A DNA stretch of 64,000 nucleotides. Origin: Azolla caroliniana. Lineage: Eukaryota > Plantae > Polypodiophyta. The notes under the pieces were generated by a model. It did not search any database. It was not told where the DNA came from and saw only the letters and a list, made by a program, of their open reading frames with translations. Shown in pieces: positions 1 to 64,000 of this stretch (the first letter of the stretch is position 1; the number at the start of each line of letters is the position of its first letter). The position numbers and the translations under genes were made by a program. The stretch is from NCBI GenBank assembly GCA_043228905.1, contig JBHGNT010000007.1, forward strand, positions 17,174,001 to 17,238,000. The letters are read 5' to 3'.

Positions 1-149
1 TTAGAGTTGATTCATCCTCCAATTAATTATAGAGTCACACTTAATTCATATTGTCATAGAGGCACATCTTAATCATACTCTAGCTAATTACATTGATTCT
101 GTCTTAAATTTTCAATTATGAACATTTTGTTATCTGATTAATCACTAAT

Positions 150-1833
150 AGAGGCGGAAGTGATCGAGATGAATCCAAATGATGTGGATTTGATCACGTC
201 CTTGTATGATTCGGAGGATGGTTACGCGTCACCATACTCCACAACTATCGACGAAGAGTTGGACTTGTACAAGGGTCACAAGGGGTGCACGTGTGACTAG
301 GTATGCTTGTCACTGAGTTGGTAAGCCCATACGGTAATATCCATGCACTCGACGTAGAAAGTTGTCATCCCGATGTGCGTCATACGGGTCATGTACCGGG
401 AAGTAGATCGGATGCGTACTATTTCTTGGCACACCCAAATGTTTTAAGTTGTTGCAAAGATGATCTTTTTTATGTTGGATGTGCACAACATGTGGCACAT
501 ATGAGTATGCGTAAGGAAGCATATCATAAGTCCAAGGCTAGTCCATTAGACCTTGTAAGTTATAGGTTCTTTATGATACAAGAGGAGGTCCATAACATGG
601 CCAACAAGTTAAATTTTGGGAGTGCCATGTCAGAGGTTGGTTGGTCTGTAATGATGCAAGATGCCTATGCACTCCGAGATCTTGGGAAAGTGGCTCATGT
701 ACAACCTTACTTACCTGGTGATTATGAATCTCCCGCAAGGAAACCGTTTATCTTGGTGCTTCAAGATGAATGGATGTTAGAGATGTGTGAGTGATTGTCA
801 GTAAACAACTCTTGAGCAATCGACTCCATGTTTAAAACAAACCAAATTTGGTTGCCATTATATGCAATTGTGGCCCCAAACGCCATGGGAATCGATATCC
901 CATTATGGTACATGATATGTAGTTCTGATAAGCAGTCAAACCATGAGCAAGTAGCTTTAGAAATTTGCTTGAGAGTCATATTCACACGGATGCCCAATGT
1001 GAGGCCAAATGCGATAGTCATCGATAAAAGTTGGACATCATATAATGCCATAAGTAATGTGGTTGCAGCAGACCAATTATCTTGGATTGTTGCAAATGGG
1101 CAAAGGTCGCAATCACATTGTCACCTTTTGTTGTGTTAGTTCTATGCCAAAAAATCATGGGTGGACAACTTATTGCCAAAGGTAAGTGCAACTGAGAGAA
1201 ACCATCTTTATAATCGGATGTGCCAACTCATGCAATACATTACGCAATCCACATTCGGCACCCAATGTGAGGAGTTAAAGGTAGAATATGCAAACAAGCC
1301 AGGTGTTTAGCAATATATAGGAGGATGGTGTGGCTTGATAGAAACTGAAGTGGAGACAAACATAGAATCAATCAACGAGACAAATCCAAGTGCATCAGAT
1401 ATGGAGGAATGGGAGTAAGAAATACAAATGACCGAGGTAGCTATTCAATGTCTCCGACAAGGGTTACGATCCCATGACCGTGCTCAAGTTTTGGCATGTA
1501 TGGTGTCTTGCAAAGAAATGAGATTGGCGTTGGGGTACCAATGAAGAAGACGGTGGATCCATAAGGCGGAAGCAAGCGATTGGTGTGAAGAGACGAGCAT
1601 CAGACAATAATATTTCACAAAATCTTATTCGCAGCTCCCCAAACACTTCCAAGGCACACACCGGAAAAATGCAAAGAGGTGCAAGTCGAGCTAGGAGGCG
1701 ATTGCCAATATGTGTGACAGAGAAGATTTGATGCTTGCATTGCGATGCCTTGACATTTAGATCAACAGTCTCGAATGTTGATTGCTGCAAGAATTGTGGC
1801 CGCATCTTGCCATCATCTCCAGATGAGCCATAA
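150..1833 (+). pseudogene. Degenerate MULE (Mutator-like) transposase with internal deletions
   Basis: ORFs 303-794 and 828-1139 are close paralogs of the 32032-33993 ORF (CCKDDLF.VGCA.HVA.MSMRKEAYHKSKASPL; FKTNQ..LPLYA; RPNAIVIDK). It has several stops, and the TTNIVE and SWIM segments are deleted at ~1335. It ends in a CxxC...CxxC tail (CLHCDA...CKNCG) with stop at ~1833. Confidence 0.85.
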
Positions 1834-1907
1834 ACATAGCTTGAGTGGTTTTGCTGATCGGTGCATTTTGGTTTACGGTGTTTAAAGTGGATTTCTATTA
1901 AAAGGAT

Positions 1908-2128
1908 GTATATGTTGATTTATGTTTTATGTTTTATGTTTTATGTTTCTAGTATGTCATGTGTTGATTTATGTTTTACGTTTTATGTTTCAAGTAGGTC
2001 ATGTGTTGATTTATATTTTACGTTTTATGTTCCAAGTATGTCATATGTTGATTTATGTTTTAAGTTTTATGTTTCAAGTATGTCATATGTTGATTTATGT
2101 TTTAAGTTTTATGTTTCAAGTATGTCAT
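1908..2128. repeat. Tandem repeat, ~39-bp unit, about 5-6 copies
   Basis: Repeated TATGTCATRTGTTGATTTATGTTTTAMGTTTTATGTTTCAAG downstream of the transposase stop. Confidence 0.9.
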
Positions 2129-2329
2129 AATTGAATTTGTATTCATTTGCATGCAACAAGAGGCAATATTGACTAGATCGATGAAATATGAAAAGAAGAA
2201 AGCATTTTGGGGTTTAATAACATATTCCACTAAGTGAAATAAGGTAGAAATGTTTCCATTACTTTCCTAAACCCTAATGTAGAACAGTTTCCATTACTTT
2301 CCTTTAGTCTAATGCATTATTGTTTTTTG

Positions 2330-3049
2330 GAAACATCATTTGAACCTTATATGTAATGGTGGTTTGATTTGAAACATATTTCATTATTATAGTAAGTTGG
2401 TTTTGCATTTATATTTTTGTTGCAAACTATATAATCTAAGGAAAAGGTGCGCTAGGAAAAAATGTTGTATTGCCAATATTTAGTGTGATTGATATGTAAC
2501 ACATATATTGATCGATAAGCTTCACATATTGAATCAATCATATATTAATCTCTTCCTTGTTGATGGGAGGAATACATTAATATACATCAAGAATCAATTG
2601 CTAGTGGCTAAAATCCCTAAACCAAATATTTGAAACCCTAAAAAAGAAAGAAGTTCAAGAAGAAGAAAATCTAAATGATATCAAAATTGACCAATAAGCA
2701 AAATAAACCCTCTTCTCAATAAGAGAGGAAAAGAGATTTGAACCTTGCACCTATTAACAAAAAAGCATAACTCTAACCACTAATCCATTAAATCTTAATA
2801 TTATTTTTATTAAGTACTTCATTTATTGTTCTAAAATAGTTGGGCGGTTGGGCAACCCACAACGGTCAGGATTGAGCGACCAAGGACTCAAAGTTGGGCG
2901 ACCTCTGACAGATTTTTTTTCGCGCGTTCTTTCTTATCCAAATCAGACGGTGCAGATCGAACACACCTTCCTCTAAGCAACCTACAGCGTCTAAGGCCGT
3001 GATTCCCTCGCCAGCCCTATTTATGATTTGGTATAAAATAAACACGAGT
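2330..3049 (-). mobile_element. MULE terminal arm (TIR plus subterminal region)
   Basis: 2330-2480 and 2615-3049 are reverse complements of 5563-5712 and 5127-5545. The terminus AATAAACACGAGT matches the family TIR end. Confidence 0.75.
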
Positions 3050-3077
3050 CATCCATATATATACATGTAGTTTTGTG

Positions 3078-5071
3078 GCTCGTGTATATTCTGCATCAAA
3101 TCATAAAGAGGGCTGGCGAGGGAATCATGGCCATAGACGGTGTAGGTCACTCAGCTGATAGCGCATACGATCTCCACCATCCGATTTGGATAAGAAAGAA
3201 CGTGCGAAAAAAAAAGTTGTCAGAGGTCGCCCAACCGCCAATCTATTTTAGAGCAATAAATGAAGTACTTAATTAAAAATGTATTATAATGGAATGGTTT
3301 AGTGGTTAGAGTCACTCTTGCCATGGAGAACTGCCTTTGGCTTTGCTTCTAGCCATGGAGAAATGCCTTTGGCTCTGCTTCTAGCTATGGAGAAGAAACA
3401 CGCATAGAAGAAACAGAGCAAAGAGAGGAAAACACGGAGAGAGAGGGAGAGAGAGAGAGACTAATTCTAATTTTGACATGTGGCTATGGCTATGCCTTTG
3501 GCTCTGTTTCTCGCTATAGAGAAGAAAGCATGGAGCGAGGGGGAGAGAGATTATTTGCTCTTTTTATTCTCCTCCTCCTTATTTTGACCCGTGGCTATGG
3601 CTATGCCTTTGGCTCTCCTTCTGGCCATGGAGAAATGCCTTTGGCTTTGCTTCTGGCTATGGAGAAGAAACAAAGCAAAGCTAGGAAAGAAAGTAGAGAG
3701 AGGGAGACACAGACAAATTGATTGATTCTGATTTTGACTTGTGGTTATGGTTATGCCTTTGGATCTTCTTCTAGCTATAGAGAAGAAAGCACGAAGCGAG
3801 GGGGAGAGAGACGAGTCGCTCTTTTTCTTCTTTTGTTGCTCCTAATTCTAACTTGTGGCTATGGTTGTGCCTTTGGCTCTGCTTTTGGCCATGGAGAAGT
3901 GCCTTTGCCTCTGATTCTGGCTATGGAGAAGAAACACGCAGAGAAGAGATAGAGCAAAGAGAGGAAAGAAGGTAGAGTAAGGGAGACAGAGACAGAGGTA
4001 GAGAAAGAGACTGATTCTGATTTTGACCTATGGTTATGGCTATGCCTTTGGCTCTTCTACTAGCTATAGAGAAGAAAGCACGGAGCGAGGGGGAGAGAGA
4101 CTAGTTGCTCTTTTTCTTCTTCTTCTTCTTCTACTCCTGATTCGAACTTGAGGTTATGGCTATGCCTTTGGCTCTGCGTCTGGCCATGGAGAAGTGCCTT
4201 TGACTCTGCTTCTGGCCATGGAGAAGTGCCTTTGGCTCTGGTTCTGGCTATGGAGAAGAAACATGCAGAGAAGAAACAAAGGAAAGAGAGGAAAGCACGT
4301 AGAAAATGGGAGACAAAGACAGAAACACAAAGAGATTGATTCTGATTTTGACCTGTGGCTATGGCTATGCCTATGCCTATGCCTTTGCCTTTGCTTCTTG
4401 CTATAGAGAAGAAATCATGGTGCGAGGGGGAGAGAGACTATTCGCTCTCTTCCTTCTTCTTGTGCTTCTGATTCTAACCTATGGCTATGGTTATGCCTTT
4501 GGCTCTACTTCTGGCCATGGAGAAGTGCCTTTGCCTCTGCTTCTGGCTATGGAGAAGAAACAGAGGAAAGAGAGAAAAGCACACAGAAAGAGGGAGACAA
4601 AGATAGAAACACAGAGATACTAATTCTAATTTTGACTTCTGGCTATGGCTATGCCTTTGCCTCTGCTTCTGGCTATAGAGAAGAAAGCACAGAGCGAGGG
4701 GGAGAGAGACTATTCGCTCTTTTTCTTCTTCTTCTGCTTCTGATTCTAATATGTGGCTAATGCTATGCTTCTGGCCATGGAGAAGTGCCTTTGGCTCTAC
4801 TTTTGGCTATGGAGAAGAAACATGCACAGAAGAAACAAAGCAAAGAGAGGAAAGCACGCAGAGAGAGGGAGATAGAGACACAGAGAGATTCAAAAATTCC
4901 CTCCCCCCAAATTTTACTTTTTTTAACATTTTAACAATTTTCTTTTTCTTTTTCTTTTCTTTTAATATATTATATCAAATAGTGATGAGGCTAGTTGAGC
5001 GACCTGCATCGTCTGTGGCCACGATTCCCTCACAAGTCCCCCTTATGAATTGTGTCATAATAGACACGTCA
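3078..5071. mobile_element. Non-autonomous MULE (element A) with 9-bp target-site duplication
   Basis: Left end GCTCGTGTATATT aligns with the reverse complement of the right end, TGACGTGTCTATT. AGTTTTGTG lies on both flanks (3069-3077, 5072-5080), and a 9-bp TSD is typical of Mutator. The right TIR is shortened by an internal deletion. Confidence 0.7.
3320..4890. repeat. Complex tandem repeat (~250-300-bp units, about 5-6 copies) inside MULE A
   Basis: Recurrent TGTGGCTATGGCTATGCCTTTGGCTCT, GGCCATGGAGAAGTGCCTTTG and GAGCGAGGGGGAGAGAGAC modules. Confidence 0.9.
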
Positions 5072-5086
5072 AGTTTTGTGTGATAA

Positions 5087-5126
5087 ATACATACATACAT
5101 ACATACATACATACATGCATGCATAT
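5087..5126. repeat. (TACA)n(TGCA)n microsatellite between two MULE termini
   Basis: ATACATACATACATACATACATACATGCATGCAT seen directly. Confidence 0.95.
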
Positions 5127-6876
5127 GCTCTTGTCTATTCTGCATCAAATCATAAAGAGGGTTGGCGAGGGAATCACGGCCACAGACGGTGCAGGTCGCT
5201 CACTTGATAGCTCTTGCGATCTGTACCGTCCGATTTGGATAAGAAAGAACGCACGAAAAAAAAAGTTGTTAGAGGTCGCCCAACTCTAAGTCCTTGGTTG
5301 CCCAACCGCCTATCTATTTTAGAACAATAAATGAAGTACTTAATTAAAAATTTATTATAATGTAATGGTTTAGTAGTTAGAGTCACTCTTTTTGGTTAAT
5401 AGGTGCAAGGTTCAAATCTCTTTTCCTCTTTTATTGAGAATAGGGTTTATTTTGCTTGCTTATTGGTCAATTTTGATATCATTTAGGTTTTCTTCTTTTT
5501 TAACTTCTTTCTTTTTTAGGGTTTTGACATTTGGTTTAGGAATTTCATACTTGCATGTATATTATTGGCAATACAACATTTCTTTCTAGTGCATATTTTC
5601 CTTAGATTATGTAGTTTGCAACAAAAATACAAATGCAAAACCAACTTACTATAATAATGAAATATGTTTCAAATCAAACCACCATTACATATAAGGTTCA
5701 AATGATGTTTCCTTGGTTGTTACCCATTGCTCCCGGCTCACTCACTACTCGTGGCTCCCTGTCACTTCTCGGTGATTGCACGACATCTGTTGTTTGCCAC
5801 TACACCACTCTGAAGTATGTATTTTGTCTTTTTTAGTCTCTTTCTCTCTATTTTCTCTATTTTCTCTATTTTTCTCTTTTATTGAATCTTTTTTCTTTGA
5901 AGATTGCTCATGAGAAGCATGTATGACAAAGTGGAATGCATTTTCTTTTATTCCCACCAAAATCTACAATAGGAGAAGGACTAAGCAATTAGAGTGATTA
6001 GTTACATCTGTTTGTCCAATATGGACTTATTGAAAGCCATAGAAAGCATGGAGGAGGTGAGATGGGTCTGATTGTTGATTGGATGAACTATTAATATGCA
6101 CAAGTGATGCTAGAGGAATTTTAGGATACTCTAGGAAGTATTTTTAAAATTTTAAAATTTTCATGCACTTTCTAAATTGGAGGGTAATATGGTCTATTGA
6201 ATCTTAATATTGGGGATATTTTGATTCTTAAAATTAGTGATCAGATTTTTTGTATTTTTTGTATTGTATGCTATAAGTCATCGAGTACAATAAGCACATC
6301 TTATTGTCACACATCACACATCATACAAGTACATATTGTATTGTATGAGTTAACAAAACTTTGATAGAGAACAAATATCTTGTAGATGGTATGCGCATTT
6401 GGCCATATGAGCTTAGCAAAGAGGCTTATGACACTAATGCATGAGTAGTTGGGAACAATATGTATATGAGCATGCATGCAATGAAATTTATATGCAATAT
6501 CCAAAATTCTTAGGTTATGCATGTAAATTGAAGAAGGCATTGTATGTATTACCAACAACGAACATCAAGTGCTTAATTACAGGTTGCATGGATTTGAAAT
6601 ATCGAAGTTTGTGTATATGTTAGTTAGTACAATGCAATCATTCTCATTGTGAATTGTGCAGACATTTATATCCTTGAATGTTCAAGAGACATCAAACATT
6701 TGTTGGAGGGATATATTTGTCACGGACATGACAATAGTCATGTCAAGATTTGAACTCTTGACCACTTATATAATAGCCAAGTGTTATGCTCTAACCAATA
6801 CATCCAAATACATGTTTATGTTATATACATCTCAGTAATTATTAGTAGTTATCTATTTCAAGTTCTAGGATTTCTT

Positions 6877-6965
6877 AGAAAGTTCTAGAATGAGAAGGTT
6901 CTAGAAGAATCTAGAATATTCTCTTGAATATTCTAATGCATGTACTTCGACTCACAATATAAATA
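6877..6965 (+). promoter_or_regulatory. Heat-shock-element array and TATA box in LTR U3
   Basis: aGAAagTTCtaGAAt (6877-6891) and aGAAggTTCtaGAAgaaTCtaGAAtaTTC (6893-6921) match alternating nGAAn/nTTCn. TATAAATA at 6958-6965. Repeated in the 3' LTR (~8506-8594). Confidence 0.7.
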
Positions 6966-7179
6966 CTTGTAACCTCTGTGGTCGCATTGAAGGGATTCAA
7001 CGCCAGTCATAGACATATCAATCTAGTATTCCCATTTCGCCTATCTTCTCTCCTTAATCTTCATCTCTATCTTAATGTTCTTGTCTCATTCCCCATCTTA
7101 AGTTCCACGTCTCATCGCTCCATCATAGCCTCGTCATCCATGCTCTGTCATGGTCCAAGGTTGGTGTGTCCGTGATAGT

Positions 7180-7191
7180 TTGAATCCCTTC
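7180..7191 (+). other. Putative self-priming primer-binding site
   Basis: TTGAATCCCTTC, 2 nt after the 5' LTR, is the exact reverse complement of GAAGGGATTCAA at 6989-7000, about 31 nt downstream of the TATA start. Confidence 0.75.
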
Positions 7192-7784
7192 CAACTAGAA
7201 GCATCACCCATCTTCGTCATTGCCCTTGCTTCTAGAGTTACCATCGTCACTGTCCTTGCTTCTAGAGTTTACCATCATCAATATCCCTTTGTTTCCTATC
7301 GTCCTCGCCATTTCTATCTCCTAGTTCCTTCTCATCATTGTCATTGTCTTTTAGTTTCTCCGCATTATCGTTTCTATTTTTTAGTTTCTTCTCATCCTCC
7401 ACATATATATATATCCGTGTTTCTTATCATCATCATCTCTATCTTTGCACTTTTGTCATTGTCATCCTTCTACCTTTGTTTCCTACCATTTTCATCTCTA
7501 TGTGTTTCTTATCATCATCATCCCTATTTATGCGTTTCTTATCATCTTCGTCCCTATCACTATGTTTTCTATCATCCTCTATATCCCTATCTTCTTTTTA
7601 TTCTCAACATCTCGATATCTATTTTTCTTATCCTCTTTATCTATTTCTCTGTTTCTAGTCATTGCTTCTAAAGACGCTTTCTCAATCATTATCTTCATTG
7701 CTTCATCTTCGACATCATCATCTTTAGCACCTCTTAGTGTCGTCATCAACACTACTTTGCCTAGCCTTCATCGATGACATCAAG

Positions 7785-8255
7785 TGTTCTAGTTCCCGGT
7801 GAGGACCGCACAAGGTCGCTCATGCCCGTTAGTGTTCGTGTCTTCGGTGAGGAGAGCAACACATGGCTGTCCACTCTCGTTCGTGTTCCAGTCCCTGGTG
7901 AGGACCGCACAAGGTTGCTCACGTCCGTTGGTGTTCCAGTTCCCGGTGAGGACCGCATGGTCGCTCACACCCATTCGTATTCCCGATGACAGTCTTCGGT
8001 GAAGGACTGCACAAGGTCGCTAATGCCCGTTGGTGTTCTTGTCTCCGGTGAGGAGAGCCGCACATGGTCGTCCACTCTCGTTCGTGTTCCAGTACCTGGT
8101 GAGGACCGCACAAGGTTGCTCATGCCCGTTCGTGTCCCAATCTCCGGTGAGGACCGTACATGGTCGCTCACGCCCGTTGGTGTTCTAGTTCCCGATGAGG
8201 ATCGCACATGGTCACTCACGTCCATTGATGTTCCAGTCTCCGGTGAGGACTGCTC
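7785..8255. repeat. Tandem array of ~48/51-bp units (about 10 copies) upstream of the PPT
   Basis: Recurrent CCGGTGAGGACCGCACAWGGTCGCTCAYGCCCGTTSGTGTTCYAGT units. Confidence 0.9.
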
Positions 8256-9446
8256 ATCGTCACTCAGTACTCAACCTACTTCCATTTTCTCTTTCAGCTC
8301 ACCCCTACACCACATTTCCGAAAAGGCGTCGTAAAGGGGAGGATAATTTCACGGACATGACAATAGTCATGTCAAGATTTGAACTCTTGACCACTTATAT
8401 AATAGCCAAGTGTTATGCTCTAACCAATACATCCAAATACATGTTTATGTTATATACATCTCAGTAATTATTAGTAGTTATCTATTTCAAGTTCTAGGAT
8501 TTCTTAGAAAGTTCTAGAATGAGAAGGTTCTAGAGGAATCTAGAATATTCTCTTGAATATTCTAATGCATGTACTTCGACTCACAATATAAATACTTGTA
8601 ACCTCTGTGGTCGCATTGAAGGGATTCAATGCCAGTCATGGACATATCAATCTAGTATTCCCGTTTCGCCTATCTTCTCTCCTTAATCTTCATCTCTATC
8701 TTAATGTTCTTGTCTCATTCCCCATCTTAAGTTCCTCGTCTCATCGCTCCATCATAGCCTCATCATCCATGCTCTATCATAGTCCAGGGTTGGTGTGTTC
8801 GTGATAATATTTAACCTTTGGCTTGAAGAGAAAGAGAGAAGGATAGTATCATAATTCATTGAAGTAGACACATATTGCACAATGCTTAATATGAGGAGTC
8901 ACGGTACGGTATGACAAACATTTTTTTGTATTTTTTGGGCTTTAAGAAATATATGATGATTAAGTATTCGATTTGCATGATTTTTTTTGTATGATTTCAT
9001 TATCTTTGTCAGGTAGTTATGTTTATTTGTGTATCTTTGTGTATTTTCTATAGTAATAAAATGTATAATAATGAAGCATCATATAGAGCTTTTCATTATT
9101 AAAACTTGTACGTCAAATGACATATTAGTTTTTGCACTCTCATGTCATATGACATACATCTTTAAAAAATGTCTGTCAAAAAACATAAAGACTAACCTGT
9201 CAAATTCAGGCCCTGGAAACAATTCTACCTTATTTCATGCTTTTTAAGAGGGTTGGGAGACCTATTTGATAGGTTGGGTGACCATATTAAACACAATTTT
9301 TGGAATAACACAATGTCACCAAAACTTGACTATTACAAGAACAATATCCAACCGATGATCCGTTTACATAGCTAGATAAATTAATCCACACATATTACAA
9401 CAATTGCATGAGAGATTGTGCATGACTAGTAATATAGAATACAACT

Positions 9447-10259
9447 TCATTCAACATCAAATATATATGGACAAGAACCATCCTCAACATTGGCTAAAGG
9501 ATTGTAGAAAGGATTCTTTGGGTCTATACATCTAGGCCCAAGGTCAATATCACACCATTTGCCTTGTTTACATTAGTATTATTATAGTCCTAAATAGTAT
9601 ATTAGCTTAAAGATGATTGATTCAATGAAGAAGTTTAAAAATTATAAACCAAGAAGCAAAACTATGTGCATGTTACAGTCTTTTCTGTATATACCAATGT
9701 ACTTGCATAATCCATACACACGGAGACAATTGCCTCTTAAAAATGAAGCATATAAAAGATACCCTAACAGAAGGCCAATTACAACAACTGGACAAAGTAC
9801 ATGGGCTGAAATATCATCAGTTGTAGTGTAAAATTATTATTCTACAATAGGCTCGCATGATAAAGTGTTATCCAATTGCTTGTTGAAAGTTTTCACCTTC
9901 ACTTTCATCATCTCCAGGATCATCAATATCATACTCTCCATTACCCTCAAATTTATCGTGGTCATGATCTACAATGAACATTCTTAAGGGAATCAAATCA
10001 TTTGTTATTTGATTCTCATTATATTGAAAAGAGAAAAATGAGAGCAATAATCTTATCAAATAACAGAAGCCAAATCTAATAACACTTAAATGTTAGAAAA
10101 CTTCATTATACAATATTACTAAATTATATGATTCATTTATCTTGTCAAACCTTACTAACCACAAAGCTACTATGGTACTAGGCTGTTTCTCAAAGTTCGC
10201 ATATTGATACCATTTGCTAATAACTAAAGACTATTAAATGGACACGTATGATTGAGTGA

Positions 10260-10290
<31 letters not shown>

Positions 10291-10473
10291 TATCAAAGAG
10301 AAAGAGAGAGTATAAGAGTATGTGTGTGAGAGAGTGATTACCTTGTCTTGACCTCATCCTCCTCTTGTGCTAGAAGAGCCTCATCACATAATGTCGATGC
10401 CCATTGTGAAGGATGCTACAAACTAGTAGGCGTTAGAGTCGGAAACACGAGAGGAAGCCCACAGGAGAGACAT
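9447..10473 (-). pseudogene. Fragments of a host gene (first exons plus C-terminal exon), probably captured
   Basis: Minus-strand pieces LCDEALLAQEEDEVKTR followed by a GT donor at 10341; NDLIPLRMFIVD...FQQAIG / SAHVLCPVVVIGLLLG followed by a GT donor at 9762; and KQGKWCDIDLGPRCIDPKNPFYNPLANVEDGSCPYIFDVE* (9570-9447). Stops and frameshifts are present. Resembles an uncharacterised plant protein family ending in DPLANVDDGSCP (recall only). Confidence 0.5.
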
Positions 10474-10510
10474 TGAGAGAGAGAGAGAGAAAAGAGAAGA
10501 GAGGCCGAGA

Positions 10511-10580
10511 TGGATGTAGCTCAGTTGGTAAGGTTGCCCAATGGAGACAAGGTGGTCATGGGTTCAACCCCTACATTCCA
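10511..10580 (+). pseudogene. tRNA-derived sequence (A and B boxes, no intact cloverleaf)
   Basis: TAGCTCAGTTGGTAAG A box and GGTTCAACCC B box at tRNA spacing; the anticodon arm does not pair. Confidence 0.55.
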
Positions 10581-10637
10581 CAGTGGCGTCTAGTGAAATA
10601 GAGATATATATGAAATATATAATAGAGGTGAGAAAAT

Positions 10638-10697
10638 TGGGTTTCGAACCCAAGACACAGTGCTTGTAGTGTTATCGACTTACCACTAGGGTAAGCT
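10638..10697 (-). pseudogene. tRNA-derived sequence
   Basis: Minus strand reads CCCTAGTGGTAAG...TCTTGGGTTCGAAACCCAA; similar to the two copies at 63232-63452. Confidence 0.5.
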
Positions 10698-10717
10698 AAT
10701 TACGATTAAAATAAAAA

Positions 10718-10759
<42 letters not shown>

Positions 10760-11016
10760 TTCAGAGATGTTGGAGAAGGACAAACACTAATTTTGATGTA
10801 TCTTCTTGCTATGGTGTCTGTTTCCTTTGCTCTTTAGCTCGTTTCAAAGCCTGTGCATAGAGCTTTCTAAAGAGTATCTGCACGTATCATTTGGTGGTCT
10901 TGGTAGAACATTACGAGTAAAAATTCCATTCAATTGCATGCATCTCATGATCACATGCTTTGATTCCTTCTCCAACACAATTACTTGTAAGTGAGCTCTC
11001 TCCTATTTCTTGTCAT

Positions 11017-14000
11017 ATGGATGGTAGTGTTTTCATGAATATGGATGAGTCTCCAAATTCTTCAAAGGATGAGTGCATGGTTGAGTCAATATCAAGCCCA
11101 AGAGGGGATGGTAAAAGAAAACGATGTATTGGAGATAATAGTAATGACATGTCTTATGTTGATGCAATGCAACAAGATGACATTGAGAAAGATGATAGTC
11201 ATTGGGAGCATTTAAGATGCATGGAAAATATATTAATGGAAGATGGCATAAGGGAGAATGTGAAAGTTGTTGAGGAGTTTGTTGACGATGAACTAGCTAA
11301 GGTAGAAATAGACAATAAGGAGTTTTTGGGCTCAATTGCTAATTTTTGTGATAAAGGGGTCATATTGTTTTTCACAGGAAAGATACCTTTCCTTTGGAGG
11401 GTCAAACAATGGTTATGTGGGATTTTACAAGCTGATTGTGTTCACTGTTGGGAATATGTCCCTCTAGTGGGAGGATGATCCGACTGTTCGGAAAGCTGAC
11501 AATCGAAGAGTCGGAAAACAGGAGTCGAGTTGATGAGGCCGATAGGCCGAGGCCGAAACCGGAATCGTGTAAATAGCCAACTCATGACACTATATTTGTA
11601 AATAGTCTAAGTGTGTGCCACATGAGGGCTACGTATGTAAATAACCAAAAATTTGCATAAGTATATATGCAACTAGGGCAAACATGTTGTTAGTGTGATG
11701 AAGAGAAAAACAAAGATTAGAGAGTGTGTGCAGAAGTTGTAAAACGCAAGAGAGCGTGACAGAGAGAAGTGTGAGCAACGCCATAGCTGTGTGTGTAACA
11801 GCAAACGCGAAGAGCCCTATGCGGCTGATACACTCGACAGAGTGTTGTATTCCTCTCAGTGTTGTATATCCACTTTGTATAGTGAAGTTATTTTTCACCC
11901 GTGGTTTTCCCCGTTTTAGGGTTTCCACGTAAATCTCTGTGCACCATTGTTCATCTTATCTTTTCTTGGCATATTTCTGTGATTCGTATTTCAGTGCGTA
12001 GTTCGTTTATTGTGATCTATTTTCTGCAATGATTTCTCAACAAACTGGTATCAGAGCTTGAGGTGCAAGCATGGCAGGAGGTGTTAGCGGTTTCCCAGGT
12101 ATGATAGTTCTGAACTCACAGAACTATGTAAACTAGAAGATAAAGATGGAAGACCTTCTCATAGTTAAAGACCTGTACGAGCCAGTCGACAGAGCAGAAA
12201 TACCCAGGGGGGTATTGGAGTCAGACTGGAAGCTTCTGAATAGGAAGGTGGTGGCCACAATCCGACAATGTGTCGATGTAAGTGTTCTTTAGCATGTGGC
12301 AAACGACACGAATGCCCACGAGATGTGGCAGAAACTGTCGGGTCTGTACGAGAGGAAGAACGCGCTAAACAGAACCTCACTAATGAGAAAAATCGTACGA
12401 CTGAAATACAAAGATGGTGAGAGCATTGTCAAACAAATCAACACATTTATGGGGTATGTAAATCAACTTGCTGCAACCACATTTCCCCTAGATGATGCAA
12501 TGTAGGCCATCCTACTGATGTGTACACTGCCGGAAAGCTGGGAGAACCTGGTGGTTACTCTCAGCACCTCCTGTCAAGAAGAGAACTTGTCTTTACAAAC
12601 GGTGAAGACAAGAATCCTAAACGAGGAGGCAAGGAGGAAAGACAAAGGAGTCTTGTCCTAAACAAAGTCGAATCTGACTCAACATATGGATAGAGGAAGA
12701 AACCGGCGAAGAAGAAGTCTGTAGAGAACGGACAAATCCCACGCCAGATCGAAGTCCAGAGGTAAACAATTGTGCTTTTATTGCAGAAAACCTGGACACT
12801 TCCAGAAGGATTGCCGACACATGAAGACAAGTGTCGGAAATAATGTCGAACCCCGGAAAATTCCGGATGAAAAGAACACTTCGGCCATTGCTACGATCAA
12901 TGAGGAACTCTTGTTCATCTGTGAACAGACAAGTGCAAACCTTGCAAGCGAAGAGTGCACTTGGGTGATTGATTCCGGCGCATCCTTCCATATTACTCCG
13001 TCGAGAGAGTATTTCTCGACTTACATAGCCGGGGATCATGGCTATGTAAAGATGGGTGATAGTGGAGAGTGCAAGATAACCGGAGTCGGAAGTGTGTGCT
13101 TAATGACGTCGACAGGGTGTCAACTGACGTTGAAGGATGTCCGACACGTCCTCGATATCAGATTGAATCTGATATCGAATGGAAGGCTTGACGACGAAGG
13201 CTACAGTGGTAGTTTTCGGAATGGCAAGTGGAAGTTCTGCCATGGAAATCTCATAGTGGCCCGAGCACAGAAAGAAGGCACATTGTACATGATGCATGCC
13301 CGACTGTCCAAATCGGAAGTAAATGTGGTAGTCGACTCGACAAGGGAGATATGGCATAAGAGGCTAGGCCACATGAGTGAGAAGGGAATGCACCTGTTAG
13401 CCGACCAGAAACTTCTACCAAAAGTCAAGGGAGTACACCTAGAGAAGTGTGTCGACTGCTTAGCCGGAAAGCAGAACAAGACGACATTCCACACGAGACC
13501 ACCGAGGAGAAGAGAAGTTGCACTAGAACTAGTGCAAACGGATGTGTGCTATGTGGATGCTCCATCGCATCAAGGAGGATAGTACTTTGTAACGTTTATT
13601 GACAACTACAGTCGGAAAACATGGGCCTTCGTACTGAAGTCGAAGGATCAAGTATTGTCAGTTTTCAAGGAGTTCCAGGCAAGAATTGAAAGAGAGTCGG
13701 GCTGGAAACTGAAGGTTGTCCGAACCGACAATGGTGGCGAATACAAAGGGCAGTTCAAAGAATACTGCAAGTGCCAAGGGATTCGGATCAAATACACAAT
13801 GCCAAAGACCCCAGAGTTGAACGGGCTTGCAGAGAGGATGAATCGAACGATCATGGAGAGAGTGAGGAGCATGCTCTCTCATGCGAAACTACCGAAATCC
13901 TATTGGGCTGACGCGATGTACACAGTTTTTTATCTGATCAACAAGTCTTCCTCGGTACCTCTAAAGGGTGATGTCCCACAGAGGGTGTGGACAAGTAAGG

Positions 14001-17000
14001 ATGTCTCCTACCAACACCTGAGGGTGTTCGGATGTTTGGCGTATATGCATGTACCAAAGGATCAAAGGTCAAAGCTCGACAACAAGTCGAAAGCATGCAT
14101 ATTCATGGGATACTTGGAAGATGAGTTCAGATACAGGTTGTGGGACTTAGTCAACAAGAAGGTAGTGAGAAGTCGGGATGTAGTTTTTCTAGAAGACAAG
14201 ACAATTGAAGATTGGAAGCAACAGAAGTCGGAACTGACTCCCCAGTCAACCTCGACTACCATCGACTTAAGGCCAAGTGAGTCGTCATCGACAACTGTAA
14301 GGAGACAGCTGGCCGACAGAGCCGAATCCGAGTCAGTCGACTCGGAAAGACTGACAGACTATGAGTCAGAGTCGGCAGAGCTGCTAAAATCAATTGAGGA
14401 ATATGAGTTGGAGTTGTCCAACCTGGAGATGCCGATTGATGAGCGGAATCCCGAGCAAAGAGAAGAATTGGCAAAGACATCTGAAATAGAGCCAACAATG
14501 AGTCGAAGAAGATACCCACTCAAAGAAAGGAAGGCACTGACTACATATGCCAGTCAATACATCCTCTTGACTGATGACGGTGAACCAGAGTGCTATGAAG
14601 AAGCCATTGCCGACGAGAGCAAAGAAAAATGGTTGAACATGATGCAAGAGGAGATGGAATCCTTGCACACAAATTACACCTACGACCTAGTAGAGCTGCC
14701 GAAAGGTAAGAGAACACTCAGGAATAAGTGGGTCTACAAGGTGAAGACTGGAGAAGTCGACAACGAGCCCAGGTGTAAAGCCCGCATAGTGGTGAAGGGT
14801 TTCCAATAGAAGAAGGGCGTCGACTTTAACGAAATATTCGCACCAGTGGTGAAGATGACATCCATTCGAACTGTTCTGAGCATAGCGGCCAGTTTGGACC
14901 TAGAGATTGAACAGTTGGATGTCAAAAACGCATTTCTGCACGGGGAGTTAGACGAAGAGATCTACATGCATCAACCCGAAGGCTTTGAGGAGAAAGGGAA
15001 AGAGAATCCGGTGTGTCGACTGAGGAAAAGCTTGTACGATCTGAAACAAGCTCCACGCCATAGTACAAGAAATTCAAGCCCTTCATGATGGAACATCGGT
15101 TCTAGAAAACACAGGCCGATCACTATGTATTCGTCAAAAGGTATGACGAAGGAGATTTCTTGATTCTCTTGCTATATGTTGATGTTATGTTGATAGTCGG
15201 CCAAGATGCAAGGAAGATTGGAAGCTTGAAGAAAGCTCTCGGCAAATCATTTGTCATGAAAGACCTTGGACCGGCAAAGCAAATCCTAGGAATGCATATA
15301 ACTCGAGACATAGCTTAGAAGGCACTATGGTTGTCACAACAAAAGTATGTGACGAAGATCCTAGAGAGATTCAACATGTCAAACGCAAAGCCGGTCGGCT
15401 CCGTGTTGCCGACAAATTGCAGATTGAATGTGAAGCAGTGACCGAAGGGACAGAAGGAAAAGGCTGAGATGAAGAAGGTACCATATGCCTCAGCCATCTG
15501 CAGTCTAATGTATGTTATGGTCTATACAAGACCGGACATAGCATTTGTTGTGGGAGTAGTAAGCCGATATATGAGTAATCCAGGGAGAGAACACTGGGCA
15601 GCGGTGAAATGGATACTCAGGTACTTAAAGGGCATCTCGGGGGTGTGCCTAAGGTATGGTGTCGAAAAACCTGTGTCGGAAAGTTTTACAGATTCAAAAA
15701 TGTCAGGAGATGTTGACTCAAGCCGATCCACGTCAAGGTACGTGATGACCTATGTAGGGGGAGTAATGTCGTGGCAGTCACGACTGCAGAAGTCTGTAGC
15801 CTTGTCGACTACAGAGGCAGAGTATATGGCAACGGTAGAAGCCAGAAAAGAGTTGATCTAGATGAGAAATTTTCTCACCGAACTAGGCATGAAGCAAAAG
15901 GAGTTCTTGCTTCACTGTGACAGCCAAAGCGCCATACACCTAGCCAAGAACGCGACATATCACTCCCGGACCAAGCACATACAGAGAAGGAATCACTAGT
16001 TACATGAGAGAGTCAAAGAAGGAGAATTTGCTCTTGAGAAGATCCATACTGACGACAATGGATCTGACATGCTGACGAAGAACCTACCTATGCACAGACT
16101 CAGAGTCTGTCGACAAAATACAAGACTGACGGATTTCCTCCCACAGGAGTGAAGGGGGAGTTTGTTGGGAATATGTCCCTCTAGTAGGAGGATGATCCAA
16201 CTGTTCGGAAAGCCGATAGTCGAAGAGTCAGAAAACAGGAGCCGAGTTGATGAGGCCGAAATAGGAATCGTGTAAATAGCCAACTCAGGAGACTATATTT
16301 GTAAATAGTCTAAGTGTGCGCCACATGAGGTCTACATATGTAAATAACCAAAAAGTTGCGTAAGTATATATGCAACTAGGGCAAACATGTTGTTAGTGTG
16401 ATGAAGAGAAAAACAAAGATTAGAGAGTGTGTGCAGAAGTTGTAAAACGCAAGAGAGTGTGACAGAGAGAAGTGTGAGCCGTGCCATAGTTGTGTGTGTA
16501 ACAGCAGACGTGAAGAGCCCTGTGCAGCTGATACACTCGACAAAGTGTTGTATACCTCTCGGTGTTGTATATCCACTTTGTATAGTGAAGTTTCTGTTCA
16601 CCCATGGTTTTCCCTATTTTAGGGTTTCCACGTAAATCTCTGTGCACCATTGTTCATCTTGTCTTTTCTTGGCATATTTTTGTGATTCATATTTCAGCAC
16701 GTAGTTCGTTTATTGTGATCTATTTTCCGCAACAATTTCTTAACATTCAGGATGTTTATGTTGATCCTTGTGGATTTTATGAGGTTGTTTTGGTATCACA
16801 AGAGTATAAAGAGAAATTACTCAATAAATTGCCAGTTTTTTATGAGAAATGTTTGGTTCATATTGTTCCGTGGAGACCACTAGTGGAATACCAAGATATA
16901 TTAAAGCAAGAGTGTCCCGTATGGGTTGAGGTAGAGTGCACATATTCAGTGGTTTGGCCAATATTACGGTCAGCGATGGAAAAGTTGGGAAAGATCTTGG

Positions 17001-17515
17001 TGCCTCCTAGTGCTAATGCTCAAAATCGATATCGGATGTGTATTCTTTGGAATACTGCTATAAAGAGGCCAAGTTGTTTACAAATTGCATGCTCTGGTAT
17101 GCCGCCTATGTATTTTCAGCTTAAATGGGGTACATTTGCAAGACACTGTTTCCACTATGGTGTGTTGGGGCATTTTATGTCTAAATGTCCTCAAAAAAGA
17201 AATAATGTAGTGGAAGTGGTACATGAAGAGCCTACAACTCATGATCAGATTCAAGCTTTGACAATTTCAAAGCAAACAAAGGAACCACAAATTGTGAATG
17301 AGAAGGATGGAAAGACTCTAGAGGATGAAAGACAATGGTCAATAGTTTCTGGAAAGATGAAGAAGTCTAATAAAAATGTTGGGCATAATGTATCTATGGA
17401 GAAGGTCACACCGACACATCCCATGCGGAATAAACCATGGGCTCGTCAAGAGGACTATCCAAAGAAATTATCTTTTGATAATAAAGGTAATTTGTATGTT
17501 CCTTGGAATAAATAG
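11017..17515 (+). pseudogene. LINE ORF1 (DUF4283-like region plus zinc knuckle), split 11017-11445 / 16751-17515
   Basis: Removing the Copia and one TSD restores the frame ...GILQADCVQDVYVDPCGFYEVV...VHIVPWRP...ECPVWVE. Degenerate knuckle CFHYGVLGHFMSKC. Confidence 0.8.
11446..16745 (+). mobile_element. Full-length but decayed Ty1/Copia LTR retrotransposon (Tnt1/Tork-like)
   Basis: LTRs 11446-12042 and 16163-16745 (TG...CA). PBS TGGTATCAGAGC at 12046-12057. PPT GAAGGGGGAG at 16151-16160. TSD TTCAC/TTCAG. gag-pol 12071-16152 has CFYCRKPGHFQKDC, DSGAS, RTDNGGEY and LLYVDVML, with many stops. Confidence 0.95.
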
Positions 17516-17673
17516 AAATCGGTGCCTCGTTCACATGAGGAGCCATAGGGGTCTTGAGTTTTGCATTCCCATAGTAATTCATATGCAATCTTAGGGGATT
17601 TATTTCAAGATATGGCAAAAACATTAGCAGTGATGGAGAAGGAGATTTCTCGAATAAAAGGAAAAAATAAAGT

Positions 17674-19946
17674 GTGAAGATCACCACATGGAATGTGAGG
17701 GGATTGTGTTCTAGATTTAGAATGCATGAGGTTTAGAGGATTGTATTAAATGAGCAATGGGATGTTTTATGTGCAATAGAGCATAAAGATCATCGTAATG
17801 CTGGTTTAATTAGTTATTCTGAGGGTTATACATTATGTTATGTTGGCAAGGTTCATGGGGATTATTCTGGGATTGTCATGTTTATAAGAGATAAATTTCA
17901 CCCAAAAGTAATTGTTTCAAATGAATTTGGAAGATTTATTGTGGTAGAGGTATGTTATGAAGGGCAAGCTCTTTGGTTAGTTGGTGTGTATGCATCAAAT
18001 GTTTCACAAGAACGAAAGTTGTTATGGAGATCTCTAAACTCAGTGCTTGATAATGGTAGACCGAGTTTATTGATGGGAGATTTTAATGTTTGTTGTGAGA
18101 CAGATCAATCAACATCTATCCACTCTATTATTGATGGACTAGAGGCTCAAGAATGGGGAGATTTTGAGACTGAAGTCATGTTAAGGGATGTATGGAAATG
18201 GATCAAGGGAGATGAACCTAGTTATACCTTTCAATTAGCTCAATATCAGTATACTTGGAGTAGGTTGGATCGAATGTATGTAATGCATACTGAAGGTTTT
18301 TTACCAGAGATTTTGGATATTTCAGTGTCTTATGGGTCAATTATATCATATCATTTCCCATTAATTTTTTAGTTCAATCACCACTCAATTAGAGGTTTTC
18401 ATGAGTTTTTAGGAAAACCACCGTTGATTTTTAATTCATCATTTTTGGATCATGAGGTCTTCCATGCCTATATGTGTCAATTGATTGATGCATTTGTCTA
18501 TCGTGTTCAATTTGATGGGTATGAAGTGTGGGAAGTATTTGTTGCAAATGTTGAGAGGTTAACTAGATATTATGGAATTCACCATATTTTTAAAAGGAGA
18601 AAGAAATTAAGTCTCCTAGTTAATTTGCTTGATAAATGCAACTCATTGTTAACTTATTGGCCAACGGATGTAGAGTTGATGGGATATCAAGAGGTATTAA
18701 TTTCTGTGATGCATGACCTAACGGCAAAAAATTATCAACATGCTAGACTACATCGTCTAAGACAAGAAGTGGATGATGCTAATTGTCAATCACATAAGTT
18801 TTTTCATGACCTTCATGTATAACATGCACGATATAATGTGGTAAGGTTAGAGGAAAATGGTATCATGTGTTCTGATCCTCAAGAAATTGTGAAGAAATGC
18901 ATAGAATATTATACACAATTGTTGGATGTACAAGTGTGTATCGATGATAATGTTAAAAAGGATAGAGATGTATTTTTTAACGGAGTGAAAAATCATGTAT
19001 CGCATGATGTGGCACAATCATTAGATGCTAATATATTCAGAGGATGAGGTGGAACATGTCATGTCACATCTTGCTAACCTTCAATTTAATCGGATGGCTA
19101 GATTGGGTTTGGTAACAGTTAAGGATGCTATGTTGGTTTCACAAAGAAGATTAATGGTTTTTCGAACAATAAGATCAACATTTCGTATTCCAAAAGGTTA
19201 TAACTTTATTTGGGATAAGTTGCAACAAATATTATCTTCACATGAGCCAATTCCTGATTTAGATGGGCGATCTCAAGAGCTTGATTGGAGGTTTGTTGGA
19301 AATAAGAGATTGACTATGATCTCAATGAATGTTTCTTATCACAAGTTGATTGACAAACATAAGTGGTTGGAAGAAAGGGTTATAAAGATATGGGGTTTTC
19401 ATAAGCCCATTACTTGGTGGTTTCATGTGATCAAGGCAGGTTGGTGTTCTCGATTGATGCTACGAGCCAAGGTATTTATTTGGAGAGTTATGGTTGGAGA
19501 TTTACCATTAGGGGATGCATTAAAAAAAAGAAACTTTACTGAAGGATTGTGTTTCTTCTGTTCGGTGGAATTGGAACATAGTAGGCATCAATTTATTTCA
19601 TGTCCGATGGCAAGGATGGTTTGGAGGTGTATCAGTTTAGTGTGGATGTCTCTAACAGGAGTAAGTCTATTTTCCTTCAGTTGGGTTTTTGCACATGGAG
19701 AACAATGAACCGATGCCTCATTTTCAAATTATTCTTGAGTTCTTGAGGTATTGGGGGCTATGGTTCAATTGGAATATGCGGAATGCCTTCATTTTTTATT
19801 CGCAAGTTGGGATGAGAAAATATGTTCTAAAGTTAAAAGGACTTCTTTTGTGGCAATTGACAGTGCTAGAGAAGTCACGAAATCTCAACCAAAAAGAGAG
19901 AGAACTCTACAAGGTCACATATCATCATACTCACAAATTGAATTAG
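17674..19946 (+). pseudogene. LINE ORF2 remnant: AP endonuclease plus zf-RVT, RT core deleted
   Basis: KITTWNVRGL, LLMGDFN, SRLDRMY and ISYHFP endonuclease motifs. KVFIWR...CFFC...EHSRHQFISC zf-RVT. The sequence jumps at ~19078 (SHLAN|LQF), where the RT domain should start. Confidence 0.85.
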
Positions 19947-20013
19947 TGTGTAGGGTGGCATTGAGTTTGGTGTTGTAGTATTCTTTAGATCCCTTGATAG
20001 AAGGGTTCTATAC

Positions 20014-23000
20014 TGTTGAGAATCGATGCTTCGATTCACCTTCTTCGCCCGGCCACAACCGAGTAATCGCGGATCAATGCAGCAGAAAATGGAAACCAAA
20101 AGAGAGAAACACACGAGTACACAGGGATTAACGTGGAAAACCCTAGATGGGAAAAACCACGGGAGTACAAGACTCCAAACAACACTATACAAGAGAAGTA
20201 TACAATGACGAGCTCCAAGGCGACGACCTTGAGCTCGCTGTCCTCGCCACAGGCGGCGGAAATACACAGAGGCGTCGTCCTCTTCCTCTCTCGCGCTCTA
20301 TCTCTCACTCTGTCTCACGGCTGCTCCCTCTTCACTCCTCTTGAGTGGAAAAACAGAAAAATGATAAGCAACAACAAAACAGATTGCCCTAAGTCATATT
20401 TATACATATATGACTTTGGGGCTATTTACAACTATAGCCTCAGGGGCCCATAGCAGACATATTCACGGATATGTCCCTGCATCCGGATCGCTCTCCGGGT
20501 ACATTCGTCATCCGGCACCGAAGCCGGGGTCTTCGTCATCCGGATCCGAAACCGGAACCGGGCTTGTCGGCATTCATCTCCGACATCCGACCATCCCATC
20601 CGAAGGGACCGTAATCCCAACAAACTCCCCCTTCACTTCGGCATGGGATGTCTTTCCAATCCGATCCTCTTCCGGCATGCTTCCAGCTTGTCGGGTGTGA
20701 GCACCTTGGTCAGCATATCCGATCCGTTCTCGTCCGTGTGGATCTTTGTCAGCACGAACTCCTTGTCTTCTATCCTTTCCCGGATCCAGTGATATCTTCG
20801 CTGGATGTGCTTCGTCCGGGAGTGATAGGCCGCGTTCTTCGCAAGGTGGATTGCACTCTGACTGTCGCAGTAGAGTCGGTACTCCTCCTGCCGGATACCG
20901 AGCTCCCTAATGAAGTTCTTCATCCATATTATTTCCTTGCCGGCTTCAACAGCTGCCATGTACTCCGCCTCCGTGGTTGACAACGCAACCGTCTTCTGCA
21001 GCCTCGACTGCCACGAAACAGCTCCCCCTGCATACGTCATCACATACCCTGATGTGGACCGGCTGGTATCTGCATCAGCCGACATATCCGAATCGGTGAA
21101 GCCGTCGAGTTCGGGCTTACCGGAGCCGAATCGGAGGCACACGTTTGCCGTGCCCCTCAGGTATCGGAGTATCCACTTGGCCGCGTTCCAATGCTCTTTG
21201 CCGGGATTGCTCATGTACCGGCTCACCACTCCGACTGCATATCCTATGTCCGGTCTCGTACACACCATGGCGTACATCAAGCTCCCGACGGCTGAGGCAT
21301 ACGGCACTTTCATCATATCCTCCTTTTCAGCCTTTGTCTTGGGACTTTGCTTGCTGGACAGCTTGCAGTTTGCCGGGAGGGTCGATCCGACCGGTCTTGC
21401 TTCCGACATGTTGAACCGGTGAAGCACCTTCGTCACGTACTTCTCCTGTGACAGCCACAATTGCTTCTTGCTCCGGTCCCGGATGATGTGCATCCCTAGT
21501 ATTTGTCTCGCCGGACCCAGGTCCTTCATTGAGAAGGTTCGGTGAAGAGCCTTCTTCAGCATCCGGATCTTGACCTGGTCCCGTCCGACGATCAACATGT
21601 CGTCCACGTACAGGAGGAGTACTAGAAAGTCTCCTCCTTCGAACTTCTTCACAAACATGCAGTGGTCGGACTGCGTTTTGAGGTACCCTTCGTCGGTCAT
21701 GAAGGAGTCGAACTTCCGGTACCATTGCCGGGGAGCCTGCTTCAGTCCGTAAAGGCTCTTCTTCAACCGGCATACCAGGTGCTCCTTCCCTTTCTTCTCG
21801 AATCCTTCCGGTTGCTGCATGTAGATCTCTTCATCGAGGTCACCGTGAAGGAATGCCGTCTTCACGTCCATCTGTTCTACCTCGAGGTCCATGCTTGCCG
21901 CTATGCTCAGCACCGTCCGGATGGAGGTCATCTTCACTACCGGGGCAAATATCTCGTCGAAGTCGACGCCCTTCTTCTGCTGAAACCCCTTCACCACGAT
22001 CCTGGCTTTGTATCTCGGGGGGTTTCCGGCATCTCCCGGTTTCAGCTTGAACACCCACTTGTTTCGAAGTGCCCGCTTTCCTTTCGGCAACTCCACAAGT
22101 TCATATGTGTGGTTCTCATGCAGGGAATCCATTTCGTCCTGCATGGCACTCAACCACCTGCGGCTCTGGGTGTCATGTTTTGCTTCTTCAAAGCTCTCCG
22201 GCTCCCCCTCGTCGGTTAGCAGCACGTGCTCTGGTTCCGGAAATCTCCGGGGGGCCCTTCTCTCTCTTAGAGGATATCTCCGTTCCGGAGCTTCGGTAAC
22301 CGGTTCTTCCGATTCTTCTTCATCCGAATCCATTTCGGGATCGAGGCCGGTTCCGGTATCGTTTTCATCTTCTTCGGCCGGTTCTGTTTCTTCACCGTCT
22401 TCGGCCGGATCCTCGAGTGCTAACCGGTCCCTTGCCGGTCGGGACTGCTCCTTGTAGAGTTGATCCTCACCGGTCGACTTGGAGCTATTTACCTTCTTCT
22501 CCGACTCCCAGTCGGCGAGTGTCTTGTCCTCCATGAAGATGATGTCTCGACTCCTGAATATCTTCTTGTCGACCGGGTCCCATACTCGGTAGCCGAACTC
22601 GTCATCGCCGTAACCGAGGAATATGCATGGCCGGGTCTTTGGATCTAGCTTTCCTCTCCGGTCCTTTGCCACATGCACGTATGCGAGACACCCGAACACC
22701 TTCAGATGCCGGTAGGATACTTCCATACCGGTCCACACTTTCTGCGGCGTGTCTCCGTCCAAAGGTACTGAGGGTGATCTGTTTATCACGTATGTCGCCG
22801 TCGACATTGCCTCAGCCCAAAAGCCCTTGGGTAATTTCGCATGCGCCAGCATACTCCGGACCCTCTCCATTATGGTCCGGTTCATCCTTTCGGCCAGCCC
22901 GTTCAGTTCCGGCGTCTTCGGCACAGTAAACTCGAGTCGGATTCCCTTCGAGCGACAGTACTCCTGGAACTGCCCCCGGTATTCCCCTCCGTTATCCGCT

Positions 23001-25344
23001 CGTATCGCTTTCAGCTCCTTGCCGGATTCCCTTTCCACTCTCGCGTGGAGTTCTTTGAAGACGCACAACACTTGGTCCTTTGTCTTCATCGGTGCCGTCC
23101 ACAGTTTTCGGCTATGATCATCGATGAATGTTACGAAGTACTGGGCTCCGCCATGTGACTTCGTTTCTACCTGACACACGTCAGTGTGCACCAACTCCAA
23201 TGGTGCGCTACGTCTCGTCGGTGGCTTTGAGTGGAAGGAGCTTCGGTTCTGTTTACCGGCCAGGCAATCGGTGCACTTCTCCAGGTGCACATGCTTCACT
23301 GGGATAAGGTTGTCTTCTGCAAGCCTCTTCATCCCCTTCTCACTCATGTGGCACAGTCTCTTGTGCCACAGCTCACCGGCAGTGTCGGCTGCCACATTCA
23401 GCTCTTCCGGACATAACCAGGCATTCATCAGGTACAGTGTGTTGACTTTCCGGGCCCGAGCCACTATCAGGCTCCCCTTGCTGAATTTCATTACGCCGTT
23501 CCGGATGCTACCTGTGTAGCCTTCATCGTCTAGCCTCCCGGCCGAAATCAGGTTCAATCGAACCTCCGGAACGTGTCGGACATCCTTCAGCAGCATTTTG
23601 CATCCGGTCGGGGTTGTCAACCACACGTCTCCTATGCCGGAAATCCGGCACGTACCTTCATTTCCCATCCGAACACAGCCATGCTCACCGGCTGTGTAGG
23701 ATGAGAAGTATCTTCTCTCCGGGGTCAGGTGGAACGATGCTCCGGAATCGACCACCCAGGTCGTCTCATCGCCGGCAACGTTTAGCTCACCTTCTTCGGT
23801 GATGAGCATGATTTCTTCCTCACTTGCCGCGAGTGCCGTTGTTCCTTTCCGGTCCTGCCCTCGCCGATCCGAACCTCTCCGGTCCGTGGCTCCCCGGTAT
23901 GCACCGTTTCTCTCCGGTGACTTCTTCGAATCGGTGTCGTCGGCTCCGTTGTCTTTTCGGTAATGCCGACAATTCTTTCGAAAGTGCCCGGGCTTCCCAC
24001 AGTGGAAGCATGTGGGCCTTCCTCTTGATTGCGACCGGGTCCCCGACTTCTCCCGTCTTTGCGGACTCCGGTTCCATTGCCTTCCCCGATCCGATTCGGT
24101 AAGCAGCGCCTTCGAGTCGGAGGCCGGTTCTTTATCTCTCCGACGCGCTTCTTCGTTCAAAATACTTGTCTTTACCGTTTGCAAGGACAAGTTATCTTCT
24201 GTGCAGGAGGTGCTGAGAGTCACCACCAAGTTCTCCCAGCTTTCCGGCAATGTACACATCAGGATGATGGCTTGCATTGCATCCTCCAACGGGAACTTGA
24301 TCGCCGCAAGCTGATTCACGAATCCCATGAACGTGCTTACGTGTTCCACCATACTCTCGCCGTCCCGGTACTTGAGATTCACTATCTTCCTCATCAGGGA
24401 GGTCCGGTTCAACGCATTCTTCCTCTCGTAGAGGCCCGACAGCTTCTTCCACATCTCATATGCGTTGGTGTCGTTTGCCACATGTTGTAGGACGCTTACA
24501 TCGACATATTGTCGGATCGTCGCTACGGCTTTCCGGTTCAGGAGCTTCCACTCCGACTCAAGTACCCCTTTCGGTATTTCCGACCTGTCAATCGGTTCGT
24601 ACAGGTCCCGAACAATCAGAAGATCCTCCATCTTGATCTTCCAGTCGGCGTAATTCTGTGCATTCAGCACCATCATCCCCGGCTGCCCGCTGCCGCCGCC
24701 TTCCATTTTCTGCAGCAGTCGCTCTGATACCAGTTTGTTGAGAATCGATGCTTCGATTCACCTTCTTCGCCCGGCCACAACCGAGTAATCGCGGATCAAT
24801 GCAGCAGAAAATGGAAACCAAAAGAGAGAAACACACGAGTACACAGGGATTAACGTGGAAAACCCTAGATGGGAAAAACCACGGGAGTACAAGACTCCAA
24901 ACAACACTATACAAGAGAAGTATACAATGACGAGCTCCAAGGCGACGACCTTGAGCTCGCTGTCCTCGCCACAGGCGGCGGAAATACACAGAGGCGTCGT
25001 CCTCTTCCTCTCTCGCGCTCTATCTCTCACTCTGTCTCACGGCTGCTCCCTCTTCACTCCTCTTGAGTGGAAAAACAGAAAAATGATAAGCAACAACAAA
25101 ACAGATTGCCCTAAGTCATATTTATACATATATGACTTTGGGGCTATTTACAACTATAGCCTCAGGGGCCCATAGCAGACATATTCACGGATATGTCCCT
25201 GCATCCGGATCGCTCTCCGGGTACATTCGTCATCCGGCACCGAAGCCGGGGTCTTCGTCATCCGGATCCGAAACCGGAACCGGGCTTGTCGGCATTCATC
25301 TCCGACATCCGACCATCCCATCCGAAGGGACCGTAATCCCAACA
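20014..25344 (-). mobile_element. Intact, young Ty1/Copia LTR retrotransposon (Tnt1/Tork-like)
   Basis: 609-bp LTRs at 24736-25344 (5') and 20014-20622 (3'), with no differences seen by eye. TSD TATAC (20009-20013, 25345-25349). Met-i PBS at 24721-24732. PPT at 20625-20634. Confidence 0.98.
20633..24706 (-). CDS. Copia gag-pol polyprotein, 1357 aa (Gag, protease, integrase, RT, RNase H)
   Basis: Uninterrupted ORF with CFHCGKPGHFRKNC, WVVDSGAS, WHKRLCH, HTDVC...RADNGGEY...NGLAERMN, QMDVKTAFLHG, LLYVDDML and FTDSD...TEAEY...CDSQSA. Confidence 0.98.
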   Translation of the reverse strand: MEGGGSGQPGMMVLNAQNYADWKIKMEDLLIVRDLYEPIDRSEIPKGVLESEWKLLNRKAVATIRQYVDVSVLQHVANDTNAYEMWKKLSGLYERKNALNRTSLMRKIVNLKYRDGESMVEHVSTFMGFVNQLAAIKFPLEDAMQAIILMCTLPESWENLVVTLSTSCTEDNLSLQTVKTSILNEEARRRDKEPASDSKALLTESDRGRQWNRSPQRREKSGTRSQSRGRPTCFHCGKPGHFRKNCRHYRKDNGADDTDSKKSPERNGAYRGATDRRGSDRRGQDRKGTTALAASEEEIMLITEEGELNVAGDETTWVVDSGASFHLTPERRYFSSYTAGEHGCVRMGNEGTCRISGIGDVWLTTPTGCKMLLKDVRHVPEVRLNLISAGRLDDEGYTGSIRNGVMKFSKGSLIVARARKVNTLYLMNAWLCPEELNVAADTAGELWHKRLCHMSEKGMKRLAEDNLIPVKHVHLEKCTDCLAGKQNRSSFHSKPPTRRSAPLELVHTDVCQVETKSHGGAQYFVTFIDDHSRKLWTAPMKTKDQVLCVFKELHARVERESGKELKAIRADNGGEYRGQFQEYCRSKGIRLEFTVPKTPELNGLAERMNRTIMERVRSMLAHAKLPKGFWAEAMSTATYVINRSPSVPLDGDTPQKVWTGMEVSYRHLKVFGCLAYVHVAKDRRGKLDPKTRPCIFLGYGDDEFGYRVWDPVDKKIFRSRDIIFMEDKTLADWESEKKVNSSKSTGEDQLYKEQSRPARDRLALEDPAEDGEETEPAEEDENDTGTGLDPEMDSDEEESEEPVTEAPERRYPLRERRAPRRFPEPEHVLLTDEGEPESFEEAKHDTQSRRWLSAMQDEMDSLHENHTYELVELPKGKRALRNKWVFKLKPGDAGNPPRYKARIVVKGFQQKKGVDFDEIFAPVVKMTSIRTVLSIAASMDLEVEQMDVKTAFLHGDLDEEIYMQQPEGFEKKGKEHLVCRLKKSLYGLKQAPRQWYRKFDSFMTDEGYLKTQSDHCMFVKKFEGGDFLVLLLYVDDMLIVGRDQVKIRMLKKALHRTFSMKDLGPARQILGMHIIRDRSKKQLWLSQEKYVTKVLHRFNMSEARPVGSTLPANCKLSSKQSPKTKAEKEDMMKVPYASAVGSLMYAMVCTRPDIGYAVGVVSRYMSNPGKEHWNAAKWILRYLRGTANVCLRFGSGKPELDGFTDSDMSADADTSRSTSGYVMTYAGGAVSWQSRLQKTVALSTTEAEYMAAVEAGKEIIWMKNFIRELGIRQEEYRLYCDSQSAIHLAKNAAYHSRTKHIQRRYHWIRERIEDKEFVLTKIHTDENGSDMLTKVLTPDKLEACRKRIGLERHPMPK

Positions 25345-25409
25345 TATACTTTGTAGTAAGTTAGTCATGGTGGTGTTTTTTTCTTTCGTAATGAAAGCCA
25401 TTATTTATG

Positions 25410-25442
<33 letters not shown>

Positions 25443-26005
25443 CTATTCACTCTTCTTCTTCTGATTTTGATTCTGATTTTGACCTGTGGCTATGGCTATG
25501 CCTTTGGCTCTACTTCTAGCTATAGAGAAGAAAGCACGGAGCGAGGGGGAGAGAGACTATTCACTCTTTTTCTTCTTTTGTTGCTTCTGATTCTGACCTA
25601 TGCCTATGCCTATGCCTTTGGCTCTGCTTCTAGTTATGGAGAAGAAACACACGAAGAAGAAACAGAGCAAAGAGAGGAAAGCACGCAAAGAGAGGGAAAC
25701 AGAGACAGAGACAAAGAGAGATTAAAAAATTCCCTCCCCCCACATTTTACTTTTTTTAACATTTTAACAATTTTCTTTTTCTTTTTCGTTTCTTGTAATG
25801 ATATTATATGAAATAGTGATGAGGCTAGTTGGGCGACTACTGCCAAGGTTGGGCGACTTCTGATAGTTTTTTTTGGTGCGCGTTCTTTCTTATCCAAATC
25901 CGATGGTGCAGATCGCACACGCCTTCCTCTGAGCGACCTGCACTGTCTATGGCCGAGATTCCCTTGCCAACCCTCTTTATGATTTGTGTCATAATAGACA
26001 CGTCG
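25443..26005. mobile_element. MULE right end: one tandem-repeat unit plus TIR
   Basis: Direct paralog of 4620-5071, with a complete TIR at 25845-26005, followed by the same GTTTTGTGTGA.AAA(TACA)n flank. Confidence 0.8.
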
Positions 26006-26445
26006 TGTTTTGTGTGACAAATACATACATACATACATACATGATACATGCATGCATGCATGCATGCATGCATCGTGGTGTCTAACTACCACCAAATATT
26101 TATGAGGGCAAGTGAGGGAATTGCGGAGAAGGACGGTGCAAGTCGCTAGATGAGGGTGCGTGCGATCTGCACCGTCCAATCTGGATGAAGAAAAAGCGCG
26201 CCATCAAAAGTCCAATTTTTGGGGAGCCCGACTCTATGAATGGGATTGAGTATAAAAACCCATACCTGTCATTTTTGCCCATTTACAAACAGGTAGCTAG
26301 AGGTTTAGGGTTTAGGGTTTAGGAGCGAGGCACACCACCTGTTGTCCAGAGGTATGTATCATATTTCTTGTCTATTTATGAATTGCTTAATATTTGTGTG
26401 TTCAATTTGTGAAAGCTCAGAAATCTCATCCTATTTACTGAACAC

Positions 26446-27786
26446 TTAGATAGGGCCATTGTAGTCCACTATTGCACACTTAACAAGATGCAAACACTGG
26501 TTCTCTTGTTTAGTTCTATGAAGATTCTTCACAGAATTTGCAACTGAAAAATACCCTGTTTTAGCATTCCCAGTGTTGTCTTCATCGTGATCTAGATGCT
26601 TTCGCCCATATTCGGCTATAAGATTGACCAATTTCCCATTGCTACCATGGTCCTAACCTTGAGCTAGAAGATTCTCATAAACTTCTACAACAAGATCCCC
26701 ATGCTTTGCATTCCTATAATGGTTTCGACCTTGACTGCACGCATCATTCCCACCAAAGTCATGATCTTGATCTCCAAATTTCACATTCTGACCAAGGTCA
26801 TGATTATGATCTCCAGACTTGGCTCTCTGCTCAAGGTCAATATCTTGATCAACAAATTTGGAATTTCTACTAAGATCGTGTTCCCGACCACCACCAAGTT
26901 TTGCCGAAAGGATCCAAACTCTGGCAAGGGTGGGAGAGTATAAAACCATCACATTGACTGAGGCCGAAATACCTATAAAGCTTCCATGTGGTATATCAAG
27001 GAAACGAGCCACTAAAAAGATATTAGATTTTGAACAAGAATTTCCTCCTGTACGATCTTCTTCTAATGAAACTGAAGTCTGTATCAATTGAAACTCGTTG
27101 CATTTCCATCCCACCACATCTGTTCCTGGTCCACCTTTTGCCAGCTTTGCAACAAGAAACACTAGTTCATCAGTGTCTAAACCCGTGTTTCTTCCATTGC
27201 TCATGGATCCACATCCATCCATGGAATCACAGTGCTTCTTCTTCTCCTCCTTGTCAAATGGCTTTCTTTCATGAAAAAGCTTATTATTCTGCTCAAAGAG
27301 CTTTGTATGTTCCTCAAAAGCATTTCTTCTTTCTTCCCAAACCTTCTTCTTCTCATCAAAGGGATATCTTTCCTCACAAAGCTTCTTCTTCTCCTCTTCC
27401 AAATGCCTTCTTTGCTCAGAGGGCTTCTTCTCCTCTTCAAATTTCCTTATTTTTGAATCATTTAACAACTTCCTTTCCTCATAAACCGTCTTCTCTTCCT
27501 CAAAATTCCTCGTTTTCACAGCATTTGGGACATTTCTAGACTTAGATCTGGCGGATGATTTTCCCGAGGAAGAAGACGAAGATATGGTGTTGCTCTTAGA
27601 GTTATTTCTCTCTCGAAGGTGAAGAAAGCAGAAATCAGAGCAAAGAGGAGGGATGATGAAAGGAGAAGGAGAAAGAGAAGACTTACCAGAGACAGGGGAA
27701 GAGAAGAGAAGACATGAAGAATCGGCCAAAAGGAAGGCAAAACTCTGAGATGGAACAATTTCATCATGATGAAATTGTTCTCTCAC
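26446..27786 (-). pseudogene. Truncated fragment of a conserved uncharacterised plant gene inside MULE C
   Basis: 377-aa ORF, an in-frame stop at 26653, then the same frame continues to 26446. Motifs SFAFLLADSSCLLFSS..IIPP..FLHL, LDIPHG..I.ISASVN.MVLYS....VWILSAK and LVKCAIVDYNGPI resemble the N-terminal half of the family I recall as PTHR37383/Os01g0694200 (unverified). Confidence 0.6.
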
Positions 27787-28243
27787 ATAATCTGAAGCGT
27801 TTAGATTGTCCGTAAAATATGATGATGAGCTTCTCTATGAGCATGGCATAGTCATGTAATTGTTGTCTTACATAGTTTGAAGTATGATAGGTTAAGTGTT
27901 TAAGTTGTCCACTAAAGCAACCACAATGAGCTTCTCTATGGGCATAGCATAATCACGGTCCTAAAGCCCCTTTATAAATTCTAGTTGTCTGTACATTTGG
28001 TTGCATTCTTAATTTGAAAAGCTTAACAATTGGAAGCAATGAAAGTGATGTGACTATTATCCTTATAAATGAAGGGGTCAATGTTTTGGATCAATTTGAT
28101 TTATAAAAACCATTCAAGTTAGTTTCGGATGTCTTATAAAGTAAGATTGATACAATTAGTAGTAATTCTAAGTTATTTTTAGATGTTCAAATATGATCGT
28201 AGATCCATTGGTGGTTTTTGAAGATGGCATGTGTTTTGTACAG

Positions 28244-30311
28244 ATGGCTAGTCGGTCCAAGACCTTCATAGACTTTGATGCGGATTGGGGTGAAACAATA
28301 CCCTGTGAAGGGAGGTATGGCCTCAATCATTTCTCAAGTATATATTGTGTATAAATAGTGATGTTTGTGTGCTAACTTGAATGATGGTTTAGGGTTTTTG
28401 TAAGAAAGGGTGCTAGGTGCCCCAAATCCAACGATATGGATGCTGAAAACATCATTACTGAAGACTCGAACATGGATATGAACCCCATACATGACGTGGG
28501 GCCAGGTGTTGAAGATATTAGTGTAAATGGTGAGTTGATGTACATTCTTATAATCATTATTGAAGTAAGTATATATTGGGTTTTTCTAATGCAAATGTCA
28601 CACCATTGTTGTAGTGGACCCTATGTCCCTCTTCAAGGCGGGAAGAGACTCGACAGGTATCAAATGTCGCACATGTATCGTTGGAGATTCATGTAGAAAA
28701 GAGGTACGATGGTTTCACAAAAAAGCTGACATGGAGGCTCACTTACAGAAGGCACATGGCATCCATGTACCCTCCGTGTAGTACTGCCTCGGGGGCTAAA
28801 GATAGAAGAAGAAGAGCATTCGACCTCCATGAGGAGTACAACCACATCATTCTTCAGCCACTACGAAAGACAACGATCAATAAAGCGTTTTTTGGATCCG
28901 GAGCTAAAGTACAACAGATCACGCCAATCACACATGAGGAAGTTGAGGACAAGAGCGATTAAGATCTTCAAAGCCACACCGGACGCACTTCGAATATCCA
29001 AGGAGGCCGATTTCATTGCCCAATTCATCAGCCAAGAGATGGCTAGGTATGACAAGGGAAAGGAGCATAGGATGGCAAAATTGAAGTTGAAGATTGTGGT
29101 TGTGTCTGAAGCTTATGTAAGTATGGTTTATGATTATGTGTGCATCTTATGTGAGTCTAAATCTAGTGTGTGCATCTTATGTGAGTCTAAATCTAGTGTG
29201 TGAATCTTATGTATGAATTTTAGTGTAAGAATCATGGAATTCCCATGCCAGAAGATGAGACACATGTCGAGATCGATGGTGGTCAAGAAGAATTGTCAAA
29301 ATCGACAACCCAACAACCAAGGAGGCCGAAAATCCAAATCCGCAAGAAAAAAGTGGACCCTGGTAAATTGTCGTTCATTACATCATCTGACACAGATGAG
29401 GGTGCAGACATTGGGATTGTCTTTGTTGGTCATGGGACAATCAAGAAAACATGGGATAACACAACAACAAATAAGTTCACTAGGTATGCCGTTATGGCGG
29501 GGGCATGAGATCAATAGTTAACTTCATGTTTTTTTGTAGTTCCTAATCTGGCCTAATAAACAGGTTTCAGGTGGTTTGTCGACGATTAGATCTAGCGGTC
29601 TTTTTGACGGAGGTAGAACTATGTTCGTTGTGCACTGTAGGGGAGATGGCATCCACATGTATGATGACCCTCTTCCACTTATGGATGGAGTACTCGTTGC
29701 CCCCCAAAATCAACAAAGCGGTTTCATATTGTGGATCCACTATGGGTACAACTAGAAGGCCAAAGTGATAAGGGTGAAGACATACTCACTTAGGTCCTTG
29801 AACGGGAATATGTCTTCATTCCGATATTGCACTCAAGGCATTGGGTGCTTTGGTTGAAGATGCAACAGACTCCTATAGGTCTTGATGCCAAGGTGAGGAG
29901 CCCAATTGTTTTTTGTGATCCACTAAATAATCATCCGACTACCGGCATGAAGACATTGGGTGATTTGGTTGAACAACATATCTCTAGCGCCACACACGAC
30001 CATTGCATCATCAAAAACGAGCGGTTCTAGGTATTGCATATCCCAACCCAACCTAATGGGATGGATTGTGGGTATTATGTGATGCAAACCATTCAAATGT
30101 TGGTCGAGGAGTTCATTCAAGGATTTGAGTCCGATCAATTTGTAAGTATTTATGAGAATTGAATTTGAGCATTTCTTTTTGTAAGGGCTTAGGTTGATGG
30201 CATCTTGTGGTGTAGGGTAAGGAGCAATGGCTTGGATTCAAAGATGTGGATCTCGATCGGAAAATCATGGCAAAATGGACACGAAGGACTCTGGGCATAT
30301 GGTTATTTTAA
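28244..30311 (+). pseudogene. Multi-exon MULE accessory gene ending in a Ulp1-like (peptidase C48) domain
   Basis: One frame gives RHWVLW (His 29839), IVFCDPLN and, after a TAG at 30028, IPTQPNGMDCGYYVMQ (Cys 30067): the H-D-Q-C order of Ulp1 proteases. GT-AG intron candidates at ~28315, ~28530, ~29117, ~29484 and ~30142. Confidence 0.7.
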
Positions 30312-30624
30312 TCACTAGCATGTTGTACTTTGTAACATCAAACATATGATCTCGATTTACTATCTCATGCGGATTGCCAACTTTTTGTAATATCTGGTAA
30401 ATAGTTGAATCTCATTTTGGTTGTATATGACTCAATTTGATGTACATTCTTGTTGTGAGTCTTATTATTTGAATCTCATTCTGGTTGTATATGACTCAAT
30501 TTGAATCTCATTCTAAATAGTGTGTGACTCAATGTGAATCTTATTCAAAAGCGATGTACAATAATGCAATACTAGTAATAATGGAGAAGGTAGACAAAGC
30601 AATGTACAAAATTTTTTGGTGTAG

Positions 30625-30786
30625 GGAGCCCGACTGATTAACGAGGAGCCCGACTCGTTATAAAAGAGGGAGCCCGACTGATTAACGAGGAGCCCGACCC
30701 GTTATAAAAGAGGGAGCCCGACTAATTAATGAGGATCCCGACTCATTTCAAAAAGGGAACCCGACTGATTAATGAGGAGCCCGACT
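30625..30786. repeat. Eight copies of GGAGCCCGACT in a 44-bp higher-order repeat (20/24-bp spacing)
   Basis: Copies start at 30625, 30645, 30669, 30689, 30713, 30733, 30756 and 30776; a ninth is at 26223, next to the TIR. Confidence 0.9.
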
Positions 30787-31147
30787 CATTAATAGTTAAT
30801 TGCCCAACTACGTGTAATGATGGCGTTTCAACGATCATACTAACAACTATAGCAAATTGATTCATCAAATTCAGTAGCATGAACTAAGAGGTAGACTCAT
30901 TCACTAAGGATTGAACTCATTCCCTTAACAGTCTATTAATCACTCGCACTCATTTCATTCACTCTCATTCTCGATCATTCACTAATAGCCCTAAACATTC
31001 TCGAACTAAATCATTCAAGAAGAGTTGAAATAATCCACTCCATTCATGTGAATTATTTGAATTCATTCACTTCATTCATTTGCATAATCTCTCACATTCA
31101 TTTAATTGACCTCAATCACTGGCATTCTCGATCATATTGTATTTGCT

Positions 31148-33812
31148 ATGGAGAGCACAATGCATCATGGTGTCTTCGCCATGTCGAAAGATGAATCGGA
31201 AGATACGTCATGGTCATCCAATGCATCGTTTGTATCTAAGGACGAATTGGAGATTCCTTTTGAGTCATCAGAAATCGATCGTGAGGATGAGGCGGTCGAT
31301 CCCTTCATGTATTGTTCCCCCAGGTATTTTGCATTTTCAAGAGGTACGTATAATTTGATGATTAAAGATTTATTGGGACAAGTTAAGGTAACATTGGAAG
31401 CATTACGTGATGTCGCGAGGGGAGCACCTCTTTCACTTCATGCATGGAGGCGCATGAAGAGTCGTCTCATACTCGGGAATGAGAGTGCAATTTACCTTAA
31501 AGCATCACCTAATCTTCAAGTATTAGCATCACATGGTGACACATCCCATCACATGTTTTCAAAGACTCTTAAAGAGTTAAAGCTAGTTTATGTGACTGAT
31601 ATACGTGATTATGGCATCCCACCGAAGTACGTGAAAGCACTCATTACAAGTTGTGGTTGCCAAATGGTATCGAAGGTCAACCCGATAAAAGGTTTGGGAT
31701 CAAGCATGGCCAAATATAACAAGACCCTACCCATAGAAGTGATCAAGGTAGAAACCCACCAGTTAGATTATGTGCTCACAAATTTGCAAACCAAGTACCA
31801 CACACGTTTAAGGAAAGGAGTCAAGAAGGGTATGCGTGTGACTAGGTATAGTTGCCATCGTGTGGGGACATCTCGACTTGCATCTAATTCCACTCGACGA
31901 CGCAGGTGCACACCCCGATGTGGGTGCACATTCCATGTGGACGTTAGAATGAAGACGGTGTTGACAATGAGACACTTACCATTTCAATATATGGACCTCA
32001 TAGTGTTCATGTACCATGTAGTAGGTCGGATGTGTACCATTTCCCAGTACACCCCAATGGCATAAGTTGTTGCAAAGATGACCTATTTGATGTTGGGTGT
32101 GCAAGGCATGTGGCACGAATGAGCATGCGTAAGGAAGCATATCATAAGTCCAAGGCTAGTCCATTAGAGCTTGTTAGTTATCGGTTCTTTATGATACCAA
32201 AGGAGGTCCATAACATGGCAAATAGGTTAAAATTTAGGAGTGCCATGACTAAGGTTGATTGGGCTTTGATGATGCAAGATGCCTATGCACTTCGAGATCT
32301 TGGGAAAGTGGCTCATGTTAAACCCTACCTACTTGGTGAACCAGGATCTCCCGCCAAACAACCATTTATCTTGATACTTCAAGATCAATGGATATTGGAA
32401 ATGTGTGAGCGGTTGACCCTAAACAACTCTTGGGCAATCGACTCGACATTTAAAACAAACCAATTCAGGCTACCATTATATGCAGCAATTGCCCCCAACG
32501 CCATGGGAATTGGGATCCCATTATGGTACATGCTTTGTAGTTCTAATAAGGGGTCAAACCATGAGCAAGTGGCATTAGAAACTTGTTTGAGAGTCATATT
32601 CACAAGGATGCCCACGGTGAGGCCAAATGCGATAGTGATCGATAAATGTTGGACATCATATAATGCCATAACTAATGTGGTTGCAACAGACCGTCAATCT
32701 TGGATTGTTGTAAATGGGCAACGGTCCCAAACACATTGTCGACTTTTGTTGTGTCAGTTTAACGCCAAAAAGTCATGGGTGGACAACTTGTTGCCAAAAG
32801 TAAGTGCAACTCAGAGAAGCCATCTTTATCAACGAATGTGCCAATTGATGCAATGCATTATTGAATCCACATTCAATGCGATGTGTGAGGAGTTAAAGGT
32901 AGAATATGCAGACAAGCCTGGTGTTTGGCAATATATACAAGGAGGATGGTGTGGTCAGACATGTGTGTGGAGGAAACTCTGGCCCAAGTTTGGTAGAATG
33001 TTCAACTATGGACACGTTGACACTACCAATATTGTGGAAAGACATTGGCAGTTTATCAAGTATACTACCTTGAGAGGAAGAATAAACCGATCAATTACCG
33101 ACCTTCTACATGTCTTAATCGGGGACAGTGAAACTGGCACTTGCATAGGAGTAACGGTGATAGAGTGGTACAAGCAACGACAAGAAATATGTGAGAGTGG
33201 TCGGTTTTCACCCCGTGCAAATTGTAGGGATCAAAGGTCCCGACTTAAAGAAGCGGAGAGAATATTGGAAAGGTATGTCGACGATACTTCCACAATGGAA
33301 ATTGTCGACGAGGCCCGATATTGGTTTAGAATCTTGAGCATGACGACTCCCACTCTATGGTATAATGTCTCACTCCAATGTTCATATTGTGATTGCCAAG
33401 ACATTGCGAGTAAATGTAAGCATTTACTCGGTATCCGAATGATTATTGAGAGGCATATGCCACATTTATGTGGCTCATTGCCTTTTATAGATCATGCGAC
33501 CCAAATGCGAATGGACCATAATACAGAAATAGAACTAGAGGCAGAGGTAGAACGGGTCAAGGAGACAAACCCCACAACATCCGAGATTGAATCATTCAAG
33601 TCCAAAATACAAACGGTCGTGAAAGCACTTCAATGTCTCGAGCAAGGGTTAGGAACCTTCGACCGTGCAACTATTGTTGAAGGTATACAAACATTGGAAG
33701 ATGTGGCTGAGAAGGTGTATCACGTTGGTGCACCAAAATCAACCAATGAAGAAGATGGTAGATCAATAAGTCGCAACCAACAAATCGGTGCTAAAAGAAG
33801 TGCAACAATAGA
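31148..33812 (+). pseudogene. MULE transposase with SWIM zinc finger; one frameshift (~31950), 3' truncated
   Basis: RYSCHR...RCGCTFHV zinc module; AIDSTFKTN, IVIDK and TTNIVERHW DDE triad; CxxH altered to CQFN; SWIM CDCQDIASKCKH. Frame 2 is open from 32032 to 33993. Confidence 0.9.
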
Positions 33813-33870
33813 CCTGTGTGTGTGTGAGAAGAAGAGTTTCCTGAACCTTTGGAAGTGGAATTGGATAGCT

Positions 33871-36800
33871 ATGGCCTCCTCCAGGTTCTCCCTTCTTCAC
33901 CTGCCACTGCCCTTCCTAACCCTACTTTTCTCTATGCTGTCCTACTCTTTTTTTCTGAGATCCTTAAACCTCGAATTTGCAGAGTTCCTTTGATGATTCT
34001 TCCATTTTGTTTTGCAGCGTCTGGAATAGAGACACTCTTGCTGTCGTTACTGGCGCCAATAAAGGGATAGGATTAGAGATTGTGAAGCAAATGTCATTGA
34101 AAGGATTAACCGTTGTTCTCACTGCTCGTGATCGACAAAAAGGTTTGGATGCACTTTCGAAGGTTCGATCAGAACTTGGATTATCATCAGAAAACCTGAT
34201 CTTCCATCCCCTCGACGTTTGTAGCTCTGACTCGGTATCAAATTTCTCAGCTTGGATCAATGAGAAGTATAGAGGACTAGATATACTGGTAGGTGTTGCC
34301 CAATTTTCCATTTTTGTTTTGTTTTCTTGTTGAAAAGAGAAGAAATGGATGAGAGTAAGAAATAATGTAAGGCAAATCTAATCACATGAAGATGGGAGAG
34401 TCTAGAGATCAAATTTATGAAAATGTAAAGTATGTTTTGAAGTTCTAGTCTAAAGTTATAGAGGTCCACGTATCTTGGTAAGTTCAAATTGATATGAATT
34501 GATGAAATGGGATTAGATGTTTATGCCATTGTATTTCTTTGTTTGAGAGAAGATCAAATAGATGGGGAAGTTGTGATTAGAGGAGTGGATATCTTGTTAA
34601 CTTGTTTTTTCCATTCCCTTTTCCTGTTTAAATAAACAATTGATGATATCTTTCCATATATTCTGGTCTCTGCCTGAACCCAGTGTATGATATGCATTGG
34701 AACTGATGTATGTAGAAACTGACGCACTTTCCCATGAGTCATGACTATTACTACCTGCGGACATGCTGCTTAAAGGCCCATGTTGAGGCAGAGAGGTGTG
34801 AGATTATGATGATATATTAATGTCCACTGGGAAGAAGATACCAAAATCCACGCTAACAGCAATCATTAAGAAGCACTCACTCCAGCTTTGAAGATGGGGG
34901 ATTGCAAAATGGTAGAACAAAAAGCTGACATGAAAAACTAAGCTTGCTTCCTAAATCCGCTACTGGATTTTCACAAGTGTTGCTGGTACCAAAAATCATT
35001 ATGAAGCACTCTCTCCAGCTGTATAGGTTGGGGATTGCAAAATTGTAGAAATGAAAAACTAAGTTTGTTCCCTAGTTCCACTATTTTGATCTTCCACGAG
35101 TTCGGTTATGTTGTGAAGTAAACAGCGATGAGTATTCCTAATGGCAGCAGTGATGTTCCCACCCTTGTTAGGAGCTGTTTGAAGTACATATTTGAAGGAA
35201 GGATATTTAAGGTTCAGAAGGGGCCCTACATGACACCTGTGGGAGCAAAAATTATTGCAAAGCACTCTGGTTCATTGTGTAGGTGAGGATTTTAGAATAG
35301 TAGACCAAAAAGAAGTAAAAGCAGAAATGAAAAACCAAGTTTGTTTCAGAGTTTTACTGTTTGTATGTTCCATGTATTTGGTTTTGTGGTTGAGAAAATG
35401 AGTAAAGAGCATGCCTAGCACTGTCAGCTATTGTTTCATCCTTGTTAGTAGTTCTTGAGAGCGAGTACAATGTTTTAAGAATCCAAAGTAATATGTCCTG
35501 TTTTCGGTATGTTGAGACAATATAGACTGAATATTCTCCATTGGATATATCATGTCACAAAGAGAGAGGGAGAGAGTTTGGTTTGCAACATTTAATGGTT
35601 TCATTATCTTCTTATCTACAGTTGGATATAACATATATTGGTAGGGCCAATAATGCCCATAATGAAAGGCTGTAGGTTATTGCTCCATCCTTGTTTTTAT
35701 GTATCTTGTATAGGTAAATATTTTTTTCAGCTACCTTTGTATTTTGCAATGATAACCTATAATTATTAAATTTATGTCTTCTGAAGTACACGACCACTTG
35801 GTGTAGGTGAATAATGCTGGAGTTTTGAATAACGGTTCTACCTATGAGAATGCAAAGCTGGTTATGGAGACAAACTACCATGGAGTGAAGCGAGTAACCA
35901 AAGCATTGTTGCCTTACATGAGAGCATCGTCAATGGGAAGCCGAATTATAAATGTTAGTTCTGAACTCGGTCAACTCCAGGTAAATCTATTTCGATGTCT
36001 TCAAGTTTACCATCGATCATACTTTATACTCATGATTTATAGATTTCATTTTGAGGTAAATGGAAGGCCTTCCATTTTGTTAAGTTAATGAATGAAAGGC
36101 CTTCAGTTTTACTTATTTTAAAGTCATGTTTGGCATCTTGTTTGTTCATGGAAATGGTTATTTTTATAGAAGGCCTTTCATTTTGTTAACTGATTGAATG
36201 AAAGGCCTCCGGTTTTAATTATTTTAAAGTCATGTTTGGCATCTTGTTTGTTTATGGAAATGGTTGTGTCACTGCATATAGCATTCCCTTCTCTGAAATG
36301 AATTAAGGGAAATTTTATTTTTTATGAAATTTTGTTTTTAAACAGAAATTTAGACATCACTTTACTCTTGAAAACAGTTTTGGAGCTATTAAAGATTATG
36401 GTAACATAGTTACATGAAGCGCCATTTTACATTCTTGTGATGTCTAGAAACAATGGGATCCGTCTCATCATATTTTTTTGGGTTAATTTCTTGTTCTCTT
36501 TTATGTTCATCTCTGTAATTTTGTCTTTCCAAATGGTTTCTTTGATGCCTTTGTCCTATGTAATTCTTTGGCAAGTGAGGTCATATGCTTTTTAACCTAA
36601 GGACCTGTCCTTAAACAGTGATTAAATTTCACACTTTTTTTTACTCACAGTTACTGAATTTCACATCCAGGAAGCTAAAATTGCTCCTCAACAAAGATTT
36701 TGGCACCTGTTGGCCGCAATGACTGGCATCCCTTTTCGTATTTCGTTCATTGATTTGATAGGGCAATAAGACAAAGGTCAAATACTAGAAACTCAGCCTT

Positions 36801-39800
36801 GACTATAGCCTATTTCAATATTAAATGCATGTACAGATAGAACATCTAAAGTATTGTCTATTGAGAAGACTAGCAAAGAGAGAAAGTCAGATATGATTCT
36901 TGCGGATTATTCTCTAACACAACTCTTCCTTCTCTCTAGAATTAAACTTCGAGTTTTCATCAAAAGATAGTTCTGTTTAAATCAAGCAAGTTTTTCTCAT
37001 GTTGCAAAGTTTCAACTCCTCAAAAATACTATCTTAGCCCTCTCAATTATCTGCTCATTTAACAACCTTTTAGGACCTTACTGAAAGTGACTTTATAATC
37101 CAATGCTACTAAGACAAACCACGGCTAATCCTGGGGCCTGCTCGCAATTGGTCCTCCGTCTATGGACCATTTGCTTTTCCTTGTTTGACATTGTTGAGGA
37201 GCAAGAAAAGTAGCAATGAAAATAAAAATAACAATATTATGAAATGATATTATAAAAGAAAGAGGAAACATTTATTTCTTTTGATGACGTTGATTGACGT
37301 CAGTTTAAAATGGTAGCACATTTAAGATGGGACGTTTGCTTTTTATATACAGTGGTTAAAGACGTTGCTGGACACATATTCCTTAAGCCCAATTGCTAAA
37401 ACTTGGGCATTGAAAATTCGTAATTTATATCATCCTTTCAGCAAGTGTTAGCTAAAGTAGCTAAAGGTTTAATTCTCCCCCCATCATATAAGGTGCTATT
37501 TGACTCCCTTAGGTATTGGGTGTGGTACAATTGGATTGTTGGGATGGGAATAAAGGGCCATCATGCCTTTTATTAGTGCACGAGTGTGAACGCACTCATA
37601 GCACATTTTTTACTTGTATATACATAGTATCTAAAAACCAAAAAAGTGGTACACTCTTTGTACCCAAGACAGCGTGCATCTCTCTCTCTCTCCTTTGTCT
37701 CTCACTTAGACTCTCTCCCTCTCTAGTTGACCTAAACCCTAATCCTCGTGCTGCCCTTCAAACTGGTATCAGAGCAGGGTTTAGGGTTTTCTGCAAAGCA
37801 AGTCATGTTTTATCTGTAGAGCAGGTCTTTTATTTTTCTGTAGAGAAGATCACGTTTTTCTGCAGAATAGGTCTTTTTTTTTCTATAGAGCAGGTCACAT
37901 TTTCTGTAGAGCAAGTCCCTTTTCTACAAAGCAAGTTTGGTCCTCCGTTTGGGCTAAGAAATCATGACTAGCAGCAGTGACAGTAGCCACCTTATGCACA
38001 TCAAGAAGCTTGAGGGTGCACATAACTTTGCGGTATGGAAAAAGCAGTGCTATAACATCCTGTTGCAGAAGAAGCATGCAAAGCCTATTAAAGTCAAAGG
38101 GGTAAAGCCTACAGATATAGACCAAGATGATTGGCAAGAGTTGAATGAGTTTGCACGCTCGACTATTGAGTTGTCAATTTTTGATGCCTTGTTGTTTAAT
38201 ATTGAAGGTTTGGACTTTGCCTATTCTATATGGACTAGACTAGAGGAACTATATGCCTAGAAGACGGCAGCTAGCAAAGTTTATTGGCTTAAGAAACTTA
38301 TGGATTTGCACATGACAGAGGGCACACCCATGTCCACTCACCAGTGAGTTCGATTCCATTTTCAGCCAGCTGGTTGCCTTGAAATTCATCATTGATTATG
38401 AGTTTAAGGCCACGTTTTTACTTTGGAGAGTTCTCTACTCATAGAAGAGATGAGTGGGCAAAACAATGCATCCAATAAGTCCTCTAGTGCGTTGCATACG
38501 AGGGGAGGGGTAGGTCACAACAGAGAGGCAAATCTGATAGTTATGGCCGTAGTAAATCACGTGGTAAAAATGTAGAATGCCATCACTGTGGCAAAAAGGC
38601 TCACTTTAAACGTGATTGTTTCAAATGGAAGAAAGAGAAAGGAAAGGGCAAGAAGATAGATGATTGCATAGAAGAAAAGAGAGACATTCAACTGAGGAAA
38701 GGCAATACTAAAATTGAAGAGGTGAATGTAGTCACTCATGACAGTGATAGTGGAAATGATGTACACTTTGTCTCTTCATGCCATAGAGAACATGCTTTAC
38801 TTGCAGATACAAATGGTGACATGCACACTTGGATACTCGATTCCGGTGCTTCTTTTCACGTCACCCCTCATTGTGAATGGTTTTCAGATTACACAGGGGG
38901 TCAACATGGTGTTGTCCATCTTGGGGACAACTATGCATGTTTCTACTTTTACACTTCAGCATGTACAGCATGTACCTCAGCTCAAGAAGAGCTTGATTAG
39001 CATAGGACAGCTAGATGACGATGGATTTCACACCACCTTTGGTGATGGGAAATGGAAGATTTGTAAGGGATCTAGAGTTATTGCCAAGGGTAGTAAAAGT
39101 GATACTTTGTATCCTCTCCATGTATCTAGTGTGAGTGACGATGTTGTTGCCACAACTGAGCAGCCAAGTGTTTCTTTGGGACACATGAGTGAAACTGGTA
39201 TGAAAGTACTTTCTCGTTTGGGTTACTTGCCATGTCTTCGTTATGCTGATTTTGAGTATTGTGATCATTGTATGTACAAACATGTACAAACATCACATAA
39301 AAAGTCTCTTTCGCTCAAATCTTCCCTGCTTGAGTTAGTACATTCAGATGTATGTCTGATGCCAGGGCTATCATTAGAGGGAAAGAAATACTTAGTCACT
39401 TTTGTCGATGATGCTACACGGAAGTTATGGGTTTACCTTATTCGTAGCAAGGATGAAGTGTTCGACAAGTTTTGAACATGCTTGGCATTAGTTAAGAATC
39501 AAATTGATAAGACACTTAAGTGTCTCCGCTTTGACAATGGTGGGGAATATGTGTCCAAGGCTTTTCAAGCATTTTGTGACAGCAAAGGGATAAAGAGGTA
39601 ACTCACTGCCCCTTATAATCCACCCCAAAATGGAGTTGCAGAGTGTATGAATCGGACTATTCAAGATAAGGTTCGTACTATGCTGTCTCATGCTGCGTTA
39701 CCCCATGGTTTTTGGGAAGAGGCTGTTATAACAGCTGTTCACTTGATTAATCAGTCACCTAACAGGTCTTTGGGAGGGGGAATACCCCAAGAAGCGTGGT

Positions 39801-42800
39801 CGGGCAAGCCACCTTCATATGCTCACTTGAGAGCGTTTGGCTGTGAGGCTTTTGTGCACATTCGTAAAGAAGAACGCAACAAACTTGAGCCAAATTCCTG
39901 CAAATGTATTTTCCTAGGATACGGTGACGAGGGTGAAATGGGGTATAGATTGTGGGATCCCGAGAGACGAAAAATAGTAGTCAGCAATGATTTTATCTTC
40001 CGGGAAAATCGCATGCATAAACAACCCGAAAAGACTGAGGAAGTACGTAGGGTTTTATTCCGAGAAGAAATACCTTTTAGACAGGGAAATGTGCCCGCTG
40101 TACAGCAGGAAACACCTGCTGTAAACTTACCTGCAAATACAGAAAATGAGGTTGGAAATGATCAACCAGCCTTTGCCAATAATGGAACGGCTAGAACAAC
40201 AAGCTGTTAATGCTGATTTGCAGGCTGAAATGCCTGGACAGCAAGTTGAAAATGATGATTTGCAGGCTCATTAGCTACCAAACAATGAGCATTGGGTTAG
40301 GAGATCGTCTAGAGTTACTAGACAGCCAGACAGATTTGTTCCTGATGCAAACAGTGTGGCTGATTATGTCATGGTGATTGATTGTGGCGAACCGTCTTGC
40401 TTCAAGGAAGCAATGGACAGATGACAATAAGAAATGGTATAAAGCCATGTTGTCAGAGATGGAATCTCTTGAGAAAAATGACACTTGGGATTTGGAATCT
40501 CTTGAGAAAAATGACACTTCCATGCAAATGGGTTTATAAAATGAAGGTCATTTCTGACTCCTCGCCAAATTACAAAGCAAGATTGGTTGCAAAAGGATAC
40601 AGCAGGAATATGGAGTTGATTTTGATGAGATCTTCTCTCCTGTAGTTATGATCACTACATTAAGAACCATTTTGGGCCTAGTTACAGTTGAAGATATGGA
40701 CCTCGTACAGATGGATGTGAAGACTGCCTTTTTACATGGCGATCTCCATGAAGACATATATATGCAGCAGCCTGAAGGTTTTGTGGCTAAAGGCAAAGAG
40801 AAGATGGTTTGTAAGCTCAAAAGGAGTTTGTAGGGGTTGAAACAAGCACCAAGCGAATGGTATCATAAATTTGATACATTTATGCAGTCTCAAGGTTTTC
40901 GTAGAAGTCAAGTGGACCACTGCTTGGTCACCAAGAAGGCAGGAGATGGCAGCCTGATTATCTTGGTTTTGTATGTTGATGATATGTTGATTTCTGGCAA
41001 GGATGTTCATGCCTTCATGGCAGCTTTGATATGAAGGATCTTGGTGATGCAAATCACATCCTTGGCATGTGAATACTCCGAAACCGGTCGAAAGGGGTAC
41101 TCTTTCTATCTCAGCAGGAGTATATCTCTATGGTTTTGCAGTGTTTCAATATGGCAGGGGGGAAAACAATTGGGGTTCCATTGCCTCCATATTTGAAACT
41201 CAGTGCAGAAGACAACCCTACATCTGATGATGAGAAGGCTGAAATGGCTAAGGTTCCATATGCTTCAGCTGTTGGCTGTTTGATATCTGCGATGGTTGGT
41301 ACACGCCGTCATATTGCTTTTGCAGTGGGAGTGGTTAGTAGGTACATGGCAAATCCAGGCAAAAAGCATTGGGAAGTGGTGAAAGGCATTATGAGATACG
41401 TCAAAGGCACAAAGGACTTGTGCATTTGCTTTGGAAAGCAAAAGACATCTGTCGTTGGTTTTACGGATTCGGACTATACTGGTCACGCAGACTGCAGAAA
41501 GTCTACTTCTGGGTATGTGTTTACTTTCACAGGAGGAGAGCGGTCTTTTGGGTCTCCAGGCTACATAATTGTGTTGCATTGTCTACTACAGAGGCATAGT
41601 ATGTTGCTGCCACTGAGGCATGCAAAGAGGGTTTATGGCTTTCGGTCTTTTGGGTCTCCAGGCTACATAATTGTGTTGCATTGTCTACTACAGAGGCATA
41701 GTATGTTGCTGCCACTGAGGCATGCAAAGAGGGTTTATGGCTTTCATATCTAGTGAGAGATCTTGGCATTACAGAGTTACCTATTCTTCATTGTGACAGC
41801 CAGAGTGCTATCATGCTAGCTCGGAATCCCATCTTTCATGTAAAGACGAAGCACATACTGGTGAAGTATCACTTCATCAGAGATGTACTTGACAGCAAGA
41901 ATATTGAGCTTGTCAAAGTACATACAAATGATAATCCTGCAGATCTTCTCACGAAGGGTCTTCCAGCTGAGCGATTTGCTCATTGCCGACAGATGATGGG
42001 AGTTGGATAGATGTATGTAGTTCAGCTTTGTACATACTTGGACTTAGCTGACATTTTTTTTTTCTCATGGCACATTGCGTTTAGGTGGGAGGTTGTTGGG
42101 AATAAAGGGCCATCATGCCTTTTATTAGTGCACAAGTGTGAACGCACTCATAGCACATTTTTGACTTGTATATACATAATATCTAAAAACCAAAAAAGTG
42201 GTACACTATTTGTACCCAAGACAACGTGCATCTCTCTCTCTCTCTCCCTTTGTCTCTCATTTTTTTTTTTTTTTTTACTTTCGATGAATGGGTAAATATC
42301 CCATTTTTTGTTGTAAACCATTTGTCTCTTGGGCCAATTTTGGCCTTATCTTTCTTTCTTTCTTTCTCACTCAGACTCTCTCCCTCTCTGGTTGACTAAA
42401 CCCTAATCCTCGTGCTGCCCTTCATGGATTCTGAGAAAGGGGTTATTGTTTGGTCTCCACATAGCATTACGCCAAGTGCATAAAGCTGTTCGTATTTCTC
42501 ACAATAAAACCGCAGCCACCTTGTCATCATAAAAGTTACCTTTATGCGGGTAACAATCGCCAACGGCTCGGTTTGAACTGAACCGAACCGTGAAACTGTG
42601 GCTGAACAGTTTAAACGGTTCGGTTAGGTTTAGATTTAGGTTTTTGTAAACGGTTTGAGCTTTTATTAGTTTAACAGTTTCCGGTTTCAACGGCATTTTA
42701 AGCTTAGATTTGATATTTTAAGAAAATCTTTAAATTTTGAACAATTAAGATTTGAAATATCGAGAAATTTAATATTTTAAAATTAAAATGTGAATTTTTT

Positions 42801-45800
42801 AATTTTGACCTAACGTGAAAACTGAAACCAAACCACGGTTTTAACAGTTTAAAGGTTTGAAAATCTTTAAAACATTTCGTTTGAGCTTGAATATTTTGTA
42901 ACGGTTCGGTTTAAACGATTTCGTGGTTTGGTTTAAGTTTCAATTTTTTTAAACAGTTTTGGTTTAAATGGTTTGAATTTGACACTCCCAAGCCAAACTG
43001 AACCGAACCATTGCCGATTGTTATATGCGGGCTAAAGTTTTCCTTGCAATTTACAAGATAACTGGATGAAGTCACTGTACAAAGGCAATCAAAGATAGAA
43101 CAATCATGGTCGCTCTTTGTATGGAGTAACTTGTAGCCAGTACTGCTGAACATGAACTCAGTCAATGGGCTGAAGCAAAATGAAGGCTTTTCTAGACAGT
43201 TAAATGAGAACCATGGGGGGAGTGGAGTGAAACATGGATATAGATGAATAGATAGATTTCTTATGGTCATTGGAGGTGAAATGCGACCAATGTGATTTAC
43301 AATGAAACATTTTCATGTAGTGTGTGGATTTCATTAAAATAACCCTGACCTTCAAGAATTTGACTAATGGATAGATAGATTTTTTATCATCCTTGGAGTT
43401 AAATTTTGACCAATGGGTCACAATGAAACATTTTCATGGTAGTGTGTGGAGTTCATTATTGACTCTTTATTTTCAAGAATTTGATTAATGAACATTTGCA
43501 ATTGAGAGTGGACACGAACGTGACATTAGGGAAGTGTAGGGAAAGAAAATTGGAAAATGATCGAAATTGGAGAATTGCAGTAGAGCATCATAAACCCATG
43601 AACTTGTTGCAGTTAAAATATGCATAGGCAATTAGTCATTTTACCAGTTTCCGATGCCCAGATGTTGCATGTTGCATCGAAGAGAATGTGACGTAAGACA
43701 TATGAACGGAATTATGATGAATAATGGAATAGGAGATGAGCTCTAGCGTATGTGGGGCTATTGCGGTTTGCCTATTTAGAGAAGAAAATGATTTTGTAGT
43801 TTGGTGCAGTGTTTGTAATATGTGTGACGAGTGAGCCTCCACATCTCTCCCAAGTTGTGATTCATTGGTGTGTTGCTAGAAGCCCTCATTCATAAAGAAA
43901 TCTATTGAGCCATCATGAAGCGAGTGTAATGTATCCCATCATTCAAACCATTTATTCATAGCTTGCATATATTTGGAATGCAACATTTTGGTTTTGTGTG
44001 TGTTTTGAACTTTCCTGCTTGCTTACCATGCAGTTCTAAGAGGTCGATGTGAGGCTTTTTTACTATCTTAAGCAATAGGCAACAACCATTCTATTCTCAT
44101 AATTGCAATGGAAAGCAATCAAGTCTAAAGAATTAGGAGTGTGTGTGGCATTTGTATATTGCCTTAAAGATACTTCATAAGAAAGTGCTTGTGGACACTT
44201 TCAAACTCTTTTGAAGTGGACTTGGTATGGCCCTATACCTCAACCCCACAGAGAAGCACTTGTGTCACCAAAGTGTCTAAGAGTATTTCTTGATAACCTA
44301 ACATTTAAGTAGTACATTCATTCTATGCCTCAACCCCAGGGGAAGCACTAGTGTCAAAGAGGTATTTTTTGAGAGCCCAACTTTTGATTTCTCTTCCATT
44401 GCATGATTCTCGAATGCATAGTAAGCCACCATTCTTGTTTGAAGTGGTGAGTAGCATATTCATTCAATCTATGATTGGATGGAGGTGACCTCACATTCAT
44501 CGTGAAGCTTTCCACCGTTTCAAATGGCTCATTTCGCACACAATGCATAATTTATCCTAAATTTGATTCTTCACAAGAATAGCCTTTGTTTTGGAACTAT
44601 TGACACTATAGTTACTATGCATGCAAAAGTTCTTCCCCAGGAATTGTGGGAGGAGGGGGGGGGGGGACCGAAACAGGCCACTTGAGGACTCTACTTGGAC
44701 GAAGACAAGCTGTTGCTCGATTTACTAGTTGGATGTCTGGCAATGTCACAGGAACTCCTTGCCATCAGCTTAACCATAAGCATAATCAGGAGTTCAATGT
44801 CTTCTGAAGTATTTGCTGAAAGCGCAACTGCATATAGCAAAAGTATGATGATTGTTTTCCGAATACCAAGCTCTTTTACACTGTTCTTGTTTAAAAGGTT
44901 TGGCTATTCTTGTGGCCCCTGTTCTGGAATTGGTGGCAAATTGGATTATTGGTTATTAGATGGCAAAAATCAATGTTCATGTTGCACACCAATGAAGTTT
45001 ATTGTAAGCTGATTGTAGAGAGAGTTTGCAGGTGTCATTGAGAACCCTGGATGCATGATAGCAAGTACATATTCTATTCCATGCGAGAGTGTTTCTTTAA
45101 AACACCAGAACGGTTAACATTGGGCATGTGTTTCAGTACAACATTAGAGGATACTAGGCACAAATTCCCGACATGCCTACTCGCTAAAGCCATTTGGTTA
45201 TTATGTTGCATCTTTGGGCATCAGTAACTGAGAAGTTTGTCTCCCTTTTCGTGGTTTTGGGTTTTTGCTCGGTGAGCCAGAGGTTTTACCCCCTTCCCAT
45301 CGTATGATGTAGTGTTCGACTACCTTAAGTATTGGGATCTCTATTATAATCGGATTAAGATTCTCTTACAACACTTTAGAAGGTTTACCTTGCAATAAGA
45401 TTCTCACTATAGTAGGGACATCAAGAATTTTGTATTGTTGTATTAATGATATTACGAGAGATTGATTTTCTTCTTGTTGGTCAGATTGTAAGCCCATCTC
45501 TAAGGCAAGAGATGGAGAATCCAAAGCATCTTACAGAGGAGAGAATAGACTTATATGTAAATCGGTTTTTGCAAGATTTTTGCGAAGGTAATGCCAGGTT
45601 CAAAGGTTGGCCTTCTGGAGAATATGCAGTTTATTCTATGTCTAAATTGGCGGTGAATGCGTACACACGTGTACTTGCAAGGGAATTACATAAGACATAT
45701 GTGAATTGTATGCATCCAGGGTATGTAAAAACAGACATGACTAAACACCAAGGATATTTGTCTCCTGAGAAGGGGGCTGATACTGCTGTCTGGCTTGCAC

Positions 45801-45862
45801 TCCACCCTCCTCCATTGCCCTCAGGGAAATTCTTCTACCAAAGAAAGCCATGTAGCTTTTAG
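33871..45862 (+). CDS. Short-chain dehydrogenase/reductase, carbonyl reductase/(+)-neomenthol dehydrogenase-like; exons 33871-33884, 34018-34288, 35807-35980, 45485-45862 (278 aa)
   Basis: All three GT-AG introns preserve frame (837 nt). Motifs VVTGANKGIG, LDILVNNAG, IINVSS, catalytic YSMSK and HPGYVKTDM...GADTAVWLAL. Confidence 0.92.
37537..42424 (+). mobile_element. Decayed Ty1/Copia element in SDR intron 3
   Basis: LTRs 37537-37760 and 42094-42424. TSD TGGAT. PBS TGGTATCAGAGC at 37764-37775. PPT AGGTGGGAGG. Fragmented gag-pol (WILDSGAS, QMDVKTAFLHG, LYVDDML) with internal tandem duplications at ~40461-40518 and ~41541-41745. Confidence 0.95.
42260..42369 (-). mobile_element. Short poly(A)-tailed retroposed insertion in the 3' LTR
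   Basis: About 110 bp absent from the 5' LTR, starting with a T run on the + strand and flanked by TCTCA on both sides. Related to 59842-59898. Confidence 0.65.
42551..43023. mobile_element. hAT-type MITE
   Basis: TIRs TAACAATCGCCAACGG / CCATTGCCGATTGTTA, perfect 8-bp TSD TATGCGGG (42543-42550, 43024-43031), and many subterminal AACCG/CGGTT motifs. Confidence 0.9.
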
Positions 45863-46879
45863 CATTGACAGTTCTTTGTGTATAACAAATCTTGATGTCA
45901 GTATTCAACTGATAAATGATTGTATAGTTTTATATTTCATTCTTTTGAGAGAGAACTGAAAGATATGTGCTGAATAAGCTTCACCAACTTCCAATAATCA
46001 ATTGATAAATGATTTTAGTGTTTTATATTTCATTCTTTTGAGAGAGAACTGAGGCATTATGTTCTAAATAAGCATCAGCAACTTTCCGTGCTTGAACATT
46101 TTACCCATACCCAGTCATGTAAACTGACTTATGCAAATTAACGGCCAACACCCCCACTCAGTCATGAGGAAACTCTTCTATTGGAAAAATTTATATAATA
46201 CTCTATTGTGTCTGTGGTTCCATGTTGAATAATGATGGGTAAGGAAAAGTTTCCAGTCGAAAAAAATAATACAATACTCCACAGCATTTCTAGGGTTCCA
46301 TGTTGAGTAATGATGGGTATCAATTTGACATCCATGATCGGTTTTAATCAAAATTATGGCTATATTCACATGCAAATTTCTTGTCATCTTGTGTATATTG
46401 GCATGAAATTCTTGCACTAAACCTATCTATGAAAGTGGGATATCCTTGATGATTGCGTGAATTTCTTCAATTGTGCCAATCGACATAAGTGAGATACCTT
46501 TGATTAATGGCATGAAATTCTTTTGGCATTCAATTGTGCCAATCTAACATAAGTGAGATATCTTGGATTATTGGCATGAAATTCTTTTGCTATGCCAATA
46601 TCGGTGATATCATTGATGTTTGTCAAATTCGTATCATTTTCCTTATGCTTTCACTCTAATAGTTACGTGCAAATCATCATAGATAATGACCCAAGCTCTC
46701 ATATACCCACATAACTTCCATGTTTTCGTTATCGAAAACATTAGAGAGCAAGCCACTACCATTTCAAGATGTTTGCTTCACTTTGGGCAATGAGTTAAAA
46801 ATCCCCCACAAATGACAATCTAACACCTACTTAGAGATGCATTTTCAGTAAATACATAGTTTTTCAACCATTTATTATG

Positions 46880-47150
46880 TTGTTTAGGAATTGGCATCGG
46901 TTTTGTTTCAGCTTAACCAATTTGGCCTTAACACATTTCCTTGAATTCAAAAACATCTATGACCACATCAAACGCTTCAAACAGATTAATCGATCATACA
47001 AACCAATCCCGGAAGCTACAAAGGTCACAACATTTGGTCTCACACTCAATGACCAAGTTGAAATATGGTTTTGAACCCTCATTGATAACATCGAGATGAT
47101 TATTTTATAGAAGATTATTTGACAAATTTTGCTCCACATGGAAGCAAATG
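46880..47150 (+). pseudogene. Relic of a Ty3/Gypsy gag region
   Basis: DHIKRFKQI...PEATKVTTFGLTLNDQVEIWF resembles the retrotransposon gag motif (H+..F......F...L...A..WF). Confidence 0.4.
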
Positions 47151-48660
47151 GAACCCGCTTGATCAGTTGTTCAGGGTTTAGGGTTTAGTGATATTGACCC
47201 ATACACTACTTATGAAGGGCAATATCACAATTGGAAAGAGACGGAAGAAGTTGTCTCTCATTTTGTTGATTTCGAAGGTGATCAAATCGCGTTCTTGGTC
47301 TTATGAAGTGAGCAATGAGGACTTCCAATGGGATGCCGAGGAGGGCTACGAAGATTAGAGTTGAAGTGCTTCAACAGCCAAGGTCCACACATGGTGAGCA
47401 AGTGCCCAACATAACATGAATATTACAATCGTATGATACCATGTCAAACCTACCATGGGGCACCCCCACAACAAAAACCAGCAAAACCCCCCAGATCAAC
47501 AACCACAAGAATTGATCGCATGGTTCCAACGAGAAGCATCATGCCCCGAATGAGAACAAGAACACCTAGTGCCCGATTGCCCTGAGAAAAAGAAGAGAAT
47601 AGGCACAAACCTGTTATCTAGTCCCATCAACGATCAAAGCCAACGTCATTACATCCACTCAATGAATCACTCACAACCTCAAATATCAAGAGCATGAGAC
47701 GCATATCACTCAATGGAGGATGCGGAAACCAAAGAAGGATAAATTGGTCGGATCTTTGCCACTGGTCTCCATCCCAAACCAGTTCGACAATGACAACGTG
47801 AGGGATGTACCCATCAATGCCTTTGACTACAAATTTACCTACACACCTAGCCACTTGCCCAAACCCTATCAAAGAAAAGCAAAAAGTAGAATAGTACATC
47901 AAACTACTCTGACAAGAAGAGGAACAAACACCACCAACCTACCAAGCTTCGACTTTGGCCAAGTCAACAACTAGGTCAACATCCCTCCCCACCACAACGA
48001 AGCACCCGTCAAAAACCACATACCTAAATCTTGCTCCGCAACTAGCAACAAAGAGGACAATGTGGCATTATTGTAATAAATATCAACACTCAAAGTAAAA
48101 CCCACGTTGTGGGATGTGTCCATCTTGATTGGCATCCCCATAGATATCATCCCAAGTTTTAATCATATCGTATCTAAAACACTCGAGCTAACACTAGAAG
48201 AACTATTAAAACTAAACCACCAACCTTGGCATGATTTTATCCGATGACTAAATGGCAAATTTTCAAATAGGTACATAGTCAAAAACTCTTCTTTTGATTT
48301 TCCTCGCATGATTGAAGTTTAGCTCACTAAATAAGAGACTTGAGATAAGAACCAAGTTATGTTTTTGCAAATACAAGCTTGAATTTTATTGTTAACACAC
48401 AAAAAAGCTAGTGAGTCATGTCTTTCCTCGAATATCCTTCCTATACTACACTCTAATTAATTTGATTGTCCTTTATAAAAAGGTAATCATTATCATCACA
48501 TTTGAAGCAACATAACTTCAACATCTCTCATTACCCATTTCATTCTATTTATTTCCTAGTTTGACCGAGATCTCTCTAGTCTTGTGAGATAAAGACATGT
48601 ACTCAAATCATGTTAGCAATATCTTGAAAAGAACATGTGGTAGGCAACAATCTCAAATTA

Positions 48661-48732
48661 TCTTATTGCCAGGTATCGAACCTAGGTCACCCATGTGACA
48701 AGCAAGAATACTCACCACTATACTACTACAAC
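48661..48732 (-). pseudogene. tRNA-Asp(GTC) pseudogene
   Basis: Minus strand GTTGTAGTAGTATAGTGGTGAGTATTCTTGCTTGTCACATGGGTGACCTAGGTTCGATACCTGGCAAT matches plant cytosolic tRNA-Asp, mostly by C>T/G>A changes. Stems are disrupted. Confidence 0.8.
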
Positions 48733-49203
48733 ACATGCATACTTTTTTTCAATAGACAAAAAAAAAAAATGTAATCTTTTCCATGTACACAAAAACTCTT
48801 CTTATAATTTTCCTTGAATGATTGAACTTTAGCTCACTAAATAAGAGACTTAAGATAAGTACCAAGTCATGTTTTTGTAAATACAACCTTGATTTTTATT
48901 TGGCACAAAAAAAAGCTAGTGAGTCATGTCTTTCCTCAAATATCCTTTTTATTCTACACTCTACATGTTTGGATTGTACTCTATAAAAAAAGTAATCATT
49001 ATCTCCTCTCTTGAAGCAATATAACTTCAACATCTCTCATTACACATTTCATTCTATTTATTTGCTAGTTTGACCGAGTTCTCTCTAGTCCTATGATATA
49101 AAGACATGTACTCAAATCCTATTAGGAGTGCTTAGCATCTTGAAAAGAACATGTGGTGCAAAGCGAGTATGGGCAACAATCTCAAATTTGCACTAGAGTT
49201 TTA

Positions 49204-49258
49204 CGCCATTGCCGCAAATCGAACCCGAGTTCCCACGCGACAAGCAGGAATACTCACC
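49204..49258 (-). pseudogene. 5'-truncated tRNA-Asp pseudogene
   Basis: GGTGAGTATTCCTGCTTGTCGCGTGGGAACTCGGGTTCGATTTGCGGCAATGGCG; the 5' end is replaced by Copia gag sequence. Confidence 0.7.
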
Positions 49259-50470
49259 GGCTAGAAAGTCTCTATGTGTCAGCTCCGATGCTGCATCATA
49301 TGCTCCTTCCACGTAAGTCCAATACCCATGTCTAAGAAGATACTGGTGTATCTTGTATGCCCAAGATGCATAGTTGCTCCTGTCGAGCTTTTTCGTTGGT
49401 AGGGAGCTACCCATTTCTCTGTCCCTATTCTTATCACTTATGTTCGAAAGGTATTCGCCTTGTCTGTGTTAAGCGCTTGTCGGTTGCAGAGGATTCTTCT
49501 CAACCCTCGTGCCCTGATACCATGTAAAAGTTTGCATGCAGAAGCTTGGACATAAGACATAGTCAGCTCAGCCAAACAACAATACACAGTTAGGTATACA
49601 TAGAGAATGTGGTTGATAGTATGTGAGAGAGACAGAGAGAGCAGACAACAAAATTATATTTAAAATAATAACGCTTTGTGTACATACAATGTGCTCAATG
49701 AGCACTTTTATACAAGCCCTAACAGTAGGCTAACACAACTAATGAGAAGTTCTTAATGCTCTTCAAGAGCTTTGACACCTAATAGAACATAATATTCCTG
49801 ATACTATGTTTGGCCTTTCAGCCCTAAATCCTAATGGCCTTGTTGGCTTCTAGTCAATCTAATTTTCTACTTCTTCTCGACTCAGTTGTTGGCCTCTTCA
49901 GTCGATTTGGCCTACCGGCCTTTAGCTGATTCGGTTCATGTTGAGCTTGTCTCTCAACGACACTTTAGTGTCCTTGGTGCAAGCGTGGAAGACGTGGTTC
50001 TTTGCCAATTGATTGTTGTTGAGGTTGTCACAATACATCGGCGTCGGATCGCCAACCTCCACCTACAGGTCCTGCAACAACCGTTTGAGCCATATGGCTT
50101 TGCATGGTGCGACAATTGTTCCTTTGTACTCAGCATTGGTGCTCAACATTGTTATTATGGGTTGCTTCTTGTTGCTCCATGCGTTCATTGCGCTCCCAAG
50201 AGAGAATGTATGCCGATTGGCGATCGCTGACGTTTTCAGACCAATCGCCATCCATATAGCCGACTAACTATTCGGTTATGCCATTCCGATGCAACAACCC
50301 ACAATCCTTCATGCCACTGACATAGCGCAATATCTTGTGCGCGCATTGAAGGTCCTCGACCATCAGCTTCGTCATGAAGTGGCTGATCAATCCGACAAGA
50401 TAGCTATGATTGGTCGGGTGATTGTCAAGTAGATGAGGATTTCGCCAAACTGTCGGAACTATTTCTCGTG
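49259..50470 (-). mobile_element. Copia relic: RT/RNase H remnant, LTR, PBS and gag start
   Basis: AWSNKKQP...STNAEYK...AIWLKRLLQDL (50063-50251); LTR end at 49523; PBS TGGTATCAGGGC at 49511-49522; gag start MGSSLPTKKLDRSNYASW. Confidence 0.75.
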
Positions 50471-50486
50471 GCAAGCCGGCACCAAA

Positions 50487-50737
50487 TTGCCCTAAGTCAT
50501 ATTTATACTTATATGAACTTAGGGCTATTTACAAATATAGCCTCAATAGGCTTACTTAAAACATATTTACAAATATGTCTTCTCTTCCGGTTCTCACCAA
50601 GTCCATCCGATCCGGTTTCCGAATCTCTTCTGGTTCTCACCGGGTTCATCTGATCCGGTTTCTGGATCTCTTCCAGTTCTCACCAGGTCCTCTTCATTCA
50701 TAACCGGATCCCATCCGAAGGGACCGATTACCCAACA
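50487..50737 (-). mobile_element. Partial LTR related to the intact Copia family
   Basis: Shares TTGCCCTAAGTCATATTTATAC...GGGCTATTTACAA and the terminal CCCATCCGAAGGGACCG...CCCAACA with 20380-20622. Confidence 0.8.
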
Positions 50738-50779
50738 CCTCCTTGATCCCAATCAAGGGATTCAATGCTAGTCACAAGA

Positions 50780-52160
50780 AATTCACGATGAAGAACTTTG
50801 AGAGGCCGAACACATACTAGGCATGCAGATAAAGCGAAATCAAATGAAGAGGATCCTACACCTCTCCCAATCCGACTACATCCGGAAGGTGATGAGGCGA
50901 TTCAACATGGACAAATCGAAGTGGGCACCGACCCCACTCCCGACGTCAATTCAACTATTTAACAATCAATCTCCCTCCTCGGAGAGAAAGAGCTCATGAG
51001 CCGAATTCCCTACGCATCAGTTGTAGGAAGTCTCATGTACACAATCATGGCCACCCAACCCGACCTTGCACAAGAGCCACCAGCTGATACATGTCTAATC
51101 TCGGAAAGAAGCATTGGGGAGTTGTAAAGTATATATTCCGACACCGACACAACACCAAGAACCTACAATTGACTTTCAAATCGAACCATCCGACCGAGGT
51201 CAAGGGCTTCACTGATTCTGATTATGCCCCGACAATCGGAAATCAACATCAAGATATGTCTTCACCTACAGAAACAGAGTGATTTCATGGAGTTCAAAGC
51301 TCCAAGAATGTACGACGCTCTCCACGACAAAGTTCGAGTACATCGCTACGTCCGAGGCAGCAAAAGAAGCAATCTGGTCGCAACAACTGTTGGTTGATTT
51401 TTCGGCCAAGAGCCAAATCGGCCATCCAACGCCGACTCTTCATTGCGATTGATGGAGTGCAATTCACCTTATAAGGAATCTAGTATATCATGCGAAGAAG
51501 AAATATATTGAGGTGAGGTATCATCACATCCGGAAAATTCATACGAAGGTGAACATTACTAACAGCCTGAGGAAGCCACTCCCAACGCACTAAGGAGACA
51601 AATGGAAATACAGCAAGCTAAGGAGCACAAGGAAGTCAAATCCAAAGAAGCAATAGGATAGTCAAAAATCGGTAGAGCCAAACGAGCAAGAATAGCAAAG
51701 TACAAAGAGCCGAATAACCAGAGGTGTGAAAAGGCCACTAAGTCTAAAGGAGCCAAAAGTCGATCACCAACCCAAGAGGAGGTACAAGGACCAATCGACA
51801 AGAGAGGCCGATGCCCGAAAGTGGATTCGGCAATCAACCGACTCTACCATTGCCAATTCAGCAATTAACCTACCGACTTGTAATTTTTCTAATTGTAATT
51901 TTAATTCAAAACGTAATTTAAGCTTATGAGGGAGTTTGTTGGGCTAAAAGTCCCACTCTACCAAAGTTGTACTCCTAGTGTGAACATGTCCGCACAATTA
52001 GGGCTCAATTACCCTATCTATAAAGCGAGAGACTGAGTCTTGTAAAGAATTATTGTCTGTGTAACTATCATCTTCTTCATCTTTTTGTATATACTATATC
52101 AATGATTGATTCACACAAAAGATCCTAGGTGTTATTCTTCATCTAGCCAGTTCAGCAACT
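50780..52160 (+). mobile_element. Copia 3' relic (RT/RNase H remnant, PPT, LTR start)
   Basis: IPYASVVGSLMY, MSNLGKKHW..VKYIFR and GFTDSDY; PPT GAGGGAG at 51928-51934, then TGTTGGG at 51937. The right boundary is uncertain. Confidence 0.7.
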
Positions 52161-52489
52161 TACACCTAGCTAGTTAAGCCACATACAATGCTAACACCCA
52201 AGAAGTCGTTGATTGTCTTGCTCTAATGCTAAAAATTTTGTTGTGAGGAACTCTAGCTCTATTGAGGCTCCTCATCAATGTGATTAGTGAAGCCACCTAC
52301 CAACGCCTCAACATCTCCAAGAGGGACACATGGTGGATACTAACACAATACGACAGGGTTATCCGTTTCACATTTCGTTCATCATTCTATTGTGGCTTTA
52401 TGGCTCGGTTTATTGGCATGCAAGATTTGGCAAGCCAATTCAAATTCGGCTCTAGTTATCAACAACAACCAGGGAGTCATCGCTCTGTC

Positions 52490-54171
52490 AAAGAATCAGG
52501 TTCATCACAACGCCTTGAAGCATATCAATCAGGTGTATCGAGGTGAGATTTTGCACTACCTCATTGATGAAGTGAGGTCCTTGATCGTTGACCAAATCCA
52601 CTAGACATCCAAATCGTGTTATAATATTCTCGTATAGGAAATGAGCTACAGTTTGAGTTTTGTTGTCTCGTAAAGCTTTTGCTTCAACCCATTTGATATA
52701 GTGGTCTGTGGTGACCAAGATATACTAAAATCCTCTGATGGATGGTGGGTTGAAAGGATTGACAAAATCTAGTCCCCATTTTTTAAAAGGTTCTAAAGCT
52801 AAGATAGGTTGATGAGGCATCCGAGTTGCTTCTTTGATTGTCCCAATTGTTGACATACGTCACATTCTTTTGCAAACTTGGTTACATCCTTGTTGATTGT
52901 GGGCCACCATAAACAGACCTGCCATATTTTTGAAGTAGTGACTTCTCCAGAAAAAGGACCTCTCAATATGCCTTGATGAGCCTCCAATATGCAGTTCCTC
53001 TGCTCAAACTGTTGGACACAACAACAGAAAATTCCATTAGCATACCGACCGATATAGTGCGTCACCCATCACTTTAAAATGTCGTGACCTCAATGCTAAT
53101 CTTTTCCTTTGATCTTTACTCGGTTCAACACGGAACGTGCTTGTGGTACAAAGTTGCACCATGGCATCTAACTATTCATTGGGATTGTTATGCACATGTG
53201 GGACTTTGATGTGTACACTATGTCAAAGTCAAATTCTTGTAGTAGGAGCATTCATCGTGTTATTTTCCCCATCACATGGTTGTTTCTTTACTAGTTAAAG
53301 TAATGTTGAATTATCAACATGAATGGTGAATGTATTACCTAGTAAATAATGACAAAACTTCTCCACTGAATAGATCATGCCAAGTGCCTCCCTTTTTGTG
53401 GTGTTGTAGTTACGTTCTGCTTTGAAAAGACGACGACTAGGATAATAAACTGGGCAAAACCACCTCAGTTCATGTTCCTTCATTAGAATACTCCCAATGG
53501 CAATGTCTGATGCATAAACAAAAATGTGAAAAGTTTTGGTCCAATCGGAAGGTTGTACTACTGGTGCTTTTGCCAAGATGATCTGAAGCTTCTGAAATTC
53601 CAAGTCTTCAACTTCTGTCCAACTAAAGGGAGTGGCATGTATCGCAACATGTAAAGGAGTAGCCAAATCCGCAAGAAAGCGTAACACCCGACTATGCCAA
53701 TGAATCTATCTGAGGAACATCATGAGTTCCTTTGCATTTTTGGGGGCTTTCTCATCCATGATAGCTTGGACTTTGCCTGGGTCAATTGTGATACCTTCTT
53801 TGGAAATGATACGTGCAAGTAGCATGCCACTCCATACTGCGAATGTGCATTTTACCATGGTTTTTGGCCAAGTATTCTCATCAGGTGGTTGTCTGCATAC
53901 ACGATGTGGTGTTTCTATGTAGAACTATCCTAATGCCTCAAATTTGTCTATGGATGATGTTGTTGCATGGGTCTCATTGACATCTCTTGAGTTTCTTAAT
54001 CTCTGTCGACGCTTTGCATCATATGCTAATCGATGTTTTGTGGCGGAGTATGATGTCAACGTCTCACGTTCTCCCTGCTTGCGACGAGCTTCTAGAGATT
54101 TCCTAGACGTCTGCTTTGTTATGTTGCATGCATGGTAAGAATTCTAAGAAGAAGTAACATCGCAGTCGCCA
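52490..54171 (-). mobile_element. Deleted Ty3/Gypsy (non-chromovirus) relic
   Basis: RNase H FHIFVYASDIAIG...AERNYNTTKREALG; integrase H..GPFSGEVT...WWPTI...CDVCQ and DHYIKWVEAKAL...IITRFG...DQGPHF; PBS-like TGGCGACTGCG at 54161-54171. Confidence 0.8.
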
Positions 54172-55880
54172 AGTGTTATCCGCCTAGGAACATCAATGCC
54201 CAGTGTTGGATAACATGATCACATAACAGCAGAGAAACACAAAACACAAACAAACAGAGATTATGACAAATTGTTTCAATCATGCACGAGTAAGGAAAAG
54301 AAGAATACAAGTTCCCTCTTATCGTTCCCTTCTCTTTAGTTCTATTCACCTAGAGACAATTAGAGAAACAACAATTGGGTGAAATGGTATCTTAAGGCCT
54401 TTACAATGGAGTCTACTCATAAACATCCATTCAAGTATGATTTTGTCATAAGAATATATAATATTCTTTGACCATATTTACACTTGACAACTAACTACAT
54501 ATCACAATCTAGTTCTTCTGATAACTAACACATGGATTACAATAAAGTGTGCTCACGCACTTTTTCACACATCGGGCTTTTCTCCATAAGCACATGTTCA
54601 CATGAGTTGAGCCTGATTCTCAACACACTTCTATGAATCGATGGAGTTTTATCTCCCATCGATGTTATTAGCCTTGAGTCCAGACCAACCTATACCCTTT
54701 TGATGGCAAACCGGGCGAAAGTGGTTGTCGAGCACCTTTAAGCGACTAGCTTACTTAGCTTCATTGATTACTGCTTAATCTCTCTCTCACACACACTCTC
54801 TCTAGCTTTACTTTCTCTTACAGATAGACACGAATGTAGGAAGAAGAATATATATACTATTAACACCACTTCTTCTTACATTATTAGAGGTTTAGCACCA
54901 TACAAGAGGAGATTAGGGTTTGGCTTACTTGGATCTTAACCCTTATCTTTCTCAACTCTAATGAAGGATTAAGGAGATAGAAGAAGAGTTCTTAGTGCAT
55001 TAATGGAAAGAATATATCCTAAGAAGAAGAATAACTACAAAAGACACAAAATGGTGGCGTTGATAGCCTTTTACAAGGTAAGTGTTTCTCTTTCACTCTA
55101 GGTTGCCCATTGACTTACATTACTTCTTATTTAATTTGTTCTATCCCCCTTTTTCCTATGGTTGGTTGAGCTCGTTGTCCTTTGTTGTTGTCACAATCTC
55201 CGCCACCAATGTACCAAGTGTTTGATACTTAGCAATTGCTTGGCTTAGTTTGGCAACAAAAGTTGGATGCACCATAGTTACACTTTGAGGATTCAAATCA
55301 AATTGCCAAGGACATCAGAAGATCGAATGGATGAATGAGTGGAGTGTTGATTAAAGGATGTGCATAGAAGAGGATGAGAAAATGAGAAAATGAATTAGAG
55401 ATTGGACAAGAGGAGGGGTTTGAGTAGAATCCAAGAGCTTAAGGAGAATAAAAGTCCCATGAGATAGATGACAAAAGAATGATGGGCATTGGATGCTTTA
55501 GACTTGTAGCATTCCAAATTGTTGTGTTTATGTTGCAAGGTTCTCTCTTGTACATGCATTCAATTGACCAAAGACAATAACCTTTCCTCTCCCCCTCCTT
55601 ACAAACATGTATATTGGGTGCTTCACAAAGCCCTTTAGAAGTAATACACAAGTTGAAGCCTCTCGTTTATGCCTAGAAGAATTATATACAAGAAGTCAAG
55701 CACCAACATCTTTGGATGACAGTTCTAAATTTCTAAGTTGAGAATCGTTGCTTGACATGTAGATCATGGGAGCATAGTTTATGCAAGCCAACTTAAATTT
55801 CTTATATGTATTGAATGGCCTCTAGAACATTTTGTATATTAAAAAACTTTTTCGAATGTTTAGTGTTCTTTATTAATGAG

Positions 55881-56383
55881 TGACAATTGGCAATGGTTTG
55901 GTTCGAGAGTGTCAAACTCAAACCGATTAAAACCAAACACTTAAAGCTAATCAAACCGAACCACAAAACAATTTAAACCAAACCGCTACAAAAGTTCAAG
56001 CTCAAACCAAACGGCTTTAGAGATTTTCAAACCGTTGAATCCATGATTTTGCGAGTTTCGATTTTCAAGTTAGGTCAAAATTCAAGTTCTACTTTTAAAT
56101 TTTAAATTTTTCAATATTTAAAGTTTTTTTCTTAAAATATCAAAATTAGGCTTTAAAATGAAAAGGTTCTTTAAAAAAATATTTAAGAAAATTATCAAAG
56201 TATCAAACCCTAAACCTTCAAACCATTTAAATCAGAAATGGTGAAGTTGATAAAGGCTCAAACCGAATCGAACTGAACCGTTGACCCAAACCTGAAATTG
56301 AACCAAACTGAATCATCTAAACCGTTGAGGTGTTATGTCACGGTTTCACGGTTCGGTTCAAACCAAACCGTTGTCGATTGTTA
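55881..56383. mobile_element. Second, older hAT-type MITE of the same family, opposite orientation
   Basis: Ends TGACAATTGGCAATGG and CCGTTGTCGATTGTTA; flanks TTAATGAG/ATCATGAG (6 of 8 match); interior is collinear with the reverse complement of 42551-43023. Confidence 0.8.
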
Positions 56384-56595
56384 ATCATGAGGCATGTTTT
56401 TCTTTCATGGATTGGTAACCATAAGAAATCATGAGAAAGAATTGCAAGAGTTTATGTCAATCAAAAGAACTTATGCTTGTGATGCGACTTTTTTTTTTGT
56501 TCTCCTACCAGGAAGCACACAAAAACACTTGAGTGAATTTTTACCTCATTGCCAATAATGATGACTCAGTGTCCACCGTGGTTTCTTTTCTTTTA

Positions 56596-57825
56596 TCAAA
56601 GCCATTCTATTTTGCATTTTCTCTCGATCATATCGAGAGATTCTTTAGCCATCCATTGCCTCAAGCCCCTATCCAGCCCAAGAAACTCCAACGACACGCA
56701 TGTCATGGCTAACTCTTCGACGGCCACCAAGTCATCATATAAATTTTCACACTCGGCCATTACAAGCGCTTGTAAGGACAAGTGTCCGCAGAAAGTGTGA
56801 ACGCCGAACCCTGAGACGAGTCTACACCCGGTGAGCACGAGCTCTCGCAACTCGACACAGCCCAGGGAGATGGCGACGATGGAATGGTCCGAGATGTTTG
56901 GGAGCCACGAGAGGTCGAGCTTCCGGAGGGAGGACATGGCGGGGAGTACGAATTGGCCGGATCGGTCGGTGACACGGGGCCCGCATTTCGAGAGAGAGAG
57001 GGCCTCGAGTTTGGGGTGGGTGTCGCGGAGAGACGCGAGGCCCGAGTCGGTGATACGGGGGCATTCCGAGATGTCGAGCTCTCGGAGAGAGGGCCGTGTT
57101 TTGGGGCACGAGGAGATGGAGAGGGAGTGGAGGCCTCGGTCGGAGATGGAGGGGCATCCTCGGAGGATAAGTGAGGTTAGGGACGAGAGGCGGGAGATGG
57201 CCGCGAGGCCCGTGTCGGTGACATGGAAGCATCCGGAGATGTCGAGGTGGGATAGGGAGGGGCACGAGGCCGAGAGGGCGGACAATCCGGCGTCGTTCAC
57301 AATGGCCGGGCAATGGCCAACCGAGAGGCGGACAAGAAGCCGGCACCCGAGGGCCAATGCGGCCACCGATTCCCGCATGAGCTCGGGCCCGGCCCCTTCA
57401 TCATCATCATCATCATCATCATTATCAAGGGATGAGATCGCATGAAAGCAGGGTGGGGTTAGGGTTAGGGTTCTGGTTAGGGTTAGGGTTTGGAGGCGAG
57501 GGCACAGGGCGGCGATGAAGGGTAGAGAGGCATGGTGCGCTTGGATGTGCTGTAATGACGGGTAGAGAGGGAGGATCCGCGCCGCCATCGCTGCAGCAGC
57601 AGCAGATGAAGACGAGGAGGAAAGCATGGTGAGGCGGGTCCTCGAGAGACGCTCGAGGCGTCGCCACCTGCTGCTCACCGTCGAGAGGCTCTTCCGATCG
57701 GCAGGGTTCTGAACGCGGCACAGGATATGGCACAGCTCGTCGTCTCCTAGGGTTTCTATAGGAGGCGATGGTGCGATTGCCACTACAGGTTTCTCCTCTT
57801 CTGTCCCTGCGCTGTTCTCCTCCAT
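56596..57825 (-). CDS. F-box/LRR-repeat protein (FBXL-type), intronless, 409 aa from the first ATG
   Basis: F-box IETLGDDELCHILCRV...LSTVSSRWRRLE followed by cysteine-containing LRRs (LSHLDISGCFHVTDTGL, LRELDISECPRITDSGL). The ORF track starts two codons earlier at a TTG. Confidence 0.93.
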   Translation of the reverse strand: MEENSAGTEEEKPVVAIAPSPPIETLGDDELCHILCRVQNPADRKSLSTVSSRWRRLERLSRTRLTMLSSSSSSAAAAAMAARILPLYPSLQHIQAHHASLPFIAALCPRLQTLTLTRTLTLTPPCFHAISSLDNDDDDDDDEGAGPELMRESVAALALGCRLLVRLSVGHCPAIVNDAGLSALSASCPSLSHLDISGCFHVTDTGLAAISRLSSLTSLILRGCPSISDRGLHSLSISSCPKTRPSLRELDISECPRITDSGLASLRDTHPKLEALSLSKCGPRVTDRSGQFVLPAMSSLRKLDLSWLPNISDHSIVAISLGCVELRELVLTGCRLVSGFGVHTFCGHLSLQALVMAECENLYDDLVAVEELAMTCVSLEFLGLDRGLRQWMAKESLDMIERKCKIEWL

Positions 57826-57832
57826 AGCCAAG

Positions 57833-57959
57833 TTACAGATAAGCTCTGCTCAGCGGTAGCAAAGGGGGCGAGGATGATGTGATAGCAGAATCCATGGAAG
57901 AATTCTCTTCTTCTTCAGTATCTGTGTCTGCGTCTGCGTCTGCGTCTGTGTTTGGCCAT
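57833..57959 (-). promoter_or_regulatory. Two candidate upstream ORFs of the F-box gene
   Basis: 57959-57915 encodes MAKHRRRRRRRHRY*; 57895-57833 encodes MDSAITSSSPPLLPLSRAYL*, ending 7 nt before the main ATG. The transcription start is unknown. Confidence 0.4.
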
Positions 57960-58515
57960 GGCTAAACAGAGAGACAGAGAGGATCGATGAATTGTCTTCG
58001 TTGGAGAGGAGACCTGGGGTTTCCTGTAATTACAAACCATACCCTTTCCTGCTGTGGGGGGCAAACAAATTAGGATAATGCCCACAATACCCCTGGCCCT
58101 CTCATATCTCTCAGTTTCTTTCTTTTCTTGTAAAAAGCACATAGTTATATTAATTGTATGTAAAATCCAAATCCACAGTTACAACACTTCTTAGAGTCTC
58201 CTCTACCTACCTATGCCTATGTTGTAGGGAGAGGGACGTCTTGTAATGCCATTAAAAAACCTGAATATGCATTTGAGGAAATACGATCCCCACATGCTCT
58301 AAACATCCAGAAATTCCACATAAGAATACCTTTCAACTTCTTCATATAGGCAGGCTTTCACCCCTTGTTTACTGTTACGGGCATGACCATATAATATCCC
58401 GTGGTAACTAGTATCTTAGTATTTTACACACGAGGATAACATGTGAGGGTTAACCAAGAGTGTAAAGGAGGGATTCAGGATTACCTTCAACTATGTCGAA
58501 ACTTTGACCTCATGG

Positions 58516-59796
58516 TGATCAAACTCTTGTAGCGAGCACGCTAGTACCAAGTACGACTCGATGCCATAATGGTGGTATGAGACGCAAATCAAGGCGCGAG
58601 TCCATCTCGATCCCTTCGATCGGGAGTGGTAAGGTGGATCGACACCCTTCTTTTTCTATCTCCTTTCTTTTTCATCTATCTATTATATCCTTATCATATG
58701 CTTACATTAAGATCTAGTCTAACATTTACTATCAAACACGAAAGCATTACGCATATTCCAATTGTGTTGTAGTCCCCAATAACGTAAAAATTGGAACAAT
58801 ATCTCCATCTCCTCATTTGAACCATGTTGAAGATATGGAAAAAAAACCCATTGTTGAGCTCTCTCGCTCTCTCTCTCAAGATCATCTGAACATGTTTCTC
58901 ACTAAAAACCCTTCATGGGAGACATCCTGAATCGTCCCTAAGAGGAGTTGCGATGAAAGCAACGATGATGAGCGCATTGGCAATCTGCTGATGAATTTTT
59001 TGACTCTCCCTCATGGGATTCAAGTAGGTTGAAGAATAATCTCTCAATCAGAAGATGGGTGTGTTCTACCTTGTCTGATTCCCAACACTACCAAAAACCA
59101 TCTAACTATTAATGTCAATCTAAACTATTCATGAGAGTAAAGATTAATTAAATGTATTGCTTTGATCTAATTGAAAGTGTAGGGGTCTTTTTGGCATTTT
59201 TTTTAGGAAAAAAAGTAGGAAGAAGTTCAGGGCATTTTGGTAGCCTAAAAACTAGAGTACTTTTTCTTGCTAGAATTGTGAAGAAAGTCAAGGTAGTTTT
59301 GTGTTTTCTAGATTCTAGACATATGTGACGAACAAATAGGAAAAAACTTCACCAAATCTAAGCAAACAGATACTTTCTTGTTTATTGTGTGTGAAAGAAA
59401 ACAAGCCATGCCAGGAAAATAACATTAGAAAAGCATTTTTTTACATAAGAGAAAGTAGAATTATGAAAAGTTTGGTTCACTTCTCAACAAAACTTCTTGT
59501 ATATATGGTCAACCACGGTCGAGATTAGTAATCACATGAAAGATAAGAAAAATATATACATTATTTCAAAATCAATTTAGAACATAATCCACCAATTCAT
59601 TGTACTCTTTTGAGTGTTATAGAGTATTTTTGAGGAATTTTGCTTGCTTCCCCATGCAATTGTAGGAAGTGGATATGGACATTTTATTCTAAATATTGAG
59701 GTATGTACTATCGAACACTCTCCATGCTCATGACCTCAAGTGGAGAGTGATCCAATCTAAAGAAGTAGGAGCATGTATGACATCGGTAGCATCACT

Positions 59797-59833
<37 letters not shown>

Positions 59834-60239
59834 ATGTCTTCTAAGGCCAAAATTAGCCCATGAGATAGTTGGTTTACAACAAAATGGGTATTTATCCAAA
59901 ATGAGAGAGAGATTTTGTTATCATCTTCGGAGATCAAATATGACCTATGAGACCAAAAATATTACATTTCACGTGATACATGTGAAAGTGAGCAGTGACT
60001 CTCGATTGTTCAAGAGCTTTACCAATGAATGTTGCAATTTGTTGAGAATCGAATTCAACTTCCCATAGATAGGTTTCACACTAGCTCATGGACATTCCAG
60101 GCTAGTTTTGTAAATAGTAGAAAGGGCGCTTGCCCTAGCTTAGTTGGTATATAAACCAACTCATTGTAACTTAGTTAATGTTAGATGTATTTCATTTTGT
60201 TAATATTATATACACTTTTGTCTATCTCTGTCTCTTGAG

Positions 60240-60280
<41 letters not shown>

Positions 60281-61693
60281 GTTACACATACACACCTACG
60301 TTCACCTTCCACTGCATTGCAATCACCACAGACTCCATTTCCTAACATGGTATCAGAGCGTGTGGTTGCCTGATCAAGCATTTTCGACTGTGTTGTGCTG
60401 CACGCCGACGATCAAACTCTTGTAGCGAGCACGCTAGTACCAGGTACGACTCGATGCCATAACGGTGGTATGAGACGCCGATCAAGGCTCGAGTCCATCT
60501 CGATCCCTTCGATCGGGAGTGGTAAGGTGGATCGACACCCTTCTTTTTCTATCTCCTTTCTTTTTTATCTATCTATTATATCCTTATCATATGCTTACAT
60601 TAAGATCTAGTCTAACATTTACTATCAAACACGAAAGCATTACGCATATTCCAATTGTGTTGTAGTCCCCAATAACGTAAAAATTGGAACAATATCTCCA
60701 TCTCCTCATTTGAACCATGTTGAAGATATGGAAAAAAAACCCATTGTTGAGCTCTCTCGCTCTCTCTCTCAAGATCATCTGAACATGTTTCTCACTAAAA
60801 ACCCTTCATGGGAGACATCCTGAATCGTCCCTAAGAGGAGTTGCGATGAAAGCAACGATGATGAGCGCATTGGCAGTCTACTGATGAATTTTTTGACTCT
60901 CCCTCATGGGATTCGAGTAGTTTGAAGAATAATCTCTCAATCACAAGATGGGTGTGTTCTACCTTGTCTGATTCCCAACACCACCAAAAACCATCTAATT
61001 GTTAATGTCAATCTAAACTATTCATGAGAGTAAAGATTAATTAAATGTATTGCTTTGATCTAATTGAAAGTGTAGAGGTCTTTTTGGTATTTTTTTTAGG
61101 AAAAAAAGTAGGAAGAAGTTCAGGGCATTTTGGTAGCTTAAAACAAGTGTTTTTTCTTGCTAGAATTGTGAAGAAAGTCAAGGTAGTTTTGTGTTTTCTA
61201 GATTCTAGACATACGGGACAATCAAATAGGAAAAAACTTCACCAAATCTAAGCAAACTGAGACATTCTTGTTTATTGTGTGTGAAAGAAAACAAGCCATG
61301 CCAAAAAAATTGCATAAATTTAAGTATTTTTTTTACATAAGAGAAAGTAGAATTATGAAAAGTTTGGTTCACTTCTCAACAAACTTCTTGTATATATGGT
61401 CAACCACGGTCAAGATTAGTAATCACATGAAAGATAAGAAAAATATATACAATATTTCAAAATCAATTTAGAACATAATCCATCAATTTATTGTACTCTT
61501 TTGAGTGTTATAGAGTATTTTTGAGGAATTTTGTTTGCTTCCCCATGCAATTGTAGGAAGTGGATATGGACATTTTATTCTAAATATTGAGGTATGTACT
61601 ACCAAACACTCTCCATGCTCACGACCTCAAGTGGAGAGTGATCCAATCTAAAGAAGTACGAGCATGTATGACATTGGTAGCATCACTCAAAGA
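58516..61693 (+). mobile_element. Tandem non-autonomous LTR element: internal - LTR - PBS - internal
   Basis: 58516-59802 is duplicated at 60410-61693. Between the copies are a purine tract, an LTR TGTTA...TAACA (59916-60347) with TATATAAA, and PBS TGGTATCAGAGC at 60348-60359. No coding motifs. Confidence 0.75.
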
Positions 61694-63095
61694 TGTTAGG
61701 TTTTTCTGTCCACATTAATAAGTAAATAAAATGGGCCTTGGACGCCCAAAACTTGTATTTTTTAAAATAGTGTGAAAGGGGTGCACACAAGAAGACGTTA
61801 CATATCTACACTATGTAACACATTCTTTTTTTGAGTGTGTTAAAAAGGGAAAAATGAGCATTTCTCTGATGCAACAGAGAAAAACATATTTCAGAGAGCC
61901 CATACTCTCTTTCTTAGCTAATTCCTTCAATCTTTCTGAAGTACACCAACACACTCTGACATCCGGACATCGCCGCCTCCATCATCAGCCACGTGCTGTG
62001 AGTTTTGGTGGTTTTTGCGTTCCTTTTTGTTGAGTTTTTATTTTTGAGGAAACATCATATTCCTCGATTGCTCATAGTACTCTAACTTGTTTAGAGTAGA
62101 ACTTTGGTGTATCAGATTTATATTGATAGTGAATTAGTTCTGGACTAGGTCCCGTGGTTTTTACCTCTTTGAGGGTTTTCCACGTTAAAAATCTATGGTG
62201 TATTGTGTATTGATTTGTTGTGTATCTTTCTTGTTTTCTTTTTAAATCTTGCACAACATGTTTTCTATTTTACATAAGTGTTTAAGTGCTACTAAGTTTC
62301 GAAACAAGTGGTATTAGAGCGAGGTTGAGCACTTCTTATGGAGACAATTTTTTCCACAATGGTTTGCTTGAACGACACCAACTAGCACAAATGGAAAGGT
62401 AAGGTGAAAGATCCTCTTTTTGTGAAAATTCTACACTTACTTGTTTTTGCAGATGCTAAACCAGAGAGCAAAACTGCCGAGGAATGGCTTTTTGAGGATC
62501 AACAGGTATGTGGTTTTATTCGACAATGGGTGGGAGACAATGTCTTAAACCATATTGCGAATGAAACTAATGCTAAAGCTCTATGGAATAAACTCGAAAC
62601 GTTGTATGCATCAAAGGCAGGTAACAATAAGTTATTCTTGCTTAAACAAGCAATGCATTTAGTGTATAAAGAAGGCAGTTCCATTTTAGATCATCTAAAT
62701 GAATTTCAAGGATGTTTTGACCAACTTTTTAGTATGGGTGTGAAATTTGATGATGAGATTAATGCATTATGGTTGTTAAACACTCTCCCTAATTCATGGG
62801 AAACTTTTAGGGTATCTCTAACTAATGTAGCCCCAAATGGAATTGTAACTACGGAATATGTCAAGAGTGGTGTTCTAAACGAGGAGATGCGACGAAGGAC
62901 ACAAGGGACATTGTCACATTCGGAGGTCTTGATGGTTGAGAGAGGGAGGAGTAAGCATACAAGCCAAGGTCAAAACAACCGAGGGAGGAGTAGAAGTAAA
63001 TCAAAACCAAGGTATAAAAATCTAGAATGTCATTTTTGTGGTAAAACAGGACACATAAAGAGGTATTGTTACAAGTGGAAAAAGGAGAACCACAC
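61694..63095 (+). mobile_element. Truncated Copia: 5' LTR, PBS and gag
   Basis: LTR 61694-62306 (TG...CA); PBS TGGTATTAGAGC at 62309-62320; gag with LWNKLETLY, LLNTLPNSWE and CHFCGKTGHIKRYC; breaks off at ~63095. Confidence 0.9.
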
Positions 63096-63231
63096 ATCTA
63101 GCGGTAACTTACCAACGTAATATTCGTGTTCGTGCAAGCATTCCAATGTGTGGAAACGAACACGTTTGAAATGGGAAAAGTACACAATCCTTTGTTTTTT
63201 CTTTTTTTTCATTTATTATTGTTATAATTTA

Positions 63232-63452
63232 GTTGACCCTAGTGGTAAGGAGTCATGCTATTGTTGTCTATGTCTTGGGTTTGATTCCCAATTTTCTCAT
63301 CTCTTTCTCTCATTATTACCATGTCATAGCAAAATTTTATGTTAGTGTTATAATAGTTTTTTTCTTTTATTTAATTTTATTATTATAACTAAGTACAACC
63401 TAGTGGTAAGTTGTTGTGCTACTATTAGTTGTGTCTTGGGTTTGATTCCCAA
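63232..63452 (+). repeat. Two degenerate tRNA-like A/B-box modules
   Basis: CCTAGTGGTAAG...GTCTTGGGTTTGATTCCCAA at ~63238-63290 and ~63398-63452. Confidence 0.5.
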
Positions 63453-63485
63453 CTTACTCATATCCTCTTGTTAGTGTCATGTTCT

Positions 63486-64000
63486 TGTTGGGAATCGCCG
63501 CTTCGATTCTCCTTCACCGCTCGGCCACAACCGAGTAGTCGCGAAACAATGCAGCAGAAAATAGGAAACACTGAGAAAGACACGATAACACAGGGATTAA
63601 CGTGGAAAACCCTATATGGGAAAAACCACGGGAGTGCAAGACTCCAAACCAAAACTATGCACAGAGAAATATACAATGGCGAGCTGCAAGGCAACGACCT
63701 TGAGCTCGCTGTCCTCGCCACAGGCGGCGGTATTACACAGAGGCAACGACCTCTTCGTCTTTCTCTCTCTCTCTCTCGGCTGCACTCTTCACTCTCTCTA
63801 AGTGAGAACAGAAAATGAGCAACAACTTACAGCAGCAATAAACAGTTTGCCCTAAGTCATATTTATACACATATGACTTTCGGGCTATTTACAAATATAG
63901 CCTCAAGGGCCCTTGGCAAACATATTCACAAATATGTCCCCGCATCCGGATCTCTCTCCGGGTACATTCATCATCCGGCTCCGTAGCCGGGGTCTTCATC
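63486..64000 (-). mobile_element. LTR of a close relative of the intact Copia, running off the window
   Basis: Collinear with 20014-20540 (CGGCCACAACCGAGTA, CACAGGGATTAACGTGGAAAACCCTA). No adjacent PBS, so it is a 3' LTR or a solo LTR. Confidence 0.9.

What the first reader, a model, noticed from the sequence alone, without database searches (positions are those of the whole stretch)
6718..8806. Non-coding LTR element that appears to prime its own reverse transcription (Tf1-type)
Seen: complete LTRs, TSD and PPT, but no tRNA-type PBS. The PBS position holds TTGAATCCCTTC (7180-7191), a perfect 12-nt complement of GAAGGGATTCAA (6989-7000), which starts about 31 nt after the TATA box, where transcription should begin. 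Known: S. pombe Tf1 anneals the first 11 nt of its mRNA to the PBS, and RNase H cleavage releases the primer; self-priming is proposed for related chromoviruses such as the Tcn1 clade of non-seed plants. Inference: this is a miniature parasite of a self-priming chromovirus. Described plant TRIMs mostly use tRNA-Met, so a self-priming non-autonomous family may be undescribed.
Basis: partly seen in the sequence, partly recalled or inferred. Interest (0 to 1): 0.8.

Follow-up and report, generated by a model that had tools for sequence, protein, structure and literature searches.

The report
Plant mini-retrotransposon that primes itself
A 2-kb protein-free jumping gene, probably from a fern, has no tRNA-type docking site; that site instead matches the predicted first 11 bases of the element's own RNA, and a sister form changes four letters on both sides while keeping the match, so the family likely starts DNA copying with its own RNA, as yeast Tf1 does.

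Summary
Observation confirmed. The element (6718-8806) has 460-bp LTRs (11 mismatches), an ATATT target duplication, a purine tract, no recognisable protein and no TGG-type primer site. 7180-7191 is the exact complement of 6989-7000.

Relatives refine this. The family pairing is 11 nt (6990-7000), starting 32 nt after the TATA box in 21 of 24 copies. 17 of 19 related units pair 11/11. A sister subfamily has four compensatory changes in primer and primer site, and both changed halves occur in four sequencing runs under four organism labels. A second duplex flanks the site; Tf1's third duplex is not supported.

Self-priming is likely (about 0.85) but untested: no RNA start, no host tRNA set, no genome. 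No helper was found. A Tcn1-type chromovirus is the best guess (about 0.55), from the termini and a fern-like host.

The mechanism is known (Tf1) and predicted in plants. Ten literature searches found no self-priming non-autonomous plant family. This scan noted similar elements before in other genomes (a fungus, a ray). New variant of a known kind; interest 0.45.

The parts
6713..6717 (.). 5-bp target-site duplication, left copy (ATATT)
   Evidence: empty-site joint 6712/8807 in four runs
6718..7177 (+). 5' LTR, 460 bp, TG...TA
6958..6965 (+). TATA box; its first T lies 32 nt before the predicted primer
   Evidence: sequence; spacing 32 in 21 of 24 family copies
6966..6989 (+). End of U3. In relatives it carries a partial inverted copy of the primer (hairpin across the predicted start); degenerate in this copy
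   Evidence: this copy p=0.33 against shuffles; p<0.05 in 5 of 14 distinct contexts
6990..7000 (+). Predicted 11-nt self-primer (predicted 5' end of the RNA)
   Evidence: start site inferred, not mapped
7006..7021 (+). R arm of the second duplex, pairs with the U5 end
   Evidence: 92.9% of cells paired; 0 of 300 shuffles
7161..7176 (+). U5 arm of the second duplex, 5' flank of the primer site
7180..7190 (+). Primer-binding site, 2 nt after the LTR, complementary to 6990-7000 (7191 also pairs with 6989 in this copy)
7195..7235 (+). 9-bp hairpin just 3' of the primer site, conserved in relatives
   Evidence: 95.2% of cells paired, no two-sided change in the alignment
7214..7632 (+). Pyrimidine-rich degenerate ~30-nt repeats, non-coding
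   Evidence: no Pfam family; no Atlas hit at 0.9 or more
7784..8261 (+). Array of ~48-nt repeats (about 9.5 copies)
8333..8343 (+). Polypurine tract, followed by TAA and the 3' LTR
   Evidence: same junction in relatives
8347..8806 (+). 3' LTR, 460 bp, TT...TA; holds the second primer copy at 8619-8629
8807..8811 (.). Target-site duplication, right copy (ATATT)
50737..50774 (+). Isolated 38-nt fragment of a family LTR (U3 hairpin, primer, start of R), wedged between a copia LTR end and a copia RT remnant
   Evidence: (nhmmer E 9e-07)

Best explanation
This is one copy of an abundant, non-coding LTR retrotransposon family of a plant that is probably a fern, whose primer site matches its own LTR rather than a tRNA end and which likely primes reverse transcription with the predicted first 11 bases of its own RNA, using proteins likely borrowed from a self-priming Ty3/gypsy chromovirus (Tcn1 type). 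Shown: element anatomy, 11-nt complementarity, its conservation, four compensatory changes in a sister subfamily, fixed TATA spacing. Predicted by folding: transcription from about 6990 gives an RNA whose 5' end pairs with 7180-7190, extended by a 16-bp R/U5 duplex. Inferred from Tf1: the helper's RT/RNase H cuts after base 11 and extends the freed 3'-OH; plus strand starts at the purine tract; the helper's integrase makes the 5-bp duplication. If the primer is copied back into the primer site, as in other LTR elements, a changed 5' end would carry the site with it, which explains the paired changes. Odds: self-priming about 0.85; Tcn1-type helper about 0.55.
For: (1) 12-nt match 2 nt after the LTR; 1 of 20,000 shuffles; meets the published self-primer criterion of 10 nt or more within 0-5 nt (PMC6317226). 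(2) Of 53 metagenome loci chosen for the primer-site string alone, 15 of 17 family loci with 250 nt or more upstream carry the 11-nt complement, against 0 of 24 non-family loci. 17 of 19 related units with both halves pair 11/11. (3) L005 has primer AAGGTGAACAA and site TTGTTCACCTT in one LTR unit: four two-sided changes. Matched duplexes are -14.4 and -14.1 kcal/mol, cross pairs -4.0 and -3.9. Both variant halves are covered in 4 of 4 runs (organisms A, C, D, E) with no substitution at 5% or more listed in either 11-mer. (4) TATA-to-primer spacing is 32 in 21 of 24 copies, including the variant, whose spacer sequence differs; the base before the primer is C in 18 of 20. (5) The leader folds into primer duplex plus R/U5 duplex, z -3.95 and -4.99. 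(6) Termini TGTCACG / CGTGACA (relatives) fit the Sushi-chromovirus att motifs TGTYANR / CNTNACA (and those of rGmr1), not the Sire or Retrofit copia motifs (PMC3601003 Table 3). (7) A window F-box protein is closest to fern proteins (43-45%, next best 30%); one paper states that ferns hold Tcn1 and that TAR is confined to angiosperms (PMC13477047 passage).
Against: No RNA data: no RNA run holding the element was listed, so the start site is inferred. All four compensatory pairs come from one sequence of 14 in the alignment, one evolutionary event. No contig bridges the variant primer and variant site; cis linkage rests on L005 alone, a short-read assembly that may be a mosaic, and L042 joins a standard primer to the variant site (7 of 11 pairs). 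L045 has two primer changes that are not compensated and L028 has the site without a primer upstream. The third duplex of the Tf1 'pretzel' is not supported (58 of 300 shuffles as good). In whole-RNA folds of this copy the 3' LTR primer copy takes the site when 80 nt of tail are included (0.98) and the 5' copy wins with 30 nt (0.89). Host tRNAs could not be searched. No helper element was found. A PCR survey found Tcn1 in Selaginella and mosses but not in ferns or horsetails, and saw no self-priming signal in SM-Tcn1 (PMC2864245).
Confidence: 0.75

Rival explanations
1. Self-priming, but the helper is a Ty1/copia element (TAR-like or another self-priming copia).
For: 89% of 203 TAR elements are predicted to self-prime (PMC6317226 supplement). 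The window is rich in copia elements and holds no gypsy domain or motif that I detected. A family LTR fragment abuts a copia RT remnant at 50774.
Against: Termini fit Sushi-type rather than Sire or Retrofit motifs. The window's copias start TGTTGGG, end CAACA and carry a TGG-type site. TAR is reported as angiosperm-only while the host looks seed-free. TAR termini themselves were not available to compare.
Confidence: 0.1
2. Self-priming, but the helper belongs to another, poorly described chromovirus lineage of seed-free plants (Galahad, Mordred or unnamed), which would be a further self-priming group.
For: A PCR survey found Galahad, Mordred and unnamed lineages, and no Tcn1, in ferns and horsetails (PMC2864245). 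From memory, not from a call, Galadriel-type LTRs also begin TGTCAC.
Against: Selaginella Galahad elements have tRNA-Met sites (PMC3350952), and self-priming was reported for no plant chromovirus clade other than Tcn1 (PMC6317226).
Confidence: 0.2
3. The pairing is structural only (it closes the leader or joins the RNA's two ends), and the real primer is a host RNA such as a tRNA fragment.
For: Equilibrium folding can pair the site with the 3' LTR copy instead. The R arm resembles the LTR's own left terminus, so part of the fold could be a by-product of inverted termini. Host tRNAs were not searchable.
Against: The match sits exactly at the primer-site position and exactly at the predicted start. 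Two different 11-mers, each matched by its own R copy, would need two host RNAs and a parallel change in R. No TGG follows the LTR.
Confidence: 0.1
4. Chance complementarity, or an assembly artefact.
For: Repeat-rich DNA gives 12-nt or longer complements at 22 of 9,072 positions; the related contigs are short-read mosaics.
Against: 1 of 20,000 shuffles; 15 of 17 against 0 of 24; both forms of both halves in independent runs; empty site seen.
Confidence: 0.02

Closest known systems
Tf1/Tf2 of Schizosaccharomyces pombe and the Tf1/sushi group (Tj1, Tosmo1-3, Tcry1, sushi-ichi); passages of bioRxiv 10.1101/2022.12.06.519325 and PMC4600332; the Levin papers themselves were not read
   Same: Primer site just after the 5' LTR is complementary to the predicted 5' end of the RNA; a second duplex joins the 5' flank of the site to LTR sequence downstream of the primer; purine tract before the 3' LTR.
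   Different: No coding capacity; the third duplex of the 'pretzel' is not supported and the 3' flank folds into its own hairpin; plant host; no experimental test; relatives carry an inverted primer copy at the end of U3.
Plant Tcn1 chromoviruses (REXdb; PMC6317226 passages, sections 10 and 15, supplement rows; PMC2864245 passages and section 6)
   Same: Self-priming predicted for 83% of 1,500 elements; 5-bp TSD; seed-free hosts; SM-Tcn1 LTRs are 440 bp.
   Different: Tcn1 elements are 5.5-9.4 kb and encode Gag-Pol with a chromodomain. No sequence link between this family and any Tcn1 element could be tested.
Ty1/copia TAR lineage (Houba, Osr-1; PMC6317226)
   Same: Self-priming predicted for 89% of 203 elements by the same LTR-complement criterion; 5-bp TSD.
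   Different: Coding; reported as angiosperm-only (PMC13477047 passage); the termini here fit chromovirus rather than the two copia motifs compared.
Plant TRIMs and other non-autonomous LTR elements (PMC13570524 and PMC4717578, passages; definition in PMC6934838, passages)
   Same: LTRs, purine tract, TSD, non-coding interior, high copy number, subfamilies with exchanged modules.
   Different: 2,089 bp with 460-bp LTRs exceeds the classic size. The six primer-site motifs of 115 sugar-beet families are all tRNA-derived, though that search started from tRNA motifs; 'self-prim' occurs 0 times in the main text of PMC13570524 and PMC4717578.

Membership tests
Self-priming LTR elements (Tf1-type mechanism) | Site starting 0-5 nt after the 5' LTR complementary to 10 nt or more of that LTR | tested here: met
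   12 nt at offset 2; 11 nt in 17 of 19 related units
Self-priming LTR elements (Tf1-type mechanism) | No TGG-type site for a mature tRNA 3' end | tested here: met
   no TGG in the first 9 nt after the LTR
Self-priming LTR elements (Tf1-type mechanism) | Site matches no host tRNA half or other host RNA | not testable with these tools
   no genome held; no Rfam match in the element
Self-priming LTR elements (Tf1-type mechanism) | The complementary stretch is the 5' end of the RNA | tested here: inconclusive
   TATA spacing 32 in 21 of 24 copies and C before the first A in 18 of 20; no RNA data
Self-priming LTR elements (Tf1-type mechanism) | Primer and site change together | tested here: met
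   four two-sided changes in L005, both halves in 4 of 4 runs; one event only; L042 discordant
Tf1/sushi group | Three-duplex 'pretzel' leader | tested here: not met
   central and 5'-flank duplexes present (0 of 300 shuffles); 3'-flank duplex not above chance (58 of 300)
Tf1/sushi group | RNase H cleavage after the primer | not testable with these tools
   needs experiment
Tcn1 / chromovirus | Gag-Pol in gypsy order with a chromodomain, RT in the Tcn1 clade | tested here: not met
   element encodes none; 75 ORFs of related loci gave only copia-type remnants and one GH3 hit above the curated cut-offs; it can only be a dependent, and the helper was not found
Tcn1 / chromovirus | Chromovirus-type LTR termini | tested here: inconclusive
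   TGTCACG / CGTGACA fits the Sushi motifs and also rGmr1; no Tcn1 LTR set to compare; this copy ends TA
TRIM, classic definition | Under 1 kb with terminal repeats of 100-250 bp and a tRNA-complementary site | tested here: not met
   2,089 bp, 460-bp LTRs, no tRNA-type site (definition)
Non-autonomous LTR retrotransposon (TRIM in the broad sense of PMC13570524) | LTRs, TSD, purine tract, non-coding interior, multiple copies | tested here: met
Ty1/copia TAR | TAR-type termini and leader; angiosperm host | tested here: inconclusive
   host looks seed-free; TAR LTR sequences not available

The most novel reading that the evidence does not exclude
The family parasitises a self-priming chromovirus lineage of ferns that is neither Tcn1 nor TAR, and the inverted primer copy at the end of U3, which changes together with primer and site, is a working device that masks the 3' LTR copy of the primer so that only the RNA's 5' end can prime. 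The two primer types would show that the helper's cut depends on RNA shape, not sequence.
Probability: 0.15. Interest if true: 0.7.

Novelty: new variant of a known kind. Interest (0 to 1): 0.45.

Why it matters
In the papers I read, self-priming in plants is only a prediction from complementarity. A natural pair of subfamilies with four compensatory changes is comparative evidence that the pairing is in use, and gives ready-made matched and mismatched constructs for a test. If confirmed, a non-coding RNA can be cut and primed in trans by a helper's RT, with no tRNA, which would put it out of reach of tRNA-fragment interference at the primer site (inference). Annotation pipelines that require a tRNA-derived site would miss such families, and this one is abundant in several related plants. 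The mechanism itself is not new.

Tried and rejected
No whole genome is held, so no genome-wide LTR or tRNA search. Helper in the window: the two full copia elements have TGG-type sites and 7- and 4-nt self-complements; a scan with recalled gypsy RT/IN/chromodomain motifs found nothing credible in the window or 24 family loci. Collection scans for a helper: viral contigs 0 hits, 25 and 3 hits; genome contigs 0 and 17 hits. All 45 of these loci share only the search string (no profile hit at E<0.01; three are phage ribonucleotide-reductase genes). 29 of the 53 metagenome loci were non-family chance hits and were used only as a control. 75 ORFs from family loci gave copia-type gag or protease remnants and one GH3 hit, nothing gypsy. 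An internal ORF had no Atlas hit at 0.9 or more. No RNA holder listed. The third pretzel duplex was rejected. The copia RT and SDR searches did not place the host (SDR about 50% to angiosperms). Contig depths were not used as copy numbers. One paper on Tcn1 in land plants (10.1111/nph.17568) is not held; I recall it reporting Tcn1 in ferns but did not see it. The per-element primer-site table of PMC6317226 did not surface among the five supplement files held; it would allow a direct comparison with Tcn1 and TAR primers.
Full report
1. Observation. The element spans 6718-8806. Its LTRs (6718-7177, 8347-8806) are 460 bp with 11 mismatches (2.4%), flanked by ATATT on both sides. Contigs of four sequencing runs join 6712 to 8807, so the empty site exists. 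The 3' LTR begins TT and both LTRs end TA; most relatives end CA. A purine tract lies at 8333-8343. The interior is a pyrimidine-rich 30-nt repeat region and a 48-nt array, with no Pfam family in three ORFs and no Rfam match. After the 5' LTR come GT and a 12-mer that is the exact complement of 6989-7000. One of 20,000 shuffled LTRs reached 12 nt; 22 of 9,072 sliding positions in the window did. There is no TGG after the LTR, whereas the window's two full copia elements have one and score 7 and 4 nt in the self-complement test.

2. Host and abundance. No genome is held. A window F-box/LRR protein is closest to Ceratopteris and Adiantum proteins (43-45%; next best 30%). An SDR exon is about 50% identical to angiosperm proteins. 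A seed-free plant, probably a fern, is an inference from one gene; earlier notes on this genome say fern or moss. Sixteen runs from 6 studies hold parts of the element, under five organism labels and two metagenome labels. In the four runs laid, 2,821-7,643 contigs per run lie on it, interior included. It is a high-copy family.

3. Relatives. A metagenome scan for the LTR end plus primer-site string gave 53 loci, of which 24 are family members by BLAST. They are short-read contigs, partly redundant and probably mosaic; the 14 aligned leaders are 71-94% identical. Because the scan fixed the site, only the R side is an unbiased test. Of the loci with 250 nt or more upstream, 15 of 17 family loci carry the 11-nt complement, against 0 of 24 non-family loci. 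Of 27 units with a site, 20 have a recognisable primer upstream, and 18 of these (17 of 19 without the window) pair 11/11. The base before the primer is C in 18 of 20, so the family pairing is 11 nt. The first T of the TATA box lies 32 nt before the primer in 21 of 24 copies (one 35, one truncated, one deleted). That spacing and a CA at the boundary fit a plant Pol II start (own knowledge); the start was not mapped.

4. Compensatory subfamily. A second unit on contig L005, not selected by the scan, has primer AAGGTGAACAA and site TTGTTCACCTT in one LTR. Four adjacent pairs change on both sides (0 of 500 shuffles reach 6 two-sided pairs over the whole structure, but this is one sequence and one event). 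Matched duplexes are about -14 kcal/mol and cross pairs about -4. The variant keeps the 32-nt spacing with a different spacer and a largely different U3. Laid on four runs labelled organisms A, C, D and E, both variant halves are covered in all four, no substitution at 5% or more is listed in either 11-mer, and standard-type contigs appear as loose ends or small indels at exactly these places. No listed contig bridges both halves. Against: L042 joins a standard primer to the variant site, L045 has two uncompensated primer changes, and L028 has the site with no primer upstream.

5. RNA structure. The leader folds into the 11-bp primer duplex, a 16-bp duplex between R (7006-7021) and the U5 end (7161-7176), and a 9-bp hairpin 3' of the site (z -3.95 and -4.99). 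Cells paired across 14 sequences are 99.4%, 92.9% and 95.2%. Tf1 needs three duplexes (bioRxiv 10.1101/2022.12.06.519325, passages). Here the 5'-flank duplex is real (0 of 300 shuffles) and the 3'-flank duplex is not (58 of 300). The end of U3 carries a partial inverted copy of the primer: a 12-bp hairpin in the variant, shorter in others, p<0.05 in 5 of 14 distinct contexts and 0.33 in this copy. It could mask the 3' LTR copy of the primer; that is inference. In whole-RNA folds the 5' primer holds the site in L040 (0.85) and L026 (0.94); in this copy the result depends on the assumed 3' end (0.00 or 0.89).

6. Mechanism. Most likely the RNA starts at 6990, its first 11 bases pair with 7180-7190, and a helper RT/RNase H cuts after base 11 and extends the freed end, as shown for Tf1 (known from passages; original papers not read). 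The purine tract primes the plus strand and the helper's integrase makes the 5-bp duplication. Anatomy, conservation and compensation are shown; start site, cleavage and helper are inferred.

7. Helper. None was found (see Tried and rejected). In plants, self-priming is predicted for Tcn1 (83% of 1,500) and for copia TAR (89% of 203), 12% of all elements surveyed (PMC6317226: passages, sections 10 and 15, supplement rows). The termini fit the Sushi-chromovirus motifs and not the two copia motifs listed (PMC3601003, passages with Table 3). One paper places Tcn1 in ferns and TAR in angiosperms only (PMC13477047, one passage); an older PCR survey found no Tcn1 in ferns (PMC2864245, passages and section 6). 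I put Tcn1 at about 0.55, another chromovirus lineage at 0.2 and copia at 0.1.

8. Novelty. Ten full-text searches listed no self-priming non-autonomous plant family. Two plant TRIM surveys have no occurrence of 'self-prim' in the main text (PMC13570524, PMC4717578; passages). A bivalve TRIM paper mentions self-priming only as context for a missing site (PMC6934838, passages). Also read as passages: PMC3350952, PMC8282616, PMC9033089. Subscription journals and Repbase were not searchable, and supplements were searched only for PMC6317226. This scan has noted non-coding self-priming elements in other genomes, none matching this sequence. Verdict: a real feature and a new variant of a known kind. 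The compensatory subfamily and the U3 hairpin are what lift it above routine. Interest 0.45.

Noticed in passing
window 20014-25344 (minus strand): Intact Ty1/copia element with 609-bp LTRs that are 100% identical, GTATA duplication, one 1,374-aa open frame and a TGG-type primer site; inserted very recently. Its RT resembles Tnt1-like proteins (62-74% identity).
   Followed up: partly
window 11446-16745: Older related copia element (LTRs 90% identical, stop codons, TTCAC/TTCAG flanks), also with a TGG-type site.
   Followed up: partly
window 50737-50774: 38-nt piece of the family LTR holding exactly the U3 hairpin and primer, between an inverted copia LTR end and a copia RT remnant; the rest of that LTR is not in the window. 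Could be a deletion junction or a template-switch product.
   Followed up: partly
window 6718-6770 and L005 1113-1135: The standard LTR has about 23 extra bases at its left end; the variant LTR starts at what is an internal TGTCAAG in the standard LTR, and has a different sequence before its purine tract.
   Followed up: partly
L003, L005, L009, L029, L040, L042, L048: Contigs show LTR-interior-LTR-interior chains with a shared LTR: tandem arrays of the family or collapsed short-read assemblies.
   Followed up: no
L013, L015, L028, L036, L042: Longer internal variants carry an extra non-repetitive segment with no Pfam match; possible remnant of the helper.
   Followed up: partly
window 58517-59802 and 60410-61693: 1.29-kb direct repeat at 96% identity around about 600 bp that includes an LTR-like end and a TGG-type site; not classified.
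   Followed up: no
window 31106-33993 and 380-1333: MULE transposase frame (681 aa) with an 85% identical partial copy near the window start.
   Followed up: no
window 56596-57849 (minus strand): Single open frame for an F-box/LRR protein, closest to fern proteins.
   Followed up: partly
window 2329-5712 and 25395-26212: A repeat family with 32-nt and about 327-nt internal units and ATAC microsatellites, in two places, with inverted segments.
   Followed up: no
window 16589-19708: LINE-like remnant (endonuclease and zf-RVT hits) between the two copia elements.
   Followed up: no
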